Below are positions 1-64,000 of a DNA stretch of 64,000 bases, piece after piece. Within the stretch, counting starts at the first letter, position 1. The number at the start of each line of letters is the position of its first letter. A model generated the notes under the pieces. It saw only the letters and a program-made list of their open reading frames with translations, was not told the origin of the DNA and made no database searches. Source of the DNA: a bacterium (lineage in GTDB: Bacteria > Patescibacteriota > Patescibacteriia > JBDRHN01); the NCBI GenBank assembly GCA_043816765.1, contig JBDRHN010000023.1, positions 17,353 through 81,352 on the forward strand, read 5' to 3'. The position numbers and the translations under genes were made by a program.

Positions 1-34
1 GCCTTGTTAGCATATCTGCAATTGGATCAGTCAT
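1..34 (-). CDS. rpsH: ribosomal protein S8, N-terminal fragment (gene runs off window start)
   Basis: minus-strand ATG at 32-34 translates MTDPIADMLTR, the canonical S8 N-terminus; position downstream of S14 fits spc operon order. Confidence 0.75.
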   Translation of the reverse strand, partial: MTDPIADMLTR

Positions 35-130
35 AAATTAGTTTAAAATTAAAAGTTAAAAGTTAAAAGTTATAACGTTCAAAGTTGTAAAGTAAAAAAC
101 TTTATAACTTTGAACTTTCAACTTCGCTTT

Positions 131-325
131 CTACCATGAACTCTTAGTAATGCCCGGTATCGCGCCCGTTGACGCCAATTCGCCAAAACATATTCTGCAT
201 AAATTAAATTTTCTCATATATCCGTGTTTTCTGCCGCAACGCCAACATCTTCTAACAATCCTGGAAGAAAATTTCGGTTTCTTTAACGATTTATTTGATT
301 TAACAATTTGTCCTTGTGTAGCCAT
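131..325 (-). CDS. rpsN: 30S ribosomal protein S14 type Z (zinc-binding)
   Basis: 64 aa, CxxC...CxxC motif (CWRCGRKHGYMRKFNLCRICF); operon position after L5. Confidence 0.92.
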   Translation of the reverse strand: MATQGQIVKSNKSLKKPKFSSRIVRRCWRCGRKHGYMRKFNLCRICFGELASTGAIPGITKSSW

Positions 326-340
326 ATTTAATTAAATAAT

Positions 341-955
341 TTATTTAGATGCGGATGTGTTGGGTTTAGCGCTTTGTTGAAATTTAGATTTAGCCTTTTT
401 TTCTTTTTTCAAATCTTTATTAAAAGGAAATCCCAATAACTCAAACAATAAATAACCATCATTTTTGTTCTTTGCGGTGCTTACAATCGTTACTTCCAAA
501 CCATGAATCCGCTCTACCTCATCAGAACTAATTTCAGGAAAAGACAAGTGCTCTTTAAAACCAATGTTTAAATTTCCATTAGAATCAACAACCGATGTGC
601 GCAGTCCGCGAAAATCTCTTACACGAGGCAATGTGGCATTAATTAACTTGTCAACAAAATCATACATTCGTTTATTTCGCAAAGTTACTTTCATACCGAC
701 AACTGCGCCTTTCCTTAATTTAAAATTAGAAATTGATTTTTTAGCTATAGTATTTAATGGCTTCTGTCCAGTAATTCGCGCTAGAGTATCAATAATTGCT
801 TCTTGGTATTTTGACTCTTTTGTTTTTGAGCCAAAACCAACATTTACTACCACTTTATCTAATCGCGGCGCCATTAAATTATTGCTATAATTCAACTCTT
901 TCTTTAATTTAGGCAAAATTTTTTCTTTATATTTATTTTGCAATCTTGGCATCAT
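341..955 (-). CDS. rplE: 50S ribosomal protein L5 with Lys-rich C-terminal tail
   Basis: 204 aa, L5 homology (KYKEKI...NYSNNLMAPRLDKVVVN); operon context. Confidence 0.93.
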   Translation of the reverse strand: MMPRLQNKYKEKILPKLKKELNYSNNLMAPRLDKVVVNVGFGSKTKESKYQEAIIDTLARITGQKPLNTIAKKSISNFKLRKGAVVGMKVTLRNKRMYDFVDKLINATLPRVRDFRGLRTSVVDSNGNLNIGFKEHLSFPEISSDEVERIHGLEVTIVSTAKNKNDGYLLFELLGFPFNKDLKKEKKAKSKFQQSAKPNTSASK

Positions 956-1011
956 ACTTTAAACTTTATAACTTTTTATAAACTTTTGACTTTATGGACT
1001 TTTGACTTATT

Positions 1012-1344
1012 TTATAATACTTCTTTGCATTTATTGCAAATTCTTACTTTTTGACTTTTTTCTTTTTCGTCTTTAGGCTCTAATATTTTATAATTTACTC
1101 TTGCTTCTTTGTTGCATTTCGGACAAATTAATTTAACATTAGACGCGTTTAACGGCGCTGAAAGCTCAATAATTTGACCTTTTTGCCCCTCTCCTCTTGA
1201 TTTAATATTCTTCTTCAGCAAATTAGCGCCATCAACAACAACCTTATTTTTATCTCCTTTGCAAAAAACCTGTATAACCTTTCCGGTTTTCCCCTTGTCT
1301 TTGCCTGACAATATTTTTACTTTATCATTTTTATGTATTTTCAT
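1012..1344 (-). CDS. rplX: 50S ribosomal protein L24 (KOW) with C-terminal CxxC..CxxC zinc-ribbon extension
   Basis: MKIHKNDKVKILSGKDKGKTGKV KOW motif; C-terminus CPKCNKEA...ICNKCKEV. Confidence 0.9.
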   Translation of the reverse strand: MKIHKNDKVKILSGKDKGKTGKVIQVFCKGDKNKVVVDGANLLKKNIKSRGEGQKGQIIELSAPLNASNVKLICPKCNKEARVNYKILEPKDEKEKSQKVRICNKCKEVL

Positions 1345-1371
1345 AATTTAATTTTACTAAATTTTAACATT

Positions 1372-1743
1372 CTATAACACTTCAGGCGCTAATGAAACTA
1401 TTTTTTGATATCCGCGCTCTCGCAATTCTTTTGGAATCGGACCAAAAATACGCGTCCCTTTTGGCATTTTATTTTTAGGATCAATCAAAACGCAAGCATT
1501 CTCTTCAAATTTTATATAAACTCCATTGCTTCTTCTTTTTTCCTTTACTTGGCGAACAACTACAGCATGATATATCTCCCCTTTTTTAACAGAACTGTGC
1601 GGCTGAGCCTCTATTACGCTCACTTTAATTACATCTCCAAGTTGCGCAAATCTTTTTTTGTAACCGCCAAAAATATGGAAACATCGTAATAATTTTGCTC
1701 CTGTGTTATCAGCTGATTTTAATATTGTGCATTCTTGAATCAT
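1372..1743 (-). CDS. rplN: 50S ribosomal protein L14
   Basis: MIQECTILKSADNTGAK... typical L14; ORF-track N-extension trimmed to internal ATG at 1743. Confidence 0.92.
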   Translation of the reverse strand: MIQECTILKSADNTGAKLLRCFHIFGGYKKRFAQLGDVIKVSVIEAQPHSSVKKGEIYHAVVVRQVKEKRRSNGVYIKFEENACVLIDPKNKMPKGTRIFGPIPKELRERGYQKIVSLAPEVL

Positions 1744-1784
1744 AATTTTATCTAATATTCTAAATTTTGCCGCTTTTAATTTTT

Positions 1785-2036
1785 TTAATAAATAACTTTC
1801 CATCTTTTGTCCTTGCTTAATGGACGGCATTCTATAAAATCCACCTTATCTTCTGCGTGAAATTTATTCTGCGAATCATGAACTTTGTAATTCTTGCTGG
1901 TTTTAAAATGCTTTTTATACAATGGATGAATTTTACTTGTCACAACTTTGACCGTAATAGTCTTATCCATCTTATCGCCGACAACTATTCCGCTAAAGGT
2001 TTTTTTTATTATTTTTTTTGTCTCTTTATCGCTCAT
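1785..2036 (-). CDS. rpsQ: 30S ribosomal protein S17
   Basis: 83 aa, S17 homology (TFSGIVVGDKMDKTITVKV); operon order. Confidence 0.92.
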   Translation of the reverse strand: MSDKETKKIIKKTFSGIVVGDKMDKTITVKVVTSKIHPLYKKHFKTSKNYKVHDSQNKFHAEDKVDFIECRPLSKDKRWKVIY

Positions 2037-2054
2037 ATATTTTAGTAATTACTA

Positions 2055-2240
2055 TTACTTATTACTGTTTACTAGAGTTAAAATTCTCGCAATCGTCTTT
2101 TTGGCTTCTCTTATCGCTTGAACATTCTTCAACTGTTTATTGGCGTCTTTAAAACGGATATCTCTTAATTTTTCCCGCGTAAGAGCCAATAGACGTTTCA
2201 ATTCCGCCTCCGGTTTATTTTTTAATTCTAAAATTTCCAT
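2055..2240 (-). CDS. rpmC: 50S ribosomal protein L29
   Basis: 61 aa helical, ELKNKPEAELKRLL..; between L16 and S17. Confidence 0.9.
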   Translation of the reverse strand: MEILELKNKPEAELKRLLALTREKLRDIRFKDANKQLKNVQAIREAKKTIARILTLVNSNK

Positions 2241-2244
2241 ATAT

Positions 2245-2658
2245 TTATTCTTTAATAATCACTCTAGTTCTAACGGGTAATTTGTGTCCTGCCAACGTCA
2301 AAGCCTCTTTAGCGATTTTTTCTTCAACGCCATCCATTTCAAATAAAATCGCGCCAGGCTTAACAACAGCAACATAATACTCAACAGAACCCTTGCCGCT
2401 TCCCATGGTTGACTGTTCACCCTTTTGCGTTATCGGTTTATCCGGAAAAATTCTAACCCAATACTTGCCGCCCTTTTTGGTATAACGGGTTATTACGCGC
2501 CTAGCAGCTTCAATTTGTCTTGAAGATACCCAATGGTGGCTAGTCGCTTTTAACCCATAATTTCCAAAAGCTAAATCCAACAATCTTGAAGACTGCCCAA
2601 GGTTTCGCCGCCTGCCTTTGTGCCACTTTCTGTGTTTTACTTTTTTAGGAATCAACAT
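2245..2658 (-). CDS. rplP: 50S ribosomal protein L16
   Basis: [16 protein letters not shown]... canonical L16 N-terminus. Confidence 0.95.
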
Positions 2659-2661
2659 AAA

Positions 2662-3318
2662 TTATTTAAATTTCTCTCCTTTATAAATCCATACTTTTAC
2701 GCCAATAGCTCCAAAAATAGTTCTTGCTGTTCCCTTCGCATAATCAATTTTCGCCCGTATTGTCTGCAAAGGCAACTTTCCCGAGCTCAAACTTTCGCTT
2801 CTTGCTATCTCTACTCCATTTAGCCTTCCTGAAACATTAATTTTTACGCCTTTCGCGCCAGCCTTTTCAACGCGACCGATAGATTGTTTCATTACTTTTC
2901 TAAATAACACCCTCTTTTCCAGCTCAGCTATAATTCCTTGCAACACAATATTCGCATCAAGACTTGGTTTATCCACCTCTTTAACATCAATATTCAATAT
3001 ATACTTTTGACCAGTCCTGCTGGTAAATTTTTCAATAAATTTATTATATAACTCTTTTTTCAAATCTTCTATTCCAGCTCCGCCGCGACCTATAATAAGA
3101 CCGGGTTTCGCGGAATAAATAATAATATTAATATTATTGCGAAGACGTTCAATGTCTATGGCAGACATTGCGGAGTTCTTAAACTTAATTTCAAGATGAT
3201 CTCTTAATTTTACGTCTTGCTCCAATAAGACACTATAATCTTTTTTTGAAAACCAACGAGAACTCCAATTCACTGAAGCGCCTATGCGAAATAATTTTGG
3301 ATTAACTTTTCTTCCCAT
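2662..3318 (-). CDS. rpsC: 30S ribosomal protein S3
   Basis: MGRKVNPKLFRIG... KH domain GRGGAGIE. Confidence 0.95.
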   Translation of the reverse strand: MGRKVNPKLFRIGASVNWSSRWFSKKDYSVLLEQDVKLRDHLEIKFKNSAMSAIDIERLRNNINIIIYSAKPGLIIGRGGAGIEDLKKELYNKFIEKFTSRTGQKYILNIDVKEVDKPSLDANIVLQGIIAELEKRVLFRKVMKQSIGRVEKAGAKGVKINVSGRLNGVEIARSESLSSGKLPLQTIRAKIDYAKGTARTIFGAIGVKVWIYKGEKFK

Positions 3319-3366
3319 ATAATAATCATTTAAAACTTTAAACTTTTGAAATTTGAACTTTATATC

Positions 3367-3906
3367 CTATCCTGATTTCCTCTGAAACACTTTCTTTTTA
3401 AAACCCTTGTTCGCCCAATGACCTTTTGATTCCCTGTCAAACAATTTTTTGTCTTTGGCAGAAGAAACAACAGACCCGCCTTCGCCTTTAATATCTTTTT
3501 CTTTTATTTCACTTGATTTTGGCGAATCAGTGGCAACTTTTTCAGCTTTTTTAATATTTTTTAATTTTGTTGGAACTTTTTCATCTAAAACCAAATTAAT
3601 ATGGCTTGCTTTTTTTCTAATCATTGCCGCCCGCCCGAAAGCTCTTTGCGTCCATCTTTTTATGGTAATGCCGCCGTCAACTCTAATTTCTTTAATAAAT
3701 AAATTACTTTTCTGCAGACCAAAATTATTTTCACCATTGGCAATAGCCGAATTTAATAACTTTAAAACATCTTTTGCTGATCTTTTATTTAAAAAACTTA
3801 GCTGTTTCTGAGCCTCTTGCGCGTCCATTCCTTTGACTAAATTAACCACCAGCCTTACTTTTTTTGGACTAATTCTTAAATTTTTTATACTTGCTTTTAC
3901 TTGCAT
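3367..3906 (-). CDS. rplV: 50S ribosomal protein L22 with long charged C-terminal extension
   Basis: MQVKASIKNLRISPKKVRLVVNLVKGM typical L22; start trimmed to internal ATG 3906; possible longer start at 3945. Confidence 0.9.
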   Translation of the reverse strand: MQVKASIKNLRISPKKVRLVVNLVKGMDAQEAQKQLSFLNKRSAKDVLKLLNSAIANGENNFGLQKSNLFIKEIRVDGGITIKRWTQRAFGRAAMIRKKASHINLVLDEKVPTKLKNIKKAEKVATDSPKSSEIKEKDIKGEGGSVVSSAKDKKLFDRESKGHWANKGFKKKVFQRKSG

Positions 3907-3977
3907 AACTTTATTGAACGGTTTGAAAAAGCCAAACTCCGTCAAACCTGCCTCTTTTTTACAAAATGCGCCTTAAT

Positions 3978-4265
3978 TTATTTTCCTTTTGCTTTTTCCG
4001 CTTTTGCCATTTTACCGCCATGTTTTATAAACTTGCGGGTAGGCGAAAATTCACCCAATTTATGACCAACCATATTTTCAGTAATACTAACAGAAATAAA
4101 TTCTTTCCCATTATGAACGGCAAAAACAAAGCCAACCATTTCGGGAGTGATACTGCAAGCGCGCGACCACGTCTTAATCGCTGTTTTGTCGCCCTGCTTT
4201 AGATTGCCAATCTTCTTTAAAATATTTGGATCAACGAAAGGACCCTTTTTAAGACTTCTAGACAT
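3978..4265 (-). CDS. rpsS: 30S ribosomal protein S19
   Basis: [18 protein letters not shown]... canonical S19. Confidence 0.95.
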
Positions 4266-4358
4266 AATATTTTAGTAATCGGCAACAAGTCCTTCGCAAC
4301 TATAATAATTTTAAATTTACTGATTACTGATTACTGATTACTTATTACTTATTACTTA

Positions 4359-5201
4359 TTACTTTCTCTTGCTTTTCCTTCGCGAAACAATCATCTTGCT
4401 GGAAAATTTTTTCTTTTTTCTGGTTTTAACGCCAAGCGCGCATTTTCCCCATGGTGTCTTTGGTCCTTTCAAGCCAATAGACGTATTTCCCTCTCCTCCG
4501 CCATGCGGATGATCGCATGGATTCATCGCTTTTCCTCTTACTGACGGCCTAAAACCCCTATGGCGCAATCTTCCCGCCTTGCCCCAACGAATATTTTTAT
4601 AATCAAGATTGCTAACTACTCCAACTGTGGCTAAACATTCTTTTGGTATCATGCGGATTTCGCTTGAAGGCAATTTAATGTGCGTATATTTTCCTTCTGT
4701 TCCCAGTACTTTTATGCTGGTTCCAGCCCCTCTCCCTAATTCGCCGCCCTTTCCTGAAATTAACTCAACATTATGAACAAACATTCCTGTCGGAATAAAT
4801 TCAATAGGCATTCTGTTGCCATTTTTAATTTCAATATCTTTTTTGGAAGAAATAACAACATCATTAATTTTCAAACCGTTGGTTGCTATAATATAACTTC
4901 TTTCTCCGTTTTTGTAAAGCAACCTTGCTATTCTTGCGTTTCTATTTGGATCATATTCAATCGTTTCAATTTTTGCTGGAATATCAAATATATCCTGCTT
5001 AAAATCAATTAAACGAATTCGTCTTTTCGCTCCGCCCCCGCGATGCCTGATTGTAATCTTTCCGCTTGAATTGCGACCAGCCTTTCTTTTCTTTGCTATA
5101 GTTAATTTTTTTAATGGCGAGGCAATTGTGATATCGCTAAAATCATCAACGTTTGAAATGCGACGACCTGGCGATGTTGGCTTGTATCTCTTAATTCCCA
5201 T
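4359..5201 (-). CDS. rplB: 50S ribosomal protein L2
   Basis: MGIKRYKPTSPGRR... and C-terminal GGGEGNTSIG; ORF-track N-extension trimmed. Confidence 0.93.
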   Translation of the reverse strand: MGIKRYKPTSPGRRISNVDDFSDITIASPLKKLTIAKKRKAGRNSSGKITIRHRGGGAKRRIRLIDFKQDIFDIPAKIETIEYDPNRNARIARLLYKNGERSYIIATNGLKINDVVISSKKDIEIKNGNRMPIEFIPTGMFVHNVELISGKGGELGRGAGTSIKVLGTEGKYTHIKLPSSEIRMIPKECLATVGVVSNLDYKNIRWGKAGRLRHRGFRPSVRGKAMNPCDHPHGGGEGNTSIGLKGPKTPWGKCALGVKTRKKKKFSSKMIVSRRKSKRK

Positions 5202-5206
5202 ATTTT

Positions 5207-5704
5207 TTATATCCCTTCGTAAATTTGTATACTTTTGCCTTTTGGTAGAGTAATAATAGCTTTTTTCCAATCTTTTCTTTTTCCATAAACTCTTCCGAAA
5301 CGAACTTTTTTACCTTGAGCATTGATTATATTAACTTTAATAGGTTTAATTCCATATACAGCTTCAATCGCTTTTTTAATCTCAGGCTTATTCGCTCTTT
5401 TGCTAACTATAAAAATATATTGATTCATCTTTCCCGCCTCTGCGGCTTTCTCGCTAATCAATGGTTTGATTAAAACTTTATAAGCATCTTTTGTGTTTTC
5501 TTTCAACTCTTTTTTTGATTCTTTCTTTGCTTCCTTGCTGCTGGATTCTTTTAACAATTCTTTCTTTGTCTCTTTTGCGCCATCTTTTGCTTTATCATCC
5601 TTTTTTGGCTCAACCTCAATAATAGAAGCCTTTTTTTTTGCCTCTTTTTCTTCATCTTTGCCTTTAAACTTTAACGATTTTAATGTTTTATTTAAAAAAC
5701 CCAT
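5207..5704 (-). CDS. rplW: 50S ribosomal protein L23 with Lys/Glu-rich N-terminal extension
   Basis: core YKVLIKPLISEKAAEAGKMNQYIFIV..; 70-aa KE-rich N-terminus; true start uncertain. Confidence 0.85.
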   Translation of the reverse strand: MGFLNKTLKSLKFKGKDEEKEAKKKASIIEVEPKKDDKAKDGAKETKKELLKESSSKEAKKESKKELKENTKDAYKVLIKPLISEKAAEAGKMNQYIFIVSKRANKPEIKKAIEAVYGIKPIKVNIINAQGKKVRFGRVYGKRKDWKKAIITLPKGKSIQIYEGI

Positions 5705-5785
5705 TTTTGAAATTGTTATATAATTATATTGCTAATTAATTTTAGGACTTCCGCGTTTTTTGTTAAAATTTCAGAAATCAACTCA

Positions 5786-6526
5786 TTATTTTGCCGCCGG
5801 CTTCAGATAAGTCTTTTCAATCACTTTTAAACTATCCAACGGCATAATTAAATATTTATATTTCAACACATCAACAACATTCAAACTATCTGCCTTAATA
5901 ATTTCTATGTTTTTTAAGTTTCGCGCTGACAAAAGAATCGGCTCCTGTTTTTGGGGAATTATTATCAAAGATTTGGCAATTTCTTTGATTTCCAACATAT
6001 TTTTCTCAGCTTGTTTATTATTTAATTTCTTGTCTTTGGCTTTATTTATCGGTTTGATTTTTTTAACTTTTGTTTCAAAAACTGGCAATTTTTTTAAAAT
6101 ATCAAGAAGTCTTCCTGTCTTAGCCTTGTCTATATCCAAATCTTTAAGCAAAATAATCCAACCGCTTTTAGCCTTGTCGCTTAAACACATAAACAGAGCT
6201 TTTTTCTTCATCTTCTTATTAATCTGTTTTGTAAAATTCCTTGTGTTGCGCGGTCCGAATGTGACCCCTCCGCCTACCCATAACGGCGAACGAATAGAAC
6301 CATGCCTTGCTCGCCCAGTCCCTTTTTGCTTCCAAGGTTTTTTACCTCCGCCGCGCACTTCTCCGCGATCTTTTGTGTGCGCTAATATCTGCCTGGCATT
6401 CGCCAATTGAGCCTCCGCCGCTTGATGAACTAATCCGATGTTTAATTCAATATCAAAAATATTCGGATTTAATTCTATATCCTCAACAACTTCGCCATTT
6501 ATATTGTAAACTTTTGTCTTATTCAT
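5786..6526 (-). CDS. rplD: 50S ribosomal protein L4
   Basis: GGGKKPWKQKGTGRARHGSIRSPLWVGGG motif; start trimmed to 6526. Confidence 0.92.
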   Translation of the reverse strand: MNKTKVYNINGEVVEDIELNPNIFDIELNIGLVHQAAEAQLANARQILAHTKDRGEVRGGGKKPWKQKGTGRARHGSIRSPLWVGGGVTFGPRNTRNFTKQINKKMKKKALFMCLSDKAKSGWIILLKDLDIDKAKTGRLLDILKKLPVFETKVKKIKPINKAKDKKLNNKQAEKNMLEIKEIAKSLIIIPQKQEPILLSARNLKNIEIIKADSLNVVDVLKYKYLIMPLDSLKVIEKTYLKPAAK

Positions 6527-6613
6527 AATAATTAGTCGAAAGTCTGTAAAGTTGAAGGTCAATAAAGTCCTTAATGTTCAAAAGCCAGTGACTTTTTATA
6601 GACTTTATAGACT

Positions 6614-7225
6614 CTATAAACTAATCTCCACCAGTCCATTCCTTGCGCCTGGAACTGCTCCTTTTATAAAAATTATATTTTTATCTTTATCTATTTCTAT
6701 TACTTTTAAATTTTTAACAGTAATACGTTTATCTCCCATATGCCCAGGCATTCTCATTCCCTTAAAAACTCGAGCGGGACCTGTGGCTCCTATGGAACCA
6801 GGCATTCTTAATTGATCTTTGTGTCCATGAGAAGCCGGACTTCCTGAAAATCCATGTCTTCTAACTACCCCCTGAAACCCCTTACCCTTAGAAATTCCTG
6901 ATACTTGAACCATATCGCCAATTTCAAAATTTTCAACACTAATTTTATCACCCCGTTTCAATCCTTCTTTGTTGTCAAAATTATCAATCCTAAATTCTCT
7001 CAAATATCTAAACTTATCCAAATCTTTTAAGTGCCCAGTTTCTGGTTTGTTCAACTTATTTTTAGTCAAAAAACCAATCTGAATAGCGTTGTAACCATCC
7101 TTTTTGGTTGTCCTTATTTGAGTAATAACACACGGACCGACCAATACCGCAGTCACAGGAACAACTGTTCCATCATCCACAAATTTCTGCGTCATCTCTA
7201 ATTTTTTACCTAAGATAAATTTCAT
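6614..7225 (-). CDS. rplC: 50S ribosomal protein L3
   Basis: MKFILGKKLEMTQKFVDDGTVVPVT... L3 homology. Confidence 0.94.
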   Translation of the reverse strand: MKFILGKKLEMTQKFVDDGTVVPVTAVLVGPCVITQIRTTKKDGYNAIQIGFLTKNKLNKPETGHLKDLDKFRYLREFRIDNFDNKEGLKRGDKISVENFEIGDMVQVSGISKGKGFQGVVRRHGFSGSPASHGHKDQLRMPGSIGATGPARVFKGMRMPGHMGDKRITVKNLKVIEIDKDKNIIFIKGAVPGARNGLVEISL

Positions 7226-7469
7226 AATTTAGAGTAAATTAAAAACCAGAAACTTGTTTATATTTTTTAATATAAACAAGTTTCCAGTCCTTAAAATTTT
7301 AAACATTCAAAACTGTCAAAAGTTTTATTTTAAGTTTTTGTCTGTTTTCAAAATCTCCTTATCCAATCTATCTCTAAACAAAGTTTTTCACTTTCATTTA
7401 CACTTCAATTGATCTAGTGACTTCTCTTTGTTTTTTAAAAGATTAGTTTTTATCAAATATATTTTAATT

Positions 7470-7814
7470 TTACATTTTTATCTCTACATCAACTCCGGCA
7501 GGTAAATTCAAACTCATTAAATTATCAACTGTTTGCGACGTCGGATCAATAATATCAATCAGTCTTTTGTGGATTCTCATTTCATACTGATCGCGCGCGT
7601 CTTTGTGCACAAATGTTGATCGCATAACTGTATATTTACGCTTTTTGGTCGGCAAAGGAATCGGACCGCAAACTTTTGCCGCCGTTCTTTTGGCTGTTTC
7701 AATAATCGTATTGGTAGATTGATCTATGATCTTATGATCATAAGCCTTAATTTTAATTCTAATCCTCTGGTGATTGTCTTCTGCGTTTTCTTGTTCTTGT
7801 TTATTGTCCGGCAT
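7470..7814 (-). CDS. rpsJ: 30S ribosomal protein S10
   Basis: [17 protein letters not shown]...S10 homology; first gene of S10 operon. Confidence 0.94.
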
Positions 7815-7894
7815 CTTTATTTGAGTAATCGCAATCAGTAACTAGTAATTTTAAAATTACCGTTTACTAGTTACTGATTACTGATTACTTAATT

Positions 7895-9085
7895 TTACTT
7901 CAAAATTTTAGTTACCGCGCCGGCGCCGACTGTGTGTCCGCCCTCGCGAATAGCAAATCTCATCTGCTCTTCCATCGCAACCGGAGCAATCAATTTAATA
8001 ACCAGATTAACAGTATCACCAGGCATAACCATTTCAGTGCCTTCAGGCAAAACAACTTCTCCTGTCACATCTGTTGTTCTTACATAAAATTGAGGTTTGT
8101 AGCCTTTAAAAAACGGTTTGTGACGTCCGCCTTCGTCTTTTGTTAAAACATAAACTTGCGCCTCAAATTCGGTATGCGGCGTAATTGATCCCGGTTTAGC
8201 CAAAACTTGTCCCCGTTCTACTTCATCTTTCTTTGTTCCGCGAAGCAATACTCCTGCGTTATCGCCAGCCCTTCCTTCATCCAAAGATTTGTTAAACATT
8301 TCAATGCCTATTACTGTTGTCTTTTGCGTATCGCGCAAACCGACAATTTCTACTTCGTTGTTTATATTGACAACCCCTCTTTCAATTCTTCCTGTCACAA
8401 CAGTGCCGCGGCCTTCAATCGAAAAAATATCTTCAATCGGCATCAAGAAATCTTTTTCAACATCGCGTTTTGGCTCTGGGATAAAAGTGTCTAGAGCATT
8501 CATTAAATCTAAAATTGGTTTAGATGCCGCGTCATCATCCGGACTTTCTAACGCTTTTAGCGCCGAACCTCTGATAAACGGAGTATCTTCCCTTAAAAGT
8601 TCATATTTTTTAAGCAAATCTTTAATTTCTTCTTCTACCAAATCAATTAATTCAGCATCCTGAACTTGATCAACTTTGTTGATAAAAACAACAATATAAG
8701 GCACTCCAACCTGTTTTGCGAGCAAAATATGCTCTCTTGTCTGAGGCATAGGTCCGTCAGTGGCTGAAACCACTAAAATTGCTCCATCCATTTGGGCAGC
8801 GCCTGTGATCATGTTTTTAACATAATCCGCGTGTCCTGGACAATCAACATGGGCATAGTGTCTGTTTGCCGTTTGATACTCAACATGAGATGTATTAATA
8901 GTAATACCGCGCTCCTTTTCTTCAGGAGCATTGTCAATTTGATCAACGCTTTTGTTTTGCGCTATAAATCCTTTTGCGGATAAAACCTTTAGAATAGCCG
9001 CCGTTAACGTTGTCTTGCCATGATCAACATGGCCGATTGTGCCCACATTAATATGCGGTTTGCTTCTGTCAAATTGTTCTGCCAT
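7895..9085 (-). CDS. tuf: elongation factor Tu
   Basis: [15 protein letters not shown]1 motif, full-length EF-Tu; AAAGGAGAT SD upstream of ATG at 9085. Confidence 0.97.
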
Positions 9086-9174
9086 TTTTTTATCTCCTTT
9101 GAGCGACACCCCATTTTTGGAGTTTTGTATCCAATCGCCTTTATTTAATTATTTAATAAAAAATATTAATTTTC

Positions 9175-9492
9175 TTACTCATCCTCATCATCAACCGGCT
9201 CAAAATAATATTCATCTTCTTCTTCTTCTGTTTCTCTGATATTGTGAACAAAATTATCGCCCGCAACATCACTTTCGCCATATTCTTGCATGCTTTTCCA
9301 AATAGCTATATCACGATTTATTTTAGTCAATAATTCCTCTTCTGTCAAACCTTTCACATCTTTGCCGCTATTTATAACCTTTTCATATTCAGACAAACCC
9401 ATAATAACAAATTGCGGATCGATCTGCTCGTTCACAACTATAATATTCTCTCCTCTTGATAATAACTTTGTAATTTTCGCTAAATTATTCAT
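9175..9492 (-). CDS. hypothetical protein, acidic C-terminal tail; weak Phd/YefM-like N-terminal segment
   Basis: 105 aa; NIIVVNEQIDPQFVIMGLSEYEKV resembles YefM core; EEEEDEYYFEPVDDEDE tail; no partner toxin. Confidence 0.5.
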   Translation of the reverse strand: MNNLAKITKLLSRGENIIVVNEQIDPQFVIMGLSEYEKVINSGKDVKGLTEEELLTKINRDIAIWKSMQEYGESDVAGDNFVHNIRETEEEEDEYYFEPVDDEDE

Positions 9493-9702
9493 AGCTGTAT
9501 TGTCTTAAAATAAATCAAAATTAAATATCAATTTTTTTATACCGCGATAAAACAATAAAGTGCGCATATTATATTACAACGATTTTAAAAAGTCAAATTA
9601 TTTAAACGCTTTTTCATGACTTATCCACAACCAAGGACTTGAGAGAAAATAACTTGTTCAAATTATTTTAAATATTTTATCCGCAATCAAAGCCTAAACT
9701 TT

Positions 9703-10806
9703 TTAACCAATTATAACCTTTTGCGCCAAACTTTGAAAAAAATGAAACTTGGCGGTAATCAAAAAAATAATAATCGCAACTGCCGCCAAACTTTGAAAAA
9801 TAACAGCCGGATGTTGAATTTGAATTTTTATTAAAATATTTAAAATCAAAATCAATGCTAAAAAACCCAAACCAAAAAACATAAAATAATCAAAATATTT
9901 TAAAACGACGTTAATTAAACTAGACTTAAAATTCAAAGCAGATTGCTTTACTTCAACTTCTTTAACTTTTGGCTCAATCGGATAATTCTCCCCAAGATCA
10001 ATCTCCTCGCCCATAACTTCAATAGGCAAATTGTTTTCTTGATTTTCTTTCAAACCATCCAAGCCCGCAACCCCCCTTATTGGCGGGACTTCCCCCGTCG
10101 CGGGGACAGGTTCGGCGACGCCGCCGAACCTGCCCCCGCTTGTTTTCTTGATTTCTTGATTAACGTCCCGTTCCTTTCCAAACATCTCAACCATAACCAT
10201 AGTTTTCTTGCCATTCATCTCTCCAATTAAAACAGCTACTCCGATATCATTAAATTTTGGGTTGACAATATTTTTTTTATGAGTCGCGCTTGCCAAAAGA
10301 GCTAAATGCGCCACTTCGGCAGAAGTGAAATTCATTGCTAAATTCTCGCCGGCATTCGTATAGTCATATTCCTTTTTGTCAATCCACTGCCACGGTTTTT
10401 TGCCGTCTGACGTATCATGCGCGAAATATTGATTAAGTAACATATCTTGAGCTTTATCTTTTGCGGCCTTTTCTAAAATTGGGTTAACTTTCAAGGGGGG
10501 GACACCCTCTTCAATTCTTGTTTTATTGGCAAGCTCAATGATTTGATGATAAATATCTGTTGAAAGATAAACAAAATTAGGATATATAATAAACAAAAAC
10601 AGAGTTATAAAAACTTTAAACATAATTAAAAGAGCGACAATCGCGCTCAATGATTTTGAATGCAAAATTTTTGGGCAATAATCATTTTCGGCTGTGGGAA
10701 TTAACCCGTCTTTTGCCTTTTTTCTGATAGAATTGTTTAAAAATTTCGGTTTTTGAACACTTTTTTTCATAGATATAACTATAACAATTTTTTTGAATTT
10801 TGTCAA
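9703..10806 (-). CDS. membrane-anchored CAP (SCP/PR-1-like) domain protein carrying an in-frame GC-rich palindromic insertion
   Basis: N-terminal TM helix, CAP-like region (NQYFAHDT...GENLAMNF), Gly/Pro linker encoded by palindrome 10079-10142, C-terminal TM helices. Confidence 0.7.
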   Translation of the reverse strand: MTKFKKIVIVISMKKSVQKPKFLNNSIRKKAKDGLIPTAENDYCPKILHSKSLSAIVALLIMFKVFITLFLFIIYPNFVYLSTDIYHQIIELANKTRIEEGVPPLKVNPILEKAAKDKAQDMLLNQYFAHDTSDGKKPWQWIDKKEYDYTNAGENLAMNFTSAEVAHLALLASATHKKNIVNPKFNDIGVAVLIGEMNGKKTMVMVEMFGKERDVNQEIKKTSGGRFGGVAEPVPATGEVPPIRGVAGLDGLKENQENNLPIEVMGEEIDLGENYPIEPKVKEVEVKQSALNFKSSLINVVLKYFDYFMFFGLGFLALILILNILIKIQIQHPAVIFQSLAAVAIIIFLITAKFHFFQSLAQKVIIG

Positions 10807-10818
10807 ATTTTCAAAAAA

Positions 10819-12036
10819 TCAATACTGCTCCTCCCAATACTCCACCGTAATCACGGGCGAAAAATCGCTGCCGCCCAAAGTGTCAATAATAACAGAATCA
10901 TCATAACTTATATCCACGCCATTATATAATAACGCGAAATCAACACTTCTCGCTATTATGCCGCCATTTAAAGTAAAGTCGCTTGATAAATTTGTCAAAG
11001 ACAATTCATTTCCTGCATATATCACGCCATTTACAGAAATATCATTAACGCATCGCAAAAACTCTATATTGCTTTTTGAAAACATCCCCGCTGGATATTC
11101 ATCAATATGGTTGATATTTAAAGTGGCGCTATAATCAGGGCAAACTTGCCACCATTTCTTATCGCGCCCAACAGTTATTTTTCCGCTTGTCGCCAAAACC
11201 CCGTTTACTGTTAAATCATGATTGTCTTCTATAATAATATTGCCAGAGACATAAACTGCCCCATCAAACGTGACAGGACCCGAATCCAATAAAACGTTAA
11301 ATTCCGCTTTTGAATAATACTGTCCGAGCAATTGCGCTTGCGACTTGAATGAATCCGGATCAAAAGAATCAAAATCAACAGCCGGTATATCTAAATATTC
11401 AGGAGCGGGAGGATTCACATTTGCAGAATGCATTTCAGCGGCATTTATAGTTGAAAAACCCAAAATAAAAATATCATCCGCGGCTTGCGCCTTGTCCTGC
11501 GCGTCAACAACACTGGCAAGGGTTGCCACTATATCATCATTCGCAAAAATGCTTCCATTGTCAATATCAATATCCGCCGCCGCAACATCAATATCTTGAT
11601 CTGCCAAAATCGCGTTATTATCAATCGCGCTCTCCCCCAACGCTTTAAAAATTTTCGTTTTTATCACTCGCTTGGATTGCTTGTTTCCAAAAGACATCGC
11701 GCTTGCCGCGGTAACATCCGCTTTCGCAAGATCATAATTTTGTATTAAAATATCAAAACTTCCATTGGCGAACAATTCAGAACCACCGCTATAGCTTTGC
11801 GTCCAATTTGAATCTGTTTCAAAATTATTTTCCCATGCAGGATCGTTTTTTAATTTCCAAATAACATATTCAATCCCGGATTCCGCCATATAATACGTCT
11901 GCTGAGATATGGAATAACTGTCTGAAATCCGTTTTTCGCTTAACGTCGAAGTTAAAAAAAAACAACCCATTGTTATCAACAAAGAAGTAAAAAGAATAGC
12001 CGGGATAAGAGCGAAACCGCTGGAATATTTATTCAT
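10819..12036 (-). CDS. large secreted pilus-associated protein with pilin-like N-terminal hydrophobic segment
   Basis: MNKYSSGFALIPAILF.. prepilin-like leader lacking Glu5; Asp-rich beta-type repeats; heads pilin cluster. Confidence 0.55.
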   Translation of the reverse strand: MNKYSSGFALIPAILFTSLLITMGCFFLTSTLSEKRISDSYSISQQTYYMAESGIEYVIWKLKNDPAWENNFETDSNWTQSYSGGSELFANGSFDILIQNYDLAKADVTAASAMSFGNKQSKRVIKTKIFKALGESAIDNNAILADQDIDVAAADIDIDNGSIFANDDIVATLASVVDAQDKAQAADDIFILGFSTINAAEMHSANVNPPAPEYLDIPAVDFDSFDPDSFKSQAQLLGQYYSKAEFNVLLDSGPVTFDGAVYVSGNIIIEDNHDLTVNGVLATSGKITVGRDKKWWQVCPDYSATLNINHIDEYPAGMFSKSNIEFLRCVNDISVNGVIYAGNELSLTNLSSDFTLNGGIIARSVDFALLYNGVDISYDDSVIIDTLGGSDFSPVITVEYWEEQY

Positions 12037-12049
12037 AAAATTTTTTGAA

Positions 12050-12607
12050 TTACAGATTACGACCAGCAACTTTTGTTGTTATATAATTATTCTCCCCGTT
12101 TTTTGAAAAATTAGCCTCAATGTTTATAAGATTTGAAGTTCCAAAAAAAGAGAGTGAATTAATATATTCGCCGATCAAATTATCGCTGTCTATAATTTCT
12201 GTCGGTTCGCCGAATTCATCGACCGCATTCCAACGCACATAATTTTCTGGATCAGAACCAAAACAATAATGAAGCTCCTGTCTCATTAAATTGGCGCCGT
12301 CTGCATAATATTTTATATACATCACATTCAAAACATTGTGTCCGTTTTGGAACATAATTTCCGAAGGCGCTCCCAAGGCAATTTCCGGCAAAATTGTCGC
12401 CACTTCAAATGTCTGCTTAAGTTCTCTGGTAATTTTATCTGTAAAAACGCGCGCGTTTTGGATAAGTTCATACCGTGTTTGACTTTTTTGAAAAGTATAC
12501 TGGCATAAGATATAAATAGTCGCAATAAGCGAAAAAACCAGCAAAGACATATTCAAAATTATAATAATTTCGCTTAAAGTAAAACCTGACTGATTATTAT
12601 GAAACAT
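12050..12607 (-). CDS. type IV pilin-like protein (prepilin N-terminal methylation motif)
   Basis: MFHNNQSG/FTLSEIIIIL class III signal GFTLxE; start trimmed to 12607. Confidence 0.8.
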   Translation of the reverse strand: MFHNNQSGFTLSEIIIILNMSLLVFSLIATIYILCQYTFQKSQTRYELIQNARVFTDKITRELKQTFEVATILPEIALGAPSEIMFQNGHNVLNVMYIKYYADGANLMRQELHYCFGSDPENYVRWNAVDEFGEPTEIIDSDNLIGEYINSLSFFGTSNLINIEANFSKNGENNYITTKVAGRNL

Positions 12608-12648
12608 TGATATGGGAGTTAAATATTTAGGGCTTGAGAGAAAATAAG

Positions 12649-13074
12649 TCATCTTCGGCTTATCAATCTTTTCAATAAAAAACTTTTTTCCGTTCCGTCG
12701 TTCACATTCCAAAAAACGGTTGTTTCAATTTTTTTCATTCCTGTATCCGACACTTGTTCGGCAAGGTCTCCATCAACATAGGCTGTGATTGTTTCACGAT
12801 AAAAATTATATTTGCCGCCGAACGATCCTTGTTGCACTTTATGTTTTTCCTCTATGGTTCCAACATTTATCCCGTCATATCCAAAAGCTATTAATTCTTC
12901 CATTTTGTCTTGAGCGAGTGTTGCCGCGATTGTTTTATATTCGGAAAAACTGCTGATATTCATGCCAAAAGAAAACATATTTGCAATCGTCAAAATTCCA
13001 ACAGTAAAAAAAGTTATCGCGACAAGTATTTCAATTATAGAGAAACCAAATTCTATGGTTTTTTTATTTTTCAT
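12649..13074 (-). CDS. type IV pilin / pseudopilin
   Basis: MKNKKTIEFG/FSIIEILVAI prepilin motif. Confidence 0.8.
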   Translation of the reverse strand: MKNKKTIEFGFSIIEILVAITFFTVGILTIANMFSFGMNISSFSEYKTIAATLAQDKMEELIAFGYDGINVGTIEEKHKVQQGSFGGKYNFYRETITAYVDGDLAEQVSDTGMKKIETTVFWNVNDGTEKSFLLKRLISRR

Positions 13075-13075
13075 T

Positions 13076-13522
13076 TTAGTTATAACGTATGTATCCGGCT
13101 GGTTTTATTTCTATGGAAGACATAGCATTGGTTGACGTATTCACAAAAATAATTGTTCCAGATTCAATAGCGGCGCCGAAATAATTAAATCTAGCCTCAT
13201 TGTCAGTTAAGCCGTTGATTGAATAAAAATTTATTTCTGGGGGCAAAATTTTTTCTTTTATTATAGTTTCTGTTGATTCTTCAATTATACGATATTTATT
13301 TTCCTCCATTATAAATTGCGCGTAATAAAAAGTTTGTTCTGAAATTGTCTGTTGTTGGGCATTTCGCAAATCAGTTGTTATTTCTTTGACAACATTTGCC
13401 AAAACAATGTTTGATATTGATATTCTTATATAAGGCATAGTTATTGACGCGATCAACCCCAAAATTCCAATTGAAACCAAAAGTTCTATAAGAAGGCTGC
13501 CTTTTTGAAAATTTTTATACAT
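13076..13522 (-). CDS. type IV pilin / pseudopilin
   Basis: MYKNFQKG/SLLIELLVSIGILG prepilin-type N-terminus. Confidence 0.78.
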   Translation of the reverse strand: MYKNFQKGSLLIELLVSIGILGLIASITMPYIRISISNIVLANVVKEITTDLRNAQQQTISEQTFYYAQFIMEENKYRIIEESTETIIKEKILPPEINFYSINGLTDNEARFNYFGAAIESGTIIFVNTSTNAMSSIEIKPAGYIRYN

Positions 13523-13784
13523 ATACTCTGAAAAAAATTTTATTTTCTGATAATTTTAAATATTTTTTTAATAAAACTCATATAATTTATATTAGACTTG
13601 CCACGTAATTGGTTGCGCGACAAATCTATTATACCAAATTTTTGTTTAATCCGCAATCTTAAAAAATTTGCAAATTATTTTATTTATTGTAAAATATAAA
13701 AATATAATCTTTTAATTCTTATCATCTAGGTTCATAAAGACTTTATGCCTTTAAAATCTTTATGAACTTTTGACTAATTGTTCT

Positions 13785-14840
13785 ATGATCAACCACTTCA
13801 AACTTTACACAGTAGAAAGCGTCACCTCTGGACACCCTGACAAAATTTGCGATCAAATATCAGACGCCATCTTAGACGAATGCTTAACCCAAGACCCAAA
13901 AAGCCGAGTCGCGGCAGAATGCCTTGGGAGCCATGGTCTTTTGGTTATTGGCGGTGAAATAACCTCAATAGCAAAAGTTGACTTTGAACAAGTGGCAAAA
14001 AAAATATATGCAGACATCGGATATGATGATGATTTAAAAATAATTACACACATAACTCAACAATCCCCCGATATTGCGCAAGGCGTCAATACTGGCGGCG
14101 CCGGAGATCAAGGAATTATGTATGGTTATGCTACCGACGAAACTCCAGAATTTCTACAAAAAGGGGTTGTCCTTGTGCACAAATTAACAAAAGGACTGGA
14201 AGATCTACGAAAAAGCAAAGAGCTCCAATGGCTGCGACCCGATGGAAAAGCGCAAATTACGATAAACGAAAAAACTATTAATACCATTCTAGTCAGCACG
14301 CAACACGACGAAAAAGTTTCACAAACGGAAATACGCGAAGCTTTAATTGAAAAACTCATCGCTCCCCTTATTGATGATATGGCGGGAGTAAAAATTTTAA
14401 CAAACCCGACAGGAAAATTTGTCCAAGGGGGATTTGAGGCCGACGCAGGACTCACTGGGCGAAAAATTATGGTTGATACATACGGCGGGCTTATTCCTCA
14501 CGGCGGAGGATGCTTCTCTGGAAAAGACGCGACCAAGGTTGATCGTTCCGGCGCGTATATGGCGCGCTTTGCCGCCAAAAATATAGTAGCGGCAGGTTTT
14601 GCAAAAAAATGCTTGGTTTCTGTTGCTTACGCTATCGGCCAAGCAGAACCTGTTATGATAGAAGCTGTCAATGAAAAAGAAGAAGATATAAGCTCAATAG
14701 TTCAAGAAAAATTTGATTTCCGCCCCCTAGCTATTATTGAACGTTTAGGTCTGCGACGTCCAATCTATAAACAGACCGCCGCTTACGGACACCTTGGAAA
14801 GGCTGGGTTGCCATGGGAAGAGATTATTAAAAATTTTTAA
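13785..14840 (+). CDS. metK: S-adenosylmethionine synthetase (short form)
   Basis: ESVTSGHPDKICDQISDAILD and GGGCFSGKD motifs; start moved to ATG 13785. Confidence 0.88.
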   Translation: MINHFKLYTVESVTSGHPDKICDQISDAILDECLTQDPKSRVAAECLGSHGLLVIGGEITSIAKVDFEQVAKKIYADIGYDDDLKIITHITQQSPDIAQGVNTGGAGDQGIMYGYATDETPEFLQKGVVLVHKLTKGLEDLRKSKELQWLRPDGKAQITINEKTINTILVSTQHDEKVSQTEIREALIEKLIAPLIDDMAGVKILTNPTGKFVQGGFEADAGLTGRKIMVDTYGGLIPHGGGCFSGKDATKVDRSGAYMARFAAKNIVAAGFAKKCLVSVAYAIGQAEPVMIEAVNEKEEDISSIVQEKFDFRPLAIIERLGLRRPIYKQTAAYGHLGKAGLPWEEIIKNF

Positions 14841-14897
14841 AATAAAAACGTAGAGACACGCCATTGGCGTGTCTCTACGTTTTTATTTTAAATATTC

Positions 14898-16763
<1,866 letters not shown>

Positions 16764-16807
16764 TTATTAAAGTCCTAGCGGAAATTTTAGAATAGAACCA
16801 CTTTCAA

Positions 16808-16836
16808 CTTAGACGAGGCAGTGCCTCGTCTCTACA
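16808..16836. repeat. 29-bp palindrome family A (GTAGAGACGAGGCA[C/G]TGCCTCGTCTCTAC), copy in groES-groEL spacer
   Basis: TTAGACGAGGCAGTGCCTCGTCTCTACA. Confidence 0.8.
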
Positions 16837-16849
16837 TTCAATCATCGCG

Positions 16850-17140
16850 CTATTCCAATATCGCCAATATATCCCCCTCTTCCAACACAAGCACTTTTTC
16901 CCCTTCAACCTTAATCTCATCCGGAGAATATTTTTTAAATAAAACTTTATCGCCGACTTTTACAGACATCTGCGCGCGCTCCCCGTTTTCTAAAAGTTTA
17001 CCCGACCCAACAGCAATAATTTCACCCTGCTCAGGCTTTTCGCCCTCAACAGTATCAGGTAAAATAATTCCTGATTTTGTCTGTTCGGTTTTGGCGATCG
17101 GTTTGATAATCACGCGATCGCCCAGTGGTTTAATTTTCAT
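16850..17140 (-). CDS. groS: co-chaperonin GroES
   Basis: MKIKPLGDRVIIKP... 96 aa. Confidence 0.96.
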   Translation of the reverse strand: MKIKPLGDRVIIKPIAKTEQTKSGIILPDTVEGEKPEQGEIIAVGSGKLLENGERAQMSVKVGDKVLFKKYSPDEIKVEGEKVLVLEEGDILAILE

Positions 17141-17272
17141 AATTTTGATTAGCTTTTGCGAATTGTTGCCGTTTTTATAAATTGAGATTACACAAAATTA
17201 TCACTTTTGTCATTCCGACCGAAACTGAAAAATTAAACAACTTTTCGCTAAAGTATAAATTATTAATTAGTT

Positions 17273-17299
17273 CTGGCACTCTAACTCAAAGAGTGCTAA
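17273..17299 (-). promoter_or_regulatory. CIRCE-like HrcA operator upstream of groES
   Basis: CTGGCACTC-N9-GAGTGCTAA matches TTAGCACTC-N9-GAGTGCTAA at 16/18, about 135 nt upstream of groES ATG. Confidence 0.7.
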
Positions 17300-17636
17300 T
17301 TATGAGATCATTTTAGTATAACTAAAATTTATTGTCAAGGAGCAACAGTAACTGCTCACTGACCCCCCCCATAAAAGTATAAGATTTCAAGAATAATTGT
17401 GTATTAAATTTCTTTTGACCACAATATATTGATTAGGTTACGGCGAATAAAAGCATAAATGGGGGGTCGGTGGGCAGTTACGAGCAACACTTTCTAATTG
17501 CGCCTTGCAAAACCCATCCATTTCAATTATAATAATTTTAAATTAAACTTTTAAACGACTAGAGCTTTCGCGTTTGCAGAACTCAGTGTCATTCCTATTG
17601 GAATGCCAAAACGCGAAAATCCTACAAACAACTACA

Positions 17637-19616
17637 ATGAAAAATCTACTCAAAAATATCCTTATAATCGTTCTTGTTTTCTTGATAATCGCAAGCGTTT
17701 TTAGCTTGTATAACGACAAAGAAACCGAACGGACAGAAGTTGGAATCGCGACAATCGCTGAAAAAGTTGAAAATGAAGAGGTGAAAAAAATCGCTGTTGT
17801 TGGCAACAAAATTGAAGTTGACTTAAAAAACGGTGAAGAATTAGTCAGTCAAAAAGAACCAAACGAATCATTCAGCCAAGCTATGGCAAATTATGGAGTT
17901 GACACTCAAAAATCAAGACAAATTCCTACCGACATCAAAGAAGAGACAGGAGCCGCTTTTTGGCTCGGCACAATGCTCCCTGTATTTCTGCCAATAATTT
18001 TTATATTCCTGCTGTTTTGGTTCGTTATGCGCGGAGTCCAAGGGGCGAATAACAGAGCCATTTCTTTTGGACACACGACAGCAAAAGAAAACAAGACGGA
18101 AAAAGATAAAAAACCTGAAGTAACTTTTAAAGATGTGGCAGGTGTAAAAGAGGCAAAAGCAGAACTTGAAGAGGTTGTTGAATTTTTAAAAACTCCTAAA
18201 AAGTTTTCTGACATGGGCGCTAAAATACCAAAAGGGGTTCTTTTGGTCGGCCCTCCCGGAACAGGTAAAACATTGCTTGCAAAAGCGGTTTCAGGAGAAG
18301 CGCAAGTTCCATTTTTTCATATATCGGGTTCGGAATTTGTGGAAATGTTTGTAGGTGTCGGGGCATCGCGCGCTCGCGACTTGTTTAAAAAAGCGAAAAA
18401 GAACGCGCCTTGTATTGTTTTCATTGACGAAATGGACGCCGTCGGACGACGGCGAGGAGCCGGACTTGGCGGCGGTCACGATGAGCGAGAGCAGACTCTT
18501 AACCAAATCTTGGTTGAAATGGACGGCTTTGAATTAAATTCCGGCGTCATAGTTTTGGCCGCGACCAACAGACCGGATGTTTTAGACCCGGCGCTTTTGC
18601 GTCCGGGAAGATTTGACCGCCAAGTAGTTCTTGACAATCCCGATATTAATGACAGAGAAAAAATTCTAGAAATTCACGCCAGAAAAAAACCTTTAGGCAA
18701 AGATGTTTCATTGCGTCAAATAGCCGAACGAACGCCCGGATTTTCCGGAGCTGACTTGGCTAACTTGCTAAACGAATCAGCAATACTGGCAACCAGAAGA
18801 AATAAAAAAGAGGTTGCCCAAGATGAGATTCTAGAAAGTATAGACAAAGTTCTGCTTGGACCACAAAGAAAAAGCCATATTCTTTCTGATAAAGAGAAAA
18901 AAATCACAGCCTGCCATGAAGCAGGTCATGCTCTTGTTTCTCACATATTGCCAAACGCCGACCCTGTGCATAAAGTTTCTATCATCTCGCGCGGACAAGC
19001 GGCTGGTTTTACAATGAATCTTCCGACAACAGATAAATATATGCACACAAAAACGGAATTCATAGATAATTTGGCTGTTCTTTTGGCTGGACACACAGCA
19101 GAACAAGAAACTTTTAACGATGTTACAACGGGCGCGTCAAACGATTTGAAAAGAGCGACGCAATTGGCAAGAAACTTGATTACGCAATGGGGAATGAGCG
19201 AAAAACTTGCGCCGCGAACTTATGGCGAGCAGGGTGATATGGTGTTTTTAGGAAAATCAATTCATGAACAGCGCGATTACAGTGAAAAAATCGCTGAAGA
19301 AATTGACACCGAAATCGCTGAGTTAATTATGCAAGCTGTAAATACCGCTAAAAAAATTATTCATGAAAATAAAGATACCCTTAAAAAAATAGCCGAGGAA
19401 CTTTTAAAGCACGAAACTTTGGAAAAAGAACACTTTGAAGCGATTTTTGATCCTGAAAAATTAAAGGCGTTTGAAGAGAAGCTGAAAAAAGCTGAAGAAG
19501 AAAAAAAGAAACAGGCGGAACTGGAAGCGAAAATTGCTTTGGAAAAAGAGGCGAAAGAAAAATTGGATGCGGCGAAGGATGGGGCGAAGGTTAAGAAAGG
19601 GAAAGAGGACATATGA
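17637..19616 (+). CDS. ftsH: ATP-dependent zinc metalloprotease FtsH with charged coiled C-terminal tail
   Basis: Walker [18 protein letters not shown] zinc motif; N-terminal TM; start at ATG 17637. Confidence 0.96.
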
Positions 19617-19654
19617 AAACCACATAAACGCGCCAACAACACCCCCAATAAAAA

Positions 19655-19692
19655 ACTTAGCTCAAATTTAAAAGCTAAGTTTTTTTATTTTT
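19655..19692 (+). terminator. Rho-independent terminator after ftsH (possibly bidirectional)
   Basis: ACTTAGCT-loop-AGCTAAGT hairpin followed by T8. Confidence 0.65.
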
Positions 19693-19712
19693 ATCTTTTT
19701 GTTGTTTTTACC

Positions 19713-20138
19713 TTAAACCGCGCCAGCCAATCTTTCTAGTCTTATAACTCTTTTTTCTATCCTCTCAACTTCTTCAACATCTACCTTGCGGCGAAGCATA
19801 CTTTTAACCTCAGTTAAATCATCTTTAATTACTTCTTGTCCTTTTTCAAGATTAGCTTGTCCTTTTCCGAGATTAATTATTTTATCTTTAATTGTTTCTT
19901 GTCCGCTTTCAAGATTAATTATTTTATCTTTAATCACCGCTTGCCCATCTTCAAGATTCGCCTGCCCCTTTTTAAGACCAACTATTTCTATTTTTATTGT
20001 ATCTATGATTTCACTCTGTTTTTTTTGTTCAATAGCGACAACTTCAGTAAAATCACGGTTCATTTTAATACCCTCGCAAACTATATCTAACTTACTTCGA
20101 AAATCTTCAATTAAAGCTCCTATTTTATAATCCTCCAT
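19713..20138 (-). CDS. hypothetical coiled-coil protein with four tandem 11-aa repeats
   Basis: GQANLEDGQAVIKDKIINLESGQETIKDKIINLGKGQANLEKGQEVIKDD; 33-nt DNA repeats 19830-19990. Confidence 0.6.
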   Translation of the reverse strand: MEDYKIGALIEDFRSKLDIVCEGIKMNRDFTEVVAIEQKKQSEIIDTIKIEIVGLKKGQANLEDGQAVIKDKIINLESGQETIKDKIINLGKGQANLEKGQEVIKDDLTEVKSMLRRKVDVEEVERIEKRVIRLERLAGAV

Positions 20139-20195
20139 AAAATTTTTATTAAGTTAATTATGTTTTTATTGTATTATAACAATCTAATGATGTCA

Positions 20196-20339
20196 ATTTT
20201 TTTCATCCTCCTTGCCGTCAATAATATTATCTAAAAATTTAATCGCGTCGTCTGCATTATCAAAAGAGTAATAATCGCCATTTTTTCTTTCTTCTTCTGA
20301 TTCTTTTAAAATTTTAATCAAATAATCTGTTGGTTCCAT
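20196..20339 (-). CDS. possible small acidic protein (48 aa)
   Basis: ATG..TGA ORF MEPTDYLIKILKESEEERKNGDYYSFDNADDAIKFLDNIIDGKEDEKN, same strand and upstream of repeat protein; below 60-aa track cutoff. Confidence 0.25.
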
Positions 20340-20377
20340 ATAACAATTTTTAAATTAAGTAAAATAGATTATTTCAC

Positions 20378-21511
20378 TCAAGTCAAAATCTCCCCCAACC
20401 TCCCGCTTTCAATCCCCTCTTTTATTTCCATTCCAATCCTCTGGCCATAACTGATTGAACTTCCATGCAAATAAGAAGTATATGGGGTGAAAATTGTTCC
20501 GGGAGAACCGGGGATTCGCATGCTAATGTCAAATATTACAATCTCTTCTTTTCCGTCTTGCGCCGCCACGGCACCCTGCAAAGCAAACGGACCAATAATT
20601 CCCGGCGCGCATTCTTGTTTTGAAACTTTAATAAACTTTTCTCCCAGTTCATACATCTTTTCAATAATAGACTCTTTAGTCGTGCACGCTATGTGTCCGG
20701 TTTCGATAAGTGTCGGTTTTACTTTCCCAGAATTTAAAAGTTCAGCCTGAATATCTGCTGGCAAGCGAAGCAAACCGTCAAGATTTGTCTGTCTACGAGT
20801 ATCTGTTCCCATTAATTCAAGCTCATCATTTAAGTTTGAATAGAAGAAGTTTAAATTCAACTGCGCGCCAATGATGTATTCTTCAATAACAGCTTTTAAT
20901 AAACTTTCATCATTAATTTTTCCTGATCTAATCAAATCCCCAGATACTGTTCTATAAGAATCAAAATCAGTGGCAAAGAAAAAAGAACGTTCATAACTTC
21001 GCTCTAATTCATTAACTTTTACAATCACCAGACGATCAATTTTTTTGGGATCATTAAAAATCTTAGGCATCCTGATCTTTGCTTTCTGCATTAAATAATA
21101 TTGATTCTTAGGAACATCACGCTCTTCAAGTTTCAACATTGAACGAGTTCCGTAAATCGGAACTAAAAAATCATTTTCAATTTTTTTAAAATCAAAATAA
21201 ACCCAAAAATAACGGTTGTGAATAAAAATTGTGTTCTTTTTAATTAGTTTATTTTGAACCTCTTTTTTTGTAATATCGCTGAATTTATCCAAAATTATAG
21301 TCTCATCAACGCAACCTTTCCCGTTTCGAGTTTTGTAATATTTATCATAAGTTTTCTCTCTCCCCTTTTGACAAACAACCAAAGTTTTAAACCCCAATTT
21401 TTTCGCCCCATTACAAACATCCAAAGCCGAGTGCCCACCCAAAACGCCAATGGTTATATTGTTGGCATCGTAATTTTTGATAATGTCTTTGATTTTATTT
21501 TGTGTTATCAT
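20378..21511 (-). CDS. PurP-like ATP-grasp (FAICAR synthetase family paralog, divergent)
   Basis: ITIGVLGGHSALDVCNGAKKLGFKTLVV and C-terminal PurP-like region; ORF-track N-terminus (MGWRRGSASSLQ) is translated palindrome, trimmed. Confidence 0.75.
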   Translation of the reverse strand: MITQNKIKDIIKNYDANNITIGVLGGHSALDVCNGAKKLGFKTLVVCQKGREKTYDKYYKTRNGKGCVDETIILDKFSDITKKEVQNKLIKKNTIFIHNRYFWVYFDFKKIENDFLVPIYGTRSMLKLEERDVPKNQYYLMQKAKIRMPKIFNDPKKIDRLVIVKVNELERSYERSFFFATDFDSYRTVSGDLIRSGKINDESLLKAVIEEYIIGAQLNLNFFYSNLNDELELMGTDTRRQTNLDGLLRLPADIQAELLNSGKVKPTLIETGHIACTTKESIIEKMYELGEKFIKVSKQECAPGIIGPFALQGAVAAQDGKEEIVIFDISMRIPGSPGTIFTPYTSYLHGSSISYGQRIGMEIKEGIESGRLGEILT

Positions 21512-21525
21512 AAAGTTAGTGTTTT

Positions 21526-21584
21526 GTAGAGACGAGGCACTGCCTCGTCTCCAGCCCAAGACGCGGCAGTGCCTCGTCTCTACA
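21526..21584. repeat. family A palindrome, two adjacent copies between the purP paralogs
   Basis: GTAGAGACGAGGCACTGCCTCGTCTC and AAGACGCGGCAGTGCCTCGTCTCTACA. Confidence 0.85.
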
Positions 21585-21586
21585 AA

Positions 21587-22603
21587 TCATCCTAAAACCT
21601 TCTCCAACTTATCCTGCTCAATCGCCATCTTAATATCTCTCGCTATACGTCGACCAGTACTCATCGGTTCATCATAACGAAGCCAAGTATAAGGAGAACC
21701 ATTTACAAAAGGATTCGTGCCAGCCACAATACGAGCTGAAATTTCAAAAATATAAAAATCTAAATTTGGATCAATTACTCCTTCCAAACAAAAAGGACCG
21801 AACAGTTCGCGACCAGTCAATTTTTTCGCAACTTTCACAACCGCTTCGCCCATTTCAAAAATTTTAGGTAAAAGAGACTCGCGCACAACAAGCGGAATGT
21901 TTCCCGTCACAGTATAGCTTGTGCGAATATCAGCGGTAAGTTGATCGCGAGCGGCGATACGTCCGATTGAATCAGCGTTTGACTCATAACGACTATCAAA
22001 ACCCATTACTTCCAATTCTTTGGTTAATGGGGAATAAAAGTAATGGACATAAATAGGAACTCCGACAATATATTCCTGCGTAGTTTGCCGCCGCCCTTTC
22101 GCGTATTGAGCAACCCCTTCGTTGAATTCGTCTTGATTGTTGGCGATAAAATATCCCTTTCCGCCCGATGCGCCGTCATATTTTACAATAACAGCGCGAT
22201 CAATATCTTTTGGATCTTTATAAATCTTGGGTAATTTTAATCCCGCCTTTTCAAGCCACTGCCGTTCTTTTGTTCTGTCTGACTCCCATTCTAAAATCTC
22301 TTTGTTGCCGTAATACATTGCTTTAACTTTCTTAACATTTTGAAATCCCAAGTATGCGACAAAAGAACCATGCGGAATAATAATAGAATTTGATTTGATA
22401 ATCTGTTTTTCAATATTAAAATAATCTTTAAAAGAGTCAACTTCTATAAATTCATCGGCAACCTTATAACTTTGATAAGGCTTCATCTTTCCTTTTTCCG
22501 CTATGCAAACAGTTGAAAAACCCTCATCCTTTGCCCCCTTTAAAATCTGTAGAGCGCTATGGCTGCCCAAAGTAGCAATTTTATAATTAGAGATCTTGCC
22601 CAT
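21587..22603 (-). CDS. purP: 5-formaminoimidazole-4-carboxamide ribonucleotide synthetase (archaeal-type PurP)
   Basis: IATLGSHSALQILKGAKDEGFSTVCIA...HGSFVAYLG...ILEWESDR... aligns along full length with Methanocaldococcus PurP as recalled. Confidence 0.8.
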   Translation of the reverse strand: MGKISNYKIATLGSHSALQILKGAKDEGFSTVCIAEKGKMKPYQSYKVADEFIEVDSFKDYFNIEKQIIKSNSIIIPHGSFVAYLGFQNVKKVKAMYYGNKEILEWESDRTKERQWLEKAGLKLPKIYKDPKDIDRAVIVKYDGASGGKGYFIANNQDEFNEGVAQYAKGRRQTTQEYIVGVPIYVHYFYSPLTKELEVMGFDSRYESNADSIGRIAARDQLTADIRTSYTVTGNIPLVVRESLLPKIFEMGEAVVKVAKKLTGRELFGPFCLEGVIDPNLDFYIFEISARIVAGTNPFVNGSPYTWLRYDEPMSTGRRIARDIKMAIEQDKLEKVLG

Positions 22604-22752
22604 ATTGACTTTGTTAATATTTTCAATATTATATATTTTTTTATAAAAAATGGCAAATCGTTTTTAAAAAAGTTGAACTTTTAAGAGCAAATGCTATACT
22701 AAAAGAGTCAAAAGTTAGCGACCTTAAGGACTTTATAGGCTTTTGACTTTTT

Positions 22753-24222
22753 ATGACCATTGACGATTTACTGGAAATTGTTAAAAAAAATATTCCAAAT
22801 GCCGATCTGAATATGATTAGGCTTGCTTATGATTTCGCGGAAGAAGCCCATCGCGGACAGAAAAGAGCGAGCGGGGAAGATTATATTCAGCACTCGCTTC
22901 ACACAGCCAAAAATTTGGCGAAACTTCATTTGGATGAAACAATGGTAATAGCGGGAATATTGCATGATGTTCCCGAAGACACATCAAGAACAATAAATGA
23001 TATTAAAAAAAATTTTGGCGATGATATAGCTAATTTGGTAAATGGAATAACCAAGCTTGGGACTATTAAATACCGAGGCATTGAACGTTATATAGAAAAT
23101 TTGCGCAAAATGTTTGTAGCGGTGGCGGCAGACATTAGGGTTATCTTGATAAAATTCGCCGATCGCATTCACAATCTGCAAACCCTTTACGCGCTTCCGC
23201 GCGATAAACAACTGCGCATCGCAAGCGAAGTAATGCAAATTTACGCTCCGATTGCTAATCGTTTGGGAATGTGGGAGCTAAAAGGTCAAATGGAAGATGA
23301 AGCGTTTAAATATCTTCACCCAAAAGAATACGCCAAAATTAAAGATATTATTGATCCATACTACCAAAAAAGCGTTGATATTTTAGAAGAAATCAGAACC
23401 AAAATAGGCGAGATAAGCAAAAAAAATAATATTGAAATAAAAATTATTCAGGGCAGAGCCAAGCATTTATATAAAATTTATAAAAAACTTCAAAAGCACG
23501 ATAACGATATTAATAAAATTTATGATTTAATCGCGAATAGAATAATTGTTAATAGCATTTCTGATTGCTACGCTGTTTTGGGATTAATTCACGAGCAATG
23601 GAAACCGCTTAAGGGAAGAATTAAAGATTATATATCACAGCCAAAACCAAACGGATACCAGTCGCTTCACACAACAGTTTTCGGACCGGGAGGGCGGCCG
23701 ATTGAATTTCAGATCAGGACAAAAGAGATGCATGAAGAAGCCGAATACGGCATAGCGGCGCACTGGCATTATGACGAAACCTTTCACTCGGAAGAAGGAA
23801 CAAAATTATCCAATAAAAAATTAAGCTGGGTTAAAGAATTAACAAAATGGAAAAAAAATCTTGATGATAATAAACATTTTTTAGAAGATCTTAAATTGGA
23901 TGTATTTCAAAATAGAATTTTTGTGTTCACGCCAAAGGGGGACATTATTGATCTTGCAGAAGAGAGTACTCCTGTTGATTTTGCTTATCATATACACACA
24001 GAGATAGGGAATGGTTGCGTCGGCGCTATGATAAATAATCACATGGCGAGTCTTGATACCAAATTAAAAAGCGGCGATATGGTGGAAATTATTGTTGATA
24101 AACACAGAAAAAAACCAAGCCGCGACTGGCTTAAATTCGTTAAAAGCAATGTGGCTAAAAATCACATAAAACAAGCGACAAGAATAAAAATACCGTTTAT
24201 GGGGAAAAGGTATTTAAACTAA
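22753..24222 (+). CDS. rel: short bifunctional (p)ppGpp synthetase/hydrolase (HD + synthetase + TGS, no ACT)
   Basis: HD motif ILHDVPED, synthetase region YQSLHTTV, TGS-like C-terminus; 489 aa. Confidence 0.88.
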   Translation: MTIDDLLEIVKKNIPNADLNMIRLAYDFAEEAHRGQKRASGEDYIQHSLHTAKNLAKLHLDETMVIAGILHDVPEDTSRTINDIKKNFGDDIANLVNGITKLGTIKYRGIERYIENLRKMFVAVAADIRVILIKFADRIHNLQTLYALPRDKQLRIASEVMQIYAPIANRLGMWELKGQMEDEAFKYLHPKEYAKIKDIIDPYYQKSVDILEEIRTKIGEISKKNNIEIKIIQGRAKHLYKIYKKLQKHDNDINKIYDLIANRIIVNSISDCYAVLGLIHEQWKPLKGRIKDYISQPKPNGYQSLHTTVFGPGGRPIEFQIRTKEMHEEAEYGIAAHWHYDETFHSEEGTKLSNKKLSWVKELTKWKKNLDDNKHFLEDLKLDVFQNRIFVFTPKGDIIDLAEESTPVDFAYHIHTEIGNGCVGAMINNHMASLDTKLKSGDMVEIIVDKHRKKPSRDWLKFVKSNVAKNHIKQATRIKIPFMGKRYLN

Positions 24223-24405
24223 TATAATCATTTATCTTAAATTTAATCTTGCAATAGAATACTAACTTTATAATTTCTAAATCACAAATTATAATTCCTA
24301 ATAAAATTAGGACTTCCGCATTTTTTGTTAAAATGCCAAATTATCCAAAAATTAGACATTGAACACTTGGATTTTTATTAGAAATTAGAAATTGTAATTT
24401 AGAAA

Positions 24406-25407
24406 TTATCTAAAGACCTCTTTTGCCGCTTCCCACATCGTATCATCCCCTTTCTCCTCTTTAAGCCATCCCCACCATTCAACGCCCCACAAATAAACTG
24501 AGGAAAAGCCTATTTTTCGCGCATAATTAATGTTATCTTCAAATTTTTCCAAATTCATGCTTTTAAATTGTTCTTCCATATTCATGGTTGCGGCATTTTC
24601 TTGGTTTGAATACCATGGTTCCGCTTGCAGTTCAGAGACTATCATTTTGTCCCATGAGCGAAAATTTAATCTTGATTTAAACCTATAAAAAGAGGCTGGA
24701 ATAAAAAAATAACTCCAATAGCCAATAGTCGGATTGTGCACTATGCGATAAACCGTTGTGCCTAAATAATCGCCCGATTTGGAACTTTTTAACCACAAAC
24801 TCAACTCGCCGCTATCTGTTATTAGAATCGGACGGCTGTCTAATGATTTTACAAGATCAATCTCTTTTTTTAATAATTTCGGATTAACTTTTTCGCACTC
24901 GCCAAACAGTTTTAAAAACGGTTCGTTTTCAACTTGCCACATAACAATATTTTCGTATTTGCTGTATCTTTTTACAACATCGTCAATCCATATTAAAAGT
25001 TCCGAATCTTGATCTTCTTGTTCCATTGAATTGAGCCATTGCGGGCGATGGCATTCCGGCCATCTTGGAAGTCTTTGCCCGACGACAAAAACCGCCTCAA
25101 CGCCCGCTTTTTGCGCTTGTTCCATCATCCAATCATAATCGTCAAAATTATAAATATCTTTTTCTTTCTCAACATCATCCCAATATATCGGCAAGCGAAC
25201 TGCTTTTACACCCAAATCGTTTATCATATCATTAAATAATTTCCGCCAATCCAAACCCAATTCAACGGCATAAGGCTTGCTAAAAGCGACTCCCCATTTT
25301 ATATTTTTTTTGCTATCATGGCCGATGCGAACAATTGGTTCGTATATAATCAAAATTATTACAACTGCGACGGCGATTATTTTATATAACTTTTTTTTGT
25401 TTGCCAT
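24406..25407 (-). CDS. membrane-anchored clan GH-A (GH5-like TIM-barrel) glycoside hydrolase
   Basis: N-terminal TM, WQVENEP acid/base motif, W-rich barrel segments; family assignment uncertain. Confidence 0.6.
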   Translation of the reverse strand: MANKKKLYKIIAVAVVIILIIYEPIVRIGHDSKKNIKWGVAFSKPYAVELGLDWRKLFNDMINDLGVKAVRLPIYWDDVEKEKDIYNFDDYDWMMEQAQKAGVEAVFVVGQRLPRWPECHRPQWLNSMEQEDQDSELLIWIDDVVKRYSKYENIVMWQVENEPFLKLFGECEKVNPKLLKKEIDLVKSLDSRPILITDSGELSLWLKSSKSGDYLGTTVYRIVHNPTIGYWSYFFIPASFYRFKSRLNFRSWDKMIVSELQAEPWYSNQENAATMNMEEQFKSMNLEKFEDNINYARKIGFSSVYLWGVEWWGWLKEEKGDDTMWEAAKEVFR

Positions 25408-25802
25408 ATATGAAATGCTTTGAATAATAATGGCGCATTGCGAAGATAAAAGGCTGGTTTGCTGGTGCTAACCGTTCAATGTCATTTTAACATTCTTACA
25501 ATGAAGTCTGTCCGTATTTTTCCACGACTTCCCACGCCATTTCAAACATTGCTTTTTGAATATTCGCAAAAAACTGGCTTGTGATCATAATGCCCATTCT
25601 GTTGGGCTTTTGTGGCAGGACTATTACTACTTTGTCTTCATAAATATTTATCTCGCAATTAAATAGATAATTAATTTTTTAAATCATCATCATTATACTC
25701 CAAACACCAATGTTTGGCAAAAAATCAACACTCTTGACATATTTTTTAGTTATGTTATCCTATACATATATGCACAAGATAAACAAACTAAATACTGATA
25801 AA

Positions 25803-26342
25803 ATGGCTAATATAGCCCAAATAGGTGAAATTATGTTTCATGCCAAAGATTTGGCTGGTTTGTGGCGAATAGAAAATACAAATACTTTATATAATACAAT
25901 AGCAAGGTATGTGAAAAAAGGGGCATTATTTAGAATTTACAAAGGATTTTATTCCATAAAACCTATTGATGAAATTGACCCTTTTGTACTGGGAACCAAA
26001 GCCATTCATAAATATTGCTATATAAGCGCGGAAACTGTTTTGACAAACAAAGGGATTATTCAACAAAATATTGATCAAATTACTTTTATGGCAAGCAAGA
26101 CAAAAAAATTAAAAATAGGCGATAATAATTATTATGTGAGACAGCTTGATGAAAAATATTTATATAACTCGGAGGGGATAAACGCTAAAGATAATTTCAA
26201 AATAGCTTCATTGGAGCGAGCTGTTGCTGATATGCTTTATTTTAATCCAAAAACTTTTTTTGATGCTAAGAATTTAATTAACTGGCAAAAAATGAGGGCT
26301 ATCCAAAAAAAAATCGGATACCCTTTGACCGATAGACAATAA
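25803..26342 (+). CDS. abiEi: AbiEi-family antitoxin / transcriptional regulator
   Basis: AbiEi_4-like wHTH N-domain; immediately upstream and co-oriented with AbiEii; start trimmed to 25803. Confidence 0.6.
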   Translation: MANIAQIGEIMFHAKDLAGLWRIENTNTLYNTIARYVKKGALFRIYKGFYSIKPIDEIDPFVLGTKAIHKYCYISAETVLTNKGIIQQNIDQITFMASKTKKLKIGDNNYYVRQLDEKYLYNSEGINAKDNFKIASLERAVADMLYFNPKTFFDAKNLINWQKMRAIQKKIGYPLTDRQ

Positions 26343-26347
26343 ATGAT

Positions 26348-27136
26348 ATGATTATATCAAACTCAAAAGATGCAATTCATAAAGCATGGCTTTTCCGCTT
26401 GCTTAACGCAATTTATGATAATGCGTTTTTAGCTAATAATTTATATTTTAAGGGCGGAACTTGCGCGGCTATGCTTGGATATTTAGATCGGTTTTCAATT
26501 GATTTGGATTTTGATTTGGCTGCTGAAAACAAATCCCCCCAACCCCCCTTTGCGAGAGGGGGAAATATTGAAAAAAATTTGGAAATAATATTTAAAAAAT
26601 TGGGGCTTTCTATCAAAGACAGAAGCCAAAAAGCGCCTCAATATTTTTTAAAATATCCAAGAAAAGAAAACGAGAGAAATACAATTAAAATAGATATTAC
26701 AACAGATGCGCCAAAATCCAATATTTATAAACCAATGATTTTTAAAGATATTGATAGAATTATAAATTGCCAAACCATAGAAACGATGTTTGCAAATAAA
26801 TTGGTTGCGCTTATTGATAGGTTTGAAAAAAATGGATCTATCGCAGGACGTGGTTTATATGATATTCATCATTTTTTTATCAAAGGTTTTAGATATAACA
26901 AAGAGGTAATTATTGAAAGAAGAAAAAAAGATTTGATTTCTTTTTTTGATGAGTTGATTTTATTTATAGAAAAAAATATAAATGAAACTGTTATAAATCA
27001 GGATTTGAATTATCTTTTGCCAAATGATAAATTTCAGGCGATACGAAAAGTTTTAAAAAATGAAACAAAAATGTTTTTAGAAGACGAGATGGGGATATGC
27101 GAAAAAAAATTAATACCAATGTCTAATGCGGCATAA
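26348..27136 (+). CDS. abiEii: AbiEii/AbiGii nucleotidyltransferase toxin with in-frame GC-palindrome insertion
   Basis: LYFKGGTCAAMLGYLDRFSIDLDFD signature; insertion KSPQPPFARGG at 26531-26566. Confidence 0.75.
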   Translation: MIISNSKDAIHKAWLFRLLNAIYDNAFLANNLYFKGGTCAAMLGYLDRFSIDLDFDLAAENKSPQPPFARGGNIEKNLEIIFKKLGLSIKDRSQKAPQYFLKYPRKENERNTIKIDITTDAPKSNIYKPMIFKDIDRIINCQTIETMFANKLVALIDRFEKNGSIAGRGLYDIHHFFIKGFRYNKEVIIERRKKDLISFFDELILFIEKNINETVINQDLNYLLPNDKFQAIRKVLKNETKMFLEDEMGICEKKLIPMSNAA

Positions 27137-27143
27137 TAAAAAT

Positions 27144-29990
27144 ATGAACAAATATCATTTCTCATACCTCGGCGCGCAGAGAAATTCTCGACGAAAAAGC
27201 CGCAAAAAAAGCCGCAACTGGCTAAAAACAATATTGCTGGGGTTTTTTGTTTTATTTGTTGCAGGGTTTACCATCGGCGGGACTGTTATTTTAATTATAT
27301 TTAACAATGTGGCAAAAGACATGCCAAACCCGGAGCAACTTTCTGTCCGCGAAGTGGCGCAAAGCACTAAAATTTATGACAGAACTGGAAAAAATTTGCT
27401 TTATGAAATTCACGGGGAAGAGAAAAGAACATTGATAAAAATTGAAGAGATTCCAAAAACAGTTATACTCGCAACTATCAGCGCGGAAGACAGAAGTTTT
27501 TATCAACATCAAGGAATTAATTTTCGCGGTTTATTGCGGGCTGTTTATAATGATATTTTTCATGGCAAATTTGAAGGCGGCTCAAGCATTACACAACAGC
27601 TGGTAACTAATACTTTGCTTTCGCGCGGCACAACTAGTTGGCAAAAAATACAAAGAAAATTCCGCGAATGGATTTTGGCTTATCAAATTGAACAAAAATA
27701 TTCAAAGGAAAAAATCCTGCAAATGTATCTGAATGAAATTCCTTTTGGCTCCAACGCTTACGGAATAGAGGCGGCGACTAGGACTTTTTTTGGAAAATCG
27801 GCTAAAGATGTAACGATTGCCGAAGCCGCCCTGCTCGCGGCTTTGCCGAATAAGCCAAGCCGATATTCTCCTTATGGGAGCTATCAAGACGAAATGTATG
27901 ACAGACAAAAATGGATACTTCAGGAGATGAGAGATCAAAAATATATTACGCAAGAAGAGTATGATCAGGCGATAAAGCAAGAATTGATTTTTCGCCCTAA
28001 TATAAGCAATATCACGGCTCCGCATTTTGTTATGTTTGTAAAAGAATATTTATCTCAAAAATACGGGGAGCAATTGCTTGAGCGCGGAGGATTAAAAATT
28101 ACAACTACATTAGACTTATATCAACAACAAATCGCGGAAAAAATAATTACTGAAAAAACTGAAAATTATCAAAAAAAATATAACGCGAGCAATGCGGCGC
28201 TCTTGGCTTTGGACACAAAAACAGGACAAATATTGGCGATGGTTGGGTCAAGGAATTATTATGATGATGACATTGACGGACAAGTTAATGTTACCTTGCG
28301 TCCGCGTCAGCCCGGTTCGTCTTTCAAACCGATTGTTTACGTCGCCGCTTTTCAAAAAGGCTATACTCCTGATACAACTCTTTTTGACGTTGTAACAACT
28401 TTTAAATCTTATCCAAAAGACTATACTCCGCATAACTATGACGGCGGCGAGCATGGACCCGTAACAATACGCAAGGCGTTGCAGGGATCTTTAAATATCC
28501 CCGCGGTGAAGGCTATTTATCTGACAGGAATTGATAAGGTTTTAGATTTTGCTGATACGTTGGAATATTCAACCCTGAAAGACCGCAGTCGTTTTGGTTT
28601 ATCGCTAGTGCTTGGCGGCGGCGAGGTTGAAATGATTGAACATCTGGATGCGTTCGCGACTTTCGCGCGCGAAGGAATTTGGAAACCTGTTGCTTCTATT
28701 TTGAAAGTGGAAGATGCGAATGGAAATATTTTAGAAGAGTTTCAACTAAAAGAAAAAAAGAAATTTGACGCGCAGATTGGCAGACTTATTAATGATGTTT
28801 TATCTGACAATAATGCTCGCGCTTACGTTTTTGGAGTTAATAATAATCTAAACTTGGGAGATAGACCTGTTTGCGCTAAAACTGGAACTACCAATGATTA
28901 CCGAGACGGATGGACGTTTGGATATACGCCGTCGCTGGCGGTGGGTGTGTGGGTTGGAAATAATGATTTCACGCCAATGAAAGATGGCGCGTCAGGCGGA
29001 ACAATAGCGGCGCCGATTTGGCGCGAATTTATGAAAACCGTTTTGGGAAATACTCCGATTGAAGTTTTCAAAAAACCGGATCCGATTGAAACAACAAAGC
29101 CGGTTTTGAATGGCGAATATAGAGTGCCTTATGTTGTAAAAATTAATAAACTATCCGGCAAATTGGCTGCTGAAAATACTCCTCCTGAATACGTTGAAGA
29201 AAAAACTTTTTATCAATTTCATAACATTTTATATTATCTTGACAAAGATGATCCGCGAGGCGATGGCAATAGCATAGCTGACGAACAGTTTACGAACTGG
29301 GAAAATGCCGTTCAGCAGTGGGTGAAAAAACAAGCGGAAAAAAACGTCAACGAAGACGAGGAGAATCCGTATATAATAGAACTCCCTCCGCAAGAACAGG
29401 ATAATACTCAAGCCGCAAAAAAACCGATTGTAAATTTTACTAGTCCGAACAATAATTCAACAATAACCGATAGAGATTTTAAAGCAAATATCAGCTATTC
29501 AATTTTCGTTGGGGAACAACCTAAAAAAGTGAGATATTACCTTGATGAAAAATTGCTTAAAATTATTACCATGCTTCCTTTTACTGATTTTGATTATAAT
29601 TTCGCTGAAACGACAAACGGATTTCATACGCTTCGGGTTGAACTTTACGATGAGGCGGGAAATTATGGCGAGGATGAAAGGACTTTAAATCTGCTTTTCA
29701 ATGCTGAGCCGATTAATGTGAGCTGGGTAAGCCCTCTTTCCAGCAGCTCTTTTCCGATTTCTAATTTACCGACTTCTTTGAATATTAAAATTTCAAATTA
29801 CAACCAAGCCAACAAGATTGAATTTTATTCTAACGAGAGGTTGGTTGAAACAATAACTGATATTACCTCTGAAGATATTTCTGTATCGTGGGAAGAGAGT
29901 GATGTGGGGTCGTATGAGCTTTATGTTAAGGTGTATGGTAAGCAGGGGGAAGTTTATGAGAGCGGAAAGGCGGGGATTGTGTTGAGGTAA
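27144..29990 (+). CDS. class A penicillin-binding protein (transglycosylase + transpeptidase) with ~300-aa C-terminal extension
   Basis: GT51 motifs EDRSFYQHQGIN, RGGSSITQQL; transpeptidase SSFKP, KTGT. Confidence 0.92.
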   Translation: MNKYHFSYLGAQRNSRRKSRKKSRNWLKTILLGFFVLFVAGFTIGGTVILIIFNNVAKDMPNPEQLSVREVAQSTKIYDRTGKNLLYEIHGEEKRTLIKIEEIPKTVILATISAEDRSFYQHQGINFRGLLRAVYNDIFHGKFEGGSSITQQLVTNTLLSRGTTSWQKIQRKFREWILAYQIEQKYSKEKILQMYLNEIPFGSNAYGIEAATRTFFGKSAKDVTIAEAALLAALPNKPSRYSPYGSYQDEMYDRQKWILQEMRDQKYITQEEYDQAIKQELIFRPNISNITAPHFVMFVKEYLSQKYGEQLLERGGLKITTTLDLYQQQIAEKIITEKTENYQKKYNASNAALLALDTKTGQILAMVGSRNYYDDDIDGQVNVTLRPRQPGSSFKPIVYVAAFQKGYTPDTTLFDVVTTFKSYPKDYTPHNYDGGEHGPVTIRKALQGSLNIPAVKAIYLTGIDKVLDFADTLEYSTLKDRSRFGLSLVLGGGEVEMIEHLDAFATFAREGIWKPVASILKVEDANGNILEEFQLKEKKKFDAQIGRLINDVLSDNNARAYVFGVNNNLNLGDRPVCAKTGTTNDYRDGWTFGYTPSLAVGVWVGNNDFTPMKDGASGGTIAAPIWREFMKTVLGNTPIEVFKKPDPIETTKPVLNGEYRVPYVVKINKLSGKLAAENTPPEYVEEKTFYQFHNILYYLDKDDPRGDGNSIADEQFTNWENAVQQWVKKQAEKNVNEDEENPYIIELPPQEQDNTQAAKKPIVNFTSPNNNSTITDRDFKANISYSIFVGEQPKKVRYYLDEKLLKIITMLPFTDFDYNFAETTNGFHTLRVELYDEAGNYGEDERTLNLLFNAEPINVSWVSPLSSSSFPISNLPTSLNIKISNYNQANKIEFYSNERLVETITDITSEDISVSWEESDVGSYELYVKVYGKQGEVYESGKAGIVLR

Positions 29991-30057
29991 AATTTTTTAG
30001 CTCCTCCTGAACTATTTTAGCCGCTTTAAGCATATTTATAATTTATAATTTAGAACT

Positions 30058-31230
30058 TCACCTCGTGTCCTCTATCCTCCCAACAACAAACAAACCCGCC
30101 AGCATAAAAATTCCCAAAAATAAAAATAAATATTGAAGGGGATAAAATGCTAAAACAATAGACGCGATGAGCGGGGTAATAATATATCCGATCGGGCGCA
30201 TAAGGCGAAAAAAATTAATCAGGTCAATATCCCGCGCGTCAATCTGTTTATAAAAATAGCTTTCATCCATAACTTGAATCAACGAAATTCCTATCCTGTT
30301 GGCAAATAAAGCGACCGCCCATATCCAAACAACCGCTGAATTAATAAAGAAAATCAAACATGTGGTAATTCCGGCGAGAAGAAAGCCGAGCATTAGAATC
30401 TCTTTTTCTCCGCATTTGTTATCAGCCAACCATCCGGCGGGGTATTGGAAGATTACAAACGCGCTAAGCATGATTGTAAAAACCAAACCGATTTGCGTCC
30501 AATCCATTCCAATTTGACGCAAGTAGAGCGGCATATAAATTATCATAAAAGCGAAAAATATTTCCAGCCAAAGACTGCCAAGTATTATTTGAGATAAATT
30601 TTTATCTCTTTTTATTTTTCTAAAACTTTCCAAAAATTTTATTTTAGAATGATCATGGTCATAGTCCCCTTTCAGCCTTAGAAATACAGCAAAAGAAATA
30701 AATACCAAAATTCCCGCTATTAAAAACAGCAGATTGAAACCATAAGCGGCAAGTAAATATCCCGCGATAATAGGCGCGGCAACCCAAGCTAAATTTCTGA
30801 CCGTGAGCTGTTTGCCTTTTATGCTTCCCGTAGATTCATCGCACGAAAAAGTTTCAGTAAAAATATCAATGCCTATATATATGATAAATAATGTAACGAT
30901 GTAAAATAAAAAAAATAAAATCGCCAACGCTTTTTGTTTTACTGTCGCCAGTCCGACCAAGCTCAAAAGATGGATTAAAAAGAAAACAAAAAACAGTTTA
31001 TATCGTCCGAATTTCGCAACCCACGTAGAAAGCTTGAATATTAATATCGCGGATATAATATTTCCAAATACAAAAATATATCCTAAATATCTTATATCTA
31101 TATATTGTTCCAAAAAAGATGACGTGATATAGGCGAGCAGAGCGGCTTCAAGCGCTATAAAAAATGCGATTGAAATTATTGTGTTTAGTTTTTGAGAGTT
31201 TAATTGTTCAAGGTGTTTCTTTTTGGGCAT
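30058..31230 (-). CDS. MFS transporter
   Basis: 12 predicted TM helices, MFS-like loops. Confidence 0.8.
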   Translation of the reverse strand: MPKKKHLEQLNSQKLNTIISIAFFIALEAALLAYITSSFLEQYIDIRYLGYIFVFGNIISAILIFKLSTWVAKFGRYKLFFVFFLIHLLSLVGLATVKQKALAILFFLFYIVTLFIIYIGIDIFTETFSCDESTGSIKGKQLTVRNLAWVAAPIIAGYLLAAYGFNLLFLIAGILVFISFAVFLRLKGDYDHDHSKIKFLESFRKIKRDKNLSQIILGSLWLEIFFAFMIIYMPLYLRQIGMDWTQIGLVFTIMLSAFVIFQYPAGWLADNKCGEKEILMLGFLLAGITTCLIFFINSAVVWIWAVALFANRIGISLIQVMDESYFYKQIDARDIDLINFFRLMRPIGYIITPLIASIVLAFYPLQYLFLFLGIFMLAGLFVVGRIEDTR

Positions 31231-31343
31231 GGAAAATTGGTGTTAGTTGTTAATTATTTTTTATTATAAAAACATGAATCAATCTAATTTTTGGCTTTAT
31301 AAATAATAAAAATTGTTAGTGTTAAGAATTGGTTTCGGTGTAT

Positions 31344-31877
31344 TTATTTAAAATAAACTCCTGCATACATTGCACTTTCCAAAATCATAATAACCAAATA
31401 ATACTTTTCCATTAACTCAAGGGATGAGACAATATGTTTATACTTTATGTCTTCGCTTAAAGAGTTTATGATTACCTTGGAAACCAAATGCTCTTCATCG
31501 CCTATTTTTTCAATTATTGCCTCGGAGGCAGTAAAAGCAAGCTTTATATAATAAACATCTTGACTTGGATATTTACAAAAACCGTTGCCAAAATAATATC
31601 CACTTTCTCTGGGGTTGCTGTTGAAAGAACTTATTCCTGAATCATACCTAAATGGACTAATTTTTTTATTAAAATTACCCATTATATCATCAATTTCAAA
31701 CTCAAAAGTCTTCATAAATTCACGAATTATCTCATCGTTTACCTTTAATTCAGCAAACAAAGAGACACATTGGGATATCCAATCAAGCAACTCCTTCTCC
31801 TGAAAAACTGTCTTATTGTCAATAAACTGTTTAAGTGCTTCTGCTCTTTTTTTGTACTCTTGTGATTTTAAATTCAT
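31344..31877 (-). CDS. hypothetical protein
   Basis: 177-aa ORF, no recognised motif. Confidence 0.5.
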   Translation of the reverse strand: MNLKSQEYKKRAEALKQFIDNKTVFQEKELLDWISQCVSLFAELKVNDEIIREFMKTFEFEIDDIMGNFNKKISPFRYDSGISSFNSNPRESGYYFGNGFCKYPSQDVYYIKLAFTASEAIIEKIGDEEHLVSKVIINSLSEDIKYKHIVSSLELMEKYYLVIMILESAMYAGVYFK

Positions 31878-31938
31878 ATTTTATTTTTATACTCTTCCTT
31901 CAAAATAGTAAATAGGAGAGGATGGGTGGTGAATTTTT

Positions 31939-31967
31939 TTGACAATGTGGATAAAATTTGCTATATT
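31939..31967 (+). promoter_or_regulatory. consensus sigma70-type promoter (TTGACA-N17-TATATT)
   Basis: TTGACAatgtggataaaatttgcTATATT; near-identical architecture at 37371. Confidence 0.6.
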
Positions 31968-31974
31968 AAAAATA

Positions 31975-32073
31975 CAAAAACCTGTATCCTGAACTGTCAC
32001 CGGATGGTGGCGTGGCTGGGACTCCCAGCATAGGGACGTGGTTGGGAAAAGCCCTTTTTTAGGGCGTTTTTTT
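31975..32073 (+). ncRNA. candidate small RNA (~100 nt) ending at intrinsic terminator
   Basis: no CDS; GC-rich structured core; terminator GCCCTTTTTTAGGGC + T7 at 32051-32073. Confidence 0.4.
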
Positions 32074-32162
32074 GCTATTTAAACGCCACTCATTTTCAAT
32101 GCGATTTTTAATAATTTCTTTGTAAATTTAGGACTTTCGCATTTGAATAAAAACATCACCAT

Positions 32163-32410
32163 CTGTCATTCCAGAAAATTTTTTCCCACGGCATTTAACA
32201 ATAGTATTTTGCTCTGCTTAGAATGATATTAACAAAAACTTGGTTAAACTCACTGAAAAAATTTATCTGGAATCCAGGAGGCATTGCAATAACTCCTGGA
32301 TTCCAAATAAATTTTTTAATCTTATTGTTCTGGCTATTATTAAATAAAAAATATTATTTTATTTTAATTTGTTTTAATCAGCGCCGTGGAAAAAATTTTT
32401 TGGAATGACA
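32163..32410. mobile_element. MITE-like element (~250 bp) with 27-bp terminal inverted repeats and central palindrome
   Basis: TIR GTCATTCCAGAAAATTTTTTCCCACGGC / GCCGTGGAAAAAATTTTTTGGAATGAC; central CTGGAATCCAGGAG..CTCCTGGATTCCA; related partial copy 54760-54920. Confidence 0.6.
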
Positions 32411-32442
32411 CCTTTTTATTCGCAAACGCAAAAATCCTAAAG

Positions 32443-33444
32443 CTATAACGTCGTAATCGGCCTTGACTGCGTGATATAAAATTTACCTTTTGAAAAAGCC
32501 CATTCAATGTCTTGCGGTTTTTTGTAATGCTTTTCAATTTGACAGCAAATTTTGGACAGTTCAATTATTTGCTTGTTATTTAATTTCTGTTTTTCTTGTT
32601 TTGATTTTGAAACAGGTTGCCACACAATTCCTGAACTGGTTGAATTTTTGCGAACCAACATTTTTTCTTGCTCTGCAATATTTATATCTAAAATTTCAAA
32701 TTCTCCATCGTAGAGACGAGGCACTGCCTCGTCTCTATACTTGTTCACAATATAACTGTCCGGCGTTATCTGTCCTGAAACTATCGCCTCTCCCAGTCCG
32801 TATCCGGCTTCAATGATCATCTGATTTTTATCTTTTGTGATGGGGTGAACAGTGAAACAGACCCCTGATATTTCTGACTGGATCATTTTCTGAACCACAA
32901 CGGCAACGCCGATTTTTTGGTCAACTAAATTTTTTTCATAACGGTAAAAAATCGCTCTTGAGGTATAAAGCGATGACCAGCATTTCTTAACGTTTTTTAA
33001 AAGCGTTTTTTTTGTTGTGTTTAAATATGTTTCCAGCTCCCCGGCCCATGACGCTACTATTGAATCTTCTGCTGTGGCTGAACTGCGCACCGCCACAGAT
33101 TTTGCTTTAAGTTTTTTAAATTCCGCGTTAATTTCGTTAATTAAAACTTTCTGAATTTTGGTGTCGTTTATAATATCGCGAATAATATTAGACGCGCGGT
33201 CAATGGAATTTATGTCATCAAAATTTATTTGAGATAATTGGGCTTTTATTTCCAGCCCGACTTCCGCTGTCTCCGCGCGCGATCTCGCGCTTAAAAAATA
33301 ATCAAATGCGTCGGCTAAAATAACAAAACCATTCGGAACCGGAATTTTTACGTTAATCATTTCTCCGAGCGACGCGCCTTTCCCGCCGGCGGTTTTAATG
33401 TCTCTTGCGGAGATTTTTGAGAATGGGGAGGTGAATTTTGGCAT
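32443..33444 (-). CDS. PPDK_N-type ATP-grasp protein (PEP synthase / rifampin phosphotransferase N-domain family), stand-alone, with in-frame palindrome insertion
   Basis: GGKGASLGEM motif, RSSATAEDS, DIEWA..QSRPIT; insertion YRDEAVPRLYDGE at 32710-32738. Confidence 0.8.
   Translation of the reverse strand: MPKFTSPFSKISARDIKTAGGKGASLGEMINVKIPVPNGFVILADAFDYFLSARSRAETAEVGLEIKAQLSQINFDDINSIDRASNIIRDIINDTKIQKVLINEINAEFKKLKAKSVAVRSSATAEDSIVASWAGELETYLNTTKKTLLKNVKKCWSSLYTSRAIFYRYEKNLVDQKIGVAVVVQKMIQSEISGVCFTVHPITKDKNQMIIEAGYGLGEAIVSGQITPDSYIVNKYRDEAVPRLYDGEFEILDINIAEQEKMLVRKNSTSSGIVWQPVSKSKQEKQKLNNKQIIELSKICCQIEKHYKKPQDIEWAFSKGKFYITQSRPITTL
32710..32738. repeat. family A palindrome inside PPDK_N CDS (in frame)
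   Basis: GTAGAGACGAGGCACTGCCTCGTCTCTAT. Confidence 0.85.
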
Positions 33445-33448
33445 AGTT

Positions 33449-34687
33449 TTATTTTAAAATTTTTATTATTCCTTTATCTGCGTCAACTTCAACTACATCT
33501 CCAGTTTTAATAATTTTCGTAACATCTTTTATAGCAATAATACATGGGGTGCCGAGTTCTCTGGAAATTACCGCCGCATGCGTTGTAATGCCTCCGGTTT
33601 CAGTTAAAACAGCCGCGGCTTTTTTCATGGCTGGCACATATCTGGTTGATGTATATGCGGCAACTAAAATATCTCCTTTTTTTATTGAAGCAAGCGCGTC
33701 ATCTTTTCCGTTTGTTACAACTGCCTTTCCTTTTGTCTTGCCTGGCGATGCGGGTTGTCCTTTAAGCACTTTTTGATTCCCAACAGGAAATACTTCGGTT
33801 AGTTTCCCTTTTTCAAGAAAACGTTCCGCTTCATTTCCTTGATAAATTTGTAATTTTTTTCCTTGATAAAAAAGTATAGTCAATTTTTTGCGTTCTGAAA
33901 TAAGTTTTGTGGGGGGCGTTTTTGTTGCTATCATTTGTCTAATTTCTTTTGGTAAAAGAAATAACGTATCTTTAGTGTCTGAGAGTTTAATCCTGTTCGC
34001 AATCTGCAGAAGAAGTTTATTCCAAAAAACAGCGCGTTCTTCTGTAAATAAGGCGGATCCATCAGCTCTAATATACGCTCCGGCGCGCAATATTGTGCTT
34101 AAATTTTCCTCTTTTTTGTTTAAACGAAAAGCTCCATTTAATTTAGGCATGAGTATCTTTACATAACGAGTTTCGCGGAGCGGTTGTGTGTAGTAAATTT
34201 TATTTTGATCAACTTCTTTTGCATTATCGCTATATTCTGATAATGCCTCAAATAAATCTTCTCCAGTGAGAGAACTAAACATATAAAGCATATTACTTAC
34301 TGCGGCTATGGGAACGCTTAGTTCAAACCCCGAAAGAAATAATCTGCAAAGTTCGGCATCCGAAATATTGTCAAATTTTACAGAATTATTTTCTTTTAAA
34401 AATTTTCTTAGTTTTATTTTTTCTGCTTCATAAAAATTTAATACGTTTTTAATCCATTTGGTATCGTTTAATTTATTGCGAAAACATTTTGAAAGATGAA
34501 TAACATCATCCTCAAGCCCATATTTTTTCTGCTCCCCGTTTTTAATAATTGATAACAATCTATAACGACAACCGCACAAATTTTCAAATATTTCAAAAAA
34601 TTCTTCGCCCGCAAAAGCAACAGCCTGAAGCGGCACAATATCAACACTAAAAAATAATTCGTATTTTTTGTTTTTAAATTTGATCAT
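33449..34687 (-). CDS. PEP-utilizing-enzyme mobile (phosphohistidine swivel) domain protein with ~260-aa unknown N-terminal domain
   Basis: C-terminal ETGGITTHAAVISRELGTPCIIA swivel signature; no PEP-binding TIM barrel. Confidence 0.75.
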   Translation of the reverse strand: MIKFKNKKYELFFSVDIVPLQAVAFAGEEFFEIFENLCGCRYRLLSIIKNGEQKKYGLEDDVIHLSKCFRNKLNDTKWIKNVLNFYEAEKIKLRKFLKENNSVKFDNISDAELCRLFLSGFELSVPIAAVSNMLYMFSSLTGEDLFEALSEYSDNAKEVDQNKIYYTQPLRETRYVKILMPKLNGAFRLNKKEENLSTILRAGAYIRADGSALFTEERAVFWNKLLLQIANRIKLSDTKDTLFLLPKEIRQMIATKTPPTKLISERKKLTILFYQGKKLQIYQGNEAERFLEKGKLTEVFPVGNQKVLKGQPASPGKTKGKAVVTNGKDDALASIKKGDILVAAYTSTRYVPAMKKAAAVLTETGGITTHAAVISRELGTPCIIAIKDVTKIIKTGDVVEVDADKGIIKILK

Positions 34688-34829
34688 TTTTTTTTATATT
34701 AATTTTTTAAAAAAATATTCCGCTTAATCAAGAAACCGCTCGATCTTTTTTGAAACATATTTCGTTAATTGGACAAATTTGTCCATATACTGAAATGGTA
34801 TATTTTATTTTAAAAACATTGCCAAATTT

Positions 34830-36215
34830 TTAACTTAAAATTTTTATAATCCAAATTGGAAAAATATTTCGTTGCGCGGAAAATTCCAGTTTATCTTTTG
34901 AAATTATTGTATAAACATCGCCGGCTTTTTGCGCCTTTCGCCTGATAAATGCCATATCGCCCTCTTTAATGCTTGAAGTATGCTTCACTTCAAAATAGCG
35001 ATAACTTTTTTTGTCCATCAAATCTTTGGCGGCAATAAAGTCAAATTCTTCTTTTCTGATCCGGCAAAAAGCAATATATTGATACTGCTCCCGCAATATG
35101 TTGTAGAAATAATTTTCCACCAAGAAACCTGCTGCAGGAGAATCAACCGCCAAATAATCAAGACCGCGAAAAGCGGCATAAAAATTAACGCTTTCCAAAT
35201 AAATTTTTCTTAACAGCCTTCTGGATTTGCGGAAAGATTTAGAAAAATTATACACAAAGTGAATTAAAAAACTGTTTTCAAAATAACGCAAGTACTTATT
35301 GACTGTCTCTTTATTTAATCCTGCTTCGCTTGCCAAATTTCCAATCTCTATAATTGAGCCGATTTCACTAACCGCTATTTGAAATAAAAATTTCAATTCT
35401 TCTATTTTTTCCGCGCCATATATTTTAGGAATATCATATTCCAAAGTTTTTTTATAAACCGCTTCAATTAAATATTTTTTGCGCGTTTCTATGTCAGGCT
35501 CATTAACCAAAACCGGAAACTGGCCAAAAAATAAATAATCGTAAAAATTTTTTTTCAACTCATTCCCCCATTGATAAACTAATTTTTCAATTCCGGACTT
35601 ATCAATCTCTTGTTGCCCTGGCGCGACGGCAAATTGCTGAAAATCAGCAAGCAATTCACTTTGCGCTCCTTTGATAATTAAGTATTCTTCAAAACTTAAA
35701 ACCGGCAATTTAAATTCATAAATCCGTCCGGCTAAACTCTCCGTAGCTTGTTTTTTTATAAACAAAGACGACGATCCGCTGATTACAAACTTCAAATTAG
35801 GCTCCGTATCATAATAGCGCTTAATAATATGCTGCCACTTTAATGCGTATTGCACCTCATCAATAAAAATATACCTCTTTTTGCCGGAAACGTTTGTTTC
35901 CAAAAAAATATTAATATAATCGGTTAAACTTACTTTACTGCCTATCAAATCTTCATCAAGAGTAAGAAAAAAAATATTTTCCGGTTTTGTTTCCTTGATT
36001 ATTTTTTGAATTAGCTGTTTCAAGAGAACGGTTTTTCCGGTTCGGCGCAAACCGATAATTGAAACGATTTCCCTTTTTTCTAAATAAGGAATAATTTTAT
36101 TTAGTAACGTTCTGCTATGCTTTATGGTTTTTAGGTCGGCAAAAAATAAATCAGCATCTTTCCAGTGTTTATTCTGACGATAAATTTCCGCTAATATTAT
36201 ATCTTTTTTGTTCAT
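34830..36215 (-). CDS. AAA+ ATPase, COG1373/DUF4143 family
   Basis: Walker A GLRRTGKT, Walker B IFIDEVQ; family architecture. Confidence 0.8.
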   Translation of the reverse strand: MNKKDIILAEIYRQNKHWKDADLFFADLKTIKHSRTLLNKIIPYLEKREIVSIIGLRRTGKTVLLKQLIQKIIKETKPENIFFLTLDEDLIGSKVSLTDYINIFLETNVSGKKRYIFIDEVQYALKWQHIIKRYYDTEPNLKFVISGSSSLFIKKQATESLAGRIYEFKLPVLSFEEYLIIKGAQSELLADFQQFAVAPGQQEIDKSGIEKLVYQWGNELKKNFYDYLFFGQFPVLVNEPDIETRKKYLIEAVYKKTLEYDIPKIYGAEKIEELKFLFQIAVSEIGSIIEIGNLASEAGLNKETVNKYLRYFENSFLIHFVYNFSKSFRKSRRLLRKIYLESVNFYAAFRGLDYLAVDSPAAGFLVENYFYNILREQYQYIAFCRIRKEEFDFIAAKDLMDKKSYRYFEVKHTSSIKEGDMAFIRRKAQKAGDVYTIISKDKLEFSAQRNIFPIWIIKILS

Positions 36216-36269
36216 ATTACATTTATGAGGGTTATAACAGCTATAATTGTATCATTTATGCTTGTGTTG

Positions 36270-37334
36270 TCAAGCTAATTTTACGATCCTCACAATCCCC
36301 TTTTCCACGTCAACTTCCACTTTGTCGCCGTCTTTTAAAACTTTCGTAGCGATTTTTGTTCCGATGATGCAGGGGATTTTCAGTTCGCGGGCAATTATTG
36401 CGGCGTGGCAAGTTATTCCGCCGTCGTCAGTTATGATGGCGGCGGCTTTTTTCATGCCAACAAGGTGTTCGGGGCGAGTCATTGGCGCGACTAAAATATC
36501 TCCTTTTTCCACCTTGCCGATATTTTGAGCTGTCATAATAATTTTAACTTTTCCTGTGGCTTTGCCTATGGATACCGCAATTCCGCTTATTTCATTTACG
36601 TCTCCAAAATCCAGCCTGTTGACTATATTTAAAAAATTCTTAGCCTCTTGTCCTGCGTAAATATTCGTTATCTTTCCATTTCTATAAATAAACAAGCTCG
36701 CTTTTCTTCTATTTTTTAATTCAGAAACATTAAATTTTTTCGCTAAAATATTTTTGAATTCCCCAGAACAAGAATATCGCAACAGTTCATGATCTATTCC
36801 TGTCCTTCTGCTAATTTCTTTTAAAATTTTATCAGCCAAAGCAATAAAAGCTAAAGTATACACTTTTCTTTGATCCTGCCATTTGATAAATATTTCAGTA
36901 AGCCTTGAAATCGCTTTAATTTCCGGAGTAAATTTGTATTTTCCAAACAATTTTTCTTTTTCCCGTTTATGTTTTTCTAAAATTTTATTTTGCTTATGTT
37001 TAAATATTCTTTTTATTTCGTCTTCCATTTCTTTAAAGCTATATTCTTTGTGCCCGACATAACTTGATTTTATCCATGAATATTTTATCAAATGCGATTC
37101 CGCCAAAATAGCCAAATCTTTTTTCTTGCTAAGAAATTTTTTTAAACTCCCATTCTTGAATCCCGATTTTTTTATTTTAACCGCGATTTTTCTTAAATCA
37201 TCATCCTCTTGGTTTATAAATGACGGATCAATCGGCGCGCTTAAAACGGAAAATATTTTGTGATAATTTTTTATTTTATTTTCTTCGCAATATTTCTTGG
37301 TCAAAAAATCAAATCTTTTATCAGCGTAAAACAT
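36270..37334 (-). CDS. paralogous swivel (phosphohistidine) domain protein with unknown N-terminal domain
   Basis: DDGGITCHAAIIARELKIPCIIG; C-terminal ~150 aa collinear with 33449..34687. Confidence 0.75.
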   Translation of the reverse strand: MFYADKRFDFLTKKYCEENKIKNYHKIFSVLSAPIDPSFINQEDDDLRKIAVKIKKSGFKNGSLKKFLSKKKDLAILAESHLIKYSWIKSSYVGHKEYSFKEMEDEIKRIFKHKQNKILEKHKREKEKLFGKYKFTPEIKAISRLTEIFIKWQDQRKVYTLAFIALADKILKEISRRTGIDHELLRYSCSGEFKNILAKKFNVSELKNRRKASLFIYRNGKITNIYAGQEAKNFLNIVNRLDFGDVNEISGIAVSIGKATGKVKIIMTAQNIGKVEKGDILVAPMTRPEHLVGMKKAAAIITDDGGITCHAAIIARELKIPCIIGTKIATKVLKDGDKVEVDVEKGIVRIVKLA

Positions 37335-37370
37335 GTAGCCATCAATTGTCGTTATTTTGATAAAAAAAAA

Positions 37371-37398
37371 TAGAAAAAATTTGACACGATGAATTAAA
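37371..37398 (+). promoter_or_regulatory. consensus sigma70-type promoter (TTGACA-N16-TATATT)
   Basis: TTGACAcgatgaattaaattgcTATATTaaaaat, nearly identical to the promoter at 31939. Confidence 0.6.
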
Positions 37399-37404
37399 TT
37401 GCTA

Positions 37405-37522
37405 TATTAAAAATGAACGGCAAGCCCTATATGTGTCGTTTGGGCGCTCCCCTCTGTGAGGCTATGAGCTCAAACATCACAAACCCATAAGGCTCGTTCC
37501 CCCGAAGGGGGTTTTTATTTTT
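37405..37522 (+). ncRNA. candidate small RNA (~118 nt) ending at intrinsic terminator
   Basis: transcript between two minus-strand genes; terminator TCCCCCGAAGGGGGT + T-run at 37499-37524. Confidence 0.4.
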
Positions 37523-37571
37523 CTATAAATACTGCTTATCATAAACAATCTTGTCCTGAAAGATATTCACC

Positions 37572-38783
37572 CTATTCCAAAAATCCAAACAAATACAAAG
37601 GCATCTGTTTGCCGCCGGAAATTAAAATATCGTCTTTAACTAAATAAGAATTTTTGACCTCTTTTATTTGCTTACCCTTTTTGCCGGCTCCGCCGATCTC
37701 TAATGTATATCCATCGCAGATAATATCACCTTGCTTAGAAAAAAATACATTATATCCGGCATTCATCAGATGGCTTACGACAAACAACTCCCTGGTTTGT
37801 CCAAGATCAATCGGTTTGCCGATTGAATTATTGATTGCGCAAAACAAGTTCGTATTATTCAGATAAACTTTTTCTGTATTTCTAATCAAGGCATGTCCTT
37901 GTTTGTTTATTAACAAAAAACGCAATAGTCCGCTTTCTCTCAACATTTCAATATAGTCAGCAATGGTTGTGTGGTCTTTGCCTAAACTTTTAGACAAATT
38001 ATTGACATTTAAACTTCCCGGCTTGCTGGTGGCGAAAAAATAAATAATTTTCCTAAAAACGTCCAGATTATTTGTTTTCAATGAATAAAAAGAGCTGATA
38101 TCCTCAAAAACTGTTTTATTTATAATGCCAAGCAAGGCGTCTTTATAGTCATCATAATTTTCTAACTCCATAAAAATAGGATAATAACCCTGCTTATAAT
38201 ACTCTTTTAAATAACCGATTAATTTTGAAATGTCTGATAATTCTTTTGATATTTTAGAGCCGTCATTGATAATATTTTTTAAAGTAAAAACAGGAAATTC
38301 TTTTTTTAGTTTAACCTCAAGAAATTCCCGGAAAGAAAAGCCGCTCATATATTTTAAATTTGCCCTGCGAGATAAATCATATCTGCCCTTGACAAGATCA
38401 AGACTGGAACTGCCCGAAAAAATAATTTTCATTTTCGGATAAGAATCATAAATATTTTTTAGTTCTTGATTCCAATTTTTATAACGATGAATTTCATCAA
38501 TGCAAATAATTTCGCCGTTATATTCTTTGTGAAATCTGTCGGCTAAATCAATCAAACTATTTTCGGAAAAATAAAGATTGTCGGCAGACACATAAATACC
38601 TTTATCTGTTTTTTGGTATTTCTGTTTAAGGTAATTAAGCAAAAAAATGGTTTTGCCAACGCCTCGCGCGCCAACAACGCCGGTAATTCTGTTGGTTAAT
38701 TTAAAATCAGAAAAAAATTTTCTTTGATAAATAGAATCTATTGATTTTAATAATCTATGATAAGTTTCAATTAAGCTTTGCAT
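37572..38783 (-). CDS. AAA+ ATPase, COG1373/DUF4143 family (second paralog)
   Basis: Walker A GARGVGKT, Walker B ICIDEIH. Confidence 0.8.
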   Translation of the reverse strand: MQSLIETYHRLLKSIDSIYQRKFFSDFKLTNRITGVVGARGVGKTIFLLNYLKQKYQKTDKGIYVSADNLYFSENSLIDLADRFHKEYNGEIICIDEIHRYKNWNQELKNIYDSYPKMKIIFSGSSSLDLVKGRYDLSRRANLKYMSGFSFREFLEVKLKKEFPVFTLKNIINDGSKISKELSDISKLIGYLKEYYKQGYYPIFMELENYDDYKDALLGIINKTVFEDISSFYSLKTNNLDVFRKIIYFFATSKPGSLNVNNLSKSLGKDHTTIADYIEMLRESGLLRFLLINKQGHALIRNTEKVYLNNTNLFCAINNSIGKPIDLGQTRELFVVSHLMNAGYNVFFSKQGDIICDGYTLEIGGAGKKGKQIKEVKNSYLVKDDILISGGKQMPLYLFGFLE

Positions 38784-38902
38784 ATAATTTAGCTAAATAA
38801 TTAGTTTGGATATACTCAAATAATTATATAGTATTTTTTGGGTGCAGTCAAATTTTTAAAAAAAATAGCGGCTTGTCTGCCGCTATGTTGAGAAAAAAAA
38901 TT

Positions 38903-38944
38903 TTCGGGTAGGTTCGGCGACGTCGCCGAACCTACCCGAAAATT
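38903..38944 (-). terminator. 42-bp perfect GC-rich palindrome acting as efp terminator
   Basis: TTTTCGGGTAGGTTCGGCGACGTCGCCGAACCTACCCGAAAA; core shared with 10109-10130; T-run follows on minus strand. Confidence 0.6.
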
Positions 38945-38950
38945 TTTTTC

Positions 38951-39511
38951 TTAAACTCTCTCCACATACTCCCCCGTCTCCGTATTCACTCTGACCATCT
39001 CATCCTGCTCCACAAAAATCGGAACATTGATAATCGCTCCGGTTTCCAGTTTTGCTTTTTTTGTTACCGAGCCTTGCGCCGTATCGCCTCGCGTCGCCGG
39101 TTCGGTTTCGGTTATTTTGAGTTCAACTTTTGTCGGTAATATAATGCTGATTGGCCTGCTTTCATACAATAAAACACTCACCTCTTCACCTTCTTTCAAA
39201 AAATTAATCTGTTCTTCAACAACATCAAGCGGCAAAGCAATTTGTTCGTAGCTTTTGCTGTCCATAAAACAAACCTCATTACCATCAGAATACAAAAAAC
39301 TCGCTTTTGATCTTTCCATGTCAGCCCCTTCAACCTTATCAGAGGCGTTGAAAGTTTTTTCTATAGTAGAACCCGTGATAAGATTTTTCAGCTTAGTTCG
39401 CACGCAGGCCTTGCTGCGGGCGGATTTTGAGTGTTGCGATTCAACAACGACATGGGGTTCGTTGTTGATTTTTATCACTGTTCCTATCCTTTTGAGATCA
39501 TTCATTTCCAT
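38951..39511 (-). CDS. efp: elongation factor P
   Basis: 186 aa, KPGKGxA-region and three OB-like segments typical of EF-P. Confidence 0.9.
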   Translation of the reverse strand: MEMNDLKRIGTVIKINNEPHVVVESQHSKSARSKACVRTKLKNLITGSTIEKTFNASDKVEGADMERSKASFLYSDGNEVCFMDSKSYEQIALPLDVVEEQINFLKEGEEVSVLLYESRPISIILPTKVELKITETEPATRGDTAQGSVTKKAKLETGAIINVPIFVEQDEMVRVNTETGEYVERV

Positions 39512-39629
39512 ACTTTTCTAAAGATACAAAGATACAAGATACAATAACCAAAAAATAATCAAACGTTCAGAATTTTTTTTACATCTTATATTCTTGTGTT
39601 TTTTATTTTAAAATTATTATTACTGACAT

Positions 39630-39690
39630 CAAACGAGGCAATGCCTCATCTCTACAATCTTGGCGTATCGCAATACGCCTCTACAATAAC
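39630..39690. repeat. family A variant palindrome plus GGCGTATCGCAATACGCC hairpin, upstream of efp
   Basis: CAAACGAGGCAATGCCTCATCTCTACA. Confidence 0.7.
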
Positions 39691-39750
39691 GACTTTCGAC
39701 TTTATAGACTTTACAGACTTTCGACTTATTGGACTTTATGGACTTTCAAC

Positions 39751-39990
39751 TTACTTCGTTGTTATCGGCAAAAGCGCCATGACGCGAGCGCGTTTTATGG
39801 CAGTTTTCAGTTTTCTTTGATGTTTAGCGCATACATTGCTCCTTCTCGGGGGAACAATTTTAGCGTAAGAAGAGATAAATCTTCGCAAAATTGTTGTGTC
39901 TTTGTAATCAATTTCATCAATTTGATTAACGCAAAAATAACAATATCTTTTTTTATCCAACGTATTATTTGTTTTATTGTTTTTATTCAT
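39751..39990 (-). CDS. rpsR: 30S ribosomal protein S18
   Basis: CYFCVNQIDEIDYKDTTILRRFIS... S18 signature. Confidence 0.93.
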   Translation of the reverse strand: MNKNNKTNNTLDKKRYCYFCVNQIDEIDYKDTTILRRFISSYAKIVPPRRSNVCAKHQRKLKTAIKRARVMALLPITTK

Positions 39991-40040
39991 AATAAGACAA
40001 CAAAATTTTTAATTTAAAAAATTAAAACATTAAAAATTGT

Positions 40041-40514
40041 TTAAAAGGGTATATTTTCTACCTGTATTTCTTCTGTGTTGTCGTTAGTTTCTTGTTGCGG
40101 AGCTGGCTGAAACTGCGGAGCCGGAGCGGCTTGCGCGGCACCTCCTTGATATTGCTGTCCTGCCGGCTGTCCTGCGTTTGCACCTGCTCTGTCAAGCATA
40201 ATCATATTTTCGACGTTTATTTCAGTGCGATAATGTTTTACTCCGTTTTGGTCGTCCCAACTGTTTGTCTGCAATCTGCCTTCAATGTAAACCTTGCTTC
40301 CCTTTTTTAAATATTGTCCGCAAATTTCTCCCAATCTTCTCCATGCCACAATATTATGATATTCTACTTGGGTTTTTTGCTCGCCGGTTTGAGAATCTTT
40401 CCATACAAAATTTGTGGCTATGCCAAATTTGGCAACTGTATGTCCTGATGGAATTGTTTTGACCTCTGGATCTCTTGTGAGATTTCCTATGATCATTGCT
40501 CGATTTAAGTTCAT
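40041..40514 (-). CDS. ssb: single-stranded DNA-binding protein
   Basis: OB-fold N-domain, Gly/Gln/Pro-rich linker, acidic tail ending IPF. Confidence 0.93.
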   Translation of the reverse strand: MNLNRAMIIGNLTRDPEVKTIPSGHTVAKFGIATNFVWKDSQTGEQKTQVEYHNIVAWRRLGEICGQYLKKGSKVYIEGRLQTNSWDDQNGVKHYRTEINVENMIMLDRAGANAGQPAGQQYQGGAAQAAPAPQFQPAPQQETNDNTEEIQVENIPF

Positions 40515-40535
40515 AGATTTTATTTATTTTTTTAA

Positions 40536-41138
40536 TTAAATAAGATTGTCGTTGATTATTGTATCAAGTTTTTCGTCCAAATCTTCTAATTTAATTTTCT
40601 TTTCTTCTTTTTTTCTAAAAAAGGCGAGTTTTTTAACCTCTGTTTCTTCCTTTTTTTCCTGTTCTGCTTCAATCTTTTCCTCATTTTGCTCTGTTTGCTT
40701 TTCGTTTTCTTCAATTTTTTTTGGTGTTTCTGTTTTGATATTGCTATCTTCTAACTGTTTTTCAATATCAAATTGTTCTGTCATTTTTATTTTTTTATAT
40801 TCTTTTCTCTCTCTTTTTTCTTTTGCCTTTTTCCGTTCTTCTTCTGTTATTTTTTTCTTTTTAAAAACTAAATGCCTGATAACTTCTGACATTAGTTTGA
40901 TTTTTTCGTTCACAGATTTAATTTTGTCTGATTCAATATCAAACTCATTAATAATATAAAATCCTTGCGAGTTGCGCTTGATCGCATAGCTGAATTTTTT
41001 CTTTCCTAAATTTTCTTCATAAGCAATCTGCCCGCCCTCTTTTTGAATTACTTCTTTGATTTTATTTTGAATTTTCTCAAATTCTTTTCCCGAAAATTTT
41101 ACAGGAATGATATAAATTAGTTCGTAATATTGCATCAT
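40536..41138 (-). CDS. rpsF: 30S ribosomal protein S6 with ~100-aa Lys/Glu-rich C-terminal extension
   Basis: MMQYYELIYII.. S6 N-domain; rpsF-ssb-rpsR order. Confidence 0.9.
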   Translation of the reverse strand: MMQYYELIYIIPVKFSGKEFEKIQNKIKEVIQKEGGQIAYEENLGKKKFSYAIKRNSQGFYIINEFDIESDKIKSVNEKIKLMSEVIRHLVFKKKKITEEERKKAKEKRERKEYKKIKMTEQFDIEKQLEDSNIKTETPKKIEENEKQTEQNEEKIEAEQEKKEETEVKKLAFFRKKEEKKIKLEDLDEKLDTIINDNLI

Positions 41139-41314
41139 AGTATTAATTTCCCGCTCGCGCGAATTGCCAAAAGGCTAAAGTTATTTAAAATTTCTCGCCA
41201 GACGGAGAGGTTCTTTTAAAAATAGTTTAACAGAAAGGATATTTTTGTCAATAGACAAATTTTTTTGCATATTTTAAACAAAAAAGATACAATAATTGAA
41301 CTTTAGAATAAATT

Positions 41315-42925
41315 ATGTCCCCAAAAAACAACCCAATAAAATACTTCTTTATTTTAGGCAACAACCCCGCTCTTTCGTTGGCTGAAATTTTCGGGTTGCT
41401 TAATTCTGGAGATAAAGACTTCCGCCTCGCGGGAGTCTCTCCGCAGAGGACTCCCGCGAGACAAGGTTGTCATACTCCCACGTCGGAGTCCCCCGCCTGC
41501 GGGCGGGGAGACTCCGACGGAGCACCGAGTCAAAATTTTAATTTACATAAAAATGCCAGAATAATAACTTTTTGTAAAGATTTTTTGATTATTGAATTAG
41601 ATAAAAAAATTGACGCGAATAAGTTGATGGGGGTTTTGGGCGGGACTATTAAAATAGGGATTATTTTAGAAAGCCAAAATGCAAATATTGAAACGCGCGA
41701 TTTGATTGAAAAAATTAATATTGATAAAAATAAAAAATTTTATTTTGGTTTTAGCGCTTATGGTAAAATTGGCGCGAATTTTAAACGGCTTGCAATGGAA
41801 ATAAAAAAAAAATTAAAGCAAGATGGGACATCTTCGCGCTGGGTAATCTCGCGCGAAAAGCAGTTGTCTTCTGTCGTTGTTAAAAAAAATAAATTAGTTG
41901 GTGAAAATGGAACGGAGTTTTGTGTTTTGAAAAATAAAGATAAAATTTTTTGGGGCAAGACTTTGGCTGTTCAGGAATTTGAAGATTATGGACAAAGAGA
42001 TTTTTATCGACCCGCAAGAGATCCGAAATCAGGGATGATTCCCCCAAAACTTGCGAATATGATGATCAATTTAGCGCGCGCTGAATTGGACTTTAAAACA
42101 AAAAACGGCATAACTCTTTTAGATCCGTTTTGCGGAAGCGGGACGATTTTGCAAGAAGCGGCGATTTTGGGGATTAATAAAATAATCGGGAGCGACTTGA
42201 GCGAAAAGGCGACGCGAGATTCGGAACAAAATTTGAAATGGCTGGAAGAACGTATTGACATTTCACCGCAGTCCGCTAACGGAAAAAGTGGTATTGCGCG
42301 GATAGATGCGACGACGTCGCCGCATGCGGGAAAGAGGCTGAACACCCCGCTGGACGTTCAGCGCCTAGGGCGCGAGGACTCCTGCGCAATTTCAATTTTT
42401 AATTCTGACGTCAGAAAAATAAGCGAACTAATTCCCGCCGGTTCTGTTGATTTAATAGTTGCCGAACCTTATCTGGGACCGCCTTTATCTGGGGGTGAAA
42501 ACGAAAATAGAATTAGCCAAATTGTTCAAGAGCTAAGCGAGTTATATTTATCAGCTTTTAAAGAGTTTAAAAAAATTCTAAAAAAAGACGGGTGTATTTG
42601 CATGGTCTGGCCGGTCTTTGCTATTTGCAAAAAAAATATATTTCTGCCGATTTTGGGTGAGGTAGAGAAACTGGGGTTTAGGCAGGTTAGGTTTGATAGC
42701 GGCAATTATGTTAATTTAATTTTTGATGGCGGTTGTAAAACGCAATTTGCCGCTCCCGCGCCGCAGTCCCCTGACGGGAGACTGCGGCGGAGCACAGGTA
42801 ATGATGGCGATGAATTAAAAAATTTTAAAAAAAATCTCGCTGATAATTTTAGCGAGCGTGGAAATATTGTTTACGGACGAGATAGGCAGATTGTCAAAAG
42901 AGAGATTGCGATTTTTAAAATATAA
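41315..42925 (+). CDS. THUMP-domain SAM-dependent RNA methyltransferase (UPF0020/Trm11-like) with three in-frame GC-rich palindromic insertions
   Basis: LLDPFCGSGTILQEAAILG SAM motif, DLIVAEPY; insertions at 41423-41528, 42300-42385, 42748-42810. Confidence 0.75.
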   Translation: MSPKNNPIKYFFILGNNPALSLAEIFGLLNSGDKDFRLAGVSPQRTPARQGCHTPTSESPACGRGDSDGAPSQNFNLHKNARIITFCKDFLIIELDKKIDANKLMGVLGGTIKIGIILESQNANIETRDLIEKINIDKNKKFYFGFSAYGKIGANFKRLAMEIKKKLKQDGTSSRWVISREKQLSSVVVKKNKLVGENGTEFCVLKNKDKIFWGKTLAVQEFEDYGQRDFYRPARDPKSGMIPPKLANMMINLARAELDFKTKNGITLLDPFCGSGTILQEAAILGINKIIGSDLSEKATRDSEQNLKWLEERIDISPQSANGKSGIARIDATTSPHAGKRLNTPLDVQRLGREDSCAISIFNSDVRKISELIPAGSVDLIVAEPYLGPPLSGGENENRISQIVQELSELYLSAFKEFKKILKKDGCICMVWPVFAICKKNIFLPILGEVEKLGFRQVRFDSGNYVNLIFDGGCKTQFAAPAPQSPDGRLRRSTGNDGDELKNFKKNLADNFSERGNIVYGRDRQIVKREIAIFKI

Positions 42926-42926
42926 A

Positions 42927-43385
42927 TCAGGTGGTAATATAAATTAAACAAATAATAATAACCAATTGCAACAATAAGCCCTGCTTGACTGTCATTTTTG
43001 AGGGTATATAATTATGAATATAGCCATGAAAACTGCTAAAAGGCTTTAAAAATTTGGGTTTAAAAATTTGATAATATATATTTAAAACATCTGGTAAAAT
43101 ACTGCCGAGAACAGCCCAAAAAATATGAGCTGATTTTGGAATTATTGTATATGTAAAAATATAAAGAAGATAAAAAATAGTAATGAAAGCGTCAAGAATG
43201 TTTAGACTCAAAATCAAATCTCTATTAATGCGGCGGCTAAACCAATGCATTAAATTTCCGTCTCCATGGGGGATGAAATCTAAAACAAAATGAGAAACGA
43301 CCGCTAAAAGAAAAATTCCAGTAGCTGATGTTGTTATGCTCTTGGCGATAATAACGCCGATGGCTGTGTGAACGGAGATTAACAT
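42927..43385 (-). CDS. membrane protein, YdjM/DUF457-like metal-dependent hydrolase (tentative)
   Basis: 4-5 TM helices, HFVLDFIPHGD motif. Confidence 0.45.
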   Translation of the reverse strand: MLISVHTAIGVIIAKSITTSATGIFLLAVVSHFVLDFIPHGDGNLMHWFSRRINRDLILSLNILDAFITIFYLLYIFTYTIIPKSAHIFWAVLGSILPDVLNIYYQIFKPKFLKPFSSFHGYIHNYIPSKMTVKQGLLLQLVIIICLIYITT

Positions 43386-43471
43386 AATTTAGTAATTAGT
43401 AACTAGTAATCAGTAACTAGTAAATTCCTATCCCTTATTACTGATTACTAGTTACTAATTACTAAAACATG

Positions 43472-43545
43472 TAGCAGGAGTGGGGCTTGAACCCACGACC
43501 TTGGCGTTATGAGTGCCACGCTCTAACCAGCTGAGCTATCCTGCC
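43472..43545 (-). tRNA. tRNA-Met (anticodon CAU; Ile-lysidine not excluded)
   Basis: manual cloverleaf: acceptor GGCAGGA/TCCTGCT, D-arm GCTC/GAGC, anticodon loop CTCATAA, T-arm GTGGG-TTCAAGC-CCCAC. Confidence 0.75.
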
Positions 43546-43769
43546 ATTTATGCTTTTAAGCAACATAGAATATAATAGCAAATAAGAAAAAAAATACAAT
43601 ACTAAACTTTATATAAAATAATTAACTGGACTTTGATTTGACAATATAAACAGCTTTATATATAATATAAACAACCACTTAAAAAATAGTGGTCTTTAAA
43701 AAAATAAGAAACCAAAACTTCTCAAAGACACTGTAAATATGGTGTTTTAGAAGTTCGGTCCACAAAGAA

Positions 43770-44102
43770 ATGGCAGAAAAATTTTCAGACCAAGAGTTTG
43801 TTGAGTACATCATCAAACAAATTGTCGGTCATCCAGAAGACGTGTCTACGCAAAGAATTGTAGACGAAAGAGGCGTACTTATCACACTTAACATCAACCT
43901 CGCAGACATGGGTTATGTAATCGGTCGGCAAGGTCAAACAGCAAGAGCTGTTCGCACTTTGCTAAAAATCGTAGGCGCTAAGAACAACGCTCGAGTTAAT
44001 TTAAAGATTAACGAGCCAGAAGGTTCAACGCGCATGCCTAGGGAATCATCACCAAGAAGAGAGCCGATTGACACAACAGTAGTAGATGATTTAAAAATAT
44101 AA
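43770..44102 (+). CDS. khpA: KH-domain RNA-binding protein (KhpA/YlqC-like) with C-terminal extension
   Basis: VIGRQGQTARAVRTLLKIVGAK KH_4 signature. Confidence 0.75.
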   Translation: MAEKFSDQEFVEYIIKQIVGHPEDVSTQRIVDERGVLITLNINLADMGYVIGRQGQTARAVRTLLKIVGAKNNARVNLKINEPEGSTRMPRESSPRREPIDTTVVDDLKI

Positions 44103-44121
44103 ATTAATCGCTCATACAAAC

Positions 44122-44148
44122 AACCCGCAATCAGCGGGTTGTTTTTTT
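44122..44148 (+). terminator. Rho-independent terminator
   Basis: AACCCGC-aatca-GCGGGTT + T7. Confidence 0.7.
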
Positions 44149-44203
44149 GATTTGCTATATTGTGGTATTGTTAGTAAAATAGGGTTATAATTTGTACGCG
44201 AAT

Positions 44204-44453
44204 TGTCATTCCGACCGGAGTTGAAAAAATTTAAAAACACAATGGTGCCCATTCAATATAACTACTAAATAAAAATACAAAAAAAATTTATATTACAATT
44301 TAGTTTCATAGTTCAATATTAAAAAAATATTTTCAATCAGTAGAATAGATTAGCTCAATCATCAAGGGATTCCTCCGCTCCGCAAATATTGAATAGAAAA
44401 TTTTATGTCTTCGACAAAAATTTTCTATTCAATATTTGCTCCGGTCGGAATGA
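44204..44453. mobile_element. MITE-like element with perfect 18-bp terminal inverted repeats TTGTCATTCCGACCGGAG
   Basis: TIRs at 44204-44221 and 44436-44453; internal palindrome AATATTGAATAGAAAATTTT..AAAATTTTCTATTCAATATT; solo terminus-like copy at 17205-17225. Confidence 0.6.
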
Positions 44454-44501
44454 CAGTGTTTTAAAATTTAAAATTTGTGTAATTTAAAATTTACCTAACA
44501 T

Positions 44502-46061
44502 ATGCCAAAAAAAACCAAAATACTATTTCTACTACTCCTCTGTCCTCTGCTCTTTGTGCAACCGATTTTTGCGCAAGAAAAAACGGAACAACAAAAAGAC
44601 GCGTCGGTTGAGTCTGAGGAATCTAAAGCCGAAGAAAACACTGAGGAAGAAAATCAAGAAATAGAACCCATAATAACTTCTGAGGGCGCTATTTTTGTGG
44701 AGAAAAAAATACTGTTTGACGCTTCTGATTCGGTTCTTTTGAATATTCCGGCGCAAGTCAGTTATATTTGGAAATTTGACGACGGAACTTCCGCGAACGG
44801 TAAAGAGGTTTTGCATAGTTTCAAAAAAACGGGAAAGCATAAGGTGGAACTTACAATACAACAAGGCGCGCAAATTAAAGCAGCCGAAAAAGAAATTTTT
44901 ATTTATGATAAAAAGGTTTTATTAATCACAGACAGCGACAAACAAAGCGGACTTGAATTGATTACGGAACAAGCGGCGGATAATGGGGTCTTTCTTAAAA
45001 TGATTTCTGTAACAGAAGAAGAAACCGGATTTTTAACTGAAGAAAAACTTGTCCAAATTATTAAAGAAAACAGCGAATTTATTAATACGGCGGATGTGCT
45101 GATTTTTCACACTAAAACATCTTTAGGGTTGCAATCGTTTACTCGATATTGGCAACTCGCTGAAACCAAACCTGATTTGAAAAATAAATTAGTCGTTAAA
45201 ATTAGCGATGAAAGCATGCTTGTGGCGTCAAAAATCGCGCAACAAAATTTTGATGTTATTACGCCTAATTATATTTTACTGACAAGAAAAGAGGCGTTAA
45301 ATCCTATTTTTGAAACGAAAGATTATACTAAAATCGTTGAAAATCTGAAAAGCAGAGGTATTGAATATCAAATTATTGATGAGAGAACCGAGAGATCAAG
45401 ATTTTTTATTTTATCAAACTGGATTACAAACTTTATCGCAAACGGAATTCCGGCCAATACGATTTATCTTATTTTAGCAATTCCGTTTATCACTTTTATT
45501 ATCGCTTTCGCGCGCCAAGTCGTGGGAATTTCAACTTTCGGGGTTTATACTCCCACGGTTCTCGCGCTTACTTTTTTAATCTTGGGGATATATTTTGGAT
45601 TGGGGGCTTTGCTGATTGTGGTTTTTGTAAGTTATATGCTGAGGCTGGTTTTGCAAAGAATAGAACTTTTGTATACTCCGCGTCTGAGTTTGGCTCTTTC
45701 AACCATCAGCCTTTCTCTGCTCGCCATTATTTGGTTTTTGATAAAATTTGGCAGTCCGATATCGATTCCTCTTGCGATTTTTCCTTTGATTGTTATGTCG
45801 ACAATGTCGGAAAAATTTACCGCGGCGCAGTCTGAAGAAGGTTTGCGCGGAGCTCTCTTTGGCGCTTTTCAAACCATTCTAGTTGCCGTTGCCGCTTATT
45901 ATCTGGTGATTTGGACAGCTTTTTCTAACCTTCTAATGTATCTTCCCGAGCTTATATTTGTTCCTCTTGCCGGAAATATTTTGTTGGGCAAATTTACAGG
46001 TCTGCGCTTGACGGAATATTTCAGGTTTCGCGCGCTGTTCAAGGAACATACTGAAGAATAG
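44502..46061 (+). CDS. secreted/membrane protein: signal peptide, PKD-like ectodomain, C-terminal multi-TM (7TM-like) domain
   Basis: signal peptide LLLLCPLLFVQPIFA; PKD-like YIWKFDDGTSANGKEVLHSFKKTGKHKVELTI; ~7 TM helices in C-terminal 230 aa. Confidence 0.75.
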   Translation: MPKKTKILFLLLLCPLLFVQPIFAQEKTEQQKDASVESEESKAEENTEEENQEIEPIITSEGAIFVEKKILFDASDSVLLNIPAQVSYIWKFDDGTSANGKEVLHSFKKTGKHKVELTIQQGAQIKAAEKEIFIYDKKVLLITDSDKQSGLELITEQAADNGVFLKMISVTEEETGFLTEEKLVQIIKENSEFINTADVLIFHTKTSLGLQSFTRYWQLAETKPDLKNKLVVKISDESMLVASKIAQQNFDVITPNYILLTRKEALNPIFETKDYTKIVENLKSRGIEYQIIDERTERSRFFILSNWITNFIANGIPANTIYLILAIPFITFIIAFARQVVGISTFGVYTPTVLALTFLILGIYFGLGALLIVVFVSYMLRLVLQRIELLYTPRLSLALSTISLSLLAIIWFLIKFGSPISIPLAIFPLIVMSTMSEKFTAAQSEEGLRGALFGAFQTILVAVAAYYLVIWTAFSNLLMYLPELIFVPLAGNILLGKFTGLRLTEYFRFRALFKEHTEE

Positions 46062-46064
46062 TTT

Positions 46065-46093
46065 GTAGAGACGAGGCACTGCCTCGTCTCTAC
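46065..46093. repeat. family A palindrome between 7TM gene and ATP-grasp gene
   Basis: GTAGAGACGAGGCACTGCCTCGTCTCTACA. Confidence 0.85.
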
Positions 46094-46109
46094 ATTATTT
46101 TATTAATTT

Positions 46110-48458
46110 ATGTCTTTTAGAAAAACAAAAAAAGAAATTTTAGGCATTAACGCGAGGAATTTGCTTTATATTTCCAAATATAATTCCAGAGCGGCCAAAA
46201 AATTTGCTGATGATAAAATTTATACAAAAAATTATCTGCAGTCCCGCGATATGCCCGCCGCGCGGTTGTATCAAGTTATTCGGTCTTATACTGAATTGGA
46301 TAATTTTAATCCAGAAAGTCTTCCCGGCAGTTTTGTGATAAAACCAAACAAGGGATATGGCGGCGAAGGGATTATTGTTGTTGTGGATAAAAAAAATGAT
46401 AAATACATATCAGTTGACGGCACTAAATACAGATGGGATGGCGAGCTGTATCGCCATTGCGAAAGTATCCTAAGCGGACGTTATTCAATTTCCGGATTGC
46501 ATGATCAGATTATCTTTGAAGAATATTTAATCCGTCATGATTATTTTGATAAATTCACAAGCAAGGGTCTGCCGGATGTTCGCATTATTGTTTTTAATCT
46601 GATTCCCGTGATGGCGATGCTCCGGCTTCCAACGGAAGAATCTAAAGGAAAAGCAAATGTTCATTTGGGCGGGATTGGTCTTGGTATTGATATGAAAAGC
46701 GGAAAAACAACTTATGGTGTTACGCAAAAAAGCGTTTACAAAAATGAATTTATAAAAATCTTGCCAAATGGGGATCCTACAAACAGTATAACAATCCCCT
46801 ATTGGGATGAGATATTGCTAATGTCAGCTAAAGCTCAGGCCGCGAGCAAAATTGGTTATTTGGCGGCTGATTTGGCGATTACAAAAACAGGTGTAAAAAT
46901 TTTAGAATTAAACGCGCGCGCGGGGCTGGCTCTGCAAATTGCCAACCTCTCCCCTCTTCGGGCGCGTTTGGATAAGATTGTTGATTTGAAAGTTCTTACT
47001 CCCGAGCAAGGGGTTGAGATAAGTAAAACATTATTTACCAAAACCGCTTTACCTGCAAAAAAGGATGAAAATAAAACAGAAAGTTCAAAGCAGATTATCG
47101 GACTATATGAAAAAATAGAGATTTTGAATACTAAACATAAATCTATTTTAGCAAAAATCGATCCATGGGCAAAAGAAAATATTATTGATCAAGACATGGA
47201 TATTGAAGGACAAGACAAAATAGCGACAATTAAACTTTTAAACAAAAGAGTTACTTTTCCCTTTGTGAAAAAAAAACTCGGAGACGTTAATTATAAAGTT
47301 GTTATCGCGGGAAAATATTTAACGGATTTTTTGATTGACGCTAGCATCAGCAAACCGCAAGAACGAAAGGGTAAAAGCAATGTTGAGCAGGATGAAAAAA
47401 TTGCCATCAATGTTGATAAAAAAATCTGCCAAATTGATGAGGCTGTTCATCTGTTATCGTATTTACGTCCTTTAAATTTAGACGAGGAAAAAACAGCTTT
47501 TTTTGAGCATGCTAATTACAACCCTAAATTCATTTACCGCAAAGTCGCTATTGATGTTGAGCAACTTAAAAAAGATTTAAAAAAAATCCCGACTAAATTC
47601 AAACATCCTTTGGCTCCACTTTTTGTAAATAAAATAAAAGAGGTTGATAATAAATTATCTTTGATTGAGTCGGTTGATACTCCGAAACTTCAATTTTTTT
47701 CAGAAAAGCTTTATAGCGGCGTTGATAAAAATTTATATGATCAGGCTGTTGAATATATAAAACAGAATCCTATTACCAAAGATGAGAGTAAGATTTTAAA
47801 TTTTAAGACGAGCATAAAAAAAATCGAAAAATCGTTGAAAGAAAATAAATTGCATGGCTGGAAAATAAAAATAGTTGAAGGGGTGGCTGTTGATATGCAG
47901 GTTAATAAATCGGGGACTATTTTTGTTAAAAAAGGAGCGGAATTTTCGGTCAACAGATTGGAAAGTTTGATAGCGCACGAAATTAAAACCCATATTTTTA
48001 GGTTGGAAAATGGACGTTTGCAAAAATATAGAATTTTTGAAAGGGGCACTGCTGAGTATCTGACAACGGAAGAGGGGTTATCTATTTACAACCAAAACGC
48101 TTTAGGGATTCATTTGGGAGACAAACAGATATGGCCGGCGTTAAATGTTATTGCGGTATATATGGGATCGAAAATGAGTTTTCGCGAGTTACATAATTAT
48201 TTGATGGAAAACTATTTTATCAGCGCTGAATCGGCATGGAAAACATGCGTTAAGGCGAAAAGGGGTTATACGGACACGGGAGAACATCTGGTTTTCGCCA
48301 AAGACCATATTTATTTTAAAGGTTTGATGATGGTTGAAAAATTTGTTAAAAATTATGGGAAAGAGAAGTTGAAAGATTTGTATATTGGTAAAATCGGGGT
48401 TAATGAATTGAAATATGTTAAAAATATAAAGGATTATAGGGTGAAGTATTTGCCTTGA
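46110..48458 (+). CDS. fusion protein: RimK/alpha-L-glutamate-ligase-like ATP-grasp (N) + DUF1704 (QEGLA/MATCAP-like putative metallopeptidase) (C)
   Basis: N-terminus ILGINARNLLYISKYNSRAAKKFADDKIYTK matches TIGR02291-type ATP-grasps; C-half has HEIKTH and TEEGLS (QEGLA-like) motifs. Confidence 0.65.
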   Translation: MSFRKTKKEILGINARNLLYISKYNSRAAKKFADDKIYTKNYLQSRDMPAARLYQVIRSYTELDNFNPESLPGSFVIKPNKGYGGEGIIVVVDKKNDKYISVDGTKYRWDGELYRHCESILSGRYSISGLHDQIIFEEYLIRHDYFDKFTSKGLPDVRIIVFNLIPVMAMLRLPTEESKGKANVHLGGIGLGIDMKSGKTTYGVTQKSVYKNEFIKILPNGDPTNSITIPYWDEILLMSAKAQAASKIGYLAADLAITKTGVKILELNARAGLALQIANLSPLRARLDKIVDLKVLTPEQGVEISKTLFTKTALPAKKDENKTESSKQIIGLYEKIEILNTKHKSILAKIDPWAKENIIDQDMDIEGQDKIATIKLLNKRVTFPFVKKKLGDVNYKVVIAGKYLTDFLIDASISKPQERKGKSNVEQDEKIAINVDKKICQIDEAVHLLSYLRPLNLDEEKTAFFEHANYNPKFIYRKVAIDVEQLKKDLKKIPTKFKHPLAPLFVNKIKEVDNKLSLIESVDTPKLQFFSEKLYSGVDKNLYDQAVEYIKQNPITKDESKILNFKTSIKKIEKSLKENKLHGWKIKIVEGVAVDMQVNKSGTIFVKKGAEFSVNRLESLIAHEIKTHIFRLENGRLQKYRIFERGTAEYLTTEEGLSIYNQNALGIHLGDKQIWPALNVIAVYMGSKMSFRELHNYLMENYFISAESAWKTCVKAKRGYTDTGEHLVFAKDHIYFKGLMMVEKFVKNYGKEKLKDLYIGKIGVNELKYVKNIKDYRVKYLP

Positions 48459-48511
48459 TTCTTTTTGTATAACAAGGTAATATAAACTAGGTATAAAAAG
48501 CTAAGATTATT

Positions 48512-49450
48512 ATGAAAAAAATAATTGCGATTTATTTTTCCGACCCTGAGCCAATGGGATATCCTTTTGGAAAATCTCAATATTTAGAAATATACAAAGA
48601 AATTATTAGCAAAATTGAAAGCCACGGAATTGATGTTTTTATTGTGCGAGGAGACAGCTATATTTCAGATGGGCGCTTTAAAAGGGCATGGCAATTTATA
48701 GACGGAAACTTAAAAGAATCTAAAGGAGAAATTCGCGCTGATCTTATTTTCAATAGAGATGATAAAAACACCATACCTCTTATCCATGATTGTAAAATCA
48801 TAAATAAGCCGGAATTTGATCAAATGTGTGTTGATAAAATAAAAACATTTGAAGCCTTTCCCGATATTTCTCCGAAAACCGCATATATACATTCTTATCA
48901 AGCATTTTTAGAACAAATTGGTGAATGGCAAATGGAACCTGAGGAAATGATTGTTTTGAAAAAAAATTTTGAAACAGAGGGGCGCGGTATTTTTATAGTT
49001 CCGGTTTCGAATGTAAAAAAAGAATTATACTCAGATTGGAATGATATAATAATTCAGGAATTTTTAGACAGCTCAATTGGCATTCCGAATATTACAAATG
49101 GTTTACATGATTTGCGCGTAACAGTAATTAATGGCAGGCCGATAAATTCATTTCTTCGTGTTCCAAAAGAAGGGAGTTATCTTGCAAATGTTTCTCAGGG
49201 CGGACAGGGCACATCAATTGATCTTGATAATGTTCCGAAGGATGTTATTGATCTTGTTTGTCGCATTGACGAAAAAGTAAAAAAATATTTCCCGGCAATT
49301 TATGCCGCGGATTTTATCAATTCACCTAAGGGATATAAACTTCTTGAGTTGAATTCTCGTCCGGGGGTACAGCATCCTGATTGGTCAAAAACTTATAAAA
49401 AATTTAATGATGCTATAATTGATATGCTTGCGGAAGCGATAAAAGAATAA
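48512..49450 (+). CDS. ATP-grasp ligase (RimK/GshB-like)
   Basis: HDLRVTVINGRPI, SQGGQGTSIDLD, YKLLELNSRPG ATP-grasp C-domain motifs. Confidence 0.7.
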   Translation: MKKIIAIYFSDPEPMGYPFGKSQYLEIYKEIISKIESHGIDVFIVRGDSYISDGRFKRAWQFIDGNLKESKGEIRADLIFNRDDKNTIPLIHDCKIINKPEFDQMCVDKIKTFEAFPDISPKTAYIHSYQAFLEQIGEWQMEPEEMIVLKKNFETEGRGIFIVPVSNVKKELYSDWNDIIIQEFLDSSIGIPNITNGLHDLRVTVINGRPINSFLRVPKEGSYLANVSQGGQGTSIDLDNVPKDVIDLVCRIDEKVKKYFPAIYAADFINSPKGYKLLELNSRPGVQHPDWSKTYKKFNDAIIDMLAEAIKE

Positions 49451-49462
49451 AATTAAAAATAT

Positions 49463-50647
49463 ATGCAACAAAAAGGAAAATTCGGACAATACGGCGGGGT
49501 GTTCTCGCCGGAAACATTGATGCCCGCTTTGGAAGAGCTTGAAGCGGCTTATTTTAATATTGTTAAAAAAGATAAAAAGTTTAATGCTGAATTAAATTAT
49601 TTATTGCAACAATACGCGGGCAGACCGACGCCGCTTTATTTTGCGGAGAATTTGTCAAAAAAATTGGGACGTAAAATTTATCTCAAACGAGAAGACTTGT
49701 TGCATGGCGGAGCGCATAAGACTAACAATGGTTTGGGGCAAGGTTTGCTTGCCAAATATATGGGAAAGAAAAGGATTATAGCGGAAACGGGGGCGGGGCA
49801 GCATGGGTTTGCCGTAGCGATGATTGGCGCGTTTTTGGGGATACAGACGGAAGTATATATGGGCGTGGAAGATATAGAAAGGCAAAGAATGAATGTTCTG
49901 CGAATGAGGATGTGCGGGGCGAAAATTAATCCGGTTGAAATTCGTCCGGGGGTTGGTTCCCTCAAAGACGCGACTAACGAGGCGATGCGCGACTGGATAA
50001 CAAATGTTCGCACTACTTATTATATAATCGGTTCAGCGGTCGGGCCTCATCCGTATCCAACTATGGTGGCGCAATTTCAGAGAGTTATCAGCAAAGAGAT
50101 AAAAAAGCAGAGCATAAAACAGATCGGTAAATTGCCTGATACTGTGATTGCTTGCGTTGGCGGAGGCAGTAACGCAATCGGCGCTTTTTATGAATTTATT
50201 AATGATAAAAAAGTAAAGTTAATAGGCGTTGAGCCTGCCGGTTTGGGTGTTAATACGACTAAAACCGGAGCGTCAATCGGCAAAGGACGAGATGGAATAT
50301 TGCACGGTTCGCTGTCTAAAGTTCTTCAAGATAAAGACGGGCAAATTAAAGAGGCGTATAGCGTTTCCGCGGGGCTTGATTATCCGGGGGTTGGTCCGCA
50401 ACATGCTCATCTCGCAAAAACAGGGCGCGCGAAATACGAGGCTGTTACCGACAAAGAGGCGTTGGACGCGTTTGAATTGTTGTCAAAGTGCGAAGGAATC
50501 ATTCCCGCGCTTGAATCGGCTCATGCTGTTGCTTATGCTGTGAAATATGCTAAAATATGTCGGAAGGATGAGGTTGTGGTGGTTAATTTGTCGGGGCGGG
50601 GAGATAAAGATATGGAACATGTGAGCTCTCTAATAGGACACAGATAA
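49463..50647 (+). CDS. trpB: tryptophan synthase beta chain
   Basis: full-length TrpB (PLP Lys region [17 protein letters not shown]). Confidence 0.96.
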
Positions 50648-50740
50648 ACACAGACTAAAGCGCAGATAAACACAGATAAAATTATAAAAAATCAGTGTTC
50701 ATCTGCGCCCGAATGGTCAGTGTTTATTTGTGTGCTATTA
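50638..50740 (+). repeat. ~100-bp CAGATAAACACAG-family repeat, copy 1 (overlaps trpB stop)
   Basis: near-identical to 51138-51240; internal imperfect palindrome GCGCAGATAAACAC...GTGTTCATCTGCGC. Confidence 0.85.
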
Positions 50741-50747
50741 TATAAAT

Positions 50748-51155
50748 ATGCAAAATTATCAACACTCAGAATTGACCAAAAAAATTATTTCCTGTTTTTA
50801 TCAAGTCTACAATACTCTCGGTTATGGGTTTTTAGAAAAGGTCTATGAAAATTCTTTAATAAAAGAGTTGAATAAAAATGGATTAAAACCAGTTCAACAA
50901 ATGCCGATTAAGGTTTATTATGAAGGTGAATTGGTTGGTGATTATTTTGCAGATATTGTTGTTGAAAATTTGGTGATATTAGAACTAAAAGCGCAGGAAC
51001 TTCTATGCCCTGAGAACGAAGCTCAGCTATTGAACTATTTAAAAGCAACGAAGTATGAGATTGGTTTATTGTTAAATTTTGGAACAAAGCCAGAGATAAG
51101 GCGAAAAATATATAGCAATAATTTAAAGAATTCAACACAGATAAACACAGACTAA
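50748..51155 (+). CDS. GxxExxY protein (predicted PD-(D/E)xK nuclease fold)
   Basis: LGYGFLEKVYENSL motif plus DIVVEN..LELK; flanked by direct repeats; start at ATG 50748. Confidence 0.75.
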   Translation: MQNYQHSELTKKIISCFYQVYNTLGYGFLEKVYENSLIKELNKNGLKPVQQMPIKVYYEGELVGDYFADIVVENLVILELKAQELLCPENEAQLLNYLKATKYEIGLLLNFGTKPEIRRKIYSNNLKNSTQINTD

Positions 51156-51240
51156 AGCGCAGATAAACACAGATAAAATTATAAAAAATCAGTGTTCATC
51201 TGCGCCCGAAGGGTCAGTGTTTATTTGTGTGCTATTTAAA
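51138..51240 (+). repeat. ~100-bp repeat, copy 2 (direct repeat of copy 1)
   Basis: approximately one mismatch over ~100 bp relative to copy 1. Confidence 0.85.
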
Positions 51241-51243
51241 GAT

Positions 51244-52041
51244 ATGTCATTGATAGATAAAAAATTCAAACCAAACCAAGGAACGCTTGCCATTGGTACT
51301 GTTCCCGGATATCCCGACATGGAAACGAGTTTTGAAATCGTTAAGGCTATTGTTTCCGGCGGGGCGGATATTTTGGAGATGTCTTCTTCTTTTTCTGATC
51401 CTATTGCTGATGGTCCGACACTGCAACAAGCGCACGCGCAAATTTTAAAACATGGCGTTACAAAAGCGCAAGTGTTTAATTTTTATAAAAAAATAAAAAA
51501 AAATTATCCTGAAATTCCAATATTTGTGATTGAGTATTCTAATATTGTTTATACCAACGGCATTGATAATTATTATAAAAAATTAAAAGAGGGCGGGGTT
51601 GATTTGCTTTTAATTCCGGATGTTCCGCTTGAGGAGCTAAAGCCCTACAGCGCGGCGGCTAAAACATACGGAATCGGCCAGTCTTATATAGCGGCGCCGA
51701 CAACGGATAATGAAAGGCTGAAAAAAATTATTCCAAATGTTAACGGTTTTATATATGTGGCAACGGTAACAGGGATTACCGGCGCGAGAAAAAATGTTGA
51801 GGATGAGACTAAAAAGCTTTTGCGAAGAATTAAAACACAGACAAAAATTCCATTGGTCGCGGGGTTTGGAATCAGTAAGCCGGAACACGTAAAAACAGCT
51901 TTGAAATCTGGCGCAGATGGGGTTGTGATCTGTTCGCAGATTATTAATATTATTAATAAAAATTTGAAAAATAAGAAGAAGATGTTGAGTGAGGTTGAGG
52001 GGTTTGTGAAGGAAATGAAAAAAGCCTGCAGTCATTACTAA
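51244..52041 (+). CDS. trpA: tryptophan synthase alpha chain
   Basis: TrpA TIM barrel; start at ATG 51244, because the ORF-track N-terminus lies in the repeat. Confidence 0.92.
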   Translation: MSLIDKKFKPNQGTLAIGTVPGYPDMETSFEIVKAIVSGGADILEMSSSFSDPIADGPTLQQAHAQILKHGVTKAQVFNFYKKIKKNYPEIPIFVIEYSNIVYTNGIDNYYKKLKEGGVDLLLIPDVPLEELKPYSAAAKTYGIGQSYIAAPTTDNERLKKIIPNVNGFIYVATVTGITGARKNVEDETKKLLRRIKTQTKIPLVAGFGISKPEHVKTALKSGADGVVICSQIINIINKNLKNKKKMLSEVEGFVKEMKKACSHY

Positions 52042-52079
52042 GATGTAAAAACGACGATGCAGGCTCTTTCTTATTTTTT
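52024..52079 (+). terminator. hairpin + T-tract downstream of trpA, convergent with small minus-strand ORF
   Basis: GCCTGCA ...TGCAGGC stem with long loop, then CTTTCTTATTTTTT. Confidence 0.4.
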
Positions 52080-52166
52080 GTCTTGAGATGTTGCAACCTC
52101 AGACAAAAAATAAAAAATCTTTATCGCCACACCTGTGGCGATAAAATATAAAAATATTTTTTCCAT
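52072..52166 (-). CDS. small hydrophobic peptide (31 aa) with consensus SD
   Basis: AAAGGAGGTGAAAGAAATG; MEKIFLYFIATGVAIKIFYFLSEVATSQDKK; putative TTGACA promoter upstream. Confidence 0.5.
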
Positions 52167-52337
52167 TTCTTTCACCTCCTTTCAATGGAAAAATATTTAA
52201 TCACAAATTAAATTATATTATGATTTTTGTCAAGAGAAAATAAAACACCTGTCATTCTGAGCGACTTTTACCGCGAACTTGAAGAAATAAAAAAATTTAA
52301 TAATTGCATAAAATTGAAAAACAATCAGAATTAAGCG

Positions 52338-52495
52338 AAGAATCCCGCGGTTGTTGCAGGAACAACGAGATTCTACTCGTCGGCTCCATAGTCCCGAACG
52401 AAGTGAGGGCTATGGAGCCGATATGCGCGCGATAGCAAAACATGCCGGCTCCATAGCCCCCGCTGGCGCGGGGGACTATGGAGCCAACGCGTATT
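52338..52495. repeat. GC-rich palindrome cluster (GGCTCCATAG..CTATGGAGCC hairpins x2 and others)
   Basis: hairpins at 52383-52420 and 52447-52485; partial copy 62137-62150. Confidence 0.8.
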
Positions 52496-52627
52496 AAATC
52501 TAAAATAAATACCAAGCAAGGTGCTGGACACCCAAGGGGGTGTTTGGTTGGCGGTTGAAAAATTTATAAAATAAATAAAGCCCCCGCAAGCTTGAAGTGA
52601 AAATAAGACATTGCGGGGGGGGGGCGG

Positions 52628-52753
52628 TCAACAGCTCAGCATGCCTACTACGCATGCTATGGCGGTTAAACCGCCCGCCATTTCGGATTGAGTCAACAAA
52701 AAAAATAAAAACCCAATCCCGACTAAAAAATAAAAAAAATAAAATCTTCCCAT
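52628..52753 (-). CDS. small hydrophobic peptide (41 aa) with consensus SD, paralog of 52072..52166
   Basis: AGAAAGGAGGTGAGAAAAATG; MGRFYFFYFLVGIGFLFFLLTQSEMAGGLTAIACVVGMLSC; 3' half overlaps GC palindromes. Confidence 0.45.
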   Translation of the reverse strand: MGRFYFFYFLVGIGFLFFLLTQSEMAGGLTAIACVVGMLSC

Positions 52754-52813
52754 TTTTCTCACCTCCTTTCTGGAAAAGACTTAAAAGATCAATATAATTT
52801 TATACATTAAATT

Positions 52814-54040
52814 ATGCCTTTTGTCAAGAAAAAAAATAAAAAATTTTTCCACGCACTTCTATTGCTCTGCGCTTTTTTAATTCTTCTGCCATCAGCAATA
52901 CTAGCCGAATACAAGACTCCCCTATCCGTATTTGTCCGCGAAGGATGCGGGCATTGCTCCCATGAAGAAGAATTTATAACCGAACTCCAAAACAAACGTT
53001 CTGATTTTGAGGTTTTTTATTATGATATCAATACCGAAACCGGCCGTGAAAAATTTTTAGAAATTACAAAGCTTGAAAATCTGCAACAAGGCACGCCGAT
53101 TGCTTTAGTCGGGAACACAATAGTTCAGGGATTTGGGACAGCTGAAACAACAGGGAAAGAGATTGAAGAATTATTAGATTTAAGTTGCGGAAAACAGACT
53201 TTAAATTTTGAAGAATATTTGTCAAAAGGAGGATCAAAAGGCGGGGTAAAGCCGATTGAAAGCGAGAACCAAGAAGAATGCGACGCCAATTCAAATAAAT
53301 TTTTGGTAGATGTTCCTTTTTACGGAGTCGTAAATTTAAAATCATTTTCACTCCCCATGATTGCCACTATTTTAGGCTTTGTTGATGGGTTCAATCCATG
53401 CGCGATGTGGGTTTTAATAACTTTCTTGCTTGTGCTGATGCAAATTGGCGACAAAAAAAGGATGTGGCAAATCGCGGGACTGTTTATTGCCGCTGAAACA
53501 ATAATGTATTTTTTGATTTTGAATCTATGGTTCACGACATGGAATTTTATCGGACTTGATCGTATTGTTACTCCCATCATAGGGATTGTGGCAATCGGCG
53601 GAGGAATTTTCTTTTTGTGGGAAGCGAAAAAAAATGATGGCACTTGCCATGTTACAAATCCGGAACAGCGGAAAAAAACTCATAATAAAATAAAAGATCT
53701 CGCGGCTCGTCCGATGACTATTGCAACAGCCATCGGCGTTATCGGTCTTGCGCTTTCGGTAAATATTATTGAATTTGCCTGTTCAATAGGAATCCCTCAG
53801 GCTTTTACTAAAATTTTAGAAATCAACCGTTTGTCTTGGGGAGCTAATCAAGGATTAATATTGCTATATACTCTCTTCTATATGATTGATGATATCATTG
53901 TTTTCGGGCTTGCGCTTTGGAGCTTTGAACATCTTCATTTAACTCAAAAATACGCAAGATGGTGCAATATCATCGGCGGGATTTTGATGATAATTTTGGG
54001 ACTTCTCTTAATATTTAATCCGGCGATGTTGAGATTTTGA
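52814..54040 (+). CDS. thioredoxin-like (CGHC) periplasmic domain fused to CcdA/DsbD-type transmembrane thiol-disulfide transporter
   Basis: signal peptide, CGHC redox motif, TM domain with NPC (GFNPCAMW) and second Cys (EFACSIG). Confidence 0.8.
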   Translation: MPFVKKKNKKFFHALLLLCAFLILLPSAILAEYKTPLSVFVREGCGHCSHEEEFITELQNKRSDFEVFYYDINTETGREKFLEITKLENLQQGTPIALVGNTIVQGFGTAETTGKEIEELLDLSCGKQTLNFEEYLSKGGSKGGVKPIESENQEECDANSNKFLVDVPFYGVVNLKSFSLPMIATILGFVDGFNPCAMWVLITFLLVLMQIGDKKRMWQIAGLFIAAETIMYFLILNLWFTTWNFIGLDRIVTPIIGIVAIGGGIFFLWEAKKNDGTCHVTNPEQRKKTHNKIKDLAARPMTIATAIGVIGLALSVNIIEFACSIGIPQAFTKILEINRLSWGANQGLILLYTLFYMIDDIIVFGLALWSFEHLHLTQKYARWCNIIGGILMIILGLLLIFNPAMLRF

Positions 54041-54045
54041 TTTGT

Positions 54046-54150
54046 TGAATAGCACACAGATGAACACTGACCCTGCGGGCGCAGATTAACACTAATTTTT
54101 TATAATTTTAAATCTGTGTTTATCTGCGCTTTAGTCTGTGTTAATCTGTG
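54046..54150 (-). repeat. ~100-bp CAGATAAACACAG-family repeat, copy 3 (inverted orientation)
   Basis: ATCTGTGTTTATCTGCGCTTTAGTCTGTGTTAATCTG is the reverse complement of copy-1 5' part. Confidence 0.8.
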
Positions 54151-54166
54151 TCCTATTTTTTTAATT

Positions 54167-54703
54167 ATGTATTTTGTAAAATTAAAAACCAAAAAAGATA
54201 CTGTTGGTTTTGCTAATCAAATAGCTAATATTTGCAACAATCAAACCCCCCAACCCCCCTTGTCAGGGGGGCTATATGTTGTTGCCCTCATTGGCGAGCT
54301 TGGGGTTGGGAAGACTTTTTTTACGAAAGCTTTGGGAAAGGCGCTTGGGGTTAAAGAAACGATTAAAAGTCCGAGTTTTAATTTGATGAAAGTTTATGAA
54401 ATACCGGGCAGACGAACCGTAGAGACGAGGCAGTGCCTCGTCTCTACACAAATCAAAACGTTAGTTCATGTTGATTGTTATCGTTTGAATAGTGCTGAGG
54501 AGTTAATTGATATTGGGCTTTTGGATTATTTTGGATATAATAATACTCTTATTGTTATTGAGTGGGCTGATAAAATAAAAAAAATCTTGCCGAAAGATGC
54601 AGTTTGGGTAAAATTTAAAATGGGAAAAGATGGGGTGAGAATGGCGGCGGTGAATTTAAAACCAATGTCATTCCAAAAAATTTTTTCCATCAATATTAGT
54701 TAA
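54167..54703 (+). CDS. tsaE: tRNA t6A biosynthesis ATPase TsaE with two in-frame palindromic insertions
   Basis: Walker A GELGVGKT; SPSFNLMKVYE...LVHVDCYRL TsaE signature interrupted by RRTVETRQCLVST (54419-54448); QTPQPPLSGG insertion at 54243-54272; start at ATG 54167. Confidence 0.78.
   Translation: MYFVKLKTKKDTVGFANQIANICNNQTPQPPLSGGLYVVALIGELGVGKTFFTKALGKALGVKETIKSPSFNLMKVYEIPGRRTVETRQCLVSTQIKTLVHVDCYRLNSAEELIDIGLLDYFGYNNTLIVIEWADKIKKILPKDAVWVKFKMGKDGVRMAAVNLKPMSFQKIFSINIS
54419..54448. repeat. family A palindrome inside tsaE (in frame)
   Basis: GTAGAGACGAGGCAGTGCCTCGTCTCTACA. Confidence 0.85.
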
Positions 54704-54759
54704 CGTAAACCAAAATAGAATAATATTACTTTAGTAAAAATCTATATTAATGAGATTAA

Positions 54760-54920
54760 AAAATTTATTTGGAATCCAGGAGGAATTGCACAAACCCCTG
54801 GATTCCAGATAAATTTTTTCAGTGCATTAATTAATTTTTTGTTAATATTAGATTTTAATCAAAGTAAAAATGTTTGCTTAAGGGCGATGGAAAAAATTTT
54901 CTGGAATGACAGGCTTTGGT
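54760..54920. mobile_element. partial MITE-like element (central palindrome + right TIR), related to 32163-32410
   Basis: TTTGGAATCCAGGAGG..CCCTGGATTCCAGA and GCGATGGAAAAAATTTTCTGGAATGACAGG. Confidence 0.5.
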
Positions 54921-54960
54921 TATTTTTAATTGTTCGTGCCATATTAGAATTTAATAACTT

Positions 54961-55878
54961 ATGTATAACAAATCAAAAACAGAAACAATCGGCATTATTC
55001 TGGTTTTAACTGGTGCGGCATTATGGGGAATGTTCCCTGTGTTTGTTAATAGGGGCGCGAAAATTATTCCGCCGCTAATATTTGCGGCTTGTTCTGCAAT
55101 GATAGCGGCGATTGGGTCTTTTGTGTACTTAATAAAACAAGGAAAATTATTTGAACTTAAAAAAAGAGAATCGTATTTTTCATTAGCAATGATAACACTT
55201 TGCATTGTTGTTATACCATATAGTCTGTTTTTCATCGGCGCGAGCAAAACCTCGGGGGTTAACAGCTCAATGCTTCTTTTGGCTGAAATTATATTTACTC
55301 TTATTTTCACCCCTTTCATTGGTGAAAAAAATACAAAATATAAAATTCTTGGGGCTGGCGGAATTTTTGCTGGAGCGTGTTTTATTATGTATAATGGAAC
55401 ATTTACTTTGAACACTGGCGATATATTGATTATTCTAAGTACTATTACATATCCAATAGGAAATTTTTACGGAAAAAAAGTTTTAAACTTAATTTCCCCG
55501 TCAGTTATTTTGTTTGTTCGTTTTTTCTTTGGCGGATTGTTTATTCTAACATTTTCTTTAATGGCTGAAAGAGGAATAAATATTGGACAGATTATTTATA
55601 ATAACTGGCCTTTATTTATTTTTAACGGTCTTGTTTTGCTTGGCATTTCTAAGATTTTATGGTATGAGTCGTTAAAAAGAATTGATATATCAAAAGCTGT
55701 TTCTTTGGGGATGACCTTTCCGCTATTTAGCTTAATAATCTTGATTGTCTATTTTAATGAAAAAATTTCAGTTTATCAAGGAATTGGGGTTGCAATTATG
55801 ATAATCGGAGTATATTATTCTATTCGGCGGTCATCAGTGGATCCAAAACTAACCAAGTATTCTCCTTGCAAAACCTAA
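54961..55878 (+). CDS. EamA/DMT-family transporter
   Basis: 10 TM helices, two EamA-like repeats. Confidence 0.8.
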   Translation: MYNKSKTETIGIILVLTGAALWGMFPVFVNRGAKIIPPLIFAACSAMIAAIGSFVYLIKQGKLFELKKRESYFSLAMITLCIVVIPYSLFFIGASKTSGVNSSMLLLAEIIFTLIFTPFIGEKNTKYKILGAGGIFAGACFIMYNGTFTLNTGDILIILSTITYPIGNFYGKKVLNLISPSVILFVRFFFGGLFILTFSLMAERGINIGQIIYNNWPLFIFNGLVLLGISKILWYESLKRIDISKAVSLGMTFPLFSLIILIVYFNEKISVYQGIGVAIMIIGVYYSIRRSSVDPKLTKYSPCKT

Positions 55879-55939
55879 AAAAAAGTGTTAAATTATTTGC
55901 AACGTAATTAATGTGTGGAAATTGGATTTTCACGCTTAC

Positions 55940-56012
55940 GCACCAATAACTCAGTGGTGAGAGTGCCACCCTTATAAGGTGGAAGTCGATGGTTCAAATC
56001 CATCTTGGTGCA
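55940..56012 (+). tRNA. tRNA-Ile (anticodon UAU)
   Basis: acceptor GCACCAA/TTGGTGC, D-arm ACTC-AGTGGTGA-GAGT, anticodon stem CCACC/GGTGG loop CTTATAA, T-arm GATGG-TTCAAAT-CCATC. Confidence 0.8.
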
Positions 56013-56093
56013 CAATATTGAACTTCTCTTTATGAAAAACGCCGAGGATTTTGGCGTTGGTTTAGATTATCTAACATTACATCCCCACTGGCA

Positions 56094-56330
56094 ATGTCAG
56101 GCAAAGCTCATTTCGGCAGTATGGCTTTAAGATTATTTATAGAAAAATATCAGCCTTATGCAACTCTGCATGGTCATATTCACGAAACGGTTGATATGTC
56201 TGGAGAATTTAAACAAAAAATCGGCGATACTTTATGTTTGGCGTCGGGCAATAATAATGTTGGCGACAATTTGACGGTGTTGGTTTTTGAGATAGATAAA
56301 ATACAGGACGCGAGAAGAATTATTGTTTAA
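56094..56330 (+). pseudogene. C-terminal fragment of a calcineurin-like metallophosphoesterase
   Basis: 78-aa ORF with ATLHGHIHETVD (GHxH) motif only; sits beside tRNA. Confidence 0.45.
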
Positions 56331-56449
56331 AAATTGTTGCTGAAATTTTGTAAGTTTGGTAGTATTGTATTAAATATTCAAAAAAATCAATAAATTAGAC
56401 GCTAACGCGCGCATTGTCTAGAGGAAAAGCAGGTTTGTGGAAACTTATT

Positions 56450-57496
56450 ATGAAAAAAGATAATCAAAAATCTCAAATTATTATTTATAAAACAGAGGAT
56501 GGGCGGACTAAAATTGATGTTCGCTTTGAGGATGAAACTGTTTGGCTTACGCAAAACACGCTGGCGGAACTTTTTCAGACTACAAAACAAAATATAAGCC
56601 AACATATAAAGAATATCTTTGAAGAGGGCGAACTTAAGCCAAATTCAGTTGTAAAGGATTTCTTGACAACTGCCGCTGACGGTAAAAATTATACAACAAA
56701 CTATTATAATTTAGATCTTATTATTTCTGTCGGCTATCGCGTTAAAAGCGGTATTGCCACAGCTTTTCGCCAGTGGGCGACCGAACATTTAAGAGAATAT
56801 ATTATAAAAGGTTTTGTATTGGATGACGAACGTTTGAAAAATCCCGATTTGCCTTTTGATTATTTTGAAAATTTAACGCGCCGTATTGCGGACATTCGCA
56901 CCTCTGAAAAAAGATTTTATAGAAAAATTACTGATATTTACGCTACCAGCGTTGATTATGATCCGACAGATGAGCAAAGCATTTTATTTTTTCAAACGGT
57001 TCAAAATAAAGTTCACTACGCCGTAACAGGAAATACCGCGGCAGAAATAATCGCAAATAGAGCCGACGGCGACAAGCCGAATGCCGGTCTTACATATTTC
57101 CGCGGGACAAAACCGACAAAAGAAGAGGCGCTGATAGCTAAAAATTATTTAAGCGAACAGGAACTTCTTGTTTTAAATAATATTGTTGAGCAGTATCTTG
57201 TATTTGCCGAAGGGCAAGCGATGCAAAGAATTCCAATGTATATGAAAGATTGGATTGATAAGCTGCATAGTTTTTTGCAGATTAATAATAAGGAAATTCT
57301 AAAAGACGCGGGAAAAATTTCGCATGATTTGGCGGTGGAAATAGCTGAAAAAAAACTTGCGGAGTATAAAAAAATTGAATCAAAAAAAATAGATGGTGAT
57401 TTTGATGTTTTTGCGAATAAGGCGATTAAGCTGGTTGGCGGGAATAAAATTTTGTCAATCTATTTTACAAACCATTTGACAAATATTTTTACATAA
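56450..57496 (+). CDS. RhuM-family (virulence-associated) protein
   Basis: IIIYKTEDGRTKIDVRFEDETVWLTQNTLAELFQ typical RhuM N-terminus. Confidence 0.7.
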   Translation: MKKDNQKSQIIIYKTEDGRTKIDVRFEDETVWLTQNTLAELFQTTKQNISQHIKNIFEEGELKPNSVVKDFLTTAADGKNYTTNYYNLDLIISVGYRVKSGIATAFRQWATEHLREYIIKGFVLDDERLKNPDLPFDYFENLTRRIADIRTSEKRFYRKITDIYATSVDYDPTDEQSILFFQTVQNKVHYAVTGNTAAEIIANRADGDKPNAGLTYFRGTKPTKEEALIAKNYLSEQELLVLNNIVEQYLVFAEGQAMQRIPMYMKDWIDKLHSFLQINNKEILKDAGKISHDLAVEIAEKKLAEYKKIESKKIDGDFDVFANKAIKLVGGNKILSIYFTNHLTNIFT

Positions 57497-57498
57497 AT

Positions 57499-57527
57499 TA
57501 TACTACCAATAAGGTAGTATTTTTTAT
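57499..57527 (+). terminator. Rho-independent terminator after RhuM gene
   Basis: ATACTACC-aat-AAGGTAGTAT + T6. Confidence 0.6.
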
Positions 57528-57537
57528 ACATTTATAT

Positions 57538-57592
57538 GGGTAGATGGAAGCCCTCGCTTCCACCGGCGCGAGCGAGGGCTCGCGCCTACCCG
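57538..57592. repeat. GC-rich palindromic element (GGGTAG...CTACCCG family)
   Basis: outer arms shared with 38903-38944 element; inner GCGAGCGAGGGCTCGCGC. Confidence 0.7.
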
Positions 57593-57617
57593 GATAAAAA
57601 TTTCTCTGCAAAAATTT

Positions 57618-58400
57618 ATGCTCTCAAAATTCATCCAACAACAACGAAAAAAGAATAATCTAACCCAAGAATTTTTGGCGACAAAGATTGGGGTGTCCCG
57701 CCCTACATATATGCAGATAGAACAAGGCGGACGGGATTTGACTGTTACAGAAGCGAAGAAGCTCGCGGATATTTTTGGCATCTCATTTGAAGATTTTGTG
57801 CAGGAAAAGGAGGAATCAACTCCTGTTGTTGAAATTCAAAAAAGCAAAATGAAAAAAATAATAAAAAAAGAAGAGATTCGCATTCACGTTCCGCAAGAAA
57901 AAGCGGAAAAATTTGAGCAAACCTTTTTGCATATTTTAGCAAAAATAGGCAGCAAACAAAATATCGGGCAAACTGTGCTTTATAAACTGCTATATTTTAT
58001 TGATTTTGATTATTATGAAAAATACGAAGAGCAATTAATTGGCGCAAAATATATTAAAAACATGTATGGACCAACTCCTCTGATGTTCGCAAAAATTATT
58101 GATAAACTTGAAAGAGAGGGAAAAATAGAAAAGATAAAAAGCAAATTTTACACGCGAGAGCAAACAAAATATCTAATAAATCCATCAAATACTCAAGATG
58201 TTTCTGCTCTCTCATCTCAGGAGCTCGCTCATATTGATTGGGAAATAGATCGGCTTGGCGGTATGACGGCGGTGCAAATTTCAGCATTGTCTCATCTTGA
58301 TACTCCTTGGGTTGTGGCCAAGGAAAAAGAACTGCTAGAGTATGAACATGTATTTTATAGGCCGGATGAAACTTCGGTAAGACAATATGAGGAACTTTGA
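57618..58400 (+). CDS. HTH (XRE-family) + DUF4065/Panacea-domain protein, putative antitoxin
   Basis: N-terminal LTQEFLATKIGVSRPTYMQIEQG HTH; LYKLLYFIDFDYY...MYGPTP Panacea-like core; 14-nt overlap with next gene. Confidence 0.6.
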   Translation: MLSKFIQQQRKKNNLTQEFLATKIGVSRPTYMQIEQGGRDLTVTEAKKLADIFGISFEDFVQEKEESTPVVEIQKSKMKKIIKKEEIRIHVPQEKAEKFEQTFLHILAKIGSKQNIGQTVLYKLLYFIDFDYYEKYEEQLIGAKYIKNMYGPTPLMFAKIIDKLEREGKIEKIKSKFYTREQTKYLINPSNTQDVSALSSQELAHIDWEIDRLGGMTAVQISALSHLDTPWVVAKEKELLEYEHVFYRPDETSVRQYEEL

Positions 58401-58728
58401 TTCTCTACAAGAATTTGAAAAGGAGTTTAAGCGACTTTTCAAAAAATACAAAACACTGCGTGATGATTTGGAAAAGTTTAAAAATGTGCTCGAAAGTTGC
58501 CCTGCTGGCGTTGGAAAAAATTTTGTTATTATTCATTCAACTGAGACTATAAAAATAGTAAAAGCGCGCATGTCATGCCGCGCGCTTTGCGATAGATCTC
58601 TCCGTGTGATATATGGATATTTTCAACGAGAAGAAAAAATTATTTTCATTGAGATATATTTCAAGGGTGAGAAAGAAAACGAAAACCGCAAAAGAATTAA
58701 AGAGTATTTAAAAAACTCGCTAAACTGA
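58387..58728 (+). CDS. RelE/ParE-superfamily toxin (putative)
   Basis: RSLRVIYGYFQREEKIIFIEIYFKG C-terminal beta-sheet pattern of RelE/ParE/YafQ-like toxins. Confidence 0.55.
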   Translation: MRNFDSLQEFEKEFKRLFKKYKTLRDDLEKFKNVLESCPAGVGKNFVIIHSTETIKIVKARMSCRALCDRSLRVIYGYFQREEKIIFIEIYFKGEKENENRKRIKEYLKNSLN

Positions 58729-59010
58729 ATTTAACCATTTCACATATTCCCTACTCCCCTCGGCTTCAATTTTAATAACGCACGGAGTTTCATAACTAAT
58801 TAGTTATTGTGTAAAAACTCGTTTTTAACGTAAAATTAAGTTTGGGGCTTTGCTAATGTTAGCATCATTACGCAGAACTAAGCAGAATTTGACGCAGAAA
58901 AACGCAGAAATTACACAGGAACTAATTAGCAAAAATGGACAAATTGTCATTCTGATTGACAATTTGTCCATTTTTCTATAAACTTAAAATATAATAAATA
59001 ATAAAAAAAT

Positions 59011-60174
59011 ATGTATATAGATAGAACACTGGAGAAAAAAATCAAACAATTAGCTAAAACTTATCCCGTTGTTGCGTTAACCGGACCCAGACAATCTGGA
59101 AAAACAACAATGGTTAAAAAAATATTTTCTGGAAAAAAATATATATCATTGGAAAATTTAGACAACAGAGCCTTTGCCAAAAATGATCCCAGGGGATTTT
59201 TAAAAACTTATAAAAATGGAGCAGTCATAGACGAAGCGCAAAATGTTCCTGAATTATTTTCTTACATTCAGGAAATTGTAGACACAAACAAAAAACCAGG
59301 GGAATTTATTTTGACGGGTTCGCAAAATTTTTTATTGATGGAAAAAATTAATCAAAGTCTGGCGGGCAGAATAGCTATAACCACCCTTCTGCCTCTTAGT
59401 ATGGAAGAAATCAGTAAAAAGACAAAAAAATTACAGCTAAATCAATTAATGCTTAATGGACAATATCCGATTATTTATGAAAAAAAAATAGACGCAAATG
59501 AATGGTATCAAAATTATATTAAAACATATATTGAAAGGGATGTCAGACTAATGAAAAATATAACTGACTTAAATTTATTCCAAAAATTCGTTAAACTATG
59601 CGCGGGGCGAATTGGACAAATTTTGAACCTAACTTCAATCGCAAATGATTGCGGGGTAAGCCATAATGTTATCAGGGGATGGATATCTATCTTGGAAGCA
59701 AGTTATATAATTTTTCTCTTGCACCCCTATTATGAAAATTTTAACAAACGTCTTATCAAAATGCCAAAAATATATTTTTATGACACAGGGCTTGCGGCAT
59801 CATTGCTTGGCATAGAAGATAAAGACAAGTTTGATATTAATCCGTTTAAAGGGGGTCTGTTTGAATCATTTGTTATTTCAGAAATTATGAAAAAAGAATA
59901 TAACAAAGGCAGAACTCCAAACATATATTTTTGGAGGGATAAAACCGGGCATGAAATAGATTGTTTATATGAAAATAAAAGAAAAAAATACGCGATAGAA
60001 ATAAAATCAGCGAAAACGATAAACAGTGATTTTTTTGACAACTTAAATTATCTGCAAAAAATTTCAAAAAATAATTTTACGAATTCTGTTTTAATTTACG
60101 GTGGAAACGAAAAACAGAACAGAAATGACGCAACTGTCTTGGGCTGGAACAACTTTGTTTCCAAATTGAATTAG
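59011..60174 (+). CDS. AAA+ ATPase, COG1373/DUF4143 family (third paralog)
   Basis: Walker A GPRQSGKT, Walker B VIDEAQ. Confidence 0.8.
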   Translation: MYIDRTLEKKIKQLAKTYPVVALTGPRQSGKTTMVKKIFSGKKYISLENLDNRAFAKNDPRGFLKTYKNGAVIDEAQNVPELFSYIQEIVDTNKKPGEFILTGSQNFLLMEKINQSLAGRIAITTLLPLSMEEISKKTKKLQLNQLMLNGQYPIIYEKKIDANEWYQNYIKTYIERDVRLMKNITDLNLFQKFVKLCAGRIGQILNLTSIANDCGVSHNVIRGWISILEASYIIFLLHPYYENFNKRLIKMPKIYFYDTGLAASLLGIEDKDKFDINPFKGGLFESFVISEIMKKEYNKGRTPNIYFWRDKTGHEIDCLYENKRKKYAIEIKSAKTINSDFFDNLNYLQKISKNNFTNSVLIYGGNEKQNRNDATVLGWNNFVSKLN

Positions 60175-62072
60175 ACTTGTATAATCACCGGCAACACCAT
60201 CGGGCGACGTTTTGTTTTTGAGAACAGGAATTGCCCGATGTCGTTTCTTATTTTATCTTTTGTGTATGCTTCAAAAGTCGGGGATTTTTTATCGCTGTCT
60301 TGAAGAATTTTTTTCGCTTTTTTTCTGGTCTGTTCTATCAGCTCTTTGCTCTCTTTCATATAAACAAACCCGCGGGAAATGATGTCGGGGTTGCCGACTA
60401 ATTCCCCTGTTTTATGCCGCAATGTGGCGATAATAACAACCATTCCGTCTTCCGACATCATTCGTCGGTCTCGCAGAACGATATTAGAAACATCGCCGAC
60501 GCCAAGTCCGTCAACCATCACATAATCGGTCGGCACTTTTTTATTTGTCAATTTTCCGATCGTTTCATCGCCCTGTTTATAAAATTCCATTATCTGCCCA
60601 TTGTCCGCAACCATAATATTGGAACGCGGGATGCCAATGCTGTGGGCGTGATCGGCGTGAATGCGCAACATATAGTGATACGCCTCTATCGGAATAAAAT
60701 ATTTAGGCTTTATCAAATTTATCATCAATTTTGCATCTTCTGCCTTTGCGTGTCCTCCCGCGTGAACGTCCATCATTTGATAATTTATAACTTTCGCCCC
60801 CTTGCGATAAAAAGTATCGTTTAACGCCTGAATTGTTCTTTCATTGCCGGGAATTACTGAAGATGAAAAAACGACTAGGTCGCTGGGGGCTACTGCTAAA
60901 AATCTATGGTCGCCGGATGCGAAACGGGTTAAAAACGCGTTCTGCTGTCCTTGCGCTCCTGTTCCCACGACAACAACTTTGTTGTCCGGCAAGCTTTTAA
61001 CTTCTTCATAACTATTGATTAGAGTATTTGGTCTGAATTTTAAATAGCCAAGTTTGTGAGCGATTTCTACATTGTCTTTCATGCTGCGGCCTTCCAGTAA
61101 AATCCTGCGGCCATGTTTTTCCGCAATATCAACAATCAGTTGAATTCTGGAAATCATGCTCGCAAATGTGCCGATTATAATTCTCCCTTCGGCCATTTCA
61201 AATATTTTATCAATATCAATACCAATGTCTTTTTCTGAAAGCTGGTGTCCCGGGTGTTCGGCGTTTGTGCTGTCAGACATTAAAGCTAATACGCCGCTGG
61301 ATCCATACTGCGCTATTTTTGAAAGATCAGCCGGAGTGTCATTGACAGGAGTATGATCAAATTTATAATCGCCGGTGTGAATAATTTGCCCCACTGGGGT
61401 TTTAATCGCCAGCCCAAAACTGTCGGGGATGCTGTGATTAATTTTGAAAAATTCCACCTGAAAACTATTTCCCATGCGCGCGCGATAGCCGTCTAAAACT
61501 ATTTGGATATTTAATTTCGGCGCGTCGCGGTATTCTTCCTGACGTTTATTCATGAGTCCTGCGGATAATCTGCCGGCATACATAAGCGGGTTGCCGAGTT
61601 TTGGCATCAGGTGCGGCACGGCGCCGATGTGATCCATATGTCCATGGGTAATAATCACACCTTTGATATTTTTTTCTTTTCCTTTTAGGTAACTAATATT
61701 AGGAATTACATAATCAATTCCAGGCATATCTTCATCCGGAAACTGCATCCCCATGTCAATGATAATTATATCGTCATTGAATTCCATGACTGTCATATTG
61801 CGTCCGACTTCTTCCAGTCCGCCTAAAACTATTACTTTTAATCTGTTTCTCGCGTCATTTTCAACATGACTGCTAAATTGTTCTATGTCTTGTCTTGATT
61901 CAACTTTTTGATCAACATGCGGTCGGCGATTTATAATATTAAATTTCCTCCGATCACCAGTTCCCCTTTTCACGTCAACCGCGGCGGATGCTTGATCTGC
62001 TGTTTTTCTTTCTGTTTTTGTTTTGGACAAATTTGGCAAAACTTTTCTTGCCCATGTTGTTTTTGTTTCCAT
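60171..62072 (-). CDS. rnj: ribonuclease J
   Basis: metallo-beta-lactamase HGHMDHIG, beta-CASP region, ~630 aa. Confidence 0.9.
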   Translation of the reverse strand: METKTTWARKVLPNLSKTKTERKTADQASAAVDVKRGTGDRRKFNIINRRPHVDQKVESRQDIEQFSSHVENDARNRLKVIVLGGLEEVGRNMTVMEFNDDIIIIDMGMQFPDEDMPGIDYVIPNISYLKGKEKNIKGVIITHGHMDHIGAVPHLMPKLGNPLMYAGRLSAGLMNKRQEEYRDAPKLNIQIVLDGYRARMGNSFQVEFFKINHSIPDSFGLAIKTPVGQIIHTGDYKFDHTPVNDTPADLSKIAQYGSSGVLALMSDSTNAEHPGHQLSEKDIGIDIDKIFEMAEGRIIIGTFASMISRIQLIVDIAEKHGRRILLEGRSMKDNVEIAHKLGYLKFRPNTLINSYEEVKSLPDNKVVVVGTGAQGQQNAFLTRFASGDHRFLAVAPSDLVVFSSSVIPGNERTIQALNDTFYRKGAKVINYQMMDVHAGGHAKAEDAKLMINLIKPKYFIPIEAYHYMLRIHADHAHSIGIPRSNIMVADNGQIMEFYKQGDETIGKLTNKKVPTDYVMVDGLGVGDVSNIVLRDRRMMSEDGMVVIIATLRHKTGELVGNPDIISRGFVYMKESKELIEQTRKKAKKILQDSDKKSPTFEAYTKDKIRNDIGQFLFSKTKRRPMVLPVIIQV

Positions 62073-62287
62073 AATTTTGTAATGCTAAAAATAGACAATT
62101 TGCGGAAAAAAATATTTCGCGCGTTCCCCCTCCCGCAGATGGGGCTATGGAGATGGTTTTGGTTGTCGTGTAATTAACAAGAGTTCTTTTTTTCCCGTCC
62201 GCAAGTTTGCGGAATGGATTAATTGTTATTTAAGTTGTTAAAATTTATTTTGAGGTAATTGGGATTAAATATATTCAGTGCCAAATG

Positions 62288-62410
62288 CAGACTATCTAAA
62301 AATCATATCTGTGTTAATCTTCGCTTTAGTCTGTGTTCATCTGTGTCCTATTTTCAATCAACCCAAGCTAAAAAATAATTAGACGCAGATTAACACTGAC
62401 CCTTCGGGCG
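62288..62410 (-). repeat. CAGATAAACACAG-family repeat, copy 4 (rearranged, inverted)
   Basis: ATCTGTGTTAATCTTCGCTTTAGTCTGTGTTCATCTGTG ... AGACGCAGATTAACACTGACCCTTCGGGCG. Confidence 0.7.
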
Positions 62411-62818
62411 CTGAAAAACACAGATTTTAGATAAAAACTTTTTTAATTCAGGAACAATATCATCTATGTTCTCGTATTCAATCACAATATCGGTAATACC
62501 TTTTGCGGTATCTTTCAATAAAACTCCGCGCTTCACAAGAACTATTATTTTTTTATTCATTGCATAAGCAATTCCCGCTTCTATGGCGCGCCCTGTTGAC
62601 TTATGCGTGAGATCAATCAATAGCGCGTCGCATGATTTAATCTCCTGTTTTGTTATTGCCATCATTTCCAACGGATTATCAAAAAAATTTTGATAATTTT
62701 CTATATCACGAATAAAACAAAAATCATTAAATCCTGCTTGCTTTGCAATATTGCAAAGATGTTCTATCTCGGATTGGTTTTCACCGTGCTTAAAAGTGGC
62801 TGTAATAAATAACTTCAT
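62390..62818 (-). CDS. nucleoside 2-deoxyribosyltransferase-like protein
   Basis: HKSTGRAIEAGIAYAMNKKIIVL resembles the NDT-family active-site region; C-terminus overlaps the repeat. Confidence 0.5.
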   Translation of the reverse strand: MKLFITATFKHGENQSEIEHLCNIAKQAGFNDFCFIRDIENYQNFFDNPLEMMAITKQEIKSCDALLIDLTHKSTGRAIEAGIAYAMNKKIIVLVKRGVLLKDTAKGITDIVIEYENIDDIVPELKKFLSKICVFQRPKGQC

Positions 62819-62860
62819 CGTGTTTCCAAATGTTAATAAAATAACCTAACGACGCATTTT

Positions 62861-62888
62861 GTAGAGACGCATTGCAATGCGTCTCTAC
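62861..62888. repeat. family A variant palindrome (GTAGAGACGCATTGCAATGCGTCTCTAC)
   Basis: perfect 14-bp arms with altered core. Confidence 0.75.
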
Positions 62889-62942
62889 ATTGGACGCTCG
62901 GTTTTCACGAACCGTTCAATGTTAAAATTCCTTTGCAACAAA

Positions 62943-64000
62943 TTATCTATAAATCATCTGCCCCCTGTTCATTCCAACTCCGATAAAATTGATCGGCGTT
63001 CCGAGCAGGTCTTCCAGTTTTAAAATATAATTTTGAGCGTTTAATGGCAGGTCGCTAAAATTTTTAGCATTAGTAATATCGTCATTCCAACCCGGCATTT
63101 CTATGTATTCAACTTCAACTTTTCCAAAATCTTTAAGAGACGCAGGGACAAATTGTATCGGCTCGCCGTTTAGTTTGTAACCTGTTCCGATTTTTATTGT
63201 TTCAAATCCTGTTAAAACATCCAGCTTTGTTAAATTCAAGCTATTGATTCCGTTAATCGCGATGGCATTTTTAACTAAAACAGTATCAAACCATCCGCAA
63301 CGACGCGGTCTTCCTGTTGTCGCGCCAAATTCTCCGCCGGCTTTTCGCAATTCTTCTCCGGTTTCGTCAATCAATTCTGTTGGAAACGGTCCCTCTCCTA
63401 CTCTGGTTGTGTATGCTTTTACTATTCCTACAATGGAATTAATTTTGTTTGGCGGAAAACCAAGTCCGCTTGAGGCTCCCGCGCTTGTTGTATTTGAAGA
63501 TGTTACAAAAGGGTAAGTTCCGATATCAATATCAAGATGCGTTCCTTGCGCGCCTTCAATTAAAATTGTTTTTTTATTGTTATATTCATTATATAAATAC
63601 TCTGTTGTATTTGTGATATAATCTTTAATTTTTTTAATCGCTTCGCGGTGGGTTTCAATCTCTTTTTCAACATCAAAAGAAAATCCGTAAGTTTTGATAT
63701 GCTTTTCGGCGTTGCTTTTTAATTTTTTAAAAAATTCTTCAAAATCTAATAGGTCGCCCACCCTCAAACCTATTCGGTTTATTTTGTCCGCGTAAGCGGG
63801 TCCGATGCCGCGTTTTGTTGTTCCGACTTTTGCGTCGGCTTTTGAATATTCTTGAATCCCGTCAATTATTTTATGATATTCAAAAATCAGGTGCGCGCGG
63901 TCGCTTATTTTCAGTTTATCCGCAATTTCAATCCCCTGCTTTTTAAGGCTTTCAATCTCTTCAAGCAATGTTGGAAGATGTATAACCGTGCCGTTTCCGA
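62943..64000 (-). CDS. purA: adenylosuccinate synthetase, partial (N-terminus beyond window end)
   Basis: GNGTVIHLPTLLEEIE..., TTKRGIGPAYADK, GTTGRPRRCGW motifs. Confidence 0.9.
   Translation of the reverse strand, partial: GNGTVIHLPTLLEEIESLKKQGIEIADKLKISDRAHLIFEYHKIIDGIQEYSKADAKVGTTKRGIGPAYADKINRIGLRVGDLLDFEEFFKKLKSNAEKHIKTYGFSFDVEKEIETHREAIKKIKDYITNTTEYLYNEYNNKKTILIEGAQGTHLDIDIGTYPFVTSSNTTSAGASSGLGFPPNKINSIVGIVKAYTTRVGEGPFPTELIDETGEELRKAGGEFGATTGRPRRCGWFDTVLVKNAIAINGINSLNLTKLDVLTGFETIKIGTGYKLNGEPIQFVPASLKDFGKVEVEYIEMPGWNDDITNAKNFSDLPLNAQNYILKLEDLLGTPINFIGVGMNRGQMIYR

Follow-up and report, generated by a model that had tools for sequence, protein, structure and literature searches.

Intervening sequences (IVS) of 23S rRNA occur as ORF-less hairpins of ~100 nt (Salmonella type) and as ORF-bearing forms of ~0.4–0.8 kb (Leptospira and Coxiella, S23p/IVP type); to our knowledge, their origin and mobility have remained unexplained since the early 1990s. 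REPs are palindromes of 20–40 nt with a GTAG or CGTC head, and a RAYT gene is as a rule present once per genome and inherited vertically. IS200/IS605 elements carry subterminal hairpins and move by single-strand 'peel and paste'. GxxExxY genes are commonly present in multiple copies per genome. RNase III cuts the IVS stem of Coxiella 23S rRNA, in which tandem GACAGAT heptamers lie upstream of the ORF (PMC4990558). The repeat family analyzed here frames a GxxExxY gene and has the appearance of the termini of a very small mobile cassette akin to rRNA IVS, rather than of a structured RNA gene.

The original prediction had described a hundred-bp repeat family with four copies in the window, i.e., the whole 64-kb stretch of DNA analyzed. 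All four lie where it had placed them, with limits refined to copies c1 to c4 (Table 1), and both sequence blocks quoted for the family are exact in c1 and c2. Every copy, the full imperfect palindromes c1–c3 as well as the permuted c4, is made of four 13-nt boxes (CWGAnnAACACWG), two phased boxes per arm. The box core is CRCRGAK, in the window CAGATAAACACAG, and the boxes of the window are CAGATAAACACAG and CAGTGTTYATYTG. The element is ~108 nt long, and its A and B arms (~89% paired) give a predicted stem of ~45 bp. In c1, the A arm (box-ACTAAAGCG-box) is followed by an AT-rich loop, the B arm (box'-CCCGAATGG-box'), and GTGTGCTATT at the end; arms start with AATAGSACAC or AATTCGACAC. With up to two mismatches allowed, the 13-mer CAGATAAACACAG gave 19 matches versus 1.1 expected, a number reached in 0 of 100 shuffles; a chance origin of the box repeats in the window is excluded. 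Copies c1 and c2 differ at one of 102 aligned bases (99% identity), c3 and c4 are 82–92% identical to them and lie in unrelated spacers, and arm-to-arm identity within the window is 82–96%. A profile search of the 64 kb revealed no further full copy and turned up only a degenerate lone arm, a possible weak remnant of the family judged by its boxes. The inventory comprises four copies, all within 12 kb, and one possible remnant. Many other palindromic repeat families are present in the window, and a separate one, GTAGAGACGAGGCA..., has a GTAG head.

Table 1. Coordinates of the repeat copies and adjoining features (positions in the window).
Feature	Position	Strand	Description
Copy c1	50632–50739	+	Full hairpin
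trpB stop codon	50645–50647		Within c1
GxxExxY/PDDEXK_3 (TIGR04256) gene	50748–51155	+	135 aa; Pfam 1.6e-40, NCBIfam 4e-39
Copy c2	51129–51236	+	Full hairpin
GxxExxY ORF stop codon	51153–51155		Within c2
trpA ATG	51244		7 nt past c2 end
Membrane/glutaredoxin-like ORF stop	54040		7 nt left before c3
Copy c3	54048–54157	−	Reverse; solo hairpin without gene
tsaE ATG	54167		9 nt left after c3
Degenerate lone arm	~58868–58920	+	4–5 phased GCAGAA/ACACAGGAA boxes; nhmmer E = 0.56 only
c4 A arm, loop-side flank	62293–62301		TATCTAAAA, complementary
c4 A arm	62307–62352	−	Recognized by CGCTTTAGT spacer (+ strand)
c4 B arm	62378–62425	−	Recognized by CCCTTCGGG spacer (+ strand)
NDT-like ORF	62390–62818	−	Last 12 codons (62390–62425) from c4 B arm
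c4 B arm, loop-side flank	62425–62433		TTTTAGATA

The copies abut or overlap gene ends, as had been noted for the trpB stop in c1, for c3 before tsaE, and for the C-terminus of the NDT-like protein, which derives from c4. Copy c1 covers the last trpB codons; its initial 7 nt (AATAGGA) belong to the native trpB codons, the native end of trpB being visible in the close strain L034. The GxxExxY gene sits between trpB and trpA, bracketed by the outer ends of c1 and c2, and the outer end of c2 is AATTCAACAC, typical for gene-bearing frames at other loci. The last ~9 residues of the GxxExxY protein are a read-through into the c2 A arm; homologues typically have 126 rather than 135 residues, and residues 129–135 are disordered in the AF2 model. 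Copy c3 occupies the spacer between the membrane/glutaredoxin-like ORF and tsaE. The predicted rearrangement of the fourth copy was borne out: c4 is a permuted copy in reverse orientation in which both arms are present in swapped order, with the outer end of the A arm (CCTATT) pointing toward the B arm across a 25-nt spacer. The two codons preceding the last 12 of the NDT-like ORF are the loop-side flank of the c4 B arm. The hairpins thus rewrite the C-termini encoded by trpB, the NDT-like gene, and the GxxExxY gene and displace the spacers before tsaE and trpA.

The protein encoded between c1 and c2 scored 138.5 bits with PF13366 (cut-off 22) and 133.6 bits with TIGR04256 (cut-off 35). Its AF2 model has a confident PD-(D/E)XK fold (pLDDT 90), with best structural matches to Cas4 and lambda-exonuclease-like nucleases (Cas4/RecB-like), a splicing endonuclease, and Hjc. 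The catalytic residues E30, D69, and E79 are invariant, and K81 is nearly so (≥90%). The protein is a predicted PD-(D/E)XK nuclease of no known transposase type. The PF13366/TIGR04256 family comprises 15,280 clusters at 50% identity, its members occur in different phyla with identities of up to 78%, and a sequence search retrieved no solved structure for it.

Loci for comparison were selected on protein similarity alone. In the close-homologue set of seven independent loci (the window, L008, L011, L012, L014, L017, and L020; 65–90% pairwise identity), which come from Patescibacteria, Cloacimonetes, and one Bacteroidota-like contig, box arrays were present on both sides of the gene in every case. 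The frames show three architectures (arm-gene-arm, hairpin-gene-hairpin, and mixed), and solo hairpins without a gene were also found. L008 and L011 are arm-gene-arm, the latter with a terminal inverted repeat of 47 nt (91% complementary); L012 is arm-gene-arm-loop-arm; L014 and the Bacteroidota-like contig L020 are hairpin-gene-hairpin, L014 being the same as the window; and L017, a Cloacimonetes MAG, has a hairpin, the gene, and two tandem hairpins, with a solo hairpin 7 kb off. L011, L012, and L014 represent one orthologous site with three different architectures, which is beyond any single simple mechanism. The distant set consisted of seven genes (34–60% identity) from annotated plasmid records, whose 120-nt flanks were scanned for the box core. 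It was found on both sides in four of the seven, as inverted repeats across the gene in Bacteroides, Bernardetia, and Treponema and as direct B-like repeats in Fusobacteria, and on one side in two: Gemmatirosa has a complete hairpin downstream only, and Sphingomonas a single upstream match. Persicobacter had no box core in the 120-nt flanks; it and Sphingomonas are the two weakest distant loci, with little or no motif. Counted over the 120-nt flanks of 14 genes, the core occurred 98 times versus 7.0 expected, for a motif defined after inspecting some of those very loci.

Frames accompany GxxExxY genes in this genome and in no fewer than five bacterial phyla other than its own. Between the window and other genomes, the arms share 75–82% and the gene DNA 69–72% identity, by which measure arm conservation roughly equals that of coding DNA. 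At all ten loci with both neighbors called or annotated, the GxxExxY gene had the orientation of both and lay tightly packed within a housekeeping operon (e.g., fabD|gene|fabG, radA|gene, ProCA|gene|pgk, trpB|gene|trpA). No description of the association between GxxExxY genes and these boxes was found in the searchable literature. The repeats had also been proposed as attachment sites of a cassette; the link to a GxxExxY cassette goes in the right direction, but the attachment-site idea is too narrow. The repeats make up the inverted-repeat frame itself, which in other phyla surrounds homologues of the GxxExxY gene. We give next to no credence to a local duplication artefact, in which a tandem duplication spanning the gene produced c1 and c2, the remaining copies being functionless relics, either accidental or decayed. 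The near-identity of c1 and c2 at a distance of 497 bp and the clustering of all copies inside 12 kb would fit, but the hairpin-gene-hairpin arrangement recurs independently in L014, L017, and L020, arm conservation across phyla is at or above that of coding DNA, and c3 and c4 sit in unrelated spacers at 82–92% identity to c1/c2. This candidate is largely refuted by the recurrence across phyla.

The orthologous sites of close relatives differed. In L024 (TrpA 81%), the spacer orthologous to that of c3 is 13 nt long and empty, the NDT/c4 region is missing, and the trpB–trpA spacer harbors a 23S_rRNA_IVP gene framed by inverted repeats of its own. The close strain L034, whose TrpA belongs to the same 90%-identity cluster, carries another element between trpB and trpA, a TIR element of 345 nt, and L026 has neither element. 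The absence of the hairpins from orthologous sites in close relatives is an insertion polymorphism. No direct repeat indicating a target-site duplication was detected at c3 (tttgttg/tttttaatt) or c1, and the empty site of L024 was too diverged to align.

Such palindromes could alternatively be host-domesticated extragenic elements of the REP/BIME or Correia kind, serving as mRNA processing or stabilizing sites, weak terminators, or host-protein sites; GxxExxY genes would merely land, or be tolerated, beside them, without the palindromes being targets of the nuclease. The solo hairpins fit the short spacers of co-transcribed genes (c3; the solo of L017; in L001 between convergent genes), long near-perfect stems would suit RNase III as in IVS stems, a similar heptamer stands beside another ORF family in Coxiella, and the window is rich in other palindromic repeat families. 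However, the hairpins are not conserved host signals because they are missing from close relatives, and the boxes stay with GxxExxY genes while host backgrounds change completely: the combination is kept in Patescibacteria, Cloacimonetes, Bacteroidota, Spirochaetota, and Fusobacteriota, and on one side in Gemmatimonadota. Moreover, the repeat units of 23S_rRNA_IVP genes in these genomes differ from the boxes, and a simple terminator scan flagged no hairpin as an intrinsic terminator. We regard the host-palindrome explanation as unlikely.

The internal dyad symmetry and long stem-loop of the original prediction were confirmed by predicted folding energies of −44 to −50 kcal/mol for c1–c3, with z-scores versus shuffles of −7.9 to −11.5 for c1 and c3 on both strands; the permuted c4 still folds at −41 to −47 kcal/mol. 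The structured-RNA function attached to this fold gained no support, and we consider it highly improbable that each copy encodes a non-coding RNA (sRNA or cis-regulatory element). Very stable predicted hairpins and their position next to gene starts and ends would agree with such a function. Covariation among copies was found in part: some double-sided changes preserve pairing, with a score of 0.113 versus 0.074 in shuffles (reached by one shuffle in 500), but 20 of the 37 stem pairs are invariant and covariation is modest. Box sequence rather than pairing is conserved, as expected for protein-recognized DNA. No hairpin matched an Rfam 15 family at gathering thresholds, and relaxed E-values gave sub-threshold chance matches to microRNA hairpins only. 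The sense strand has no folding advantage over the antisense strand, which folds slightly better in most copies outside the window, and both orientations relative to neighboring genes and transcription occur. A 380-nt gene between the arms or the arm swap of c4 is tolerated without loss, and the inverted repeats by themselves account for the fold.

Contig L004 contains an identical gene and a junction of gene end, hairpin, and gene start in a 496-bp unit, which implies a circle or a tandem array, although this single short metagenome contig could be an assembly product. A junction of this kind is compatible with an excised circle, as would arise if the hairpins were integron-attC-like recombination sites at which a circular gene-plus-hairpin cassette integrates into a resident hairpin by a recombinase encoded elsewhere, the folded single strand being the substrate. 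The imperfect palindrome has the right size, four binding-site-like boxes, and an R''-L''...L'-R'-like layout; circle-by-site recombination yields exactly hairpin-gene-hairpin; the gene is apparently promoter-less and always co-oriented with its neighbors; and the slightly better antisense fold of most non-window copies would fit as well. We nevertheless hold attC-like sites to be a quite improbable explanation. No tyrosine or serine recombinase or integrase was found among the scanned ORFs of 46–64 kb, nor a recombinase among called genes with Pfam matches in the fetched GxxExxY loci. Only single cassettes and no cassette arrays occur, the core motifs RYYYAAC/GTTRRRY are missing as read from the sequence, and integration of a circle into a hairpin cannot give the arm-gene-arm frames of L008, L011, Bacteroides, and Bernardetia.

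The explanation that we favor, and hold to be reasonably probable, is that a tiny selfish cassette with the GxxExxY gene as its sole gene has these repeats as its cis-acting frame of inverted repeats, and that the gene-less repeats are non-autonomous copies of this frame. Judged from sequence, they are probably IVS-like or MITE-like cassette ends acted on by the encoded nuclease. A gene-bearing unit (hairpin c1, gene, hairpin c2) would have entered the trpB–trpA spacer, and the gene-less c3 and the permuted c4 nearby intergenic spacers. The cassette may spread as DNA via hairpin-hairpin recombination or nuclease-initiated copying, and the direct hairpins around the gene would permit a 496-bp circle of gene plus hairpin to be excised or tandem units to form. 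The GxxExxY protein would recognize or cut the boxes or the extruded hairpin, and the long stems, co-transcribed with the host operon, might be processed like IVS stems. Since a near-match of the box core accompanies the Coxiella S23p (non-nuclease) ORF, the boxes may not be GxxExxY-specific. As a tentative and rather doubtful extension, GxxExxY proteins could be the nucleases of an unrecognized ~0.5-kb class of mobile elements with inverted CRCRGAK arrays as ends and ~100-nt hairpins as non-autonomous forms, which, with 23S_rRNA_IVP-type cassettes, would be free-living relatives of rRNA IVS.

The box arrays framing the gene across phyla offer a concrete candidate DNA or RNA substrate for the GxxExxY nuclease, a family without assigned function, and the frame accounts for the occurrence of GxxExxY genes as lone insertions within housekeeping operons. 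A small ORF framed by inverted short-repeat arrays is a design common to the GxxExxY and 23S_rRNA_IVP/S23p families, and it ties both to rRNA intervening sequences. The hairpins may also break metagenome assemblies.

Among the known systems, IS200/IS605 elements are alike in being very small, with similar direct-orientation hairpins at either end, and in having a circular junction form and a strong orientation bias, but the elements here have neither TnpA (Y1 HUH) nor TnpB, and their hairpins are ~45-bp stems of repeated boxes. Integron cassettes and attC sites are alike in the imperfect palindrome of 60–140 nt with paired inner and outer boxes, the promoter-less co-oriented gene, and the possible circular gene-plus-site form (L004); unlike them, the elements lack IntI/attI, an array, and the R'' RYYYAAC or R' GTTRRRY core and are scattered singly in housekeeping operons. 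With REPIN/RAYT systems they have in common short extragenic palindromic doublets forming hairpins, a presumed mobilizing gene itself flanked by repeat copies with gene-less copies scattered intergenically, and copies more alike within than between genomes. In contrast to these systems, the flanked gene belongs to PF13366/TIGR04256 rather than to the HUH/Y1 (IS200/IS605-like) transposases, the arms have no GTAG/CGTC head, and the GxxExxY family is very large and extends over several phyla.

MITEs and their parent insertion sequences (e.g., Correia/CREE, ERIC, RU-1/2/3) also share several features. The elements here are under ~500 bp (~100 nt in the gene-less form), non-coding, and bounded by terminal inverted repeats; they lie in intergenic spacers, are sometimes fused to gene ends, would form hairpins when transcribed, and exist in a longer gene-bearing version with the same ends. 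They differ from MITEs in that the flanked gene is of no recognized transposase family, no target-site duplication was detected at c3 or c1, phased sub-repeats make up the inverted repeats, and the arms are modular (arm-gene-arm, hairpin-gene-hairpin, permuted c4). The differences from 23S IVS are the location in spacers of protein-coding operons instead of 23S rRNA helices 25 or 45 (the window contains no rRNA, and all copies lie between protein-coding genes), the PD-(D/E)XK nuclease (PF13366) instead of the four-helix-bundle S23p (PF05635), and the position of the gene, often outside two complete hairpins and not in the loop. The likeness to 23S IVS extends to the small size, complementary borders forming a long stable stem with or without an ORF of ~120–130 aa, a stem built of short tandem repeats of which the Coxiella GACAGAT almost equals the CACAGAT box core of the present elements, a sporadic, horizontally spread distribution, and the framed 23S_rRNA_IVP gene at the very trpB|trpA site in L024.

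All four copies (c1–c4) of the predicted hundred-bp repeat are present at the positions named in the original prediction; refined limits are listed in the table. A 13-nt box, CAGATAAACACAG, matched 19 times with ≤2 mismatches in the 64-kb window versus 1.1 matches expected, and 16 of these matches fall within c1–c4. A full copy starts with the outer end AATAGGACAC or AATTCAACAC, followed by an A arm of two boxes with ACTAAAGCG between them, an AT-rich loop of approximately 15 nt, a B arm of two inverted boxes separated by CCCGAAKGG (itself a 3-bp mini-palindrome), and finally the outer end GTGTGCTATT. The hexamer ACACAG recurs every 10–13 nt in the copies. Folding energies lie between −44 and −50 kcal/mol; for c1 and c3, the z-scores are −7.9 to −11.5. 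Copies c1 and c2 differ at one of 102 aligned bases, with a start-to-start distance of 497 bp. A profile built from 13 hairpins detected no further full copy in the 64 kb; its only extra match was a degenerate lone arm. In c4, the outer ends of the A and B arms face each other with 25 nt in between, and judged by its spacer signatures this copy is truly permuted. Its loop-side flanks, TATCTAAAA and TTTTAGATA, are mutually complementary, and c4 therefore still folds (−41 to −47 kcal/mol). Its form resembles that of a hairpin that was opened in the loop, or the junction of two tandem hairpins minus their distal halves.

Coordinates of the repeats, the cassette and neighboring features (window positions unless a locus is named)
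Feature	Position	Strand	Remarks
c1	50632–50739	+	
c2	51129–51236	+	
c3	54048–54157	reverse	
c4	62307–62352 and 62378–62425	reverse	two arms
Lone arm	near 58868–58920		degenerate
GxxExxY ORF	50748–51155		135 aa; Pfam 1.6e-40, TIGR04256 4e-39
Promoter-like match	50714–50741		TGGTCA, 16 nt, TATTAT, upstream TG
GTAG palindromes	14849–14880, 16806–16837, 21525–21585, 32709–32740, 39626–39657, 46064–46095, 54418–54449, ~62860–62890		
MITE-like family	32163–32410, 54749–54912; L024:18125–18375, L034:425–775, L025:60–110		
23S_rRNA_IVP/bAvd-family genes	L024:9562–9954, L008:6679–7032, L017:12238–12636		
Short tandem-repeat arrays	956–1012, 4303–4365, 7843–7891, 13740–13775, 22726–22753, 39704–39756, 43382–43472		TTACTGA/TTACTAG and GACTTTT types; 43382–43472 beside tRNA
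Variable island	55940–60174		adjoins tRNA gene
DUF3800-IX RNA motif	31979–32047		Rfam 52.9 bits, gathering score 36.8
A-arm-like half element	L003:2148–2214		GCACGCAGATAACACAGACTAAAGCGCAGATTTACACAGAT

Copies c1 and c2 bracket an ORF inserted between trpB and trpA that belongs to the GxxExxY family (PDDEXK_3, PF13366/TIGR04256) and equals the NCBI MAG protein MFH1564462.1, with its nearest homologues in Patescibacteria (75–79% identity). Homologue loci for context comparison were picked by protein similarity alone, and box arrays were found on both sides of the gene in six of six (L008, L011, L012, L014, L017, and L020). In L008 (neighbors RuvA and FemAB) and L011 (47-nt TIR, 91% complementary), the order is arm-gene-arm, the gene occupies the "loop", and the outer ends read AATTCGACAC... 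and ...GTGTGCTATT. L011 shares the neighbors ProCA and PGK with L012 and L014, so that three frame types occur at one orthologous site: arm-gene-arm, mixed (arm-gene-arm-loop-arm in L012), and, as in the window, hairpin-gene-hairpin (L014). The latter type was also found in L020, a Bacteroidota-like contig (dUTPase and DNA polymerase III alpha). In L017, a Cloacimonetes MAG (AAA/kinase-like ATPase ORF and IMPDH), a hairpin precedes the gene and two tandem hairpins follow, with an additional solo hairpin 7 kb from this gene-bearing unit. Thus, the ~108-nt window repeats correspond to the frame minus its gene, and a conserved box frame, which occurs with and without the gene, accompanies GxxExxY genes across phyla. 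The gene was co-oriented with both neighbors in 10 of 10 loci where both were called or annotated.

Among more distant members (34–60% identity, annotated plasmid records), the gene of Bacteroides finegoldii (radA, gene, FAD protein) is flanked by TTCACCACAGAGGACGCAGAGGACACGGAG and CTCTGTGACCTCTGTGTCCTCTGTGGTGAA. A similar inverted repeat, composed of CACAGAGA units, occurs in Bernardetia, and an 11-nt one, ACACGGATTCG/CGAATCCGTGT, in Treponema. A complete hairpin of CGCGGAT units lies downstream of the gene in Gemmatirosa, B-like direct repeats lie on both sides in Fusobacteria, and an array is present upstream only in Sphingomonas (fabD, gene, fabG); the Persicobacter flanks showed no obvious box repeats. 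Counting the core C[AG]C[ATG]GA within 120 nt on either side of 14 genes gave 98 occurrences; the remainder of these loci, on some of which the motif had been refined, predicts 7.0. An exact scan with the A-arm core, a pattern that proved too specific, retrieved from 185,579 species genomes plus JGI metagenomes, collections that lack the source genome, one true relative, a solo hairpin that is the same in L001, L005, and L007. The other matches were short A-arm-core fragments in L002, which by reading of the sequence has no flanking element, and L006, possibly a remnant, and an isolated half-arm in L003 (Parabacteroides sp. PF5-6). This half element lies directly downstream of an ORF that reads as a MATE-type efflux gene, and no GxxExxY gene was present in the 8 kb fetched around it. 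A scan of viral contigs with the GxxExxY protein gave no match. Two-domain GxxExxY proteins, considered as read-through of tandem units, turned out to be ordinary domain fusions.

As predicted, the copies overlap or abut gene ends: trpB has its stop codon within c1, the gap from a membrane ORF to tsaE is taken up by c3 except for 7 + 9 nt, and the last 12 residues of the nucleoside-deoxyribosyltransferase (NDT)-like ORF are encoded by the c4 B arm. The GxxExxY ORF itself extends approximately nine codons into the c2 A arm (homologues typically have 126 aa), and this read-through tail is disordered in the structural model. In c1, the B arm together with the outer end forms a promoter-like sequence, a single weak consensus match; it stops 7 nt short of the GxxExxY ATG and would yield a leaderless transcript. 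In CPR loci, GTGTGC(T/C)AT(T/C) as the element end usually precedes the next ATG by 5–9 nt, with the exception of L008 (~66 nt).

Relatives of the window were used to assess whether these sequences are ancestral. In L024 (TrpA 81%, gene order as in the window), the c3 site is an empty 13-nt spacer, the RNase J-purA region lacks both the NDT-like gene and c4, and the trpB-trpA spacer holds a 23S_rRNA_IVP gene in its own inverted-repeat frame. Three further contigs are informative at the trpB-trpA spacer only, as they do not cover the c3 site and the RNase J-purA region: L034 and L035, with TrpA in the window's 90%-identity cluster, contain a different element of 345 nt with CTGTCATTCTGAGCGAC ends, and the more distant L026 has an 89-nt spacer with no box hairpin. 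Hence, hairpins and cassette are lineage-specific insertions at the sites examined, and small inverted-repeat elements have a hot spot in the trpB-trpA spacer. The trpB end of L034 and L035 reads ...TTAATAGGATAA, and the AATAGGA at the left edge of c1 belongs to trpB itself; c3 and c4 have the same end, for which target similarity or microhomology may be responsible. Comparison of the window with other genomes gave 75–82% identity for the arms versus 69–72% for the gene DNA, indicating that the noncoding arms are kept at least as well as coding sequence. Arm identity within the window is 82–96%, and this highest likeness among same-genome copies points to intragenomic spread or concerted evolution.

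Other elements were noticed in the window and in related loci. The GTAG-headed perfect palindrome GTAGAGACGAGGCASTGCCTCGTCTCTAC (eight copies and one variant) is REP-like and located in intergenic spacers, once directly upstream of the NDT-like gene. Another family, which is MITE-like, has CTGTCATTC(C/T)... ends and contains a palindrome of 76 nt; its two window copies are 89% identical, and relatives occur in other loci. In L034, a 345-nt relative sits exactly between trpB and trpA, where the window has the GxxExxY cassette. Tblastn detected no IVP gene in the window. In related genomes, genes of the 23S_rRNA_IVP/bAvd family each have a frame of their own, made of inverted short tandem-repeat arrays (AGCGTAG heptamers flank the gene in L017); the design matches that of the GxxExxY frame but uses another repeat unit. 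Several of the short tandem-repeat arrays of the window lie between ribosomal-protein genes (L24, S10), and some, such as 43382–43472, are laid out as hairpins. The variable island encodes RhuM-family, HTH plus SocA/Panacea antitoxin-like, and AAA_14/DUF4143 ATPase proteins; L024 has uvrA there. A DUF3800-IX RNA motif is also present.

The proposal that the copies encode a structured RNA fared less well. At gathering and relaxed thresholds, Rfam contained no relevant family for the hairpins of the window and 11 related loci. When ten pairs of arms were aligned and curated, 88.9% of cells were paired; 20 of 37 stem pairs were invariant, and covariation was modest (0.113 versus 0.074 in shuffles, reached by one of 500 shuffles). 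Folding energies did not reveal a functional strand, as sense never beat antisense, both strands were equal for the window copies, and antisense was slightly better (1–6 kcal/mol) in nine of ten other hairpins. Hairpin copies were found in both orientations, and a simple scan called no intrinsic terminators at them. Taken together, the box sequence is strongly conserved and pairing results from its inverted repetition, a pattern that suits DNA ends recognized by a protein better than it suits a gene for a structural RNA. Any transcript crossing the hairpins would still carry a ~45-bp stem. A type III toxin-antitoxin system, in which RNA repeats precede a nuclease toxin, was dropped because the repeats are inverted rather than tandem, lie on both sides of the gene, and also occur alone.

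The AlphaFold model of the GxxExxY protein was confident (pLDDT 90.4) and showed a PD-(D/E)XK fold. The best solved Foldseek matches were Cas4 SSO0001 and lambda-exonuclease-like nucleases, with weaker ones to a tRNA-splicing endonuclease and Hjc; this is a generic PD-(D/E)XK match that does not tell resolvase-like, Cas4-like, and RNA-splicing-like activities apart. A PDB sequence search gave no match. E30 (the E of GxxExxY), D69, and E79 were invariant in 43 homologues and K81 was conserved in at least 90%, and from fold and residues the protein is probably an active nuclease.

We infer a mechanism from sequence, with its steps ranked by descending confidence. The frames would be cis-acting ends of a selfish cassette, and solos its non-autonomous copies or footprints. 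The encoded nuclease may recognize the phased boxes, an extruded hairpin, or a cruciform. With direct hairpins on both sides, a gene-plus-hairpin circle could be lost or gained, leaving or using a solo. Finally, by analogy with rRNA IVSs, co-transcribed stems might be cut by RNase III, with less harm to the host operon. For the circle step, L004 (ENA ERZ27247128, contig k141_62882, 1–566) encodes an identical GxxExxY protein in the order gene end, hairpin, gene start, with one hairpin per gene in a 496-bp unit, a loop 1 nt shorter than that of the window, and its first 70 nt recurring at the contig end; such a junction is the signature of a circle that was excised or of tandemly arrayed units, and is no more than suggestive. 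For the recognition step, the Coxiella IVS stem contains GACAGAT heptamers, akin to the boxes, beside an S23p ORF (PMC4990558), so that a factor different from the GxxExxY protein may read the boxes.

The GxxExxY family comprises 15,280 clusters at 50% identity; a 2012 survey listed its function as unknown and reported multiple transfers between bacterial divisions (PMC3424549). Full-text literature searches gave no description of repeats flanking GxxExxY/PDDEXK_3/PF13366/TIGR04256 genes, and the family goes unmentioned in a 2024 survey of CPR rRNA insertions. With moderate probability, the frames point to a general property of this very large protein family that has not been described so far. 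By design, the closest match is the bacterial 23S rRNA IVS, which exists as a ~100-nt hairpin lacking an ORF and in a version with an ORF; its stem consists of short repeats, its distribution is sporadic, and its origin has been under debate since the 1990s (PMC4990558). The window elements differ in location (outside rRNA) and ORF family. REPIN/RAYT and MITE/IS pairs are organized similarly, with the repeat on either side of the gene and further copies dispersed without it; the enzyme family differs, and no target-site duplication is visible at c1 or c3. The hairpin as a site recalls integron attC and IS200/IS605, from which the elements differ in the recombinase or transposase and in the core motifs. 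In our rating, the element resembles both IVSs and MITEs and is unusual in its enzyme and its location.

Follow-up and report, generated by a model that had tools for sequence, protein, structure and literature searches.

In an uncultured CPR (Patescibacteria) bacterium, the intergenic slot between trpA and a divergently transcribed gene for a glutaredoxin/CcdA-like protein (P0001) raises the question of whether the very short hydrophobic open reading frames (ORFs) on its minus strand are real genes and, if they are, what their products might do. A sequence-only reading of the 64,000-nt stretch of DNA that holds the slot (the window) had described two such ORFs as paralogues, each with a Shine-Dalgarno (SD) site and a TTGACA box in an SD-poor genome, and had compared them to type I toxins. 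Our preferred reading, which we hold tentatively, is that they are real genes, autonomous and dependent on their SDs, whose products are small membrane peptides with a toxin-like architecture.

The ORFs, SDs and TTGACA boxes were all confirmed in the places where they had been described. For ORF2 the frame stands, but with the stop codon it spans 52071..52166 (96 nt) and not 52072..52166. We found two minus-strand units, each made up of a TTGACA box, the 12-nt sequence GAAAGGAGGTGA, an ATG 6 nt further on, a short hydrophobic ORF and a terminator of its own. Unit 1 contains ORF 52753..52628 (41 aa, family B) and unit 2 contains ORF 52166..52071 (31 aa, family A). The parts of the two units are:

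52799-52827, minus strand: promoter of unit 1 as read from the sequence, TTGACA at 52827-52822 and, 17 nt further down, TATAAA at 52804-52799
52759-52770, minus strand: extended SD of unit 1, GAAAGGAGGTGA (read from 52770 to 52759), with the ATG 6 nt downstream
52628-52753, minus strand: ORF1, family B, 41 aa, MGRFYFFYFLVGIGFLFFLLTQSEMAGGLTAIACVVGMLSC, two hydrophobic helices with TQSE between them
52568-52621, minus strand: intrinsic terminator of unit 1, CCCCCGCAA ... TTGCGGGGG, then CTTTATTTATTTT
52205-52233, minus strand: promoter of unit 2, TTGACA at 52233-52228, 17-nt spacer, TAATTT at 52210-52205
52172-52183, minus strand: extended SD of unit 2, GAAAGGAGGTGA (read from 52183 to 52172), with the ATG 6 nt downstream
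52071-52166, minus strand: ORF2, family A, 31 aa, MEKIFLYFIATGVAIKIFYFLSEVATSQDKK, a hydrophobic segment and then a polar/charged tail
52018-52065, both strands: terminator C, bidirectional, at which minus-strand unit 2 and the plus-strand trp operon both end

The 17-nt spacer of the unit 1 promoter has a TG at its end, and the -35 box sits within codons 3-5 (F-V-K) of P0001. The left arm of terminator C codes for the final TrpA residues. Unit 2 and the trp mRNA have this terminator in common and are predicted to overlap at their 3' ends by ~65 nt (an estimate). The claim that the two ORFs are paralogous is borne out by an identity of 77-81% across promoter, 5' UTR and first codons and of 69% over 107 nt (blastn).

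The sequence GAAAGGAGGTGA can pair without a mismatch with the canonical 16S 3' tail UCACCUCCUUUC. That the genome is poor in SDs, as had been claimed, holds for the 64-kb window: GGAGG precedes the likely start of none of the 57 ORFs that reach 100 aa, AAGGAG lies upstream of the likely start of EF-Tu alone, and GGAGG as such is not enriched (39 observed vs 43 expected). The upstream regions of ordinary genes in the window are A/T-rich. We scanned both strands for duplexes with the 16S tail, computing the energies against an assumed canonical tail that may not be the host's own. Unit 1 ranked first with -21.9 kcal/mol and unit 2 second with -21.5 kcal/mol; the third-best binder in the window, a G-run, reached -17.6 kcal/mol. 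By composition an exact 11-mer is expected ~0.03 times (an estimate), and the two copies of GAAAGGAGGTGA, lying in duplicated units, do not count as independent. We also observed further strong SDs in related contigs ahead of small ORFs, some of them not hydrophobic; these other SD-led ORFs span 27-86 aa. A metagenome scan with the loose pattern TTTTCC-N-GAAAGGAGGTG-N-ATGG returned at least 120 stretches, with no related peptide among the matches listed.

We then compared the slot with four related metagenomic contigs (L005, L006, L128 and L129), whose flanking proteins are 76-85% identical. In all four relatives SD-led hydrophobic mini-ORFs occupy the same slot, from trpA to the glutaredoxin/CcdA-like gene, and the mini-ORFs fall into three families: A (30-31 aa), B (41 aa) and C (52-60 aa). 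Conservation in the closest relatives had been set beforehand as the test of the ORFs, and in the relatives available we found it for both. Family A has orthologues in L006 (31 aa) and L128 (30 aa), where the ORF has a new sequence in its 3' half and the stop still lies 0-9 nt from terminator C. Family B has an orthologue in L129 of exactly 41 codons, 38% identical to ORF1, with TQS and CV.G in common. Family C is a third SD-led two-helix ORF, present in the same slot of L005 and L129. The 12-mer is perfectly conserved and followed by an ATG in the five units of families A and B, the two family C units carry AAGGAGG and then a start codon, and in all seven the ATG lies 6-9 nt past GGAGG. In alignments the unit 1 promoter is kept in L129 and 34 nt of the unit 2 promoter region are identical in L006; terminator C is kept in L006, L128 and L129.

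Between the relatives we observed gains, losses and remnants of units. L129 keeps just the SD and the terminator of family A, and gene content differs even among contigs with 83-85% identity in the flanking proteins. The peptide sequence diverges fast, yet the ORFs keep their length and frame, and net indels are multiples of three. With only 2-3 orthologues per family, the differences by codon position (16/15/17 and 10/7/15) show no concentration at the third position, and the orthologous peptides are 38-45% identical compared to ~84% for the neighbouring proteins; the amino-acid sequence is therefore weakly constrained. The comparison shows that the units are paralogues and members of a few fast-evolving gene families that occur only in a narrow CPR clade, and that these families fill one intergenic slot, from trpA to the glutaredoxin/CcdA-like gene, where they were duplicated, replaced and lost. 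Homologues beyond the clade were not found with phmmer, a family B profile or blastn, and blastn of all units against the relatives' loci and the window gave no additional copies. Neither window peptide was present in an exact look-up in a 15-billion-protein collection, phmmer with ORF1 against 1.84 billion representatives gave no match at E up to 0.001, and the family B profile run against 5.8 billion proteins matched the L129 copy as its sole hit. Searches of plasmids, phages and viral contigs gave no match and hence no sign of a mobile-element origin.

The peptides themselves are hydrophobic. The best 15-aa Kyte-Doolittle windows score 2.1 and 2.6 for the two window peptides and 1.9-2.8 across the peptides, which is partly a by-product of T-runs since TTT encodes Phe. 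Each peptide contains six to nine aromatic residues, and each ORF is still open in only 6-12% of shuffled sequences. For ORF1, AlphaFold predicts a helix-break-helix arrangement (helices 2-22 and 27-39, pLDDT 69).

The transcripts are predicted to be densely folded, with the following elements:

52743-52790, minus strand: two-tier hairpin in the 5' UTR of unit 1 (fold prediction), in which the upstream UCUUUUCC tract pairs with the SD GGAGGUGA
52638-52722, minus strand: three predicted hairpins within ORF1, H1 (52722-52683), H2 (52681-52659) and H3 (52658-52638)
52152-52198, minus strand: predicted 5' hairpin of unit 2, whose stem UUUUUCCAUU/AAUGGAAAAA holds the AUG, with the SD in a 16-nt apical loop
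52105-52146, minus strand: hairpin A in ORF2, a 12-bp perfect stem (52146-52119) and then a T-run, terminator-like
52067-52117, minus strand: hairpin B, in which a U-run pairs with the A-run encoding the Lys-rich tail and the stop codon

In unit 1 the outer stem of the 5' UTR is predicted to cover the AUG region. The L129 orthologue is predicted to fold in the same two tiers (individual z-scores are not significant), and the unit 2 hairpin is also predicted in L006 and L128. The 5' hairpins are predicted in every orthologue and, taken alone, are no better than shuffles. According to these predictions the AUG lies in a stem in family A, and both SD and AUG are paired in family B. In L129, H1 and H2 keep their positions although the sequences of their stems differ (stems compared by eye). 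The stem of hairpin A differs in L006 by four compensated pairs, and L128 has a different GC stem in the same place. Read on the plus strand, the A-run of hairpin B is the T-tract of the trpA terminator. The three family A transcripts form the same four hairpins (z -7.9 to -8.7), and the family B transcripts have a fold z of ~-5. The most conserved residues overlap these stems: TQS corresponds to the right arm of H1, and K/K/E within the hydrophobic stretch of family A to the part that closes hairpin A, so that it may be the RNA that is conserved here.

If the units are autonomous peptide genes, each would be a mini-gene with its own promoter, extended SD, short ORF and terminator. The ORFs would be translated via an unusually long SD-antiSD helix, and the ordinary genes of the genome would start without an SD. 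The products would be membrane-inserted peptides, with a helix and a charged tail in family A and a helical hairpin in family B. Folding of the mRNA may gate translation, with the AUG in a stem and the SD in a loop in family A and with SD and AUG both paired in family B. The most speculative step is that the peptides might be membrane-active and toxin-like, which would make the units type I-toxin-like modules. With 31 and 41 aa they have the size and the predicted membrane helix of small hydrophobic type I toxins (< ~60 aa). The resemblance that had been claimed holds for the hydrophobic segment and the polar, Lys-rich tail of family A, and BsrG likewise terminates in SSQKKK. We can add the stand-alone intergenic transcription units, the tandem paralogues, the patchy presence with decayed copies, and the bidirectional terminator that gives a 3' end in common with a convergent transcript; the strongly structured mRNAs, as predicted, may be a further likeness if their start regions are indeed paired (for type I toxins of the Fst/Ldr, BsrG and TxpA kind see the reviews PMC8309996 and PMC6563280).

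It does not extend to an antitoxin or to sequence families. Crude consensus scans did not find an antisense promoter shared by the window, L006, L128 and L129, and a sequence scan near the units found no convincing complementary stretch or sRNA; an antitoxin RNA gene was not found in these scans. The sole overlapping convergent transcript is the trp operon mRNA at the trpA 3' end. Toxin-family models in Pfam and NCBIfam (Fst, Ldr, Hok, TisB, Ibs, BsrG, TxpA and others being the known families considered) gave no match to the seven peptides at E up to 1, the search yielding solely weak, sub-threshold matches to unrelated families. As no homologue was found in curated families and no conserved antisense promoter was detected, 'type I toxin' describes a resemblance and not a demonstrated membership. 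A consensus promoter and a perfect SD would also be odd for an unguarded toxin. A further difference is the CPR host, and in the literature searched we found no report joining CPR and type I toxins.

The same coding evidence applies equally if the products are benign small membrane proteins (regulators or accessory subunits), maybe partners of P0001, with the strong SD giving high output from a very short, structured mRNA. We regard this as a serious if somewhat unlikely alternative. The strong, constitutive-looking signals fit an abundant structural peptide better than a toxin, and the other strong SDs of the related contigs also lead small ORFs that are not all hydrophobic. The units always adjoin a P0001-type 5' end, and the Cys in CV.G of family B is kept beside a thiol-disulfide protein, although no conserved Cys is common to families A and C. 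Each unit moves together with the first 7 codons of P0001, whose type has the N-terminus M[PAI]FVK[KR]K in our comparison. Two remnants of such genes were detected, MLFVNKK ahead of an NYN gene in L129 and, in the window:

52220-52243, plus strand: dead 5'-end remnant of a P0001-type gene, MIFVKRK*, equal to the N-terminus of the L006 homologue P0123

The latter shows where unit 2 formerly adjoined P0001. However, P0001 homologues at 61-68% identity have no such mini-gene neighbour, so there is no obligate partnership. An obligatory functional link to P0001 was rejected because its more distant homologues occur without units. A search of a genome collection with P0001 gave only four homologues, which are distant (33-43% identity) and mostly archaeal. 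The differing gene content and the rapid sequence turnover would also be surprising in a structural subunit. Well-studied small proteins such as CydX and KdpF share a transcript with the genes of their partner complexes, whereas the units are never co-operonic with any gene. Compared to bacterial small membrane proteins in general (review PMC12648545) the peptides are alike in size, hydrophobicity and absence from annotation; they differ in being monocistronic, in their fast turnover and in their narrow clade.

The units could also be non-coding structured small RNAs, which we consider unlikely. They would show GAAAGGAGGUGA in a hairpin loop beside three further hairpins. As regulators or ribosome-binding decoys they would bind a CU-rich target, be it the 16S 3' tail or another one, and the ORF would be an incidental reading of U- and A-rich stems. 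The family A transcript indeed consists nearly entirely of its four hairpins, with the 12-mer in the sole large loop, and T-runs account for the Phe/Tyr richness. Compensated changes keep the stems while the encoded residues change, though such changes can arise in palindromes without RNA selection. Promoter and 5' UTR are conserved more than the ORF, and the overlapping start and promoter of P0001 account for part of this. The lack of third-position bias fits an RNA as well. On the other hand, the ATG is found at optimal spacing in five A/B and two C units, few shuffled sequences remain open, and frame and length are kept (31/31/30 and 41/41), with net indels in multiples of three, despite the rewritten region of hairpin B and the stop. 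Dual-function sRNAs such as SR1/SR1P and RNAIII/hld also encode a peptide. They share with the units a compact, hairpin-dense RNA of ~190-230 nt and a short ORF with a good SD, and differ in that no target complementarity was identified here. The sole Rfam match in this direction, antisense_SR1, lies far below its threshold (18.4 bits vs 45). Should the units prove non-coding, an RNA whose loop presents 12 nt perfectly complementary to the 16S tail would be notable in itself.

Returning to the reading as peptide genes, the long SDs recall the SD-less Bacteroidia, in which one gene with special translation, rpsU, stands out by an extended SD of ~-20 kcal/mol (PMC9976891; see also PMC7797042 and PMC13000453). 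Both cases combine an SD-less genome with very few genes that have an unusually long SD; the helices here reach -21.5 to -21.9 kcal/mol (64 kb, canonical tail assumed), and the upstream regions of ordinary genes here are A/T-rich. In contrast, the SD-bearing genes here are tiny hydrophobic ORFs and not rpsU, and EF-Tu has a moderate SD. The Bacteroidia-type control also relies on bS21, bS18 and bS6, which sequester the 16S tail. It is conceivable, if rather improbable, that this CPR lineage generally initiates without an SD and that full SD-antiSD pairing provides a private channel for a few tiny ORFs, namely the two described here and the other SD-led ORFs (27-86 aa) of related contigs. Synthesis of the peptides would then be gated by the state of the 16S 3' tail (a ribosome subpopulation or stress), with the membrane peptides as the output of the switch, a situation that we liken to bS21-lacking ribosomes and rpsU in Flavobacteria. 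If the peptides are made, they would be the second independent case, after Bacteroidia rpsU, of an SD-less genome reserving an extended SD for a very small gene set, which would give a handle on start-site choice by CPR ribosomes. They would also be, to our knowledge, the first toxin-like or small membrane-peptide gene families described in a CPR/Patescibacteria genome, whose small proteins are, as far as we know, essentially uncharted. The families are limited to a narrow clade and their function is only predicted, so the immediate impact is modest.

We think it very improbable that the units are Phe/Tyr-sensing leader-peptide attenuators, in which stalling on F/Y codons would decide between termination at hairpin A and read-through; the read-through RNA would run antisense to the convergent trp operon at its 3' end and would couple the aromatic amino-acid pathways. 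The aromatic residues of each peptide, the terminator-like hairpin and U-run within ORF2 in all three orthologues and the meeting of unit 2 and trp mRNA at terminator C point this way. So does a sub-threshold Rfam match to Phe_leader (RF01859, 33.6 bits vs a gathering score of 55). Like a Phe leader, the unit has a short ORF rich in Phe, a hairpin of U-run and A-run, and a terminator rich in GC. However, that alignment covers just the generic U-run/A-run hairpin and the terminator and is absent at the orthologous positions. The minus strand has no downstream gene, no alternative antiterminator pairing is evident, and the aromatic codons are conserved neither in identity nor in position. Terminator C is strong in every relative, and unit 1 and the L129 units do not adjoin trpA. 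RF01859 was rejected on these grounds (score, generic match, no regulated downstream gene, not reproduced in orthologues), and at gathering score Rfam gave no match across the whole region. That nothing on the minus strand is functional, the hairpins being a trp terminator array, the conserved AT-rich part the promoter and start of P0001, and the ORFs and 'SD' chance by-products duplicated once, is hardly credible: the 178-nt trpA-P0001 spacer of L006 does consist entirely of hairpins C, B and A and the P0001 promoter region, and the F-V-K codons account for the TTGACA box, but a plus-strand role leaves the conserved 12-mer and ATG of five units and the AAGGAGG and start of two C units unexplained, unit 1 and the family B unit of L129 have their own terminators away from trpA, and the units were duplicated and moved as modules.

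The remaining element of the slot is a cluster of GC-rich palindromes, which had been reported between the ORFs and proved to be real:

52374-52493, no strand assigned: GC-rich nested palindrome (inverted repeat) with four GGCTCCATAG arms, z = -9.75

Two small palindromes also lie in the 3' third of ORF1. The cluster is absent from L006, L128 and L129 and is therefore probably an unrelated insertion. It was rejected as a part of the system or an antitoxin gene on account of this absence and its resemblance to other dispersed palindromes. It is probably an inserted REP-like element outside the peptide-gene system, one of several REP-like palindrome families dispersed in this genome.

Both units lie on the minus strand between the plus-strand gene trpA (end 52041) and the plus-strand gene P0001 (52814..54040), which encodes a 408-aa glutaredoxin/CcdA-like protein.

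Features of the two units
52827-52822 (-): TTGACA of the unit 1 promoter, then a 17-nt spacer with TG at its end and TATAAA
~35 nt (-): unit 1 5' UTR
52770-52759 (-): unit 1 extended Shine-Dalgarno (SD) sequence, GAAAGGAGGTGA
ATG 52753, end 52628 (-): ORF1, 41 codons
52621-52568 (-): unit 1 terminator, GC-rich
52233-52228 (-): TTGACA of the unit 2 promoter, then a 17-nt spacer and TAATTT
52183-52172 (-): unit 2 extended SD, GAAAGGAGGTGA
ATG 52166, end 52071 (-): ORF2, 31 codons
52065-52018: unit 2 terminator, bidirectional and common to trpA

The sequence-only reading had placed the ORFs correctly, apart from ORF2, which starts at 52071 and not at 52072 once its stop codon is counted. It had also called them paralogous, which is borne out: promoter, UTR and first codons are 77-81% identical between the units (69% over 107 nt by blastn), and the N-terminal 20 residues align without gaps and with conservative replacements. 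Judged by these alignments the units are paralogues, and hence not independent occurrences.

The 11-mer AAAGGAGGTGA has two exact copies in the whole window, one per unit. GGAGG overall is not enriched (39 found vs 43 expected), and among the window's 57 ORFs of 100 aa or longer it never lies upstream of a plausible start. The upstream regions of these ORFs are A/T-rich, with AAGGAG before EF-Tu only. We scanned both strands for pairing with a 16S 3' tail assumed to be canonical; on this assumption the two units were the best sites (-21.9 and -21.5 kcal/mol) and a G-run came third (-17.6 kcal/mol). This agrees with the earlier remark that most large genes lack an SD and that the two ORFs stand out. 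The best precedent for the feature is rpsU of Bacteroidia, whose ribosomes disregard ordinary SDs and where an extended SD of ~-20 kcal/mol sets rpsU apart for translation by ribosomes that lack bS21 (PMC7797042; PMC9976891; PMC13000453). Other strong SDs with a properly spaced start codon in related SD-poor contigs also precede small ORFs (27-86 aa), which suggests a clade-wide association. Some of these ORFs are not hydrophobic, and several are called genes for which Pfam gave no match.

Further strong SDs followed by a small ORF
L005: 3806 (+), 4128 (+)
L007: 2812 (+), 8636 (+)
L130: 10849 (-)

Named homologues of TrpA and P0001 (MFH1564464.1, on an 88-kb MAG contig) are mostly from Parcubacteria and other Patescibacteria. 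Four closer relatives, the metagenomic contigs L005, L006, L128 and L129, were retrieved via TrpA or P0001 homologues 76-85% identical. All four keep the order trpA, gap, P0001 homologue, and all four carry SD-led hydrophobic minus-strand mini-ORFs in that gap. Conservation in the closest relatives had been set beforehand as a test; the result upholds the original observation and adds strength to it.

Predicted peptides of the trpA-P0001 gap
Family A (30-31 aa), window ORF2: MEKIFLYFIATGVAIKIFYFLSEVATSQDKK
Family A, L006: MENMFFYFIAAAAAIKIYFFIRQYAPDKKEK
Family A, L128: MENFLFLWLPMVVIGGEIFIFFLRVTEEKE
Family B (41 aa), window ORF1: MGRFYFFYFLVGIGFLFFLLTQSEMAGGLTAIACVVGMLSC
Family B, L129: MKIVIFNFLAVVGGCLFCATQSQLVGIATNFVCVAGIFFSE
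Family C (52-60 aa, two hydrophobic segments, AAGGAGG as SD): L005 and L129

In L129, which has families B and C, family A has lost its ORF and is reduced to an SD joined directly to the terminator. P0001 homologues at 61-68% identity stood in other contexts and had no mini-ORF neighbours of these kinds. No further unit copies were detected by blastn in the window or in any related locus examined, and no homologues of the units in plasmid, phage and viral collections. In protein collections, exact look-up of the peptides and homology searches with family B gave nothing beyond the L129 copy.

Our tentative preference, drawn from sequence comparison, is that these are real SD-dependent genes for small, toxin-like membrane peptides, with mRNA folding that would gate translation. 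That they encode benign small membrane proteins is somewhat less probable, though still a serious candidate. The proposed kinship with type I toxins stands as a reasonable analogy rather than as proven membership. The layout is similar: each unit stands alone and would encode a short hydrophobic peptide, its mRNA is predicted to be structured and may occlude the start, paralogues lie in tandem, and the distribution is patchy and includes remnants. In a sequence-based search these loci yielded no conserved candidate for the antisense RNA by which such systems are defined, and none of the seven peptides matched a toxin family in Pfam or NCBIfam.

Translation of the units is likely on comparative grounds. 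In every unit the start codon lies 6-9 nt past GGAGG, frame and length are kept (31/31/30 codons in family A, 41/41 in family B) and net length differences between orthologues are multiples of three. In family A the 3' half was rewritten and the stop codon shifted, yet frame and length were retained. Family A keeps a hydrophobic-then-charged pattern and family B the motifs TQS and CV.G; each ORF remained open in only 6-12% of shuffled sequences. The differences between orthologues are evenly distributed among codon positions, peptide identity is 38-45% vs ~84% in neighbouring proteins, and conserved residues fall on RNA stems, which argues against strong protein-level constraint. We conclude that the precise amino-acid sequence is probably of little importance apart from composition. 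The even spread and the residues on stems would also suit non-coding hairpin RNAs that show an SD-like sequence in a loop, but the retained frame, the indels in threes and the start codon spacing count against such RNAs, which are slightly less probable than benign membrane proteins.

If toxin-like membrane peptides are indeed translated under the control of mRNA folding, the predicted structures indicate where this might act. The three family A transcripts share four predicted hairpins (z of the folding energy vs shuffled sequences -7.9 to -8.7).

Predicted hairpins of family A transcripts
Hairpin 1, 5': stem UUUUCCAUU/AAUGGAAAA holds AUG; 13-16-nt loop shows the SD
Hairpin 2 (A): within the ORF, ahead of a U-run; the window stem has 12 perfect pairs
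Hairpin 3 (B): U-run behind hairpin A paired with the A-run that codes for the Lys/Glu tail
Hairpin 4: terminator C

Hairpin A has four compensated pair changes in L006 and is replaced by a different GC stem in L128. On the other strand the A-run of hairpin B is the T-tract of the trpA terminator, and the minus-strand T-tract of terminator C encodes the final TrpA residues. Family B transcripts (z ~-5) have hairpins H1 and H2 at identical positions in both orthologues with altered stem sequences. At their 5' end a two-tier hairpin is predicted, in which the SD is paired with a CU-rich tract and AUG is covered; a CU-rich tract in family C is also predicted to be able to pair with its own SD. 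The 5' hairpins alone were no better than shuffled controls.

Rfam gave no match at the gathering score in the region of the units. The top sub-threshold match was Phe_leader (33.6 bits vs gathering 55), whose alignment is confined to the U-run/A-run hairpin plus terminator. Because this alignment is generic, was absent when the orthologues were searched, and the minus strand has no downstream gene, we rejected Phe/Tyr attenuators with antisense action on the trp operon save as a long shot. It is just as improbable that the units are by-products of terminators plus a promoter.

The -35 box of every unit falls inside the opening codons of P0001, which runs divergently and whose TTT GTC AAG (F-V-K) gives TTGACA on the opposite strand; P0001-type proteins start with MPFVKKK, MAFVKRK or MIFVKRK. 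Beside unit 2 lies a dead fragment (52220-52243), ATG ATT TTT GTC AAG AGA AAA TAA or MIFVKRK*, which matches the start of the L006 homologue exactly. From this, the ancestral locus was L006-like, having one family A unit directly against P0001. A later insertion between the two, by recombination within the first codons, brought in a P0001 5' end, the family B unit with its terminator and GC-rich palindromes. L129 has a similar remnant, MLFVNKK, before an NYN-domain gene and adjoining the family B unit. The units behave as movable modules.

Unit 2 also holds a duplicated P0001 promoter region at 52186-52214 (+) (TGGAAA, 17 nt, TAAATT). This orphan promoter may drive transcription into the palindrome cluster; without a plus-strand T-tract in the unit 1 terminator, the transcript would continue antisense through ORF1. 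It is a possible, unconserved source of an antisense RNA.

Several repeats were observed in the window. A 102-nt direct repeat (50638-50739 and 51135-51236, 99% identical), translated as 'MFICVLL...' in several spurious ORFs, flanks an insertion between trpB and trpA, a PD-(D/E)XK (PDDEXK_3) gene; the corresponding site of L005 is occupied by a 23S_rRNA_IVP-type gene. Inverted related copies lie at 54040-54168, adjoining tsaE, and at 62301-62434, near 62.3 kb. The REP-like GC-rich palindrome GTAGAGACGAGGCACTGCCTCGTCTCTAC has eight 32-nt copies in the window, mostly intergenic, one of them within the ORF taken as tsaE (54116..54703).

Copies of the REP-like palindrome
14849, 16806, 21525, 21554, 32709, 39626, 46064, 54418

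A 76-nt palindromic element (AAAAAATTTATCTGGAATCCAGGAGG...CCTGGATTCCAAATAAATTTTTT) occurs at 32251-32326 and 54749-54824 (89-90% identity), one copy ~200 nt downstream of a DUF3800-IX RNA (31979-32047 (+), 52.9 bits, above the Rfam gathering score). A tRNA-Ile with UAU anticodon lies at 55940-56013 (+) (ARAGORN and Rfam). In L006 and L128, the P0001 homologue carries a 15-18-bp GC-rich palindrome inserted in frame near the 5' end, adding ~12-14 residues not present in P0001, and P0124 of L129 appears to have a similar N-terminal insert. Coding sequence seems to be a landing site for palindromic elements in this clade.

In-frame palindromes (minus-strand hairpins in the N-terminal coding region of P0122/P0123)
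L128: 1057-1096
L006: 1137-1170

The 15-mer GGGTGTCCAGCACCT, located among the palindromes that separate the two units (52519-52533 (-)), has two further copies in inverted arrangement near 16.7 kb (16669-16683 (-) and 16688-16702 (+)), an indication of one more small family of dispersed repeats.

Follow-up and report, generated by a model that had tools for sequence, protein, structure and literature searches.

A weak point for which the genetic code is well known is the separation of AUA, which specifies isoleucine, from AUG, which specifies methionine; the textbook bacterial answer to it is lysidine, formed by the essential enzyme TilS. The canonical pair of TilS and tRNA-Ile2(CAU) thus performs the task of reading AUA, and not AUG, as isoleucine. 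Reference sequences of TilS are found in the PDB as 1NI5, 3A2K and 1WY5. In a 2018 survey the enzyme was present in 98.2% of 1,093 bacteria and was called evolutionarily stable. Up to now the known exceptions amount to a handful of species. Bacterial tRNA-Ile(UAU) was earlier reported in 19 species, and the expression "rare cases" is still used in a 2026 preprint; tilS was counted as absent from nine species belonging to three clades, and 371 distinct TAT tDNA sequences were collected from metagenomes (Taniguchi et al. 2013, PMC3575796).

Regarding the ways in which such tRNAs are used, several systems have been described. In Mycoplasma mobile, tRNA-Ile2(UAU) carries an unmodified U34 together with t6A37; its anticodon is recognised by an IleRS of Arg865 type, and AUG is disfavoured by the ribosome (Taniguchi et al. 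2013, PMC3575796). The tilS-less species of Bifidobacterium and Neorickettsia, which belong to independent bacterial clades, also carry a TAT tRNA gene, the use of which goes together with a eukaryote-type IleRS (IleRS2-type) gained by horizontal transfer. In Lactobacillus casei, L. plantarum, Cyanothece PCC 7424 and Ferrimonas balearica, tilS and tRNA-Ile(UAU) occur together (Taniguchi 2013, PMC3575796), so that TilS is kept beside the TAT tRNA-Ile. What is more, a suppressor of tilS deletion in Bacillus subtilis proved to be tRNA-Ile1 with a G34 to U change (PMC3919564), and in this suppressor, as in eukaryotic tRNA-Ile(PsiAPsi), AUA is read by a wobble base of U type.

Here we analyse a stretch of 64,000 nucleotides, hereafter the window, in which a 73-nt tRNA gene with a UAU anticodon lies at 55940-56012 on the forward strand. 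The kind of decoding is already known, namely that of M. mobile; what is new is an example from a phylum outside that literature. In our judgement the gene is likely to encode a functional chromosomal tRNA-Ile(UAU) that is charged with isoleucine and reads AUA directly, most probably as the sole AUA decoder in place of TilS and tRNA-Ile2(CAU). It shares with M. mobile a genomically encoded UAU tRNA-Ile, an AT-rich reduced genome and an A37 suited to t6A, and the probable replacement of TilS and tRNA-Ile2(CAU) is common to both. The differences are that Mollicutes and Patescibacteria are unrelated phyla, that one species is concerned there whereas the tRNA described here is conserved over many, and that the present system is known from sequence, with the absence of tilS deduced. 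Compared with the bacteria that have both systems, tilS is probably absent here, in line with its depletion throughout the Candidate Phyla Radiation (CPR), and AUA is a major codon instead of a rare one. Compared with the canonical tRNA-Ile2, the gene has T34 and not C34; it therefore offers no substrate for TilS at that position, and the discrimination against AUG must arise elsewhere.

The window has a GC content of about 36%, and Pfam scans recovered the genes of a bacterial chromosome: the S10 ribosomal-protein operon, EF-Tu, pilins, MetK, GroES/GroEL, FtsH, two PurP-type genes, RelA/SpoT, PBP1, split PEP-utilising enzymes, EF-P, SSB, S6, TrpB/TrpA, TsaE, an EamA transporter, RNase J and PurA. 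The FtsH of the window is 100% identical to NCBI protein MFH1564435.1, from which the start of ftsH was set, and its next-best relatives are from Patescibacteria, including Falkowbacteria, Parcubacteria and entries named "Patescibacteria group". The best explanation is that the host belongs to the Patescibacteria (CPR), with Magasanikbacteria and Kuenenbacteria among its relatives.

The tRNA gene is real, under structural selection and in a chromosomal context. ARAGORN called tRNA-Ile at 55940-56013 (+) with tat at position 34, the same anticodon position as in the preliminary description, and Rfam model RF00005 matched 55940-56012 over its full length (1-71 of 71) with 75.4 bits (gathering score 29; E = 1e-14) and 0 non-standard stem pairs. 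The cloverleaf is also the minimum-free-energy fold of the 74 nt, at -26.7 kcal/mol (z = -3.15); the well-formed UAU cloverleaf that had been described at this place is thereby borne out. Of its helices, the acceptor stem reads GCACCAA/UUGGUGC and the D stem ACUC/GAGU; the anticodon stem is CCACC/GGUGG, and a variable loop of 5 nt precedes the T arm, GAUGG-UUCAAAU-CCAUC. U8, A14, G18-G19, U33, the T-loop GTTCNAATC and a discriminator, A73, are all in place as in a proper tRNA, and CCA is not encoded in the genome. The anticodon loop, read directly at 55971-55977, is C32-U33-U34-A35-U36-A37-A38, with the anticodon TAT at 55973-55975. Chance is excluded, because the window has a single copy of the exact 3' half of the tRNA where 0 are expected and because a covarying family is found in many genomes. 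Downstream, a hairpin with a T-rich tail, AACGCCGAGGATTTTGGCGTT, lies at 56038-56058 (+), 26 nt 3' of the tRNA; it came from a consensus scan that gave 1 site against 0.5 expected from shuffles, and as a pattern match it is terminator-like and may serve as a terminator.

To place this gene among its relatives, we scanned one genome per GTDB species with a pattern in which the anticodon arm was fixed and the bases of the variable loop and T stem were free. The scan returned 16 loci, every one called tRNA-Ile(tat), of which 5 are labelled Magasanikbacteria, 1 Kuenenbacteria, 5 "Patescibacteria group", 1 "bacterium" and 4 "uncultured Gammaproteobacteria". The last label is almost certainly wrong, judging from the encoded proteins, since these four loci share a gene order with the Patescibacteria loci, and the identity of their proteins with the ones encoded there is 55-84%. 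Between the window and the 16 loci the tRNA alone matches, with 85-93% identity, so the genome of the window itself is not among them. One more member turned up by chance on L111, a Patescibacteria contig of 698 kb (GCA_034520665.1) retrieved with a different aim. In this member C31-G39 is replaced by a compensatory U31-A39, and the scan pattern consequently missed it; the 16 species are thus a lower bound. The rarity of UAU isoleucine tRNAs in bacteria, asserted in the preliminary description, agrees with the "rare cases" of the literature and fails for this lineage, where a conserved family spans 16 GTDB species. When position 34 was left free, the pattern matched 91 metagenome stretches, and the 80 that were scored comprised 30 with T34, 30 with C34 and 20 with G34.

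Selection on the structure is seen in an alignment of 17 sequences, 14 of them distinct. Standard pairs fill 99.7% of the pair cells, and in 9 of the 21 stem pairs both partners have changed; the covariation score amounts to 0.350 as against a shuffled mean of 0.128, a value that none of 500 shuffles reached, and in a control with slid 3' partners pairing falls to 22-43%. The window copy has three compensated acceptor-stem pairs of its own, A3-U70, A6-U67 and A7-U66. The anticodon arm is invariant over the 17 aligned members, and the UAU anticodon is kept in 17 of 17 as well as in L111. All family members, the window copy included, accordingly have T at position 34, and the C34 of the canonical TilS substrate was not encountered in the family. 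The D arm of the family is on average nearer to those of GAU tRNAs than to those of CAU tRNAs, which can be set beside the derivation of the B. subtilis suppressor from tRNA-Ile1, but the closest individual matches are CAU tRNAs belonging to phage-like arrays.

The E. coli IleRS identity set consists of A73, A37, A38, U12-A23, C4-G69 and C29-G41. The UAU family shows no variation at A73, A37, A38 and U12-A23, and it has C4-G69 in the window and in 11 of the 14 distinct sequences; the pair 29-41 is A-U in all members as against C29-G41 in the E. coli rules, which may not transfer to the CPR. The window contains a second tRNA that bears on the matter. The preliminary description had placed a CAU tRNA near 43472-43545, and there is indeed one at 43471-43545 (-), called Met(cat) by ARAGORN and supported by Rfam with 65 bits; this tRNA and the UAU tRNA are not closely paralogous. 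Hallmarks of bacterial initiator tRNA-fMet are a 1-72 mismatch, three G-C pairs at 29-31/39-41 and A11-U24, and acceptor determinants of E. coli MetRS are G2-C71, C3-G70 and A73. The CAU tRNA has G2-C71, C3-G70, A73 and C11-G24, its anticodon stem is UGGCA/CGCCA without three G-C pairs at 29-31/39-41, and its non-Watson-Crick pairs are G1.U72 and A31.C39. An initiator role was considered and ruled out by C11-G24, by the UGGCA/CGCCA stem and by the G1.U72 wobble. Because the initiator hallmarks are missing, the tRNA is of elongator type, and under the identity rules of E. coli it is most likely an elongator tRNA-Met.

The demand for an AUA reader is considerable in this organism. In 41 Pfam-supported genes with 14,911 codons, ATT occurs at 56.4, ATA at 25.8, ATG at 18.9 and ATC at 14.4 per 1000 codons. 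ATA makes up 26.7% of the isoleucine codons overall, and 22.6% in the genes for ribosomal proteins, EF-Tu, GroEL, EF-P, SSB and S6. Since AUA is frequent, also in ribosomal-protein, EF-Tu and GroEL genes, an efficient reader of it is needed.

Whether the UAU tRNA is the only such reader depends on tilS. In the preliminary description the UAU tRNA was taken to imply loss of tilS, which does not follow by itself, as Taniguchi (2013, PMC3575796) names bacteria that have both. It is accordingly conceivable that tilS and a tRNA-Ile2(CAU) are encoded elsewhere in the genome and that the UAU tRNA is an auxiliary reader of AUA. The coexistence in L. casei, L. plantarum, Cyanothece and Ferrimonas, a "transition state" in the model of Taniguchi, speaks for this, and the part of the genome inspected is about 64 kb, taken from an 88-kb contig of a metagenome-assembled genome. 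In addition, the cultivated Saccharibacterium Southlakia epibionticum has a TilS (SEML1_0730; PF01171, E = 7e-45) directly upstream of FtsH, and two of the three Tn-seq calls given for this TilS score it as essential. From this protein it follows both that some CPR possess TilS and that Pfam detects TilS when it is present.

Against this background the searches gave the following results. No ORF with the SGGxDS PP-loop motif was found in the six frames of the 64-kb window, nor any tilS, and a scan for the motif over all fetched loci returned guanylate kinases and nothing else. The ftsH gene of the window lies at 17637-19616 (+), as identified by Pfam, and groES at 16850-17140 (-) (Cpn10, E = 9e-32). 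The region between them, 17141-17636, which is the position of tilS in Saccharibacteria, is taken up by the promoter region of the divergent groES-groEL operon, in which there is a CIRCE-like repeat, and contains neither tilS nor a remnant of it. A PF01171 gene beside ftsH was found in none of 8 CPR loci, that is, the window and seven others outside Saccharibacteria. The linkage of tilS with ftsH is not kept in the nearest CPR relatives, and synteny around ftsH yielded no deletion scar and no TilS sequence from these CPR loci. Two ORFs next to ftsH were considered and set aside: a 119-aa ORF on the plus strand upstream is an artefact opposite groES, and an ORF of 314-338 aa downstream, conserved in relatives, encodes a membrane protein and not TilS.

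A broader view is provided by Supplementary Data 1 of Meheust et al. 2019, based on 2,321 CPR and 1,198 non-CPR bacterial genomes. The TilS family fam02903 (K04075/PF01171) is listed there as "depleted", with 123 CPR genomes versus 866 others, or about 5% of CPR against about 72% of other bacteria; universal families reach about 1,985-2,138 CPR genomes in the same dataset. These counts hang on protein clustering, in which a divergent CPR TilS could fall into another family, and that for TilS refers to the CPR as a whole, not split by lineage. The word TilS has 0 whole-word occurrences in the main text of that paper, and in the literature searched we found no paper in which lysidine or tilS is treated together with Patescibacteria or CPR. 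The 123 CPR genomes with the family lend some support to an auxiliary role of the UAU tRNA, and against that role stand the depletion itself, the lack of tilS in the window and at ftsH in the 8 loci, and the combination of a streamlined genome, the 27% share of AUA among isoleucine codons and the strict conservation of the UAU tRNA, from which a second system would seem superfluous. Taken together, we regard such redundancy as rather unlikely, and we think it quite probable that this genome lacks tilS. If tilS is absent, to read the CAU tRNA at 43471-43545 as tRNA-Ile2 makes no sense.

Another explanation is that the tRNA is foreign and arrived with a phage or a genomic island, or that it is a decaying copy without a normal role in translation. 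What suggests it is the neighbourhood: directly 3' of the tRNA in the window stand accessory genes, namely those for RhuM, an HTH-Panacea protein (a Panacea-type antitoxin), a 113-aa ORF and a DUF4143 ATPase, followed by rnj. Moreover, Ile(tat) genes occur in phage-like tRNA arrays of metagenomes, and partial second copies of tRNA halves were seen at three loci (L001, L012 and L014). However, Pfam found no integrase among the ORFs flanking the tRNA, no partial tRNA copy, att-type duplication or tRNA-derived direct repeat occurs in the 64-kb window, and the family pattern has 0 matches in 2.9 million viral contigs. The neighbours in relatives are housekeeping genes: among 48 related loci, an RluD-like pseudouridine synthase was found at 22, gmk (guanylate kinase) at 16, the CCA-adding enzyme at 15, ribosomal protein L19 at 12 and a DHH phosphoesterase at 10, and the next gene after the UAU tRNA is usually tRNA-Val(gac), tRNA-Phe(gaa) or tRNA-Arg(ccg). 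The rnj gene likewise lies near the UAU tRNA at two loci (L024 and L102). Compensatory substitutions, including the three pairs specific to the window, keep all stems paired, which also speaks against this explanation. An insertion beside a resident tRNA gene accounts better for the accessory block than does carriage of the tRNA by a mobile element, and a foreign or decaying tRNA is in our view very improbable. A 78-aa ORF at 56094-56330, taken by eye for a metallophosphoesterase remnant, had neither Pfam nor tblastx support and was dropped.

The meaning of AUA was examined with 116 FtsH homologues, each less than 80% identical to the FtsH of the window. At the 14 ATA sites of ftsH the homologues have Ile in 65%, Val in 13% and Met in 1.5% of cases; in the controls, ATT sites show 61% Ile, ATC sites 57% Ile and ATG sites 45% Met, so that the residues at ATA sites are indistinguishable from those at ATT and ATC sites. 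Stop-codon usage in the window is normal, and no in-frame TGA occurs in its Pfam-supported genes. Altered codes, with UGA as the codon concerned, occur in other CPR lineages. That precedent notwithstanding, the idea that the UAU tRNA carries another amino acid, for example methionine as in mitochondria, and that AUA has changed its meaning is hardly credible, given the Ile-like ATA sites, the normal stop-codon usage without in-frame TGA and the retention of A73, A37, A38, U12-A23 and, mostly, C4-G69 by the tRNA. Because ATA sites align with isoleucine in homologues, AUA is not reassigned and, by this alignment, is isoleucine in this organism. The expectation that the UAU tRNA should read AUA directly is supported to the extent that the codon is frequent and behaves as isoleucine.

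Returning to the reading that we favour, in which tRNA-Ile(UAU) replaces TilS and tRNA-Ile2(CAU) as in M. mobile, decoding might proceed as follows. The UAU tRNA would be aminoacylated with isoleucine by an IleRS that tolerates U34, and AUA would be decoded through direct pairing of U34 with A; a GAU isoacceptor, presumably encoded elsewhere in the genome, would read AUU and AUC. The adaptation of IleRS to U34 that goes with the M. mobile type is Arg or Lys at the site of E. coli Trp905, or else an enzyme of eukaryote type; neither the window nor the fetched loci contain an IleRS gene. By analogy with M. mobile, position 37 may carry t6A. The tRNAs for ANN codons, including tRNA-Ile with A37, are expected substrates of t6A synthesis, and tsaE, a gene of t6A37 biosynthesis (Pfam TsaE, E = 3.4e-30), lies at 54116-54703 (+), two genes upstream of the UAU tRNA, to which we infer that it is functionally tied. 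Misreading of AUG may be limited by competition from tRNA-Met together with an adaptation of the ribosome or of IleRS, as in M. mobile. It is probable that U34 bears no modification; at any rate an xm5U side chain is unlikely there, given the near absence of MnmG from the CPR: that family occurs in 5 CPR versus 897 non-CPR genomes, the corresponding numbers for MnmA being 1,495 and 948 (Meheust et al. 2019). A different modification solution to avoid AUG misreading, which had been thought to be implied, is therefore not required, given that U34 of M. mobile is unmodified and MnmG is so scarce in the CPR. As a speculation, the RluD-like pseudouridine synthase next to the family at 22 of the 48 related loci could be named as a candidate modifier of U34.

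As a single gene call, the UAU tRNA is an ordinary annotation, and it is the lineage-wide pattern that is of more interest. The known exceptions to lysidine have been a handful of species, to which the window adds a clear example from the CPR, and the family suggests that AUA decoding based on UAU is lineage-wide in part of that radiation. For a sizeable share of the CPR the exception may even be the norm, because selection and conservation mark the tRNA family, AUA is a much-used codon, TilS is listed for no more than about 5% of CPR genomes, and MnmG is all but missing. In its broad form, the proposal is that tRNA-Ile(UAU) is the standard AUA decoder of a large radiation of Patescibacteria without TilS and without the MnmE/MnmG pathway at U34, and this could equally well turn out right or wrong. 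The extent of that radiation may be put at no less than the lineages of Magasanikbacteria and Kuenenbacteria type, and perhaps at most CPR. If the proposal is true, the CPR would be by far the largest bacterial group with lysidine-independent decoding of AUA, in contradiction to the near-universal lysidine in bacteria (98% in surveys of cultured genomes), and an unmodified U34 would have to be policed by an adapted IleRS and ribosome, or else a still unknown modification of U34 would be at work. If it is confirmed, claims on the universality and essentiality of TilS, as well as its use as a marker of the bac120 type and as a drug target, would need qualifying. The presence of tRNA-Ile(UAU) and that of tilS would then form a paired character for CPR phylogeny, and the CPR would offer a natural system in which U34 reads A, and not G, without a known modification.

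Between the tRNA-Ile(UAU) gene (55940-56012, +) and rnj lies an accessory block (56094-60174), apparently a small islet of defence or toxin-antitoxin genes that was inserted beside the tRNA. It opens at 56094 with a 78-aa ORF of no family, for which a by-eye reading as a phosphoesterase remnant is unsupported, and continues with RhuM (56414-57496), a HTH plus SocA/Panacea antitoxin-like protein (57618-58400), a 113-aa ORF overlapping the latter gene (58387-58728) and a DUF4143/AAA_14 ATPase (59011-60174). This ATPase gene is one of three DUF4143 members in the window. Another (34830-36215) interrupts the pieces of a PEP-utilising enzyme, which occur as separate ORFs within 32443-37334, namely PPDK_N (32443-33444) and PEP-utilising mobile domains (33449-34687 and 36270-37334), while the third (37572-38783) stands beside them.

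The whole block of tsaE, eamA, the tRNA, the accessory genes and rnj is bracketed by copies, at 54.05 kb and 62.4 kb, of a dispersed hairpin-forming repeat built of the units CAGAT[A/T/G]AACAC and GTGTT[A/C/T]ATCTG. All four copies found in the window (50630-50715, 51128-51212, 54045-54165 and 62300-62440) fall in the segment from 50 to 62.5 kb, and their RNA folds have z-scores from -5.5 to -8.8; possible identities for the repeat are a REP/MITE-like element and a terminator. Its first two copies, near-identical over about 75 nt and in direct orientation, flank a gene of the PDDEXK_3 nuclease family (Pfam PF13366; 50730-51155) that separates trpB (49463-50647) from trpA (51217-52041); gene and repeats together resemble a small cassette that was inserted into the trpBA pair and split it.

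Possible signs of integration at the tRNA occur in relatives. In three family loci (L001 1506-1542, L012 2909-2940 and L014 7712-7744), an incomplete duplicate of the 5' or 3' half of the tRNA-Ile(UAU) gene stands about 50-170 nt away from the complete gene; these duplicates look like att-type remnants of such events. The second tRNA of the window, with anticodon CAU (43471-43545, -), carries two non-Watson-Crick pairs, G1.U72 and A31.C39, in otherwise regular stems, and despite these it still reaches 65 bits by Rfam.

In the window, a CIRCE-like inverted repeat, CTGGCACTC-N9-GAGTGCTAA (17271-17299), lies between the divergent genes groES (16850-17140, -) and ftsH (17637-19616, +), and its presence there suggests that groESL would be under HrcA control. 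Downstream of ftsH, a conserved multi-pass membrane protein of about 314-338 aa, with no solid Pfam family, is encoded in four loci of relatives; its gene follows ftsH directly in L111 (7896-8840), L112 (8146-9162) and L113 (8278-9258), and two small ORFs intervene in L018 (13309-14319). In L111, a 698-kb Patescibacteria contig, the order is ftsH, the membrane protein gene and then tRNA-Ile(UAU). Elsewhere in the window, a type IV toxin-antitoxin pair of AbiEi-like (a weak match) and AbiEii proteins (25710-27136) is directly upstream of the PBP1 gene, and a DUF3800-IX RNA motif was matched at 31979-32047 (+) by Rfam (52.9 bits against a gathering score of 36.8), for whose adjoining 177-aa ORF (31344-31877, -) no Pfam family was found. 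The gene cluster at 44502-49450 encodes a 7TM-transglutaminase-associated protein that contains PKD domains, a fusion of an ATP-grasp with a MATCAP-like domain (tyrosine carboxypeptidase family) and a RimK-like ATP-grasp; it may be a system for peptide-tail ligation and trimming.

As for the distribution of Ile(tat) genes, dense arrays of 9-19 tRNA genes, including both Ile(gat) and Ile(tat), were found on metagenome contigs L031, L045, L046, L056, L057, L059, L070 and L105; these arrays are phage-like, and the tRNAs they contain are not related in sequence to the Patescibacteria tRNA-Ile(UAU) family. The family itself also occurs in four MAGs (L002, L005, L006 and L010) that serve as GTDB representatives and were deposited under the name 'uncultured Gammaproteobacteria'. 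This label is very probably wrong, since the four share gene order with Magasanikbacteria/Kuenenbacteria loci and encode proteins with 55-84% identity to those of these loci.

Among the 48 family loci (for example L096 788-1984 and L012 312-2108), the commonest neighbour of the tRNA is an RluD-like pseudouridine synthase with S4 and PseudoU_synth_2 domains (22 loci), and the CCA-adding enzyme, also among the commonest, is a neighbour in 15. The proximity of both enzymes is probably just conserved synteny; that of the pseudouridine synthase is worth recording because the anticodon of eukaryotic tRNA-Ile(UAU) contains pseudouridine.
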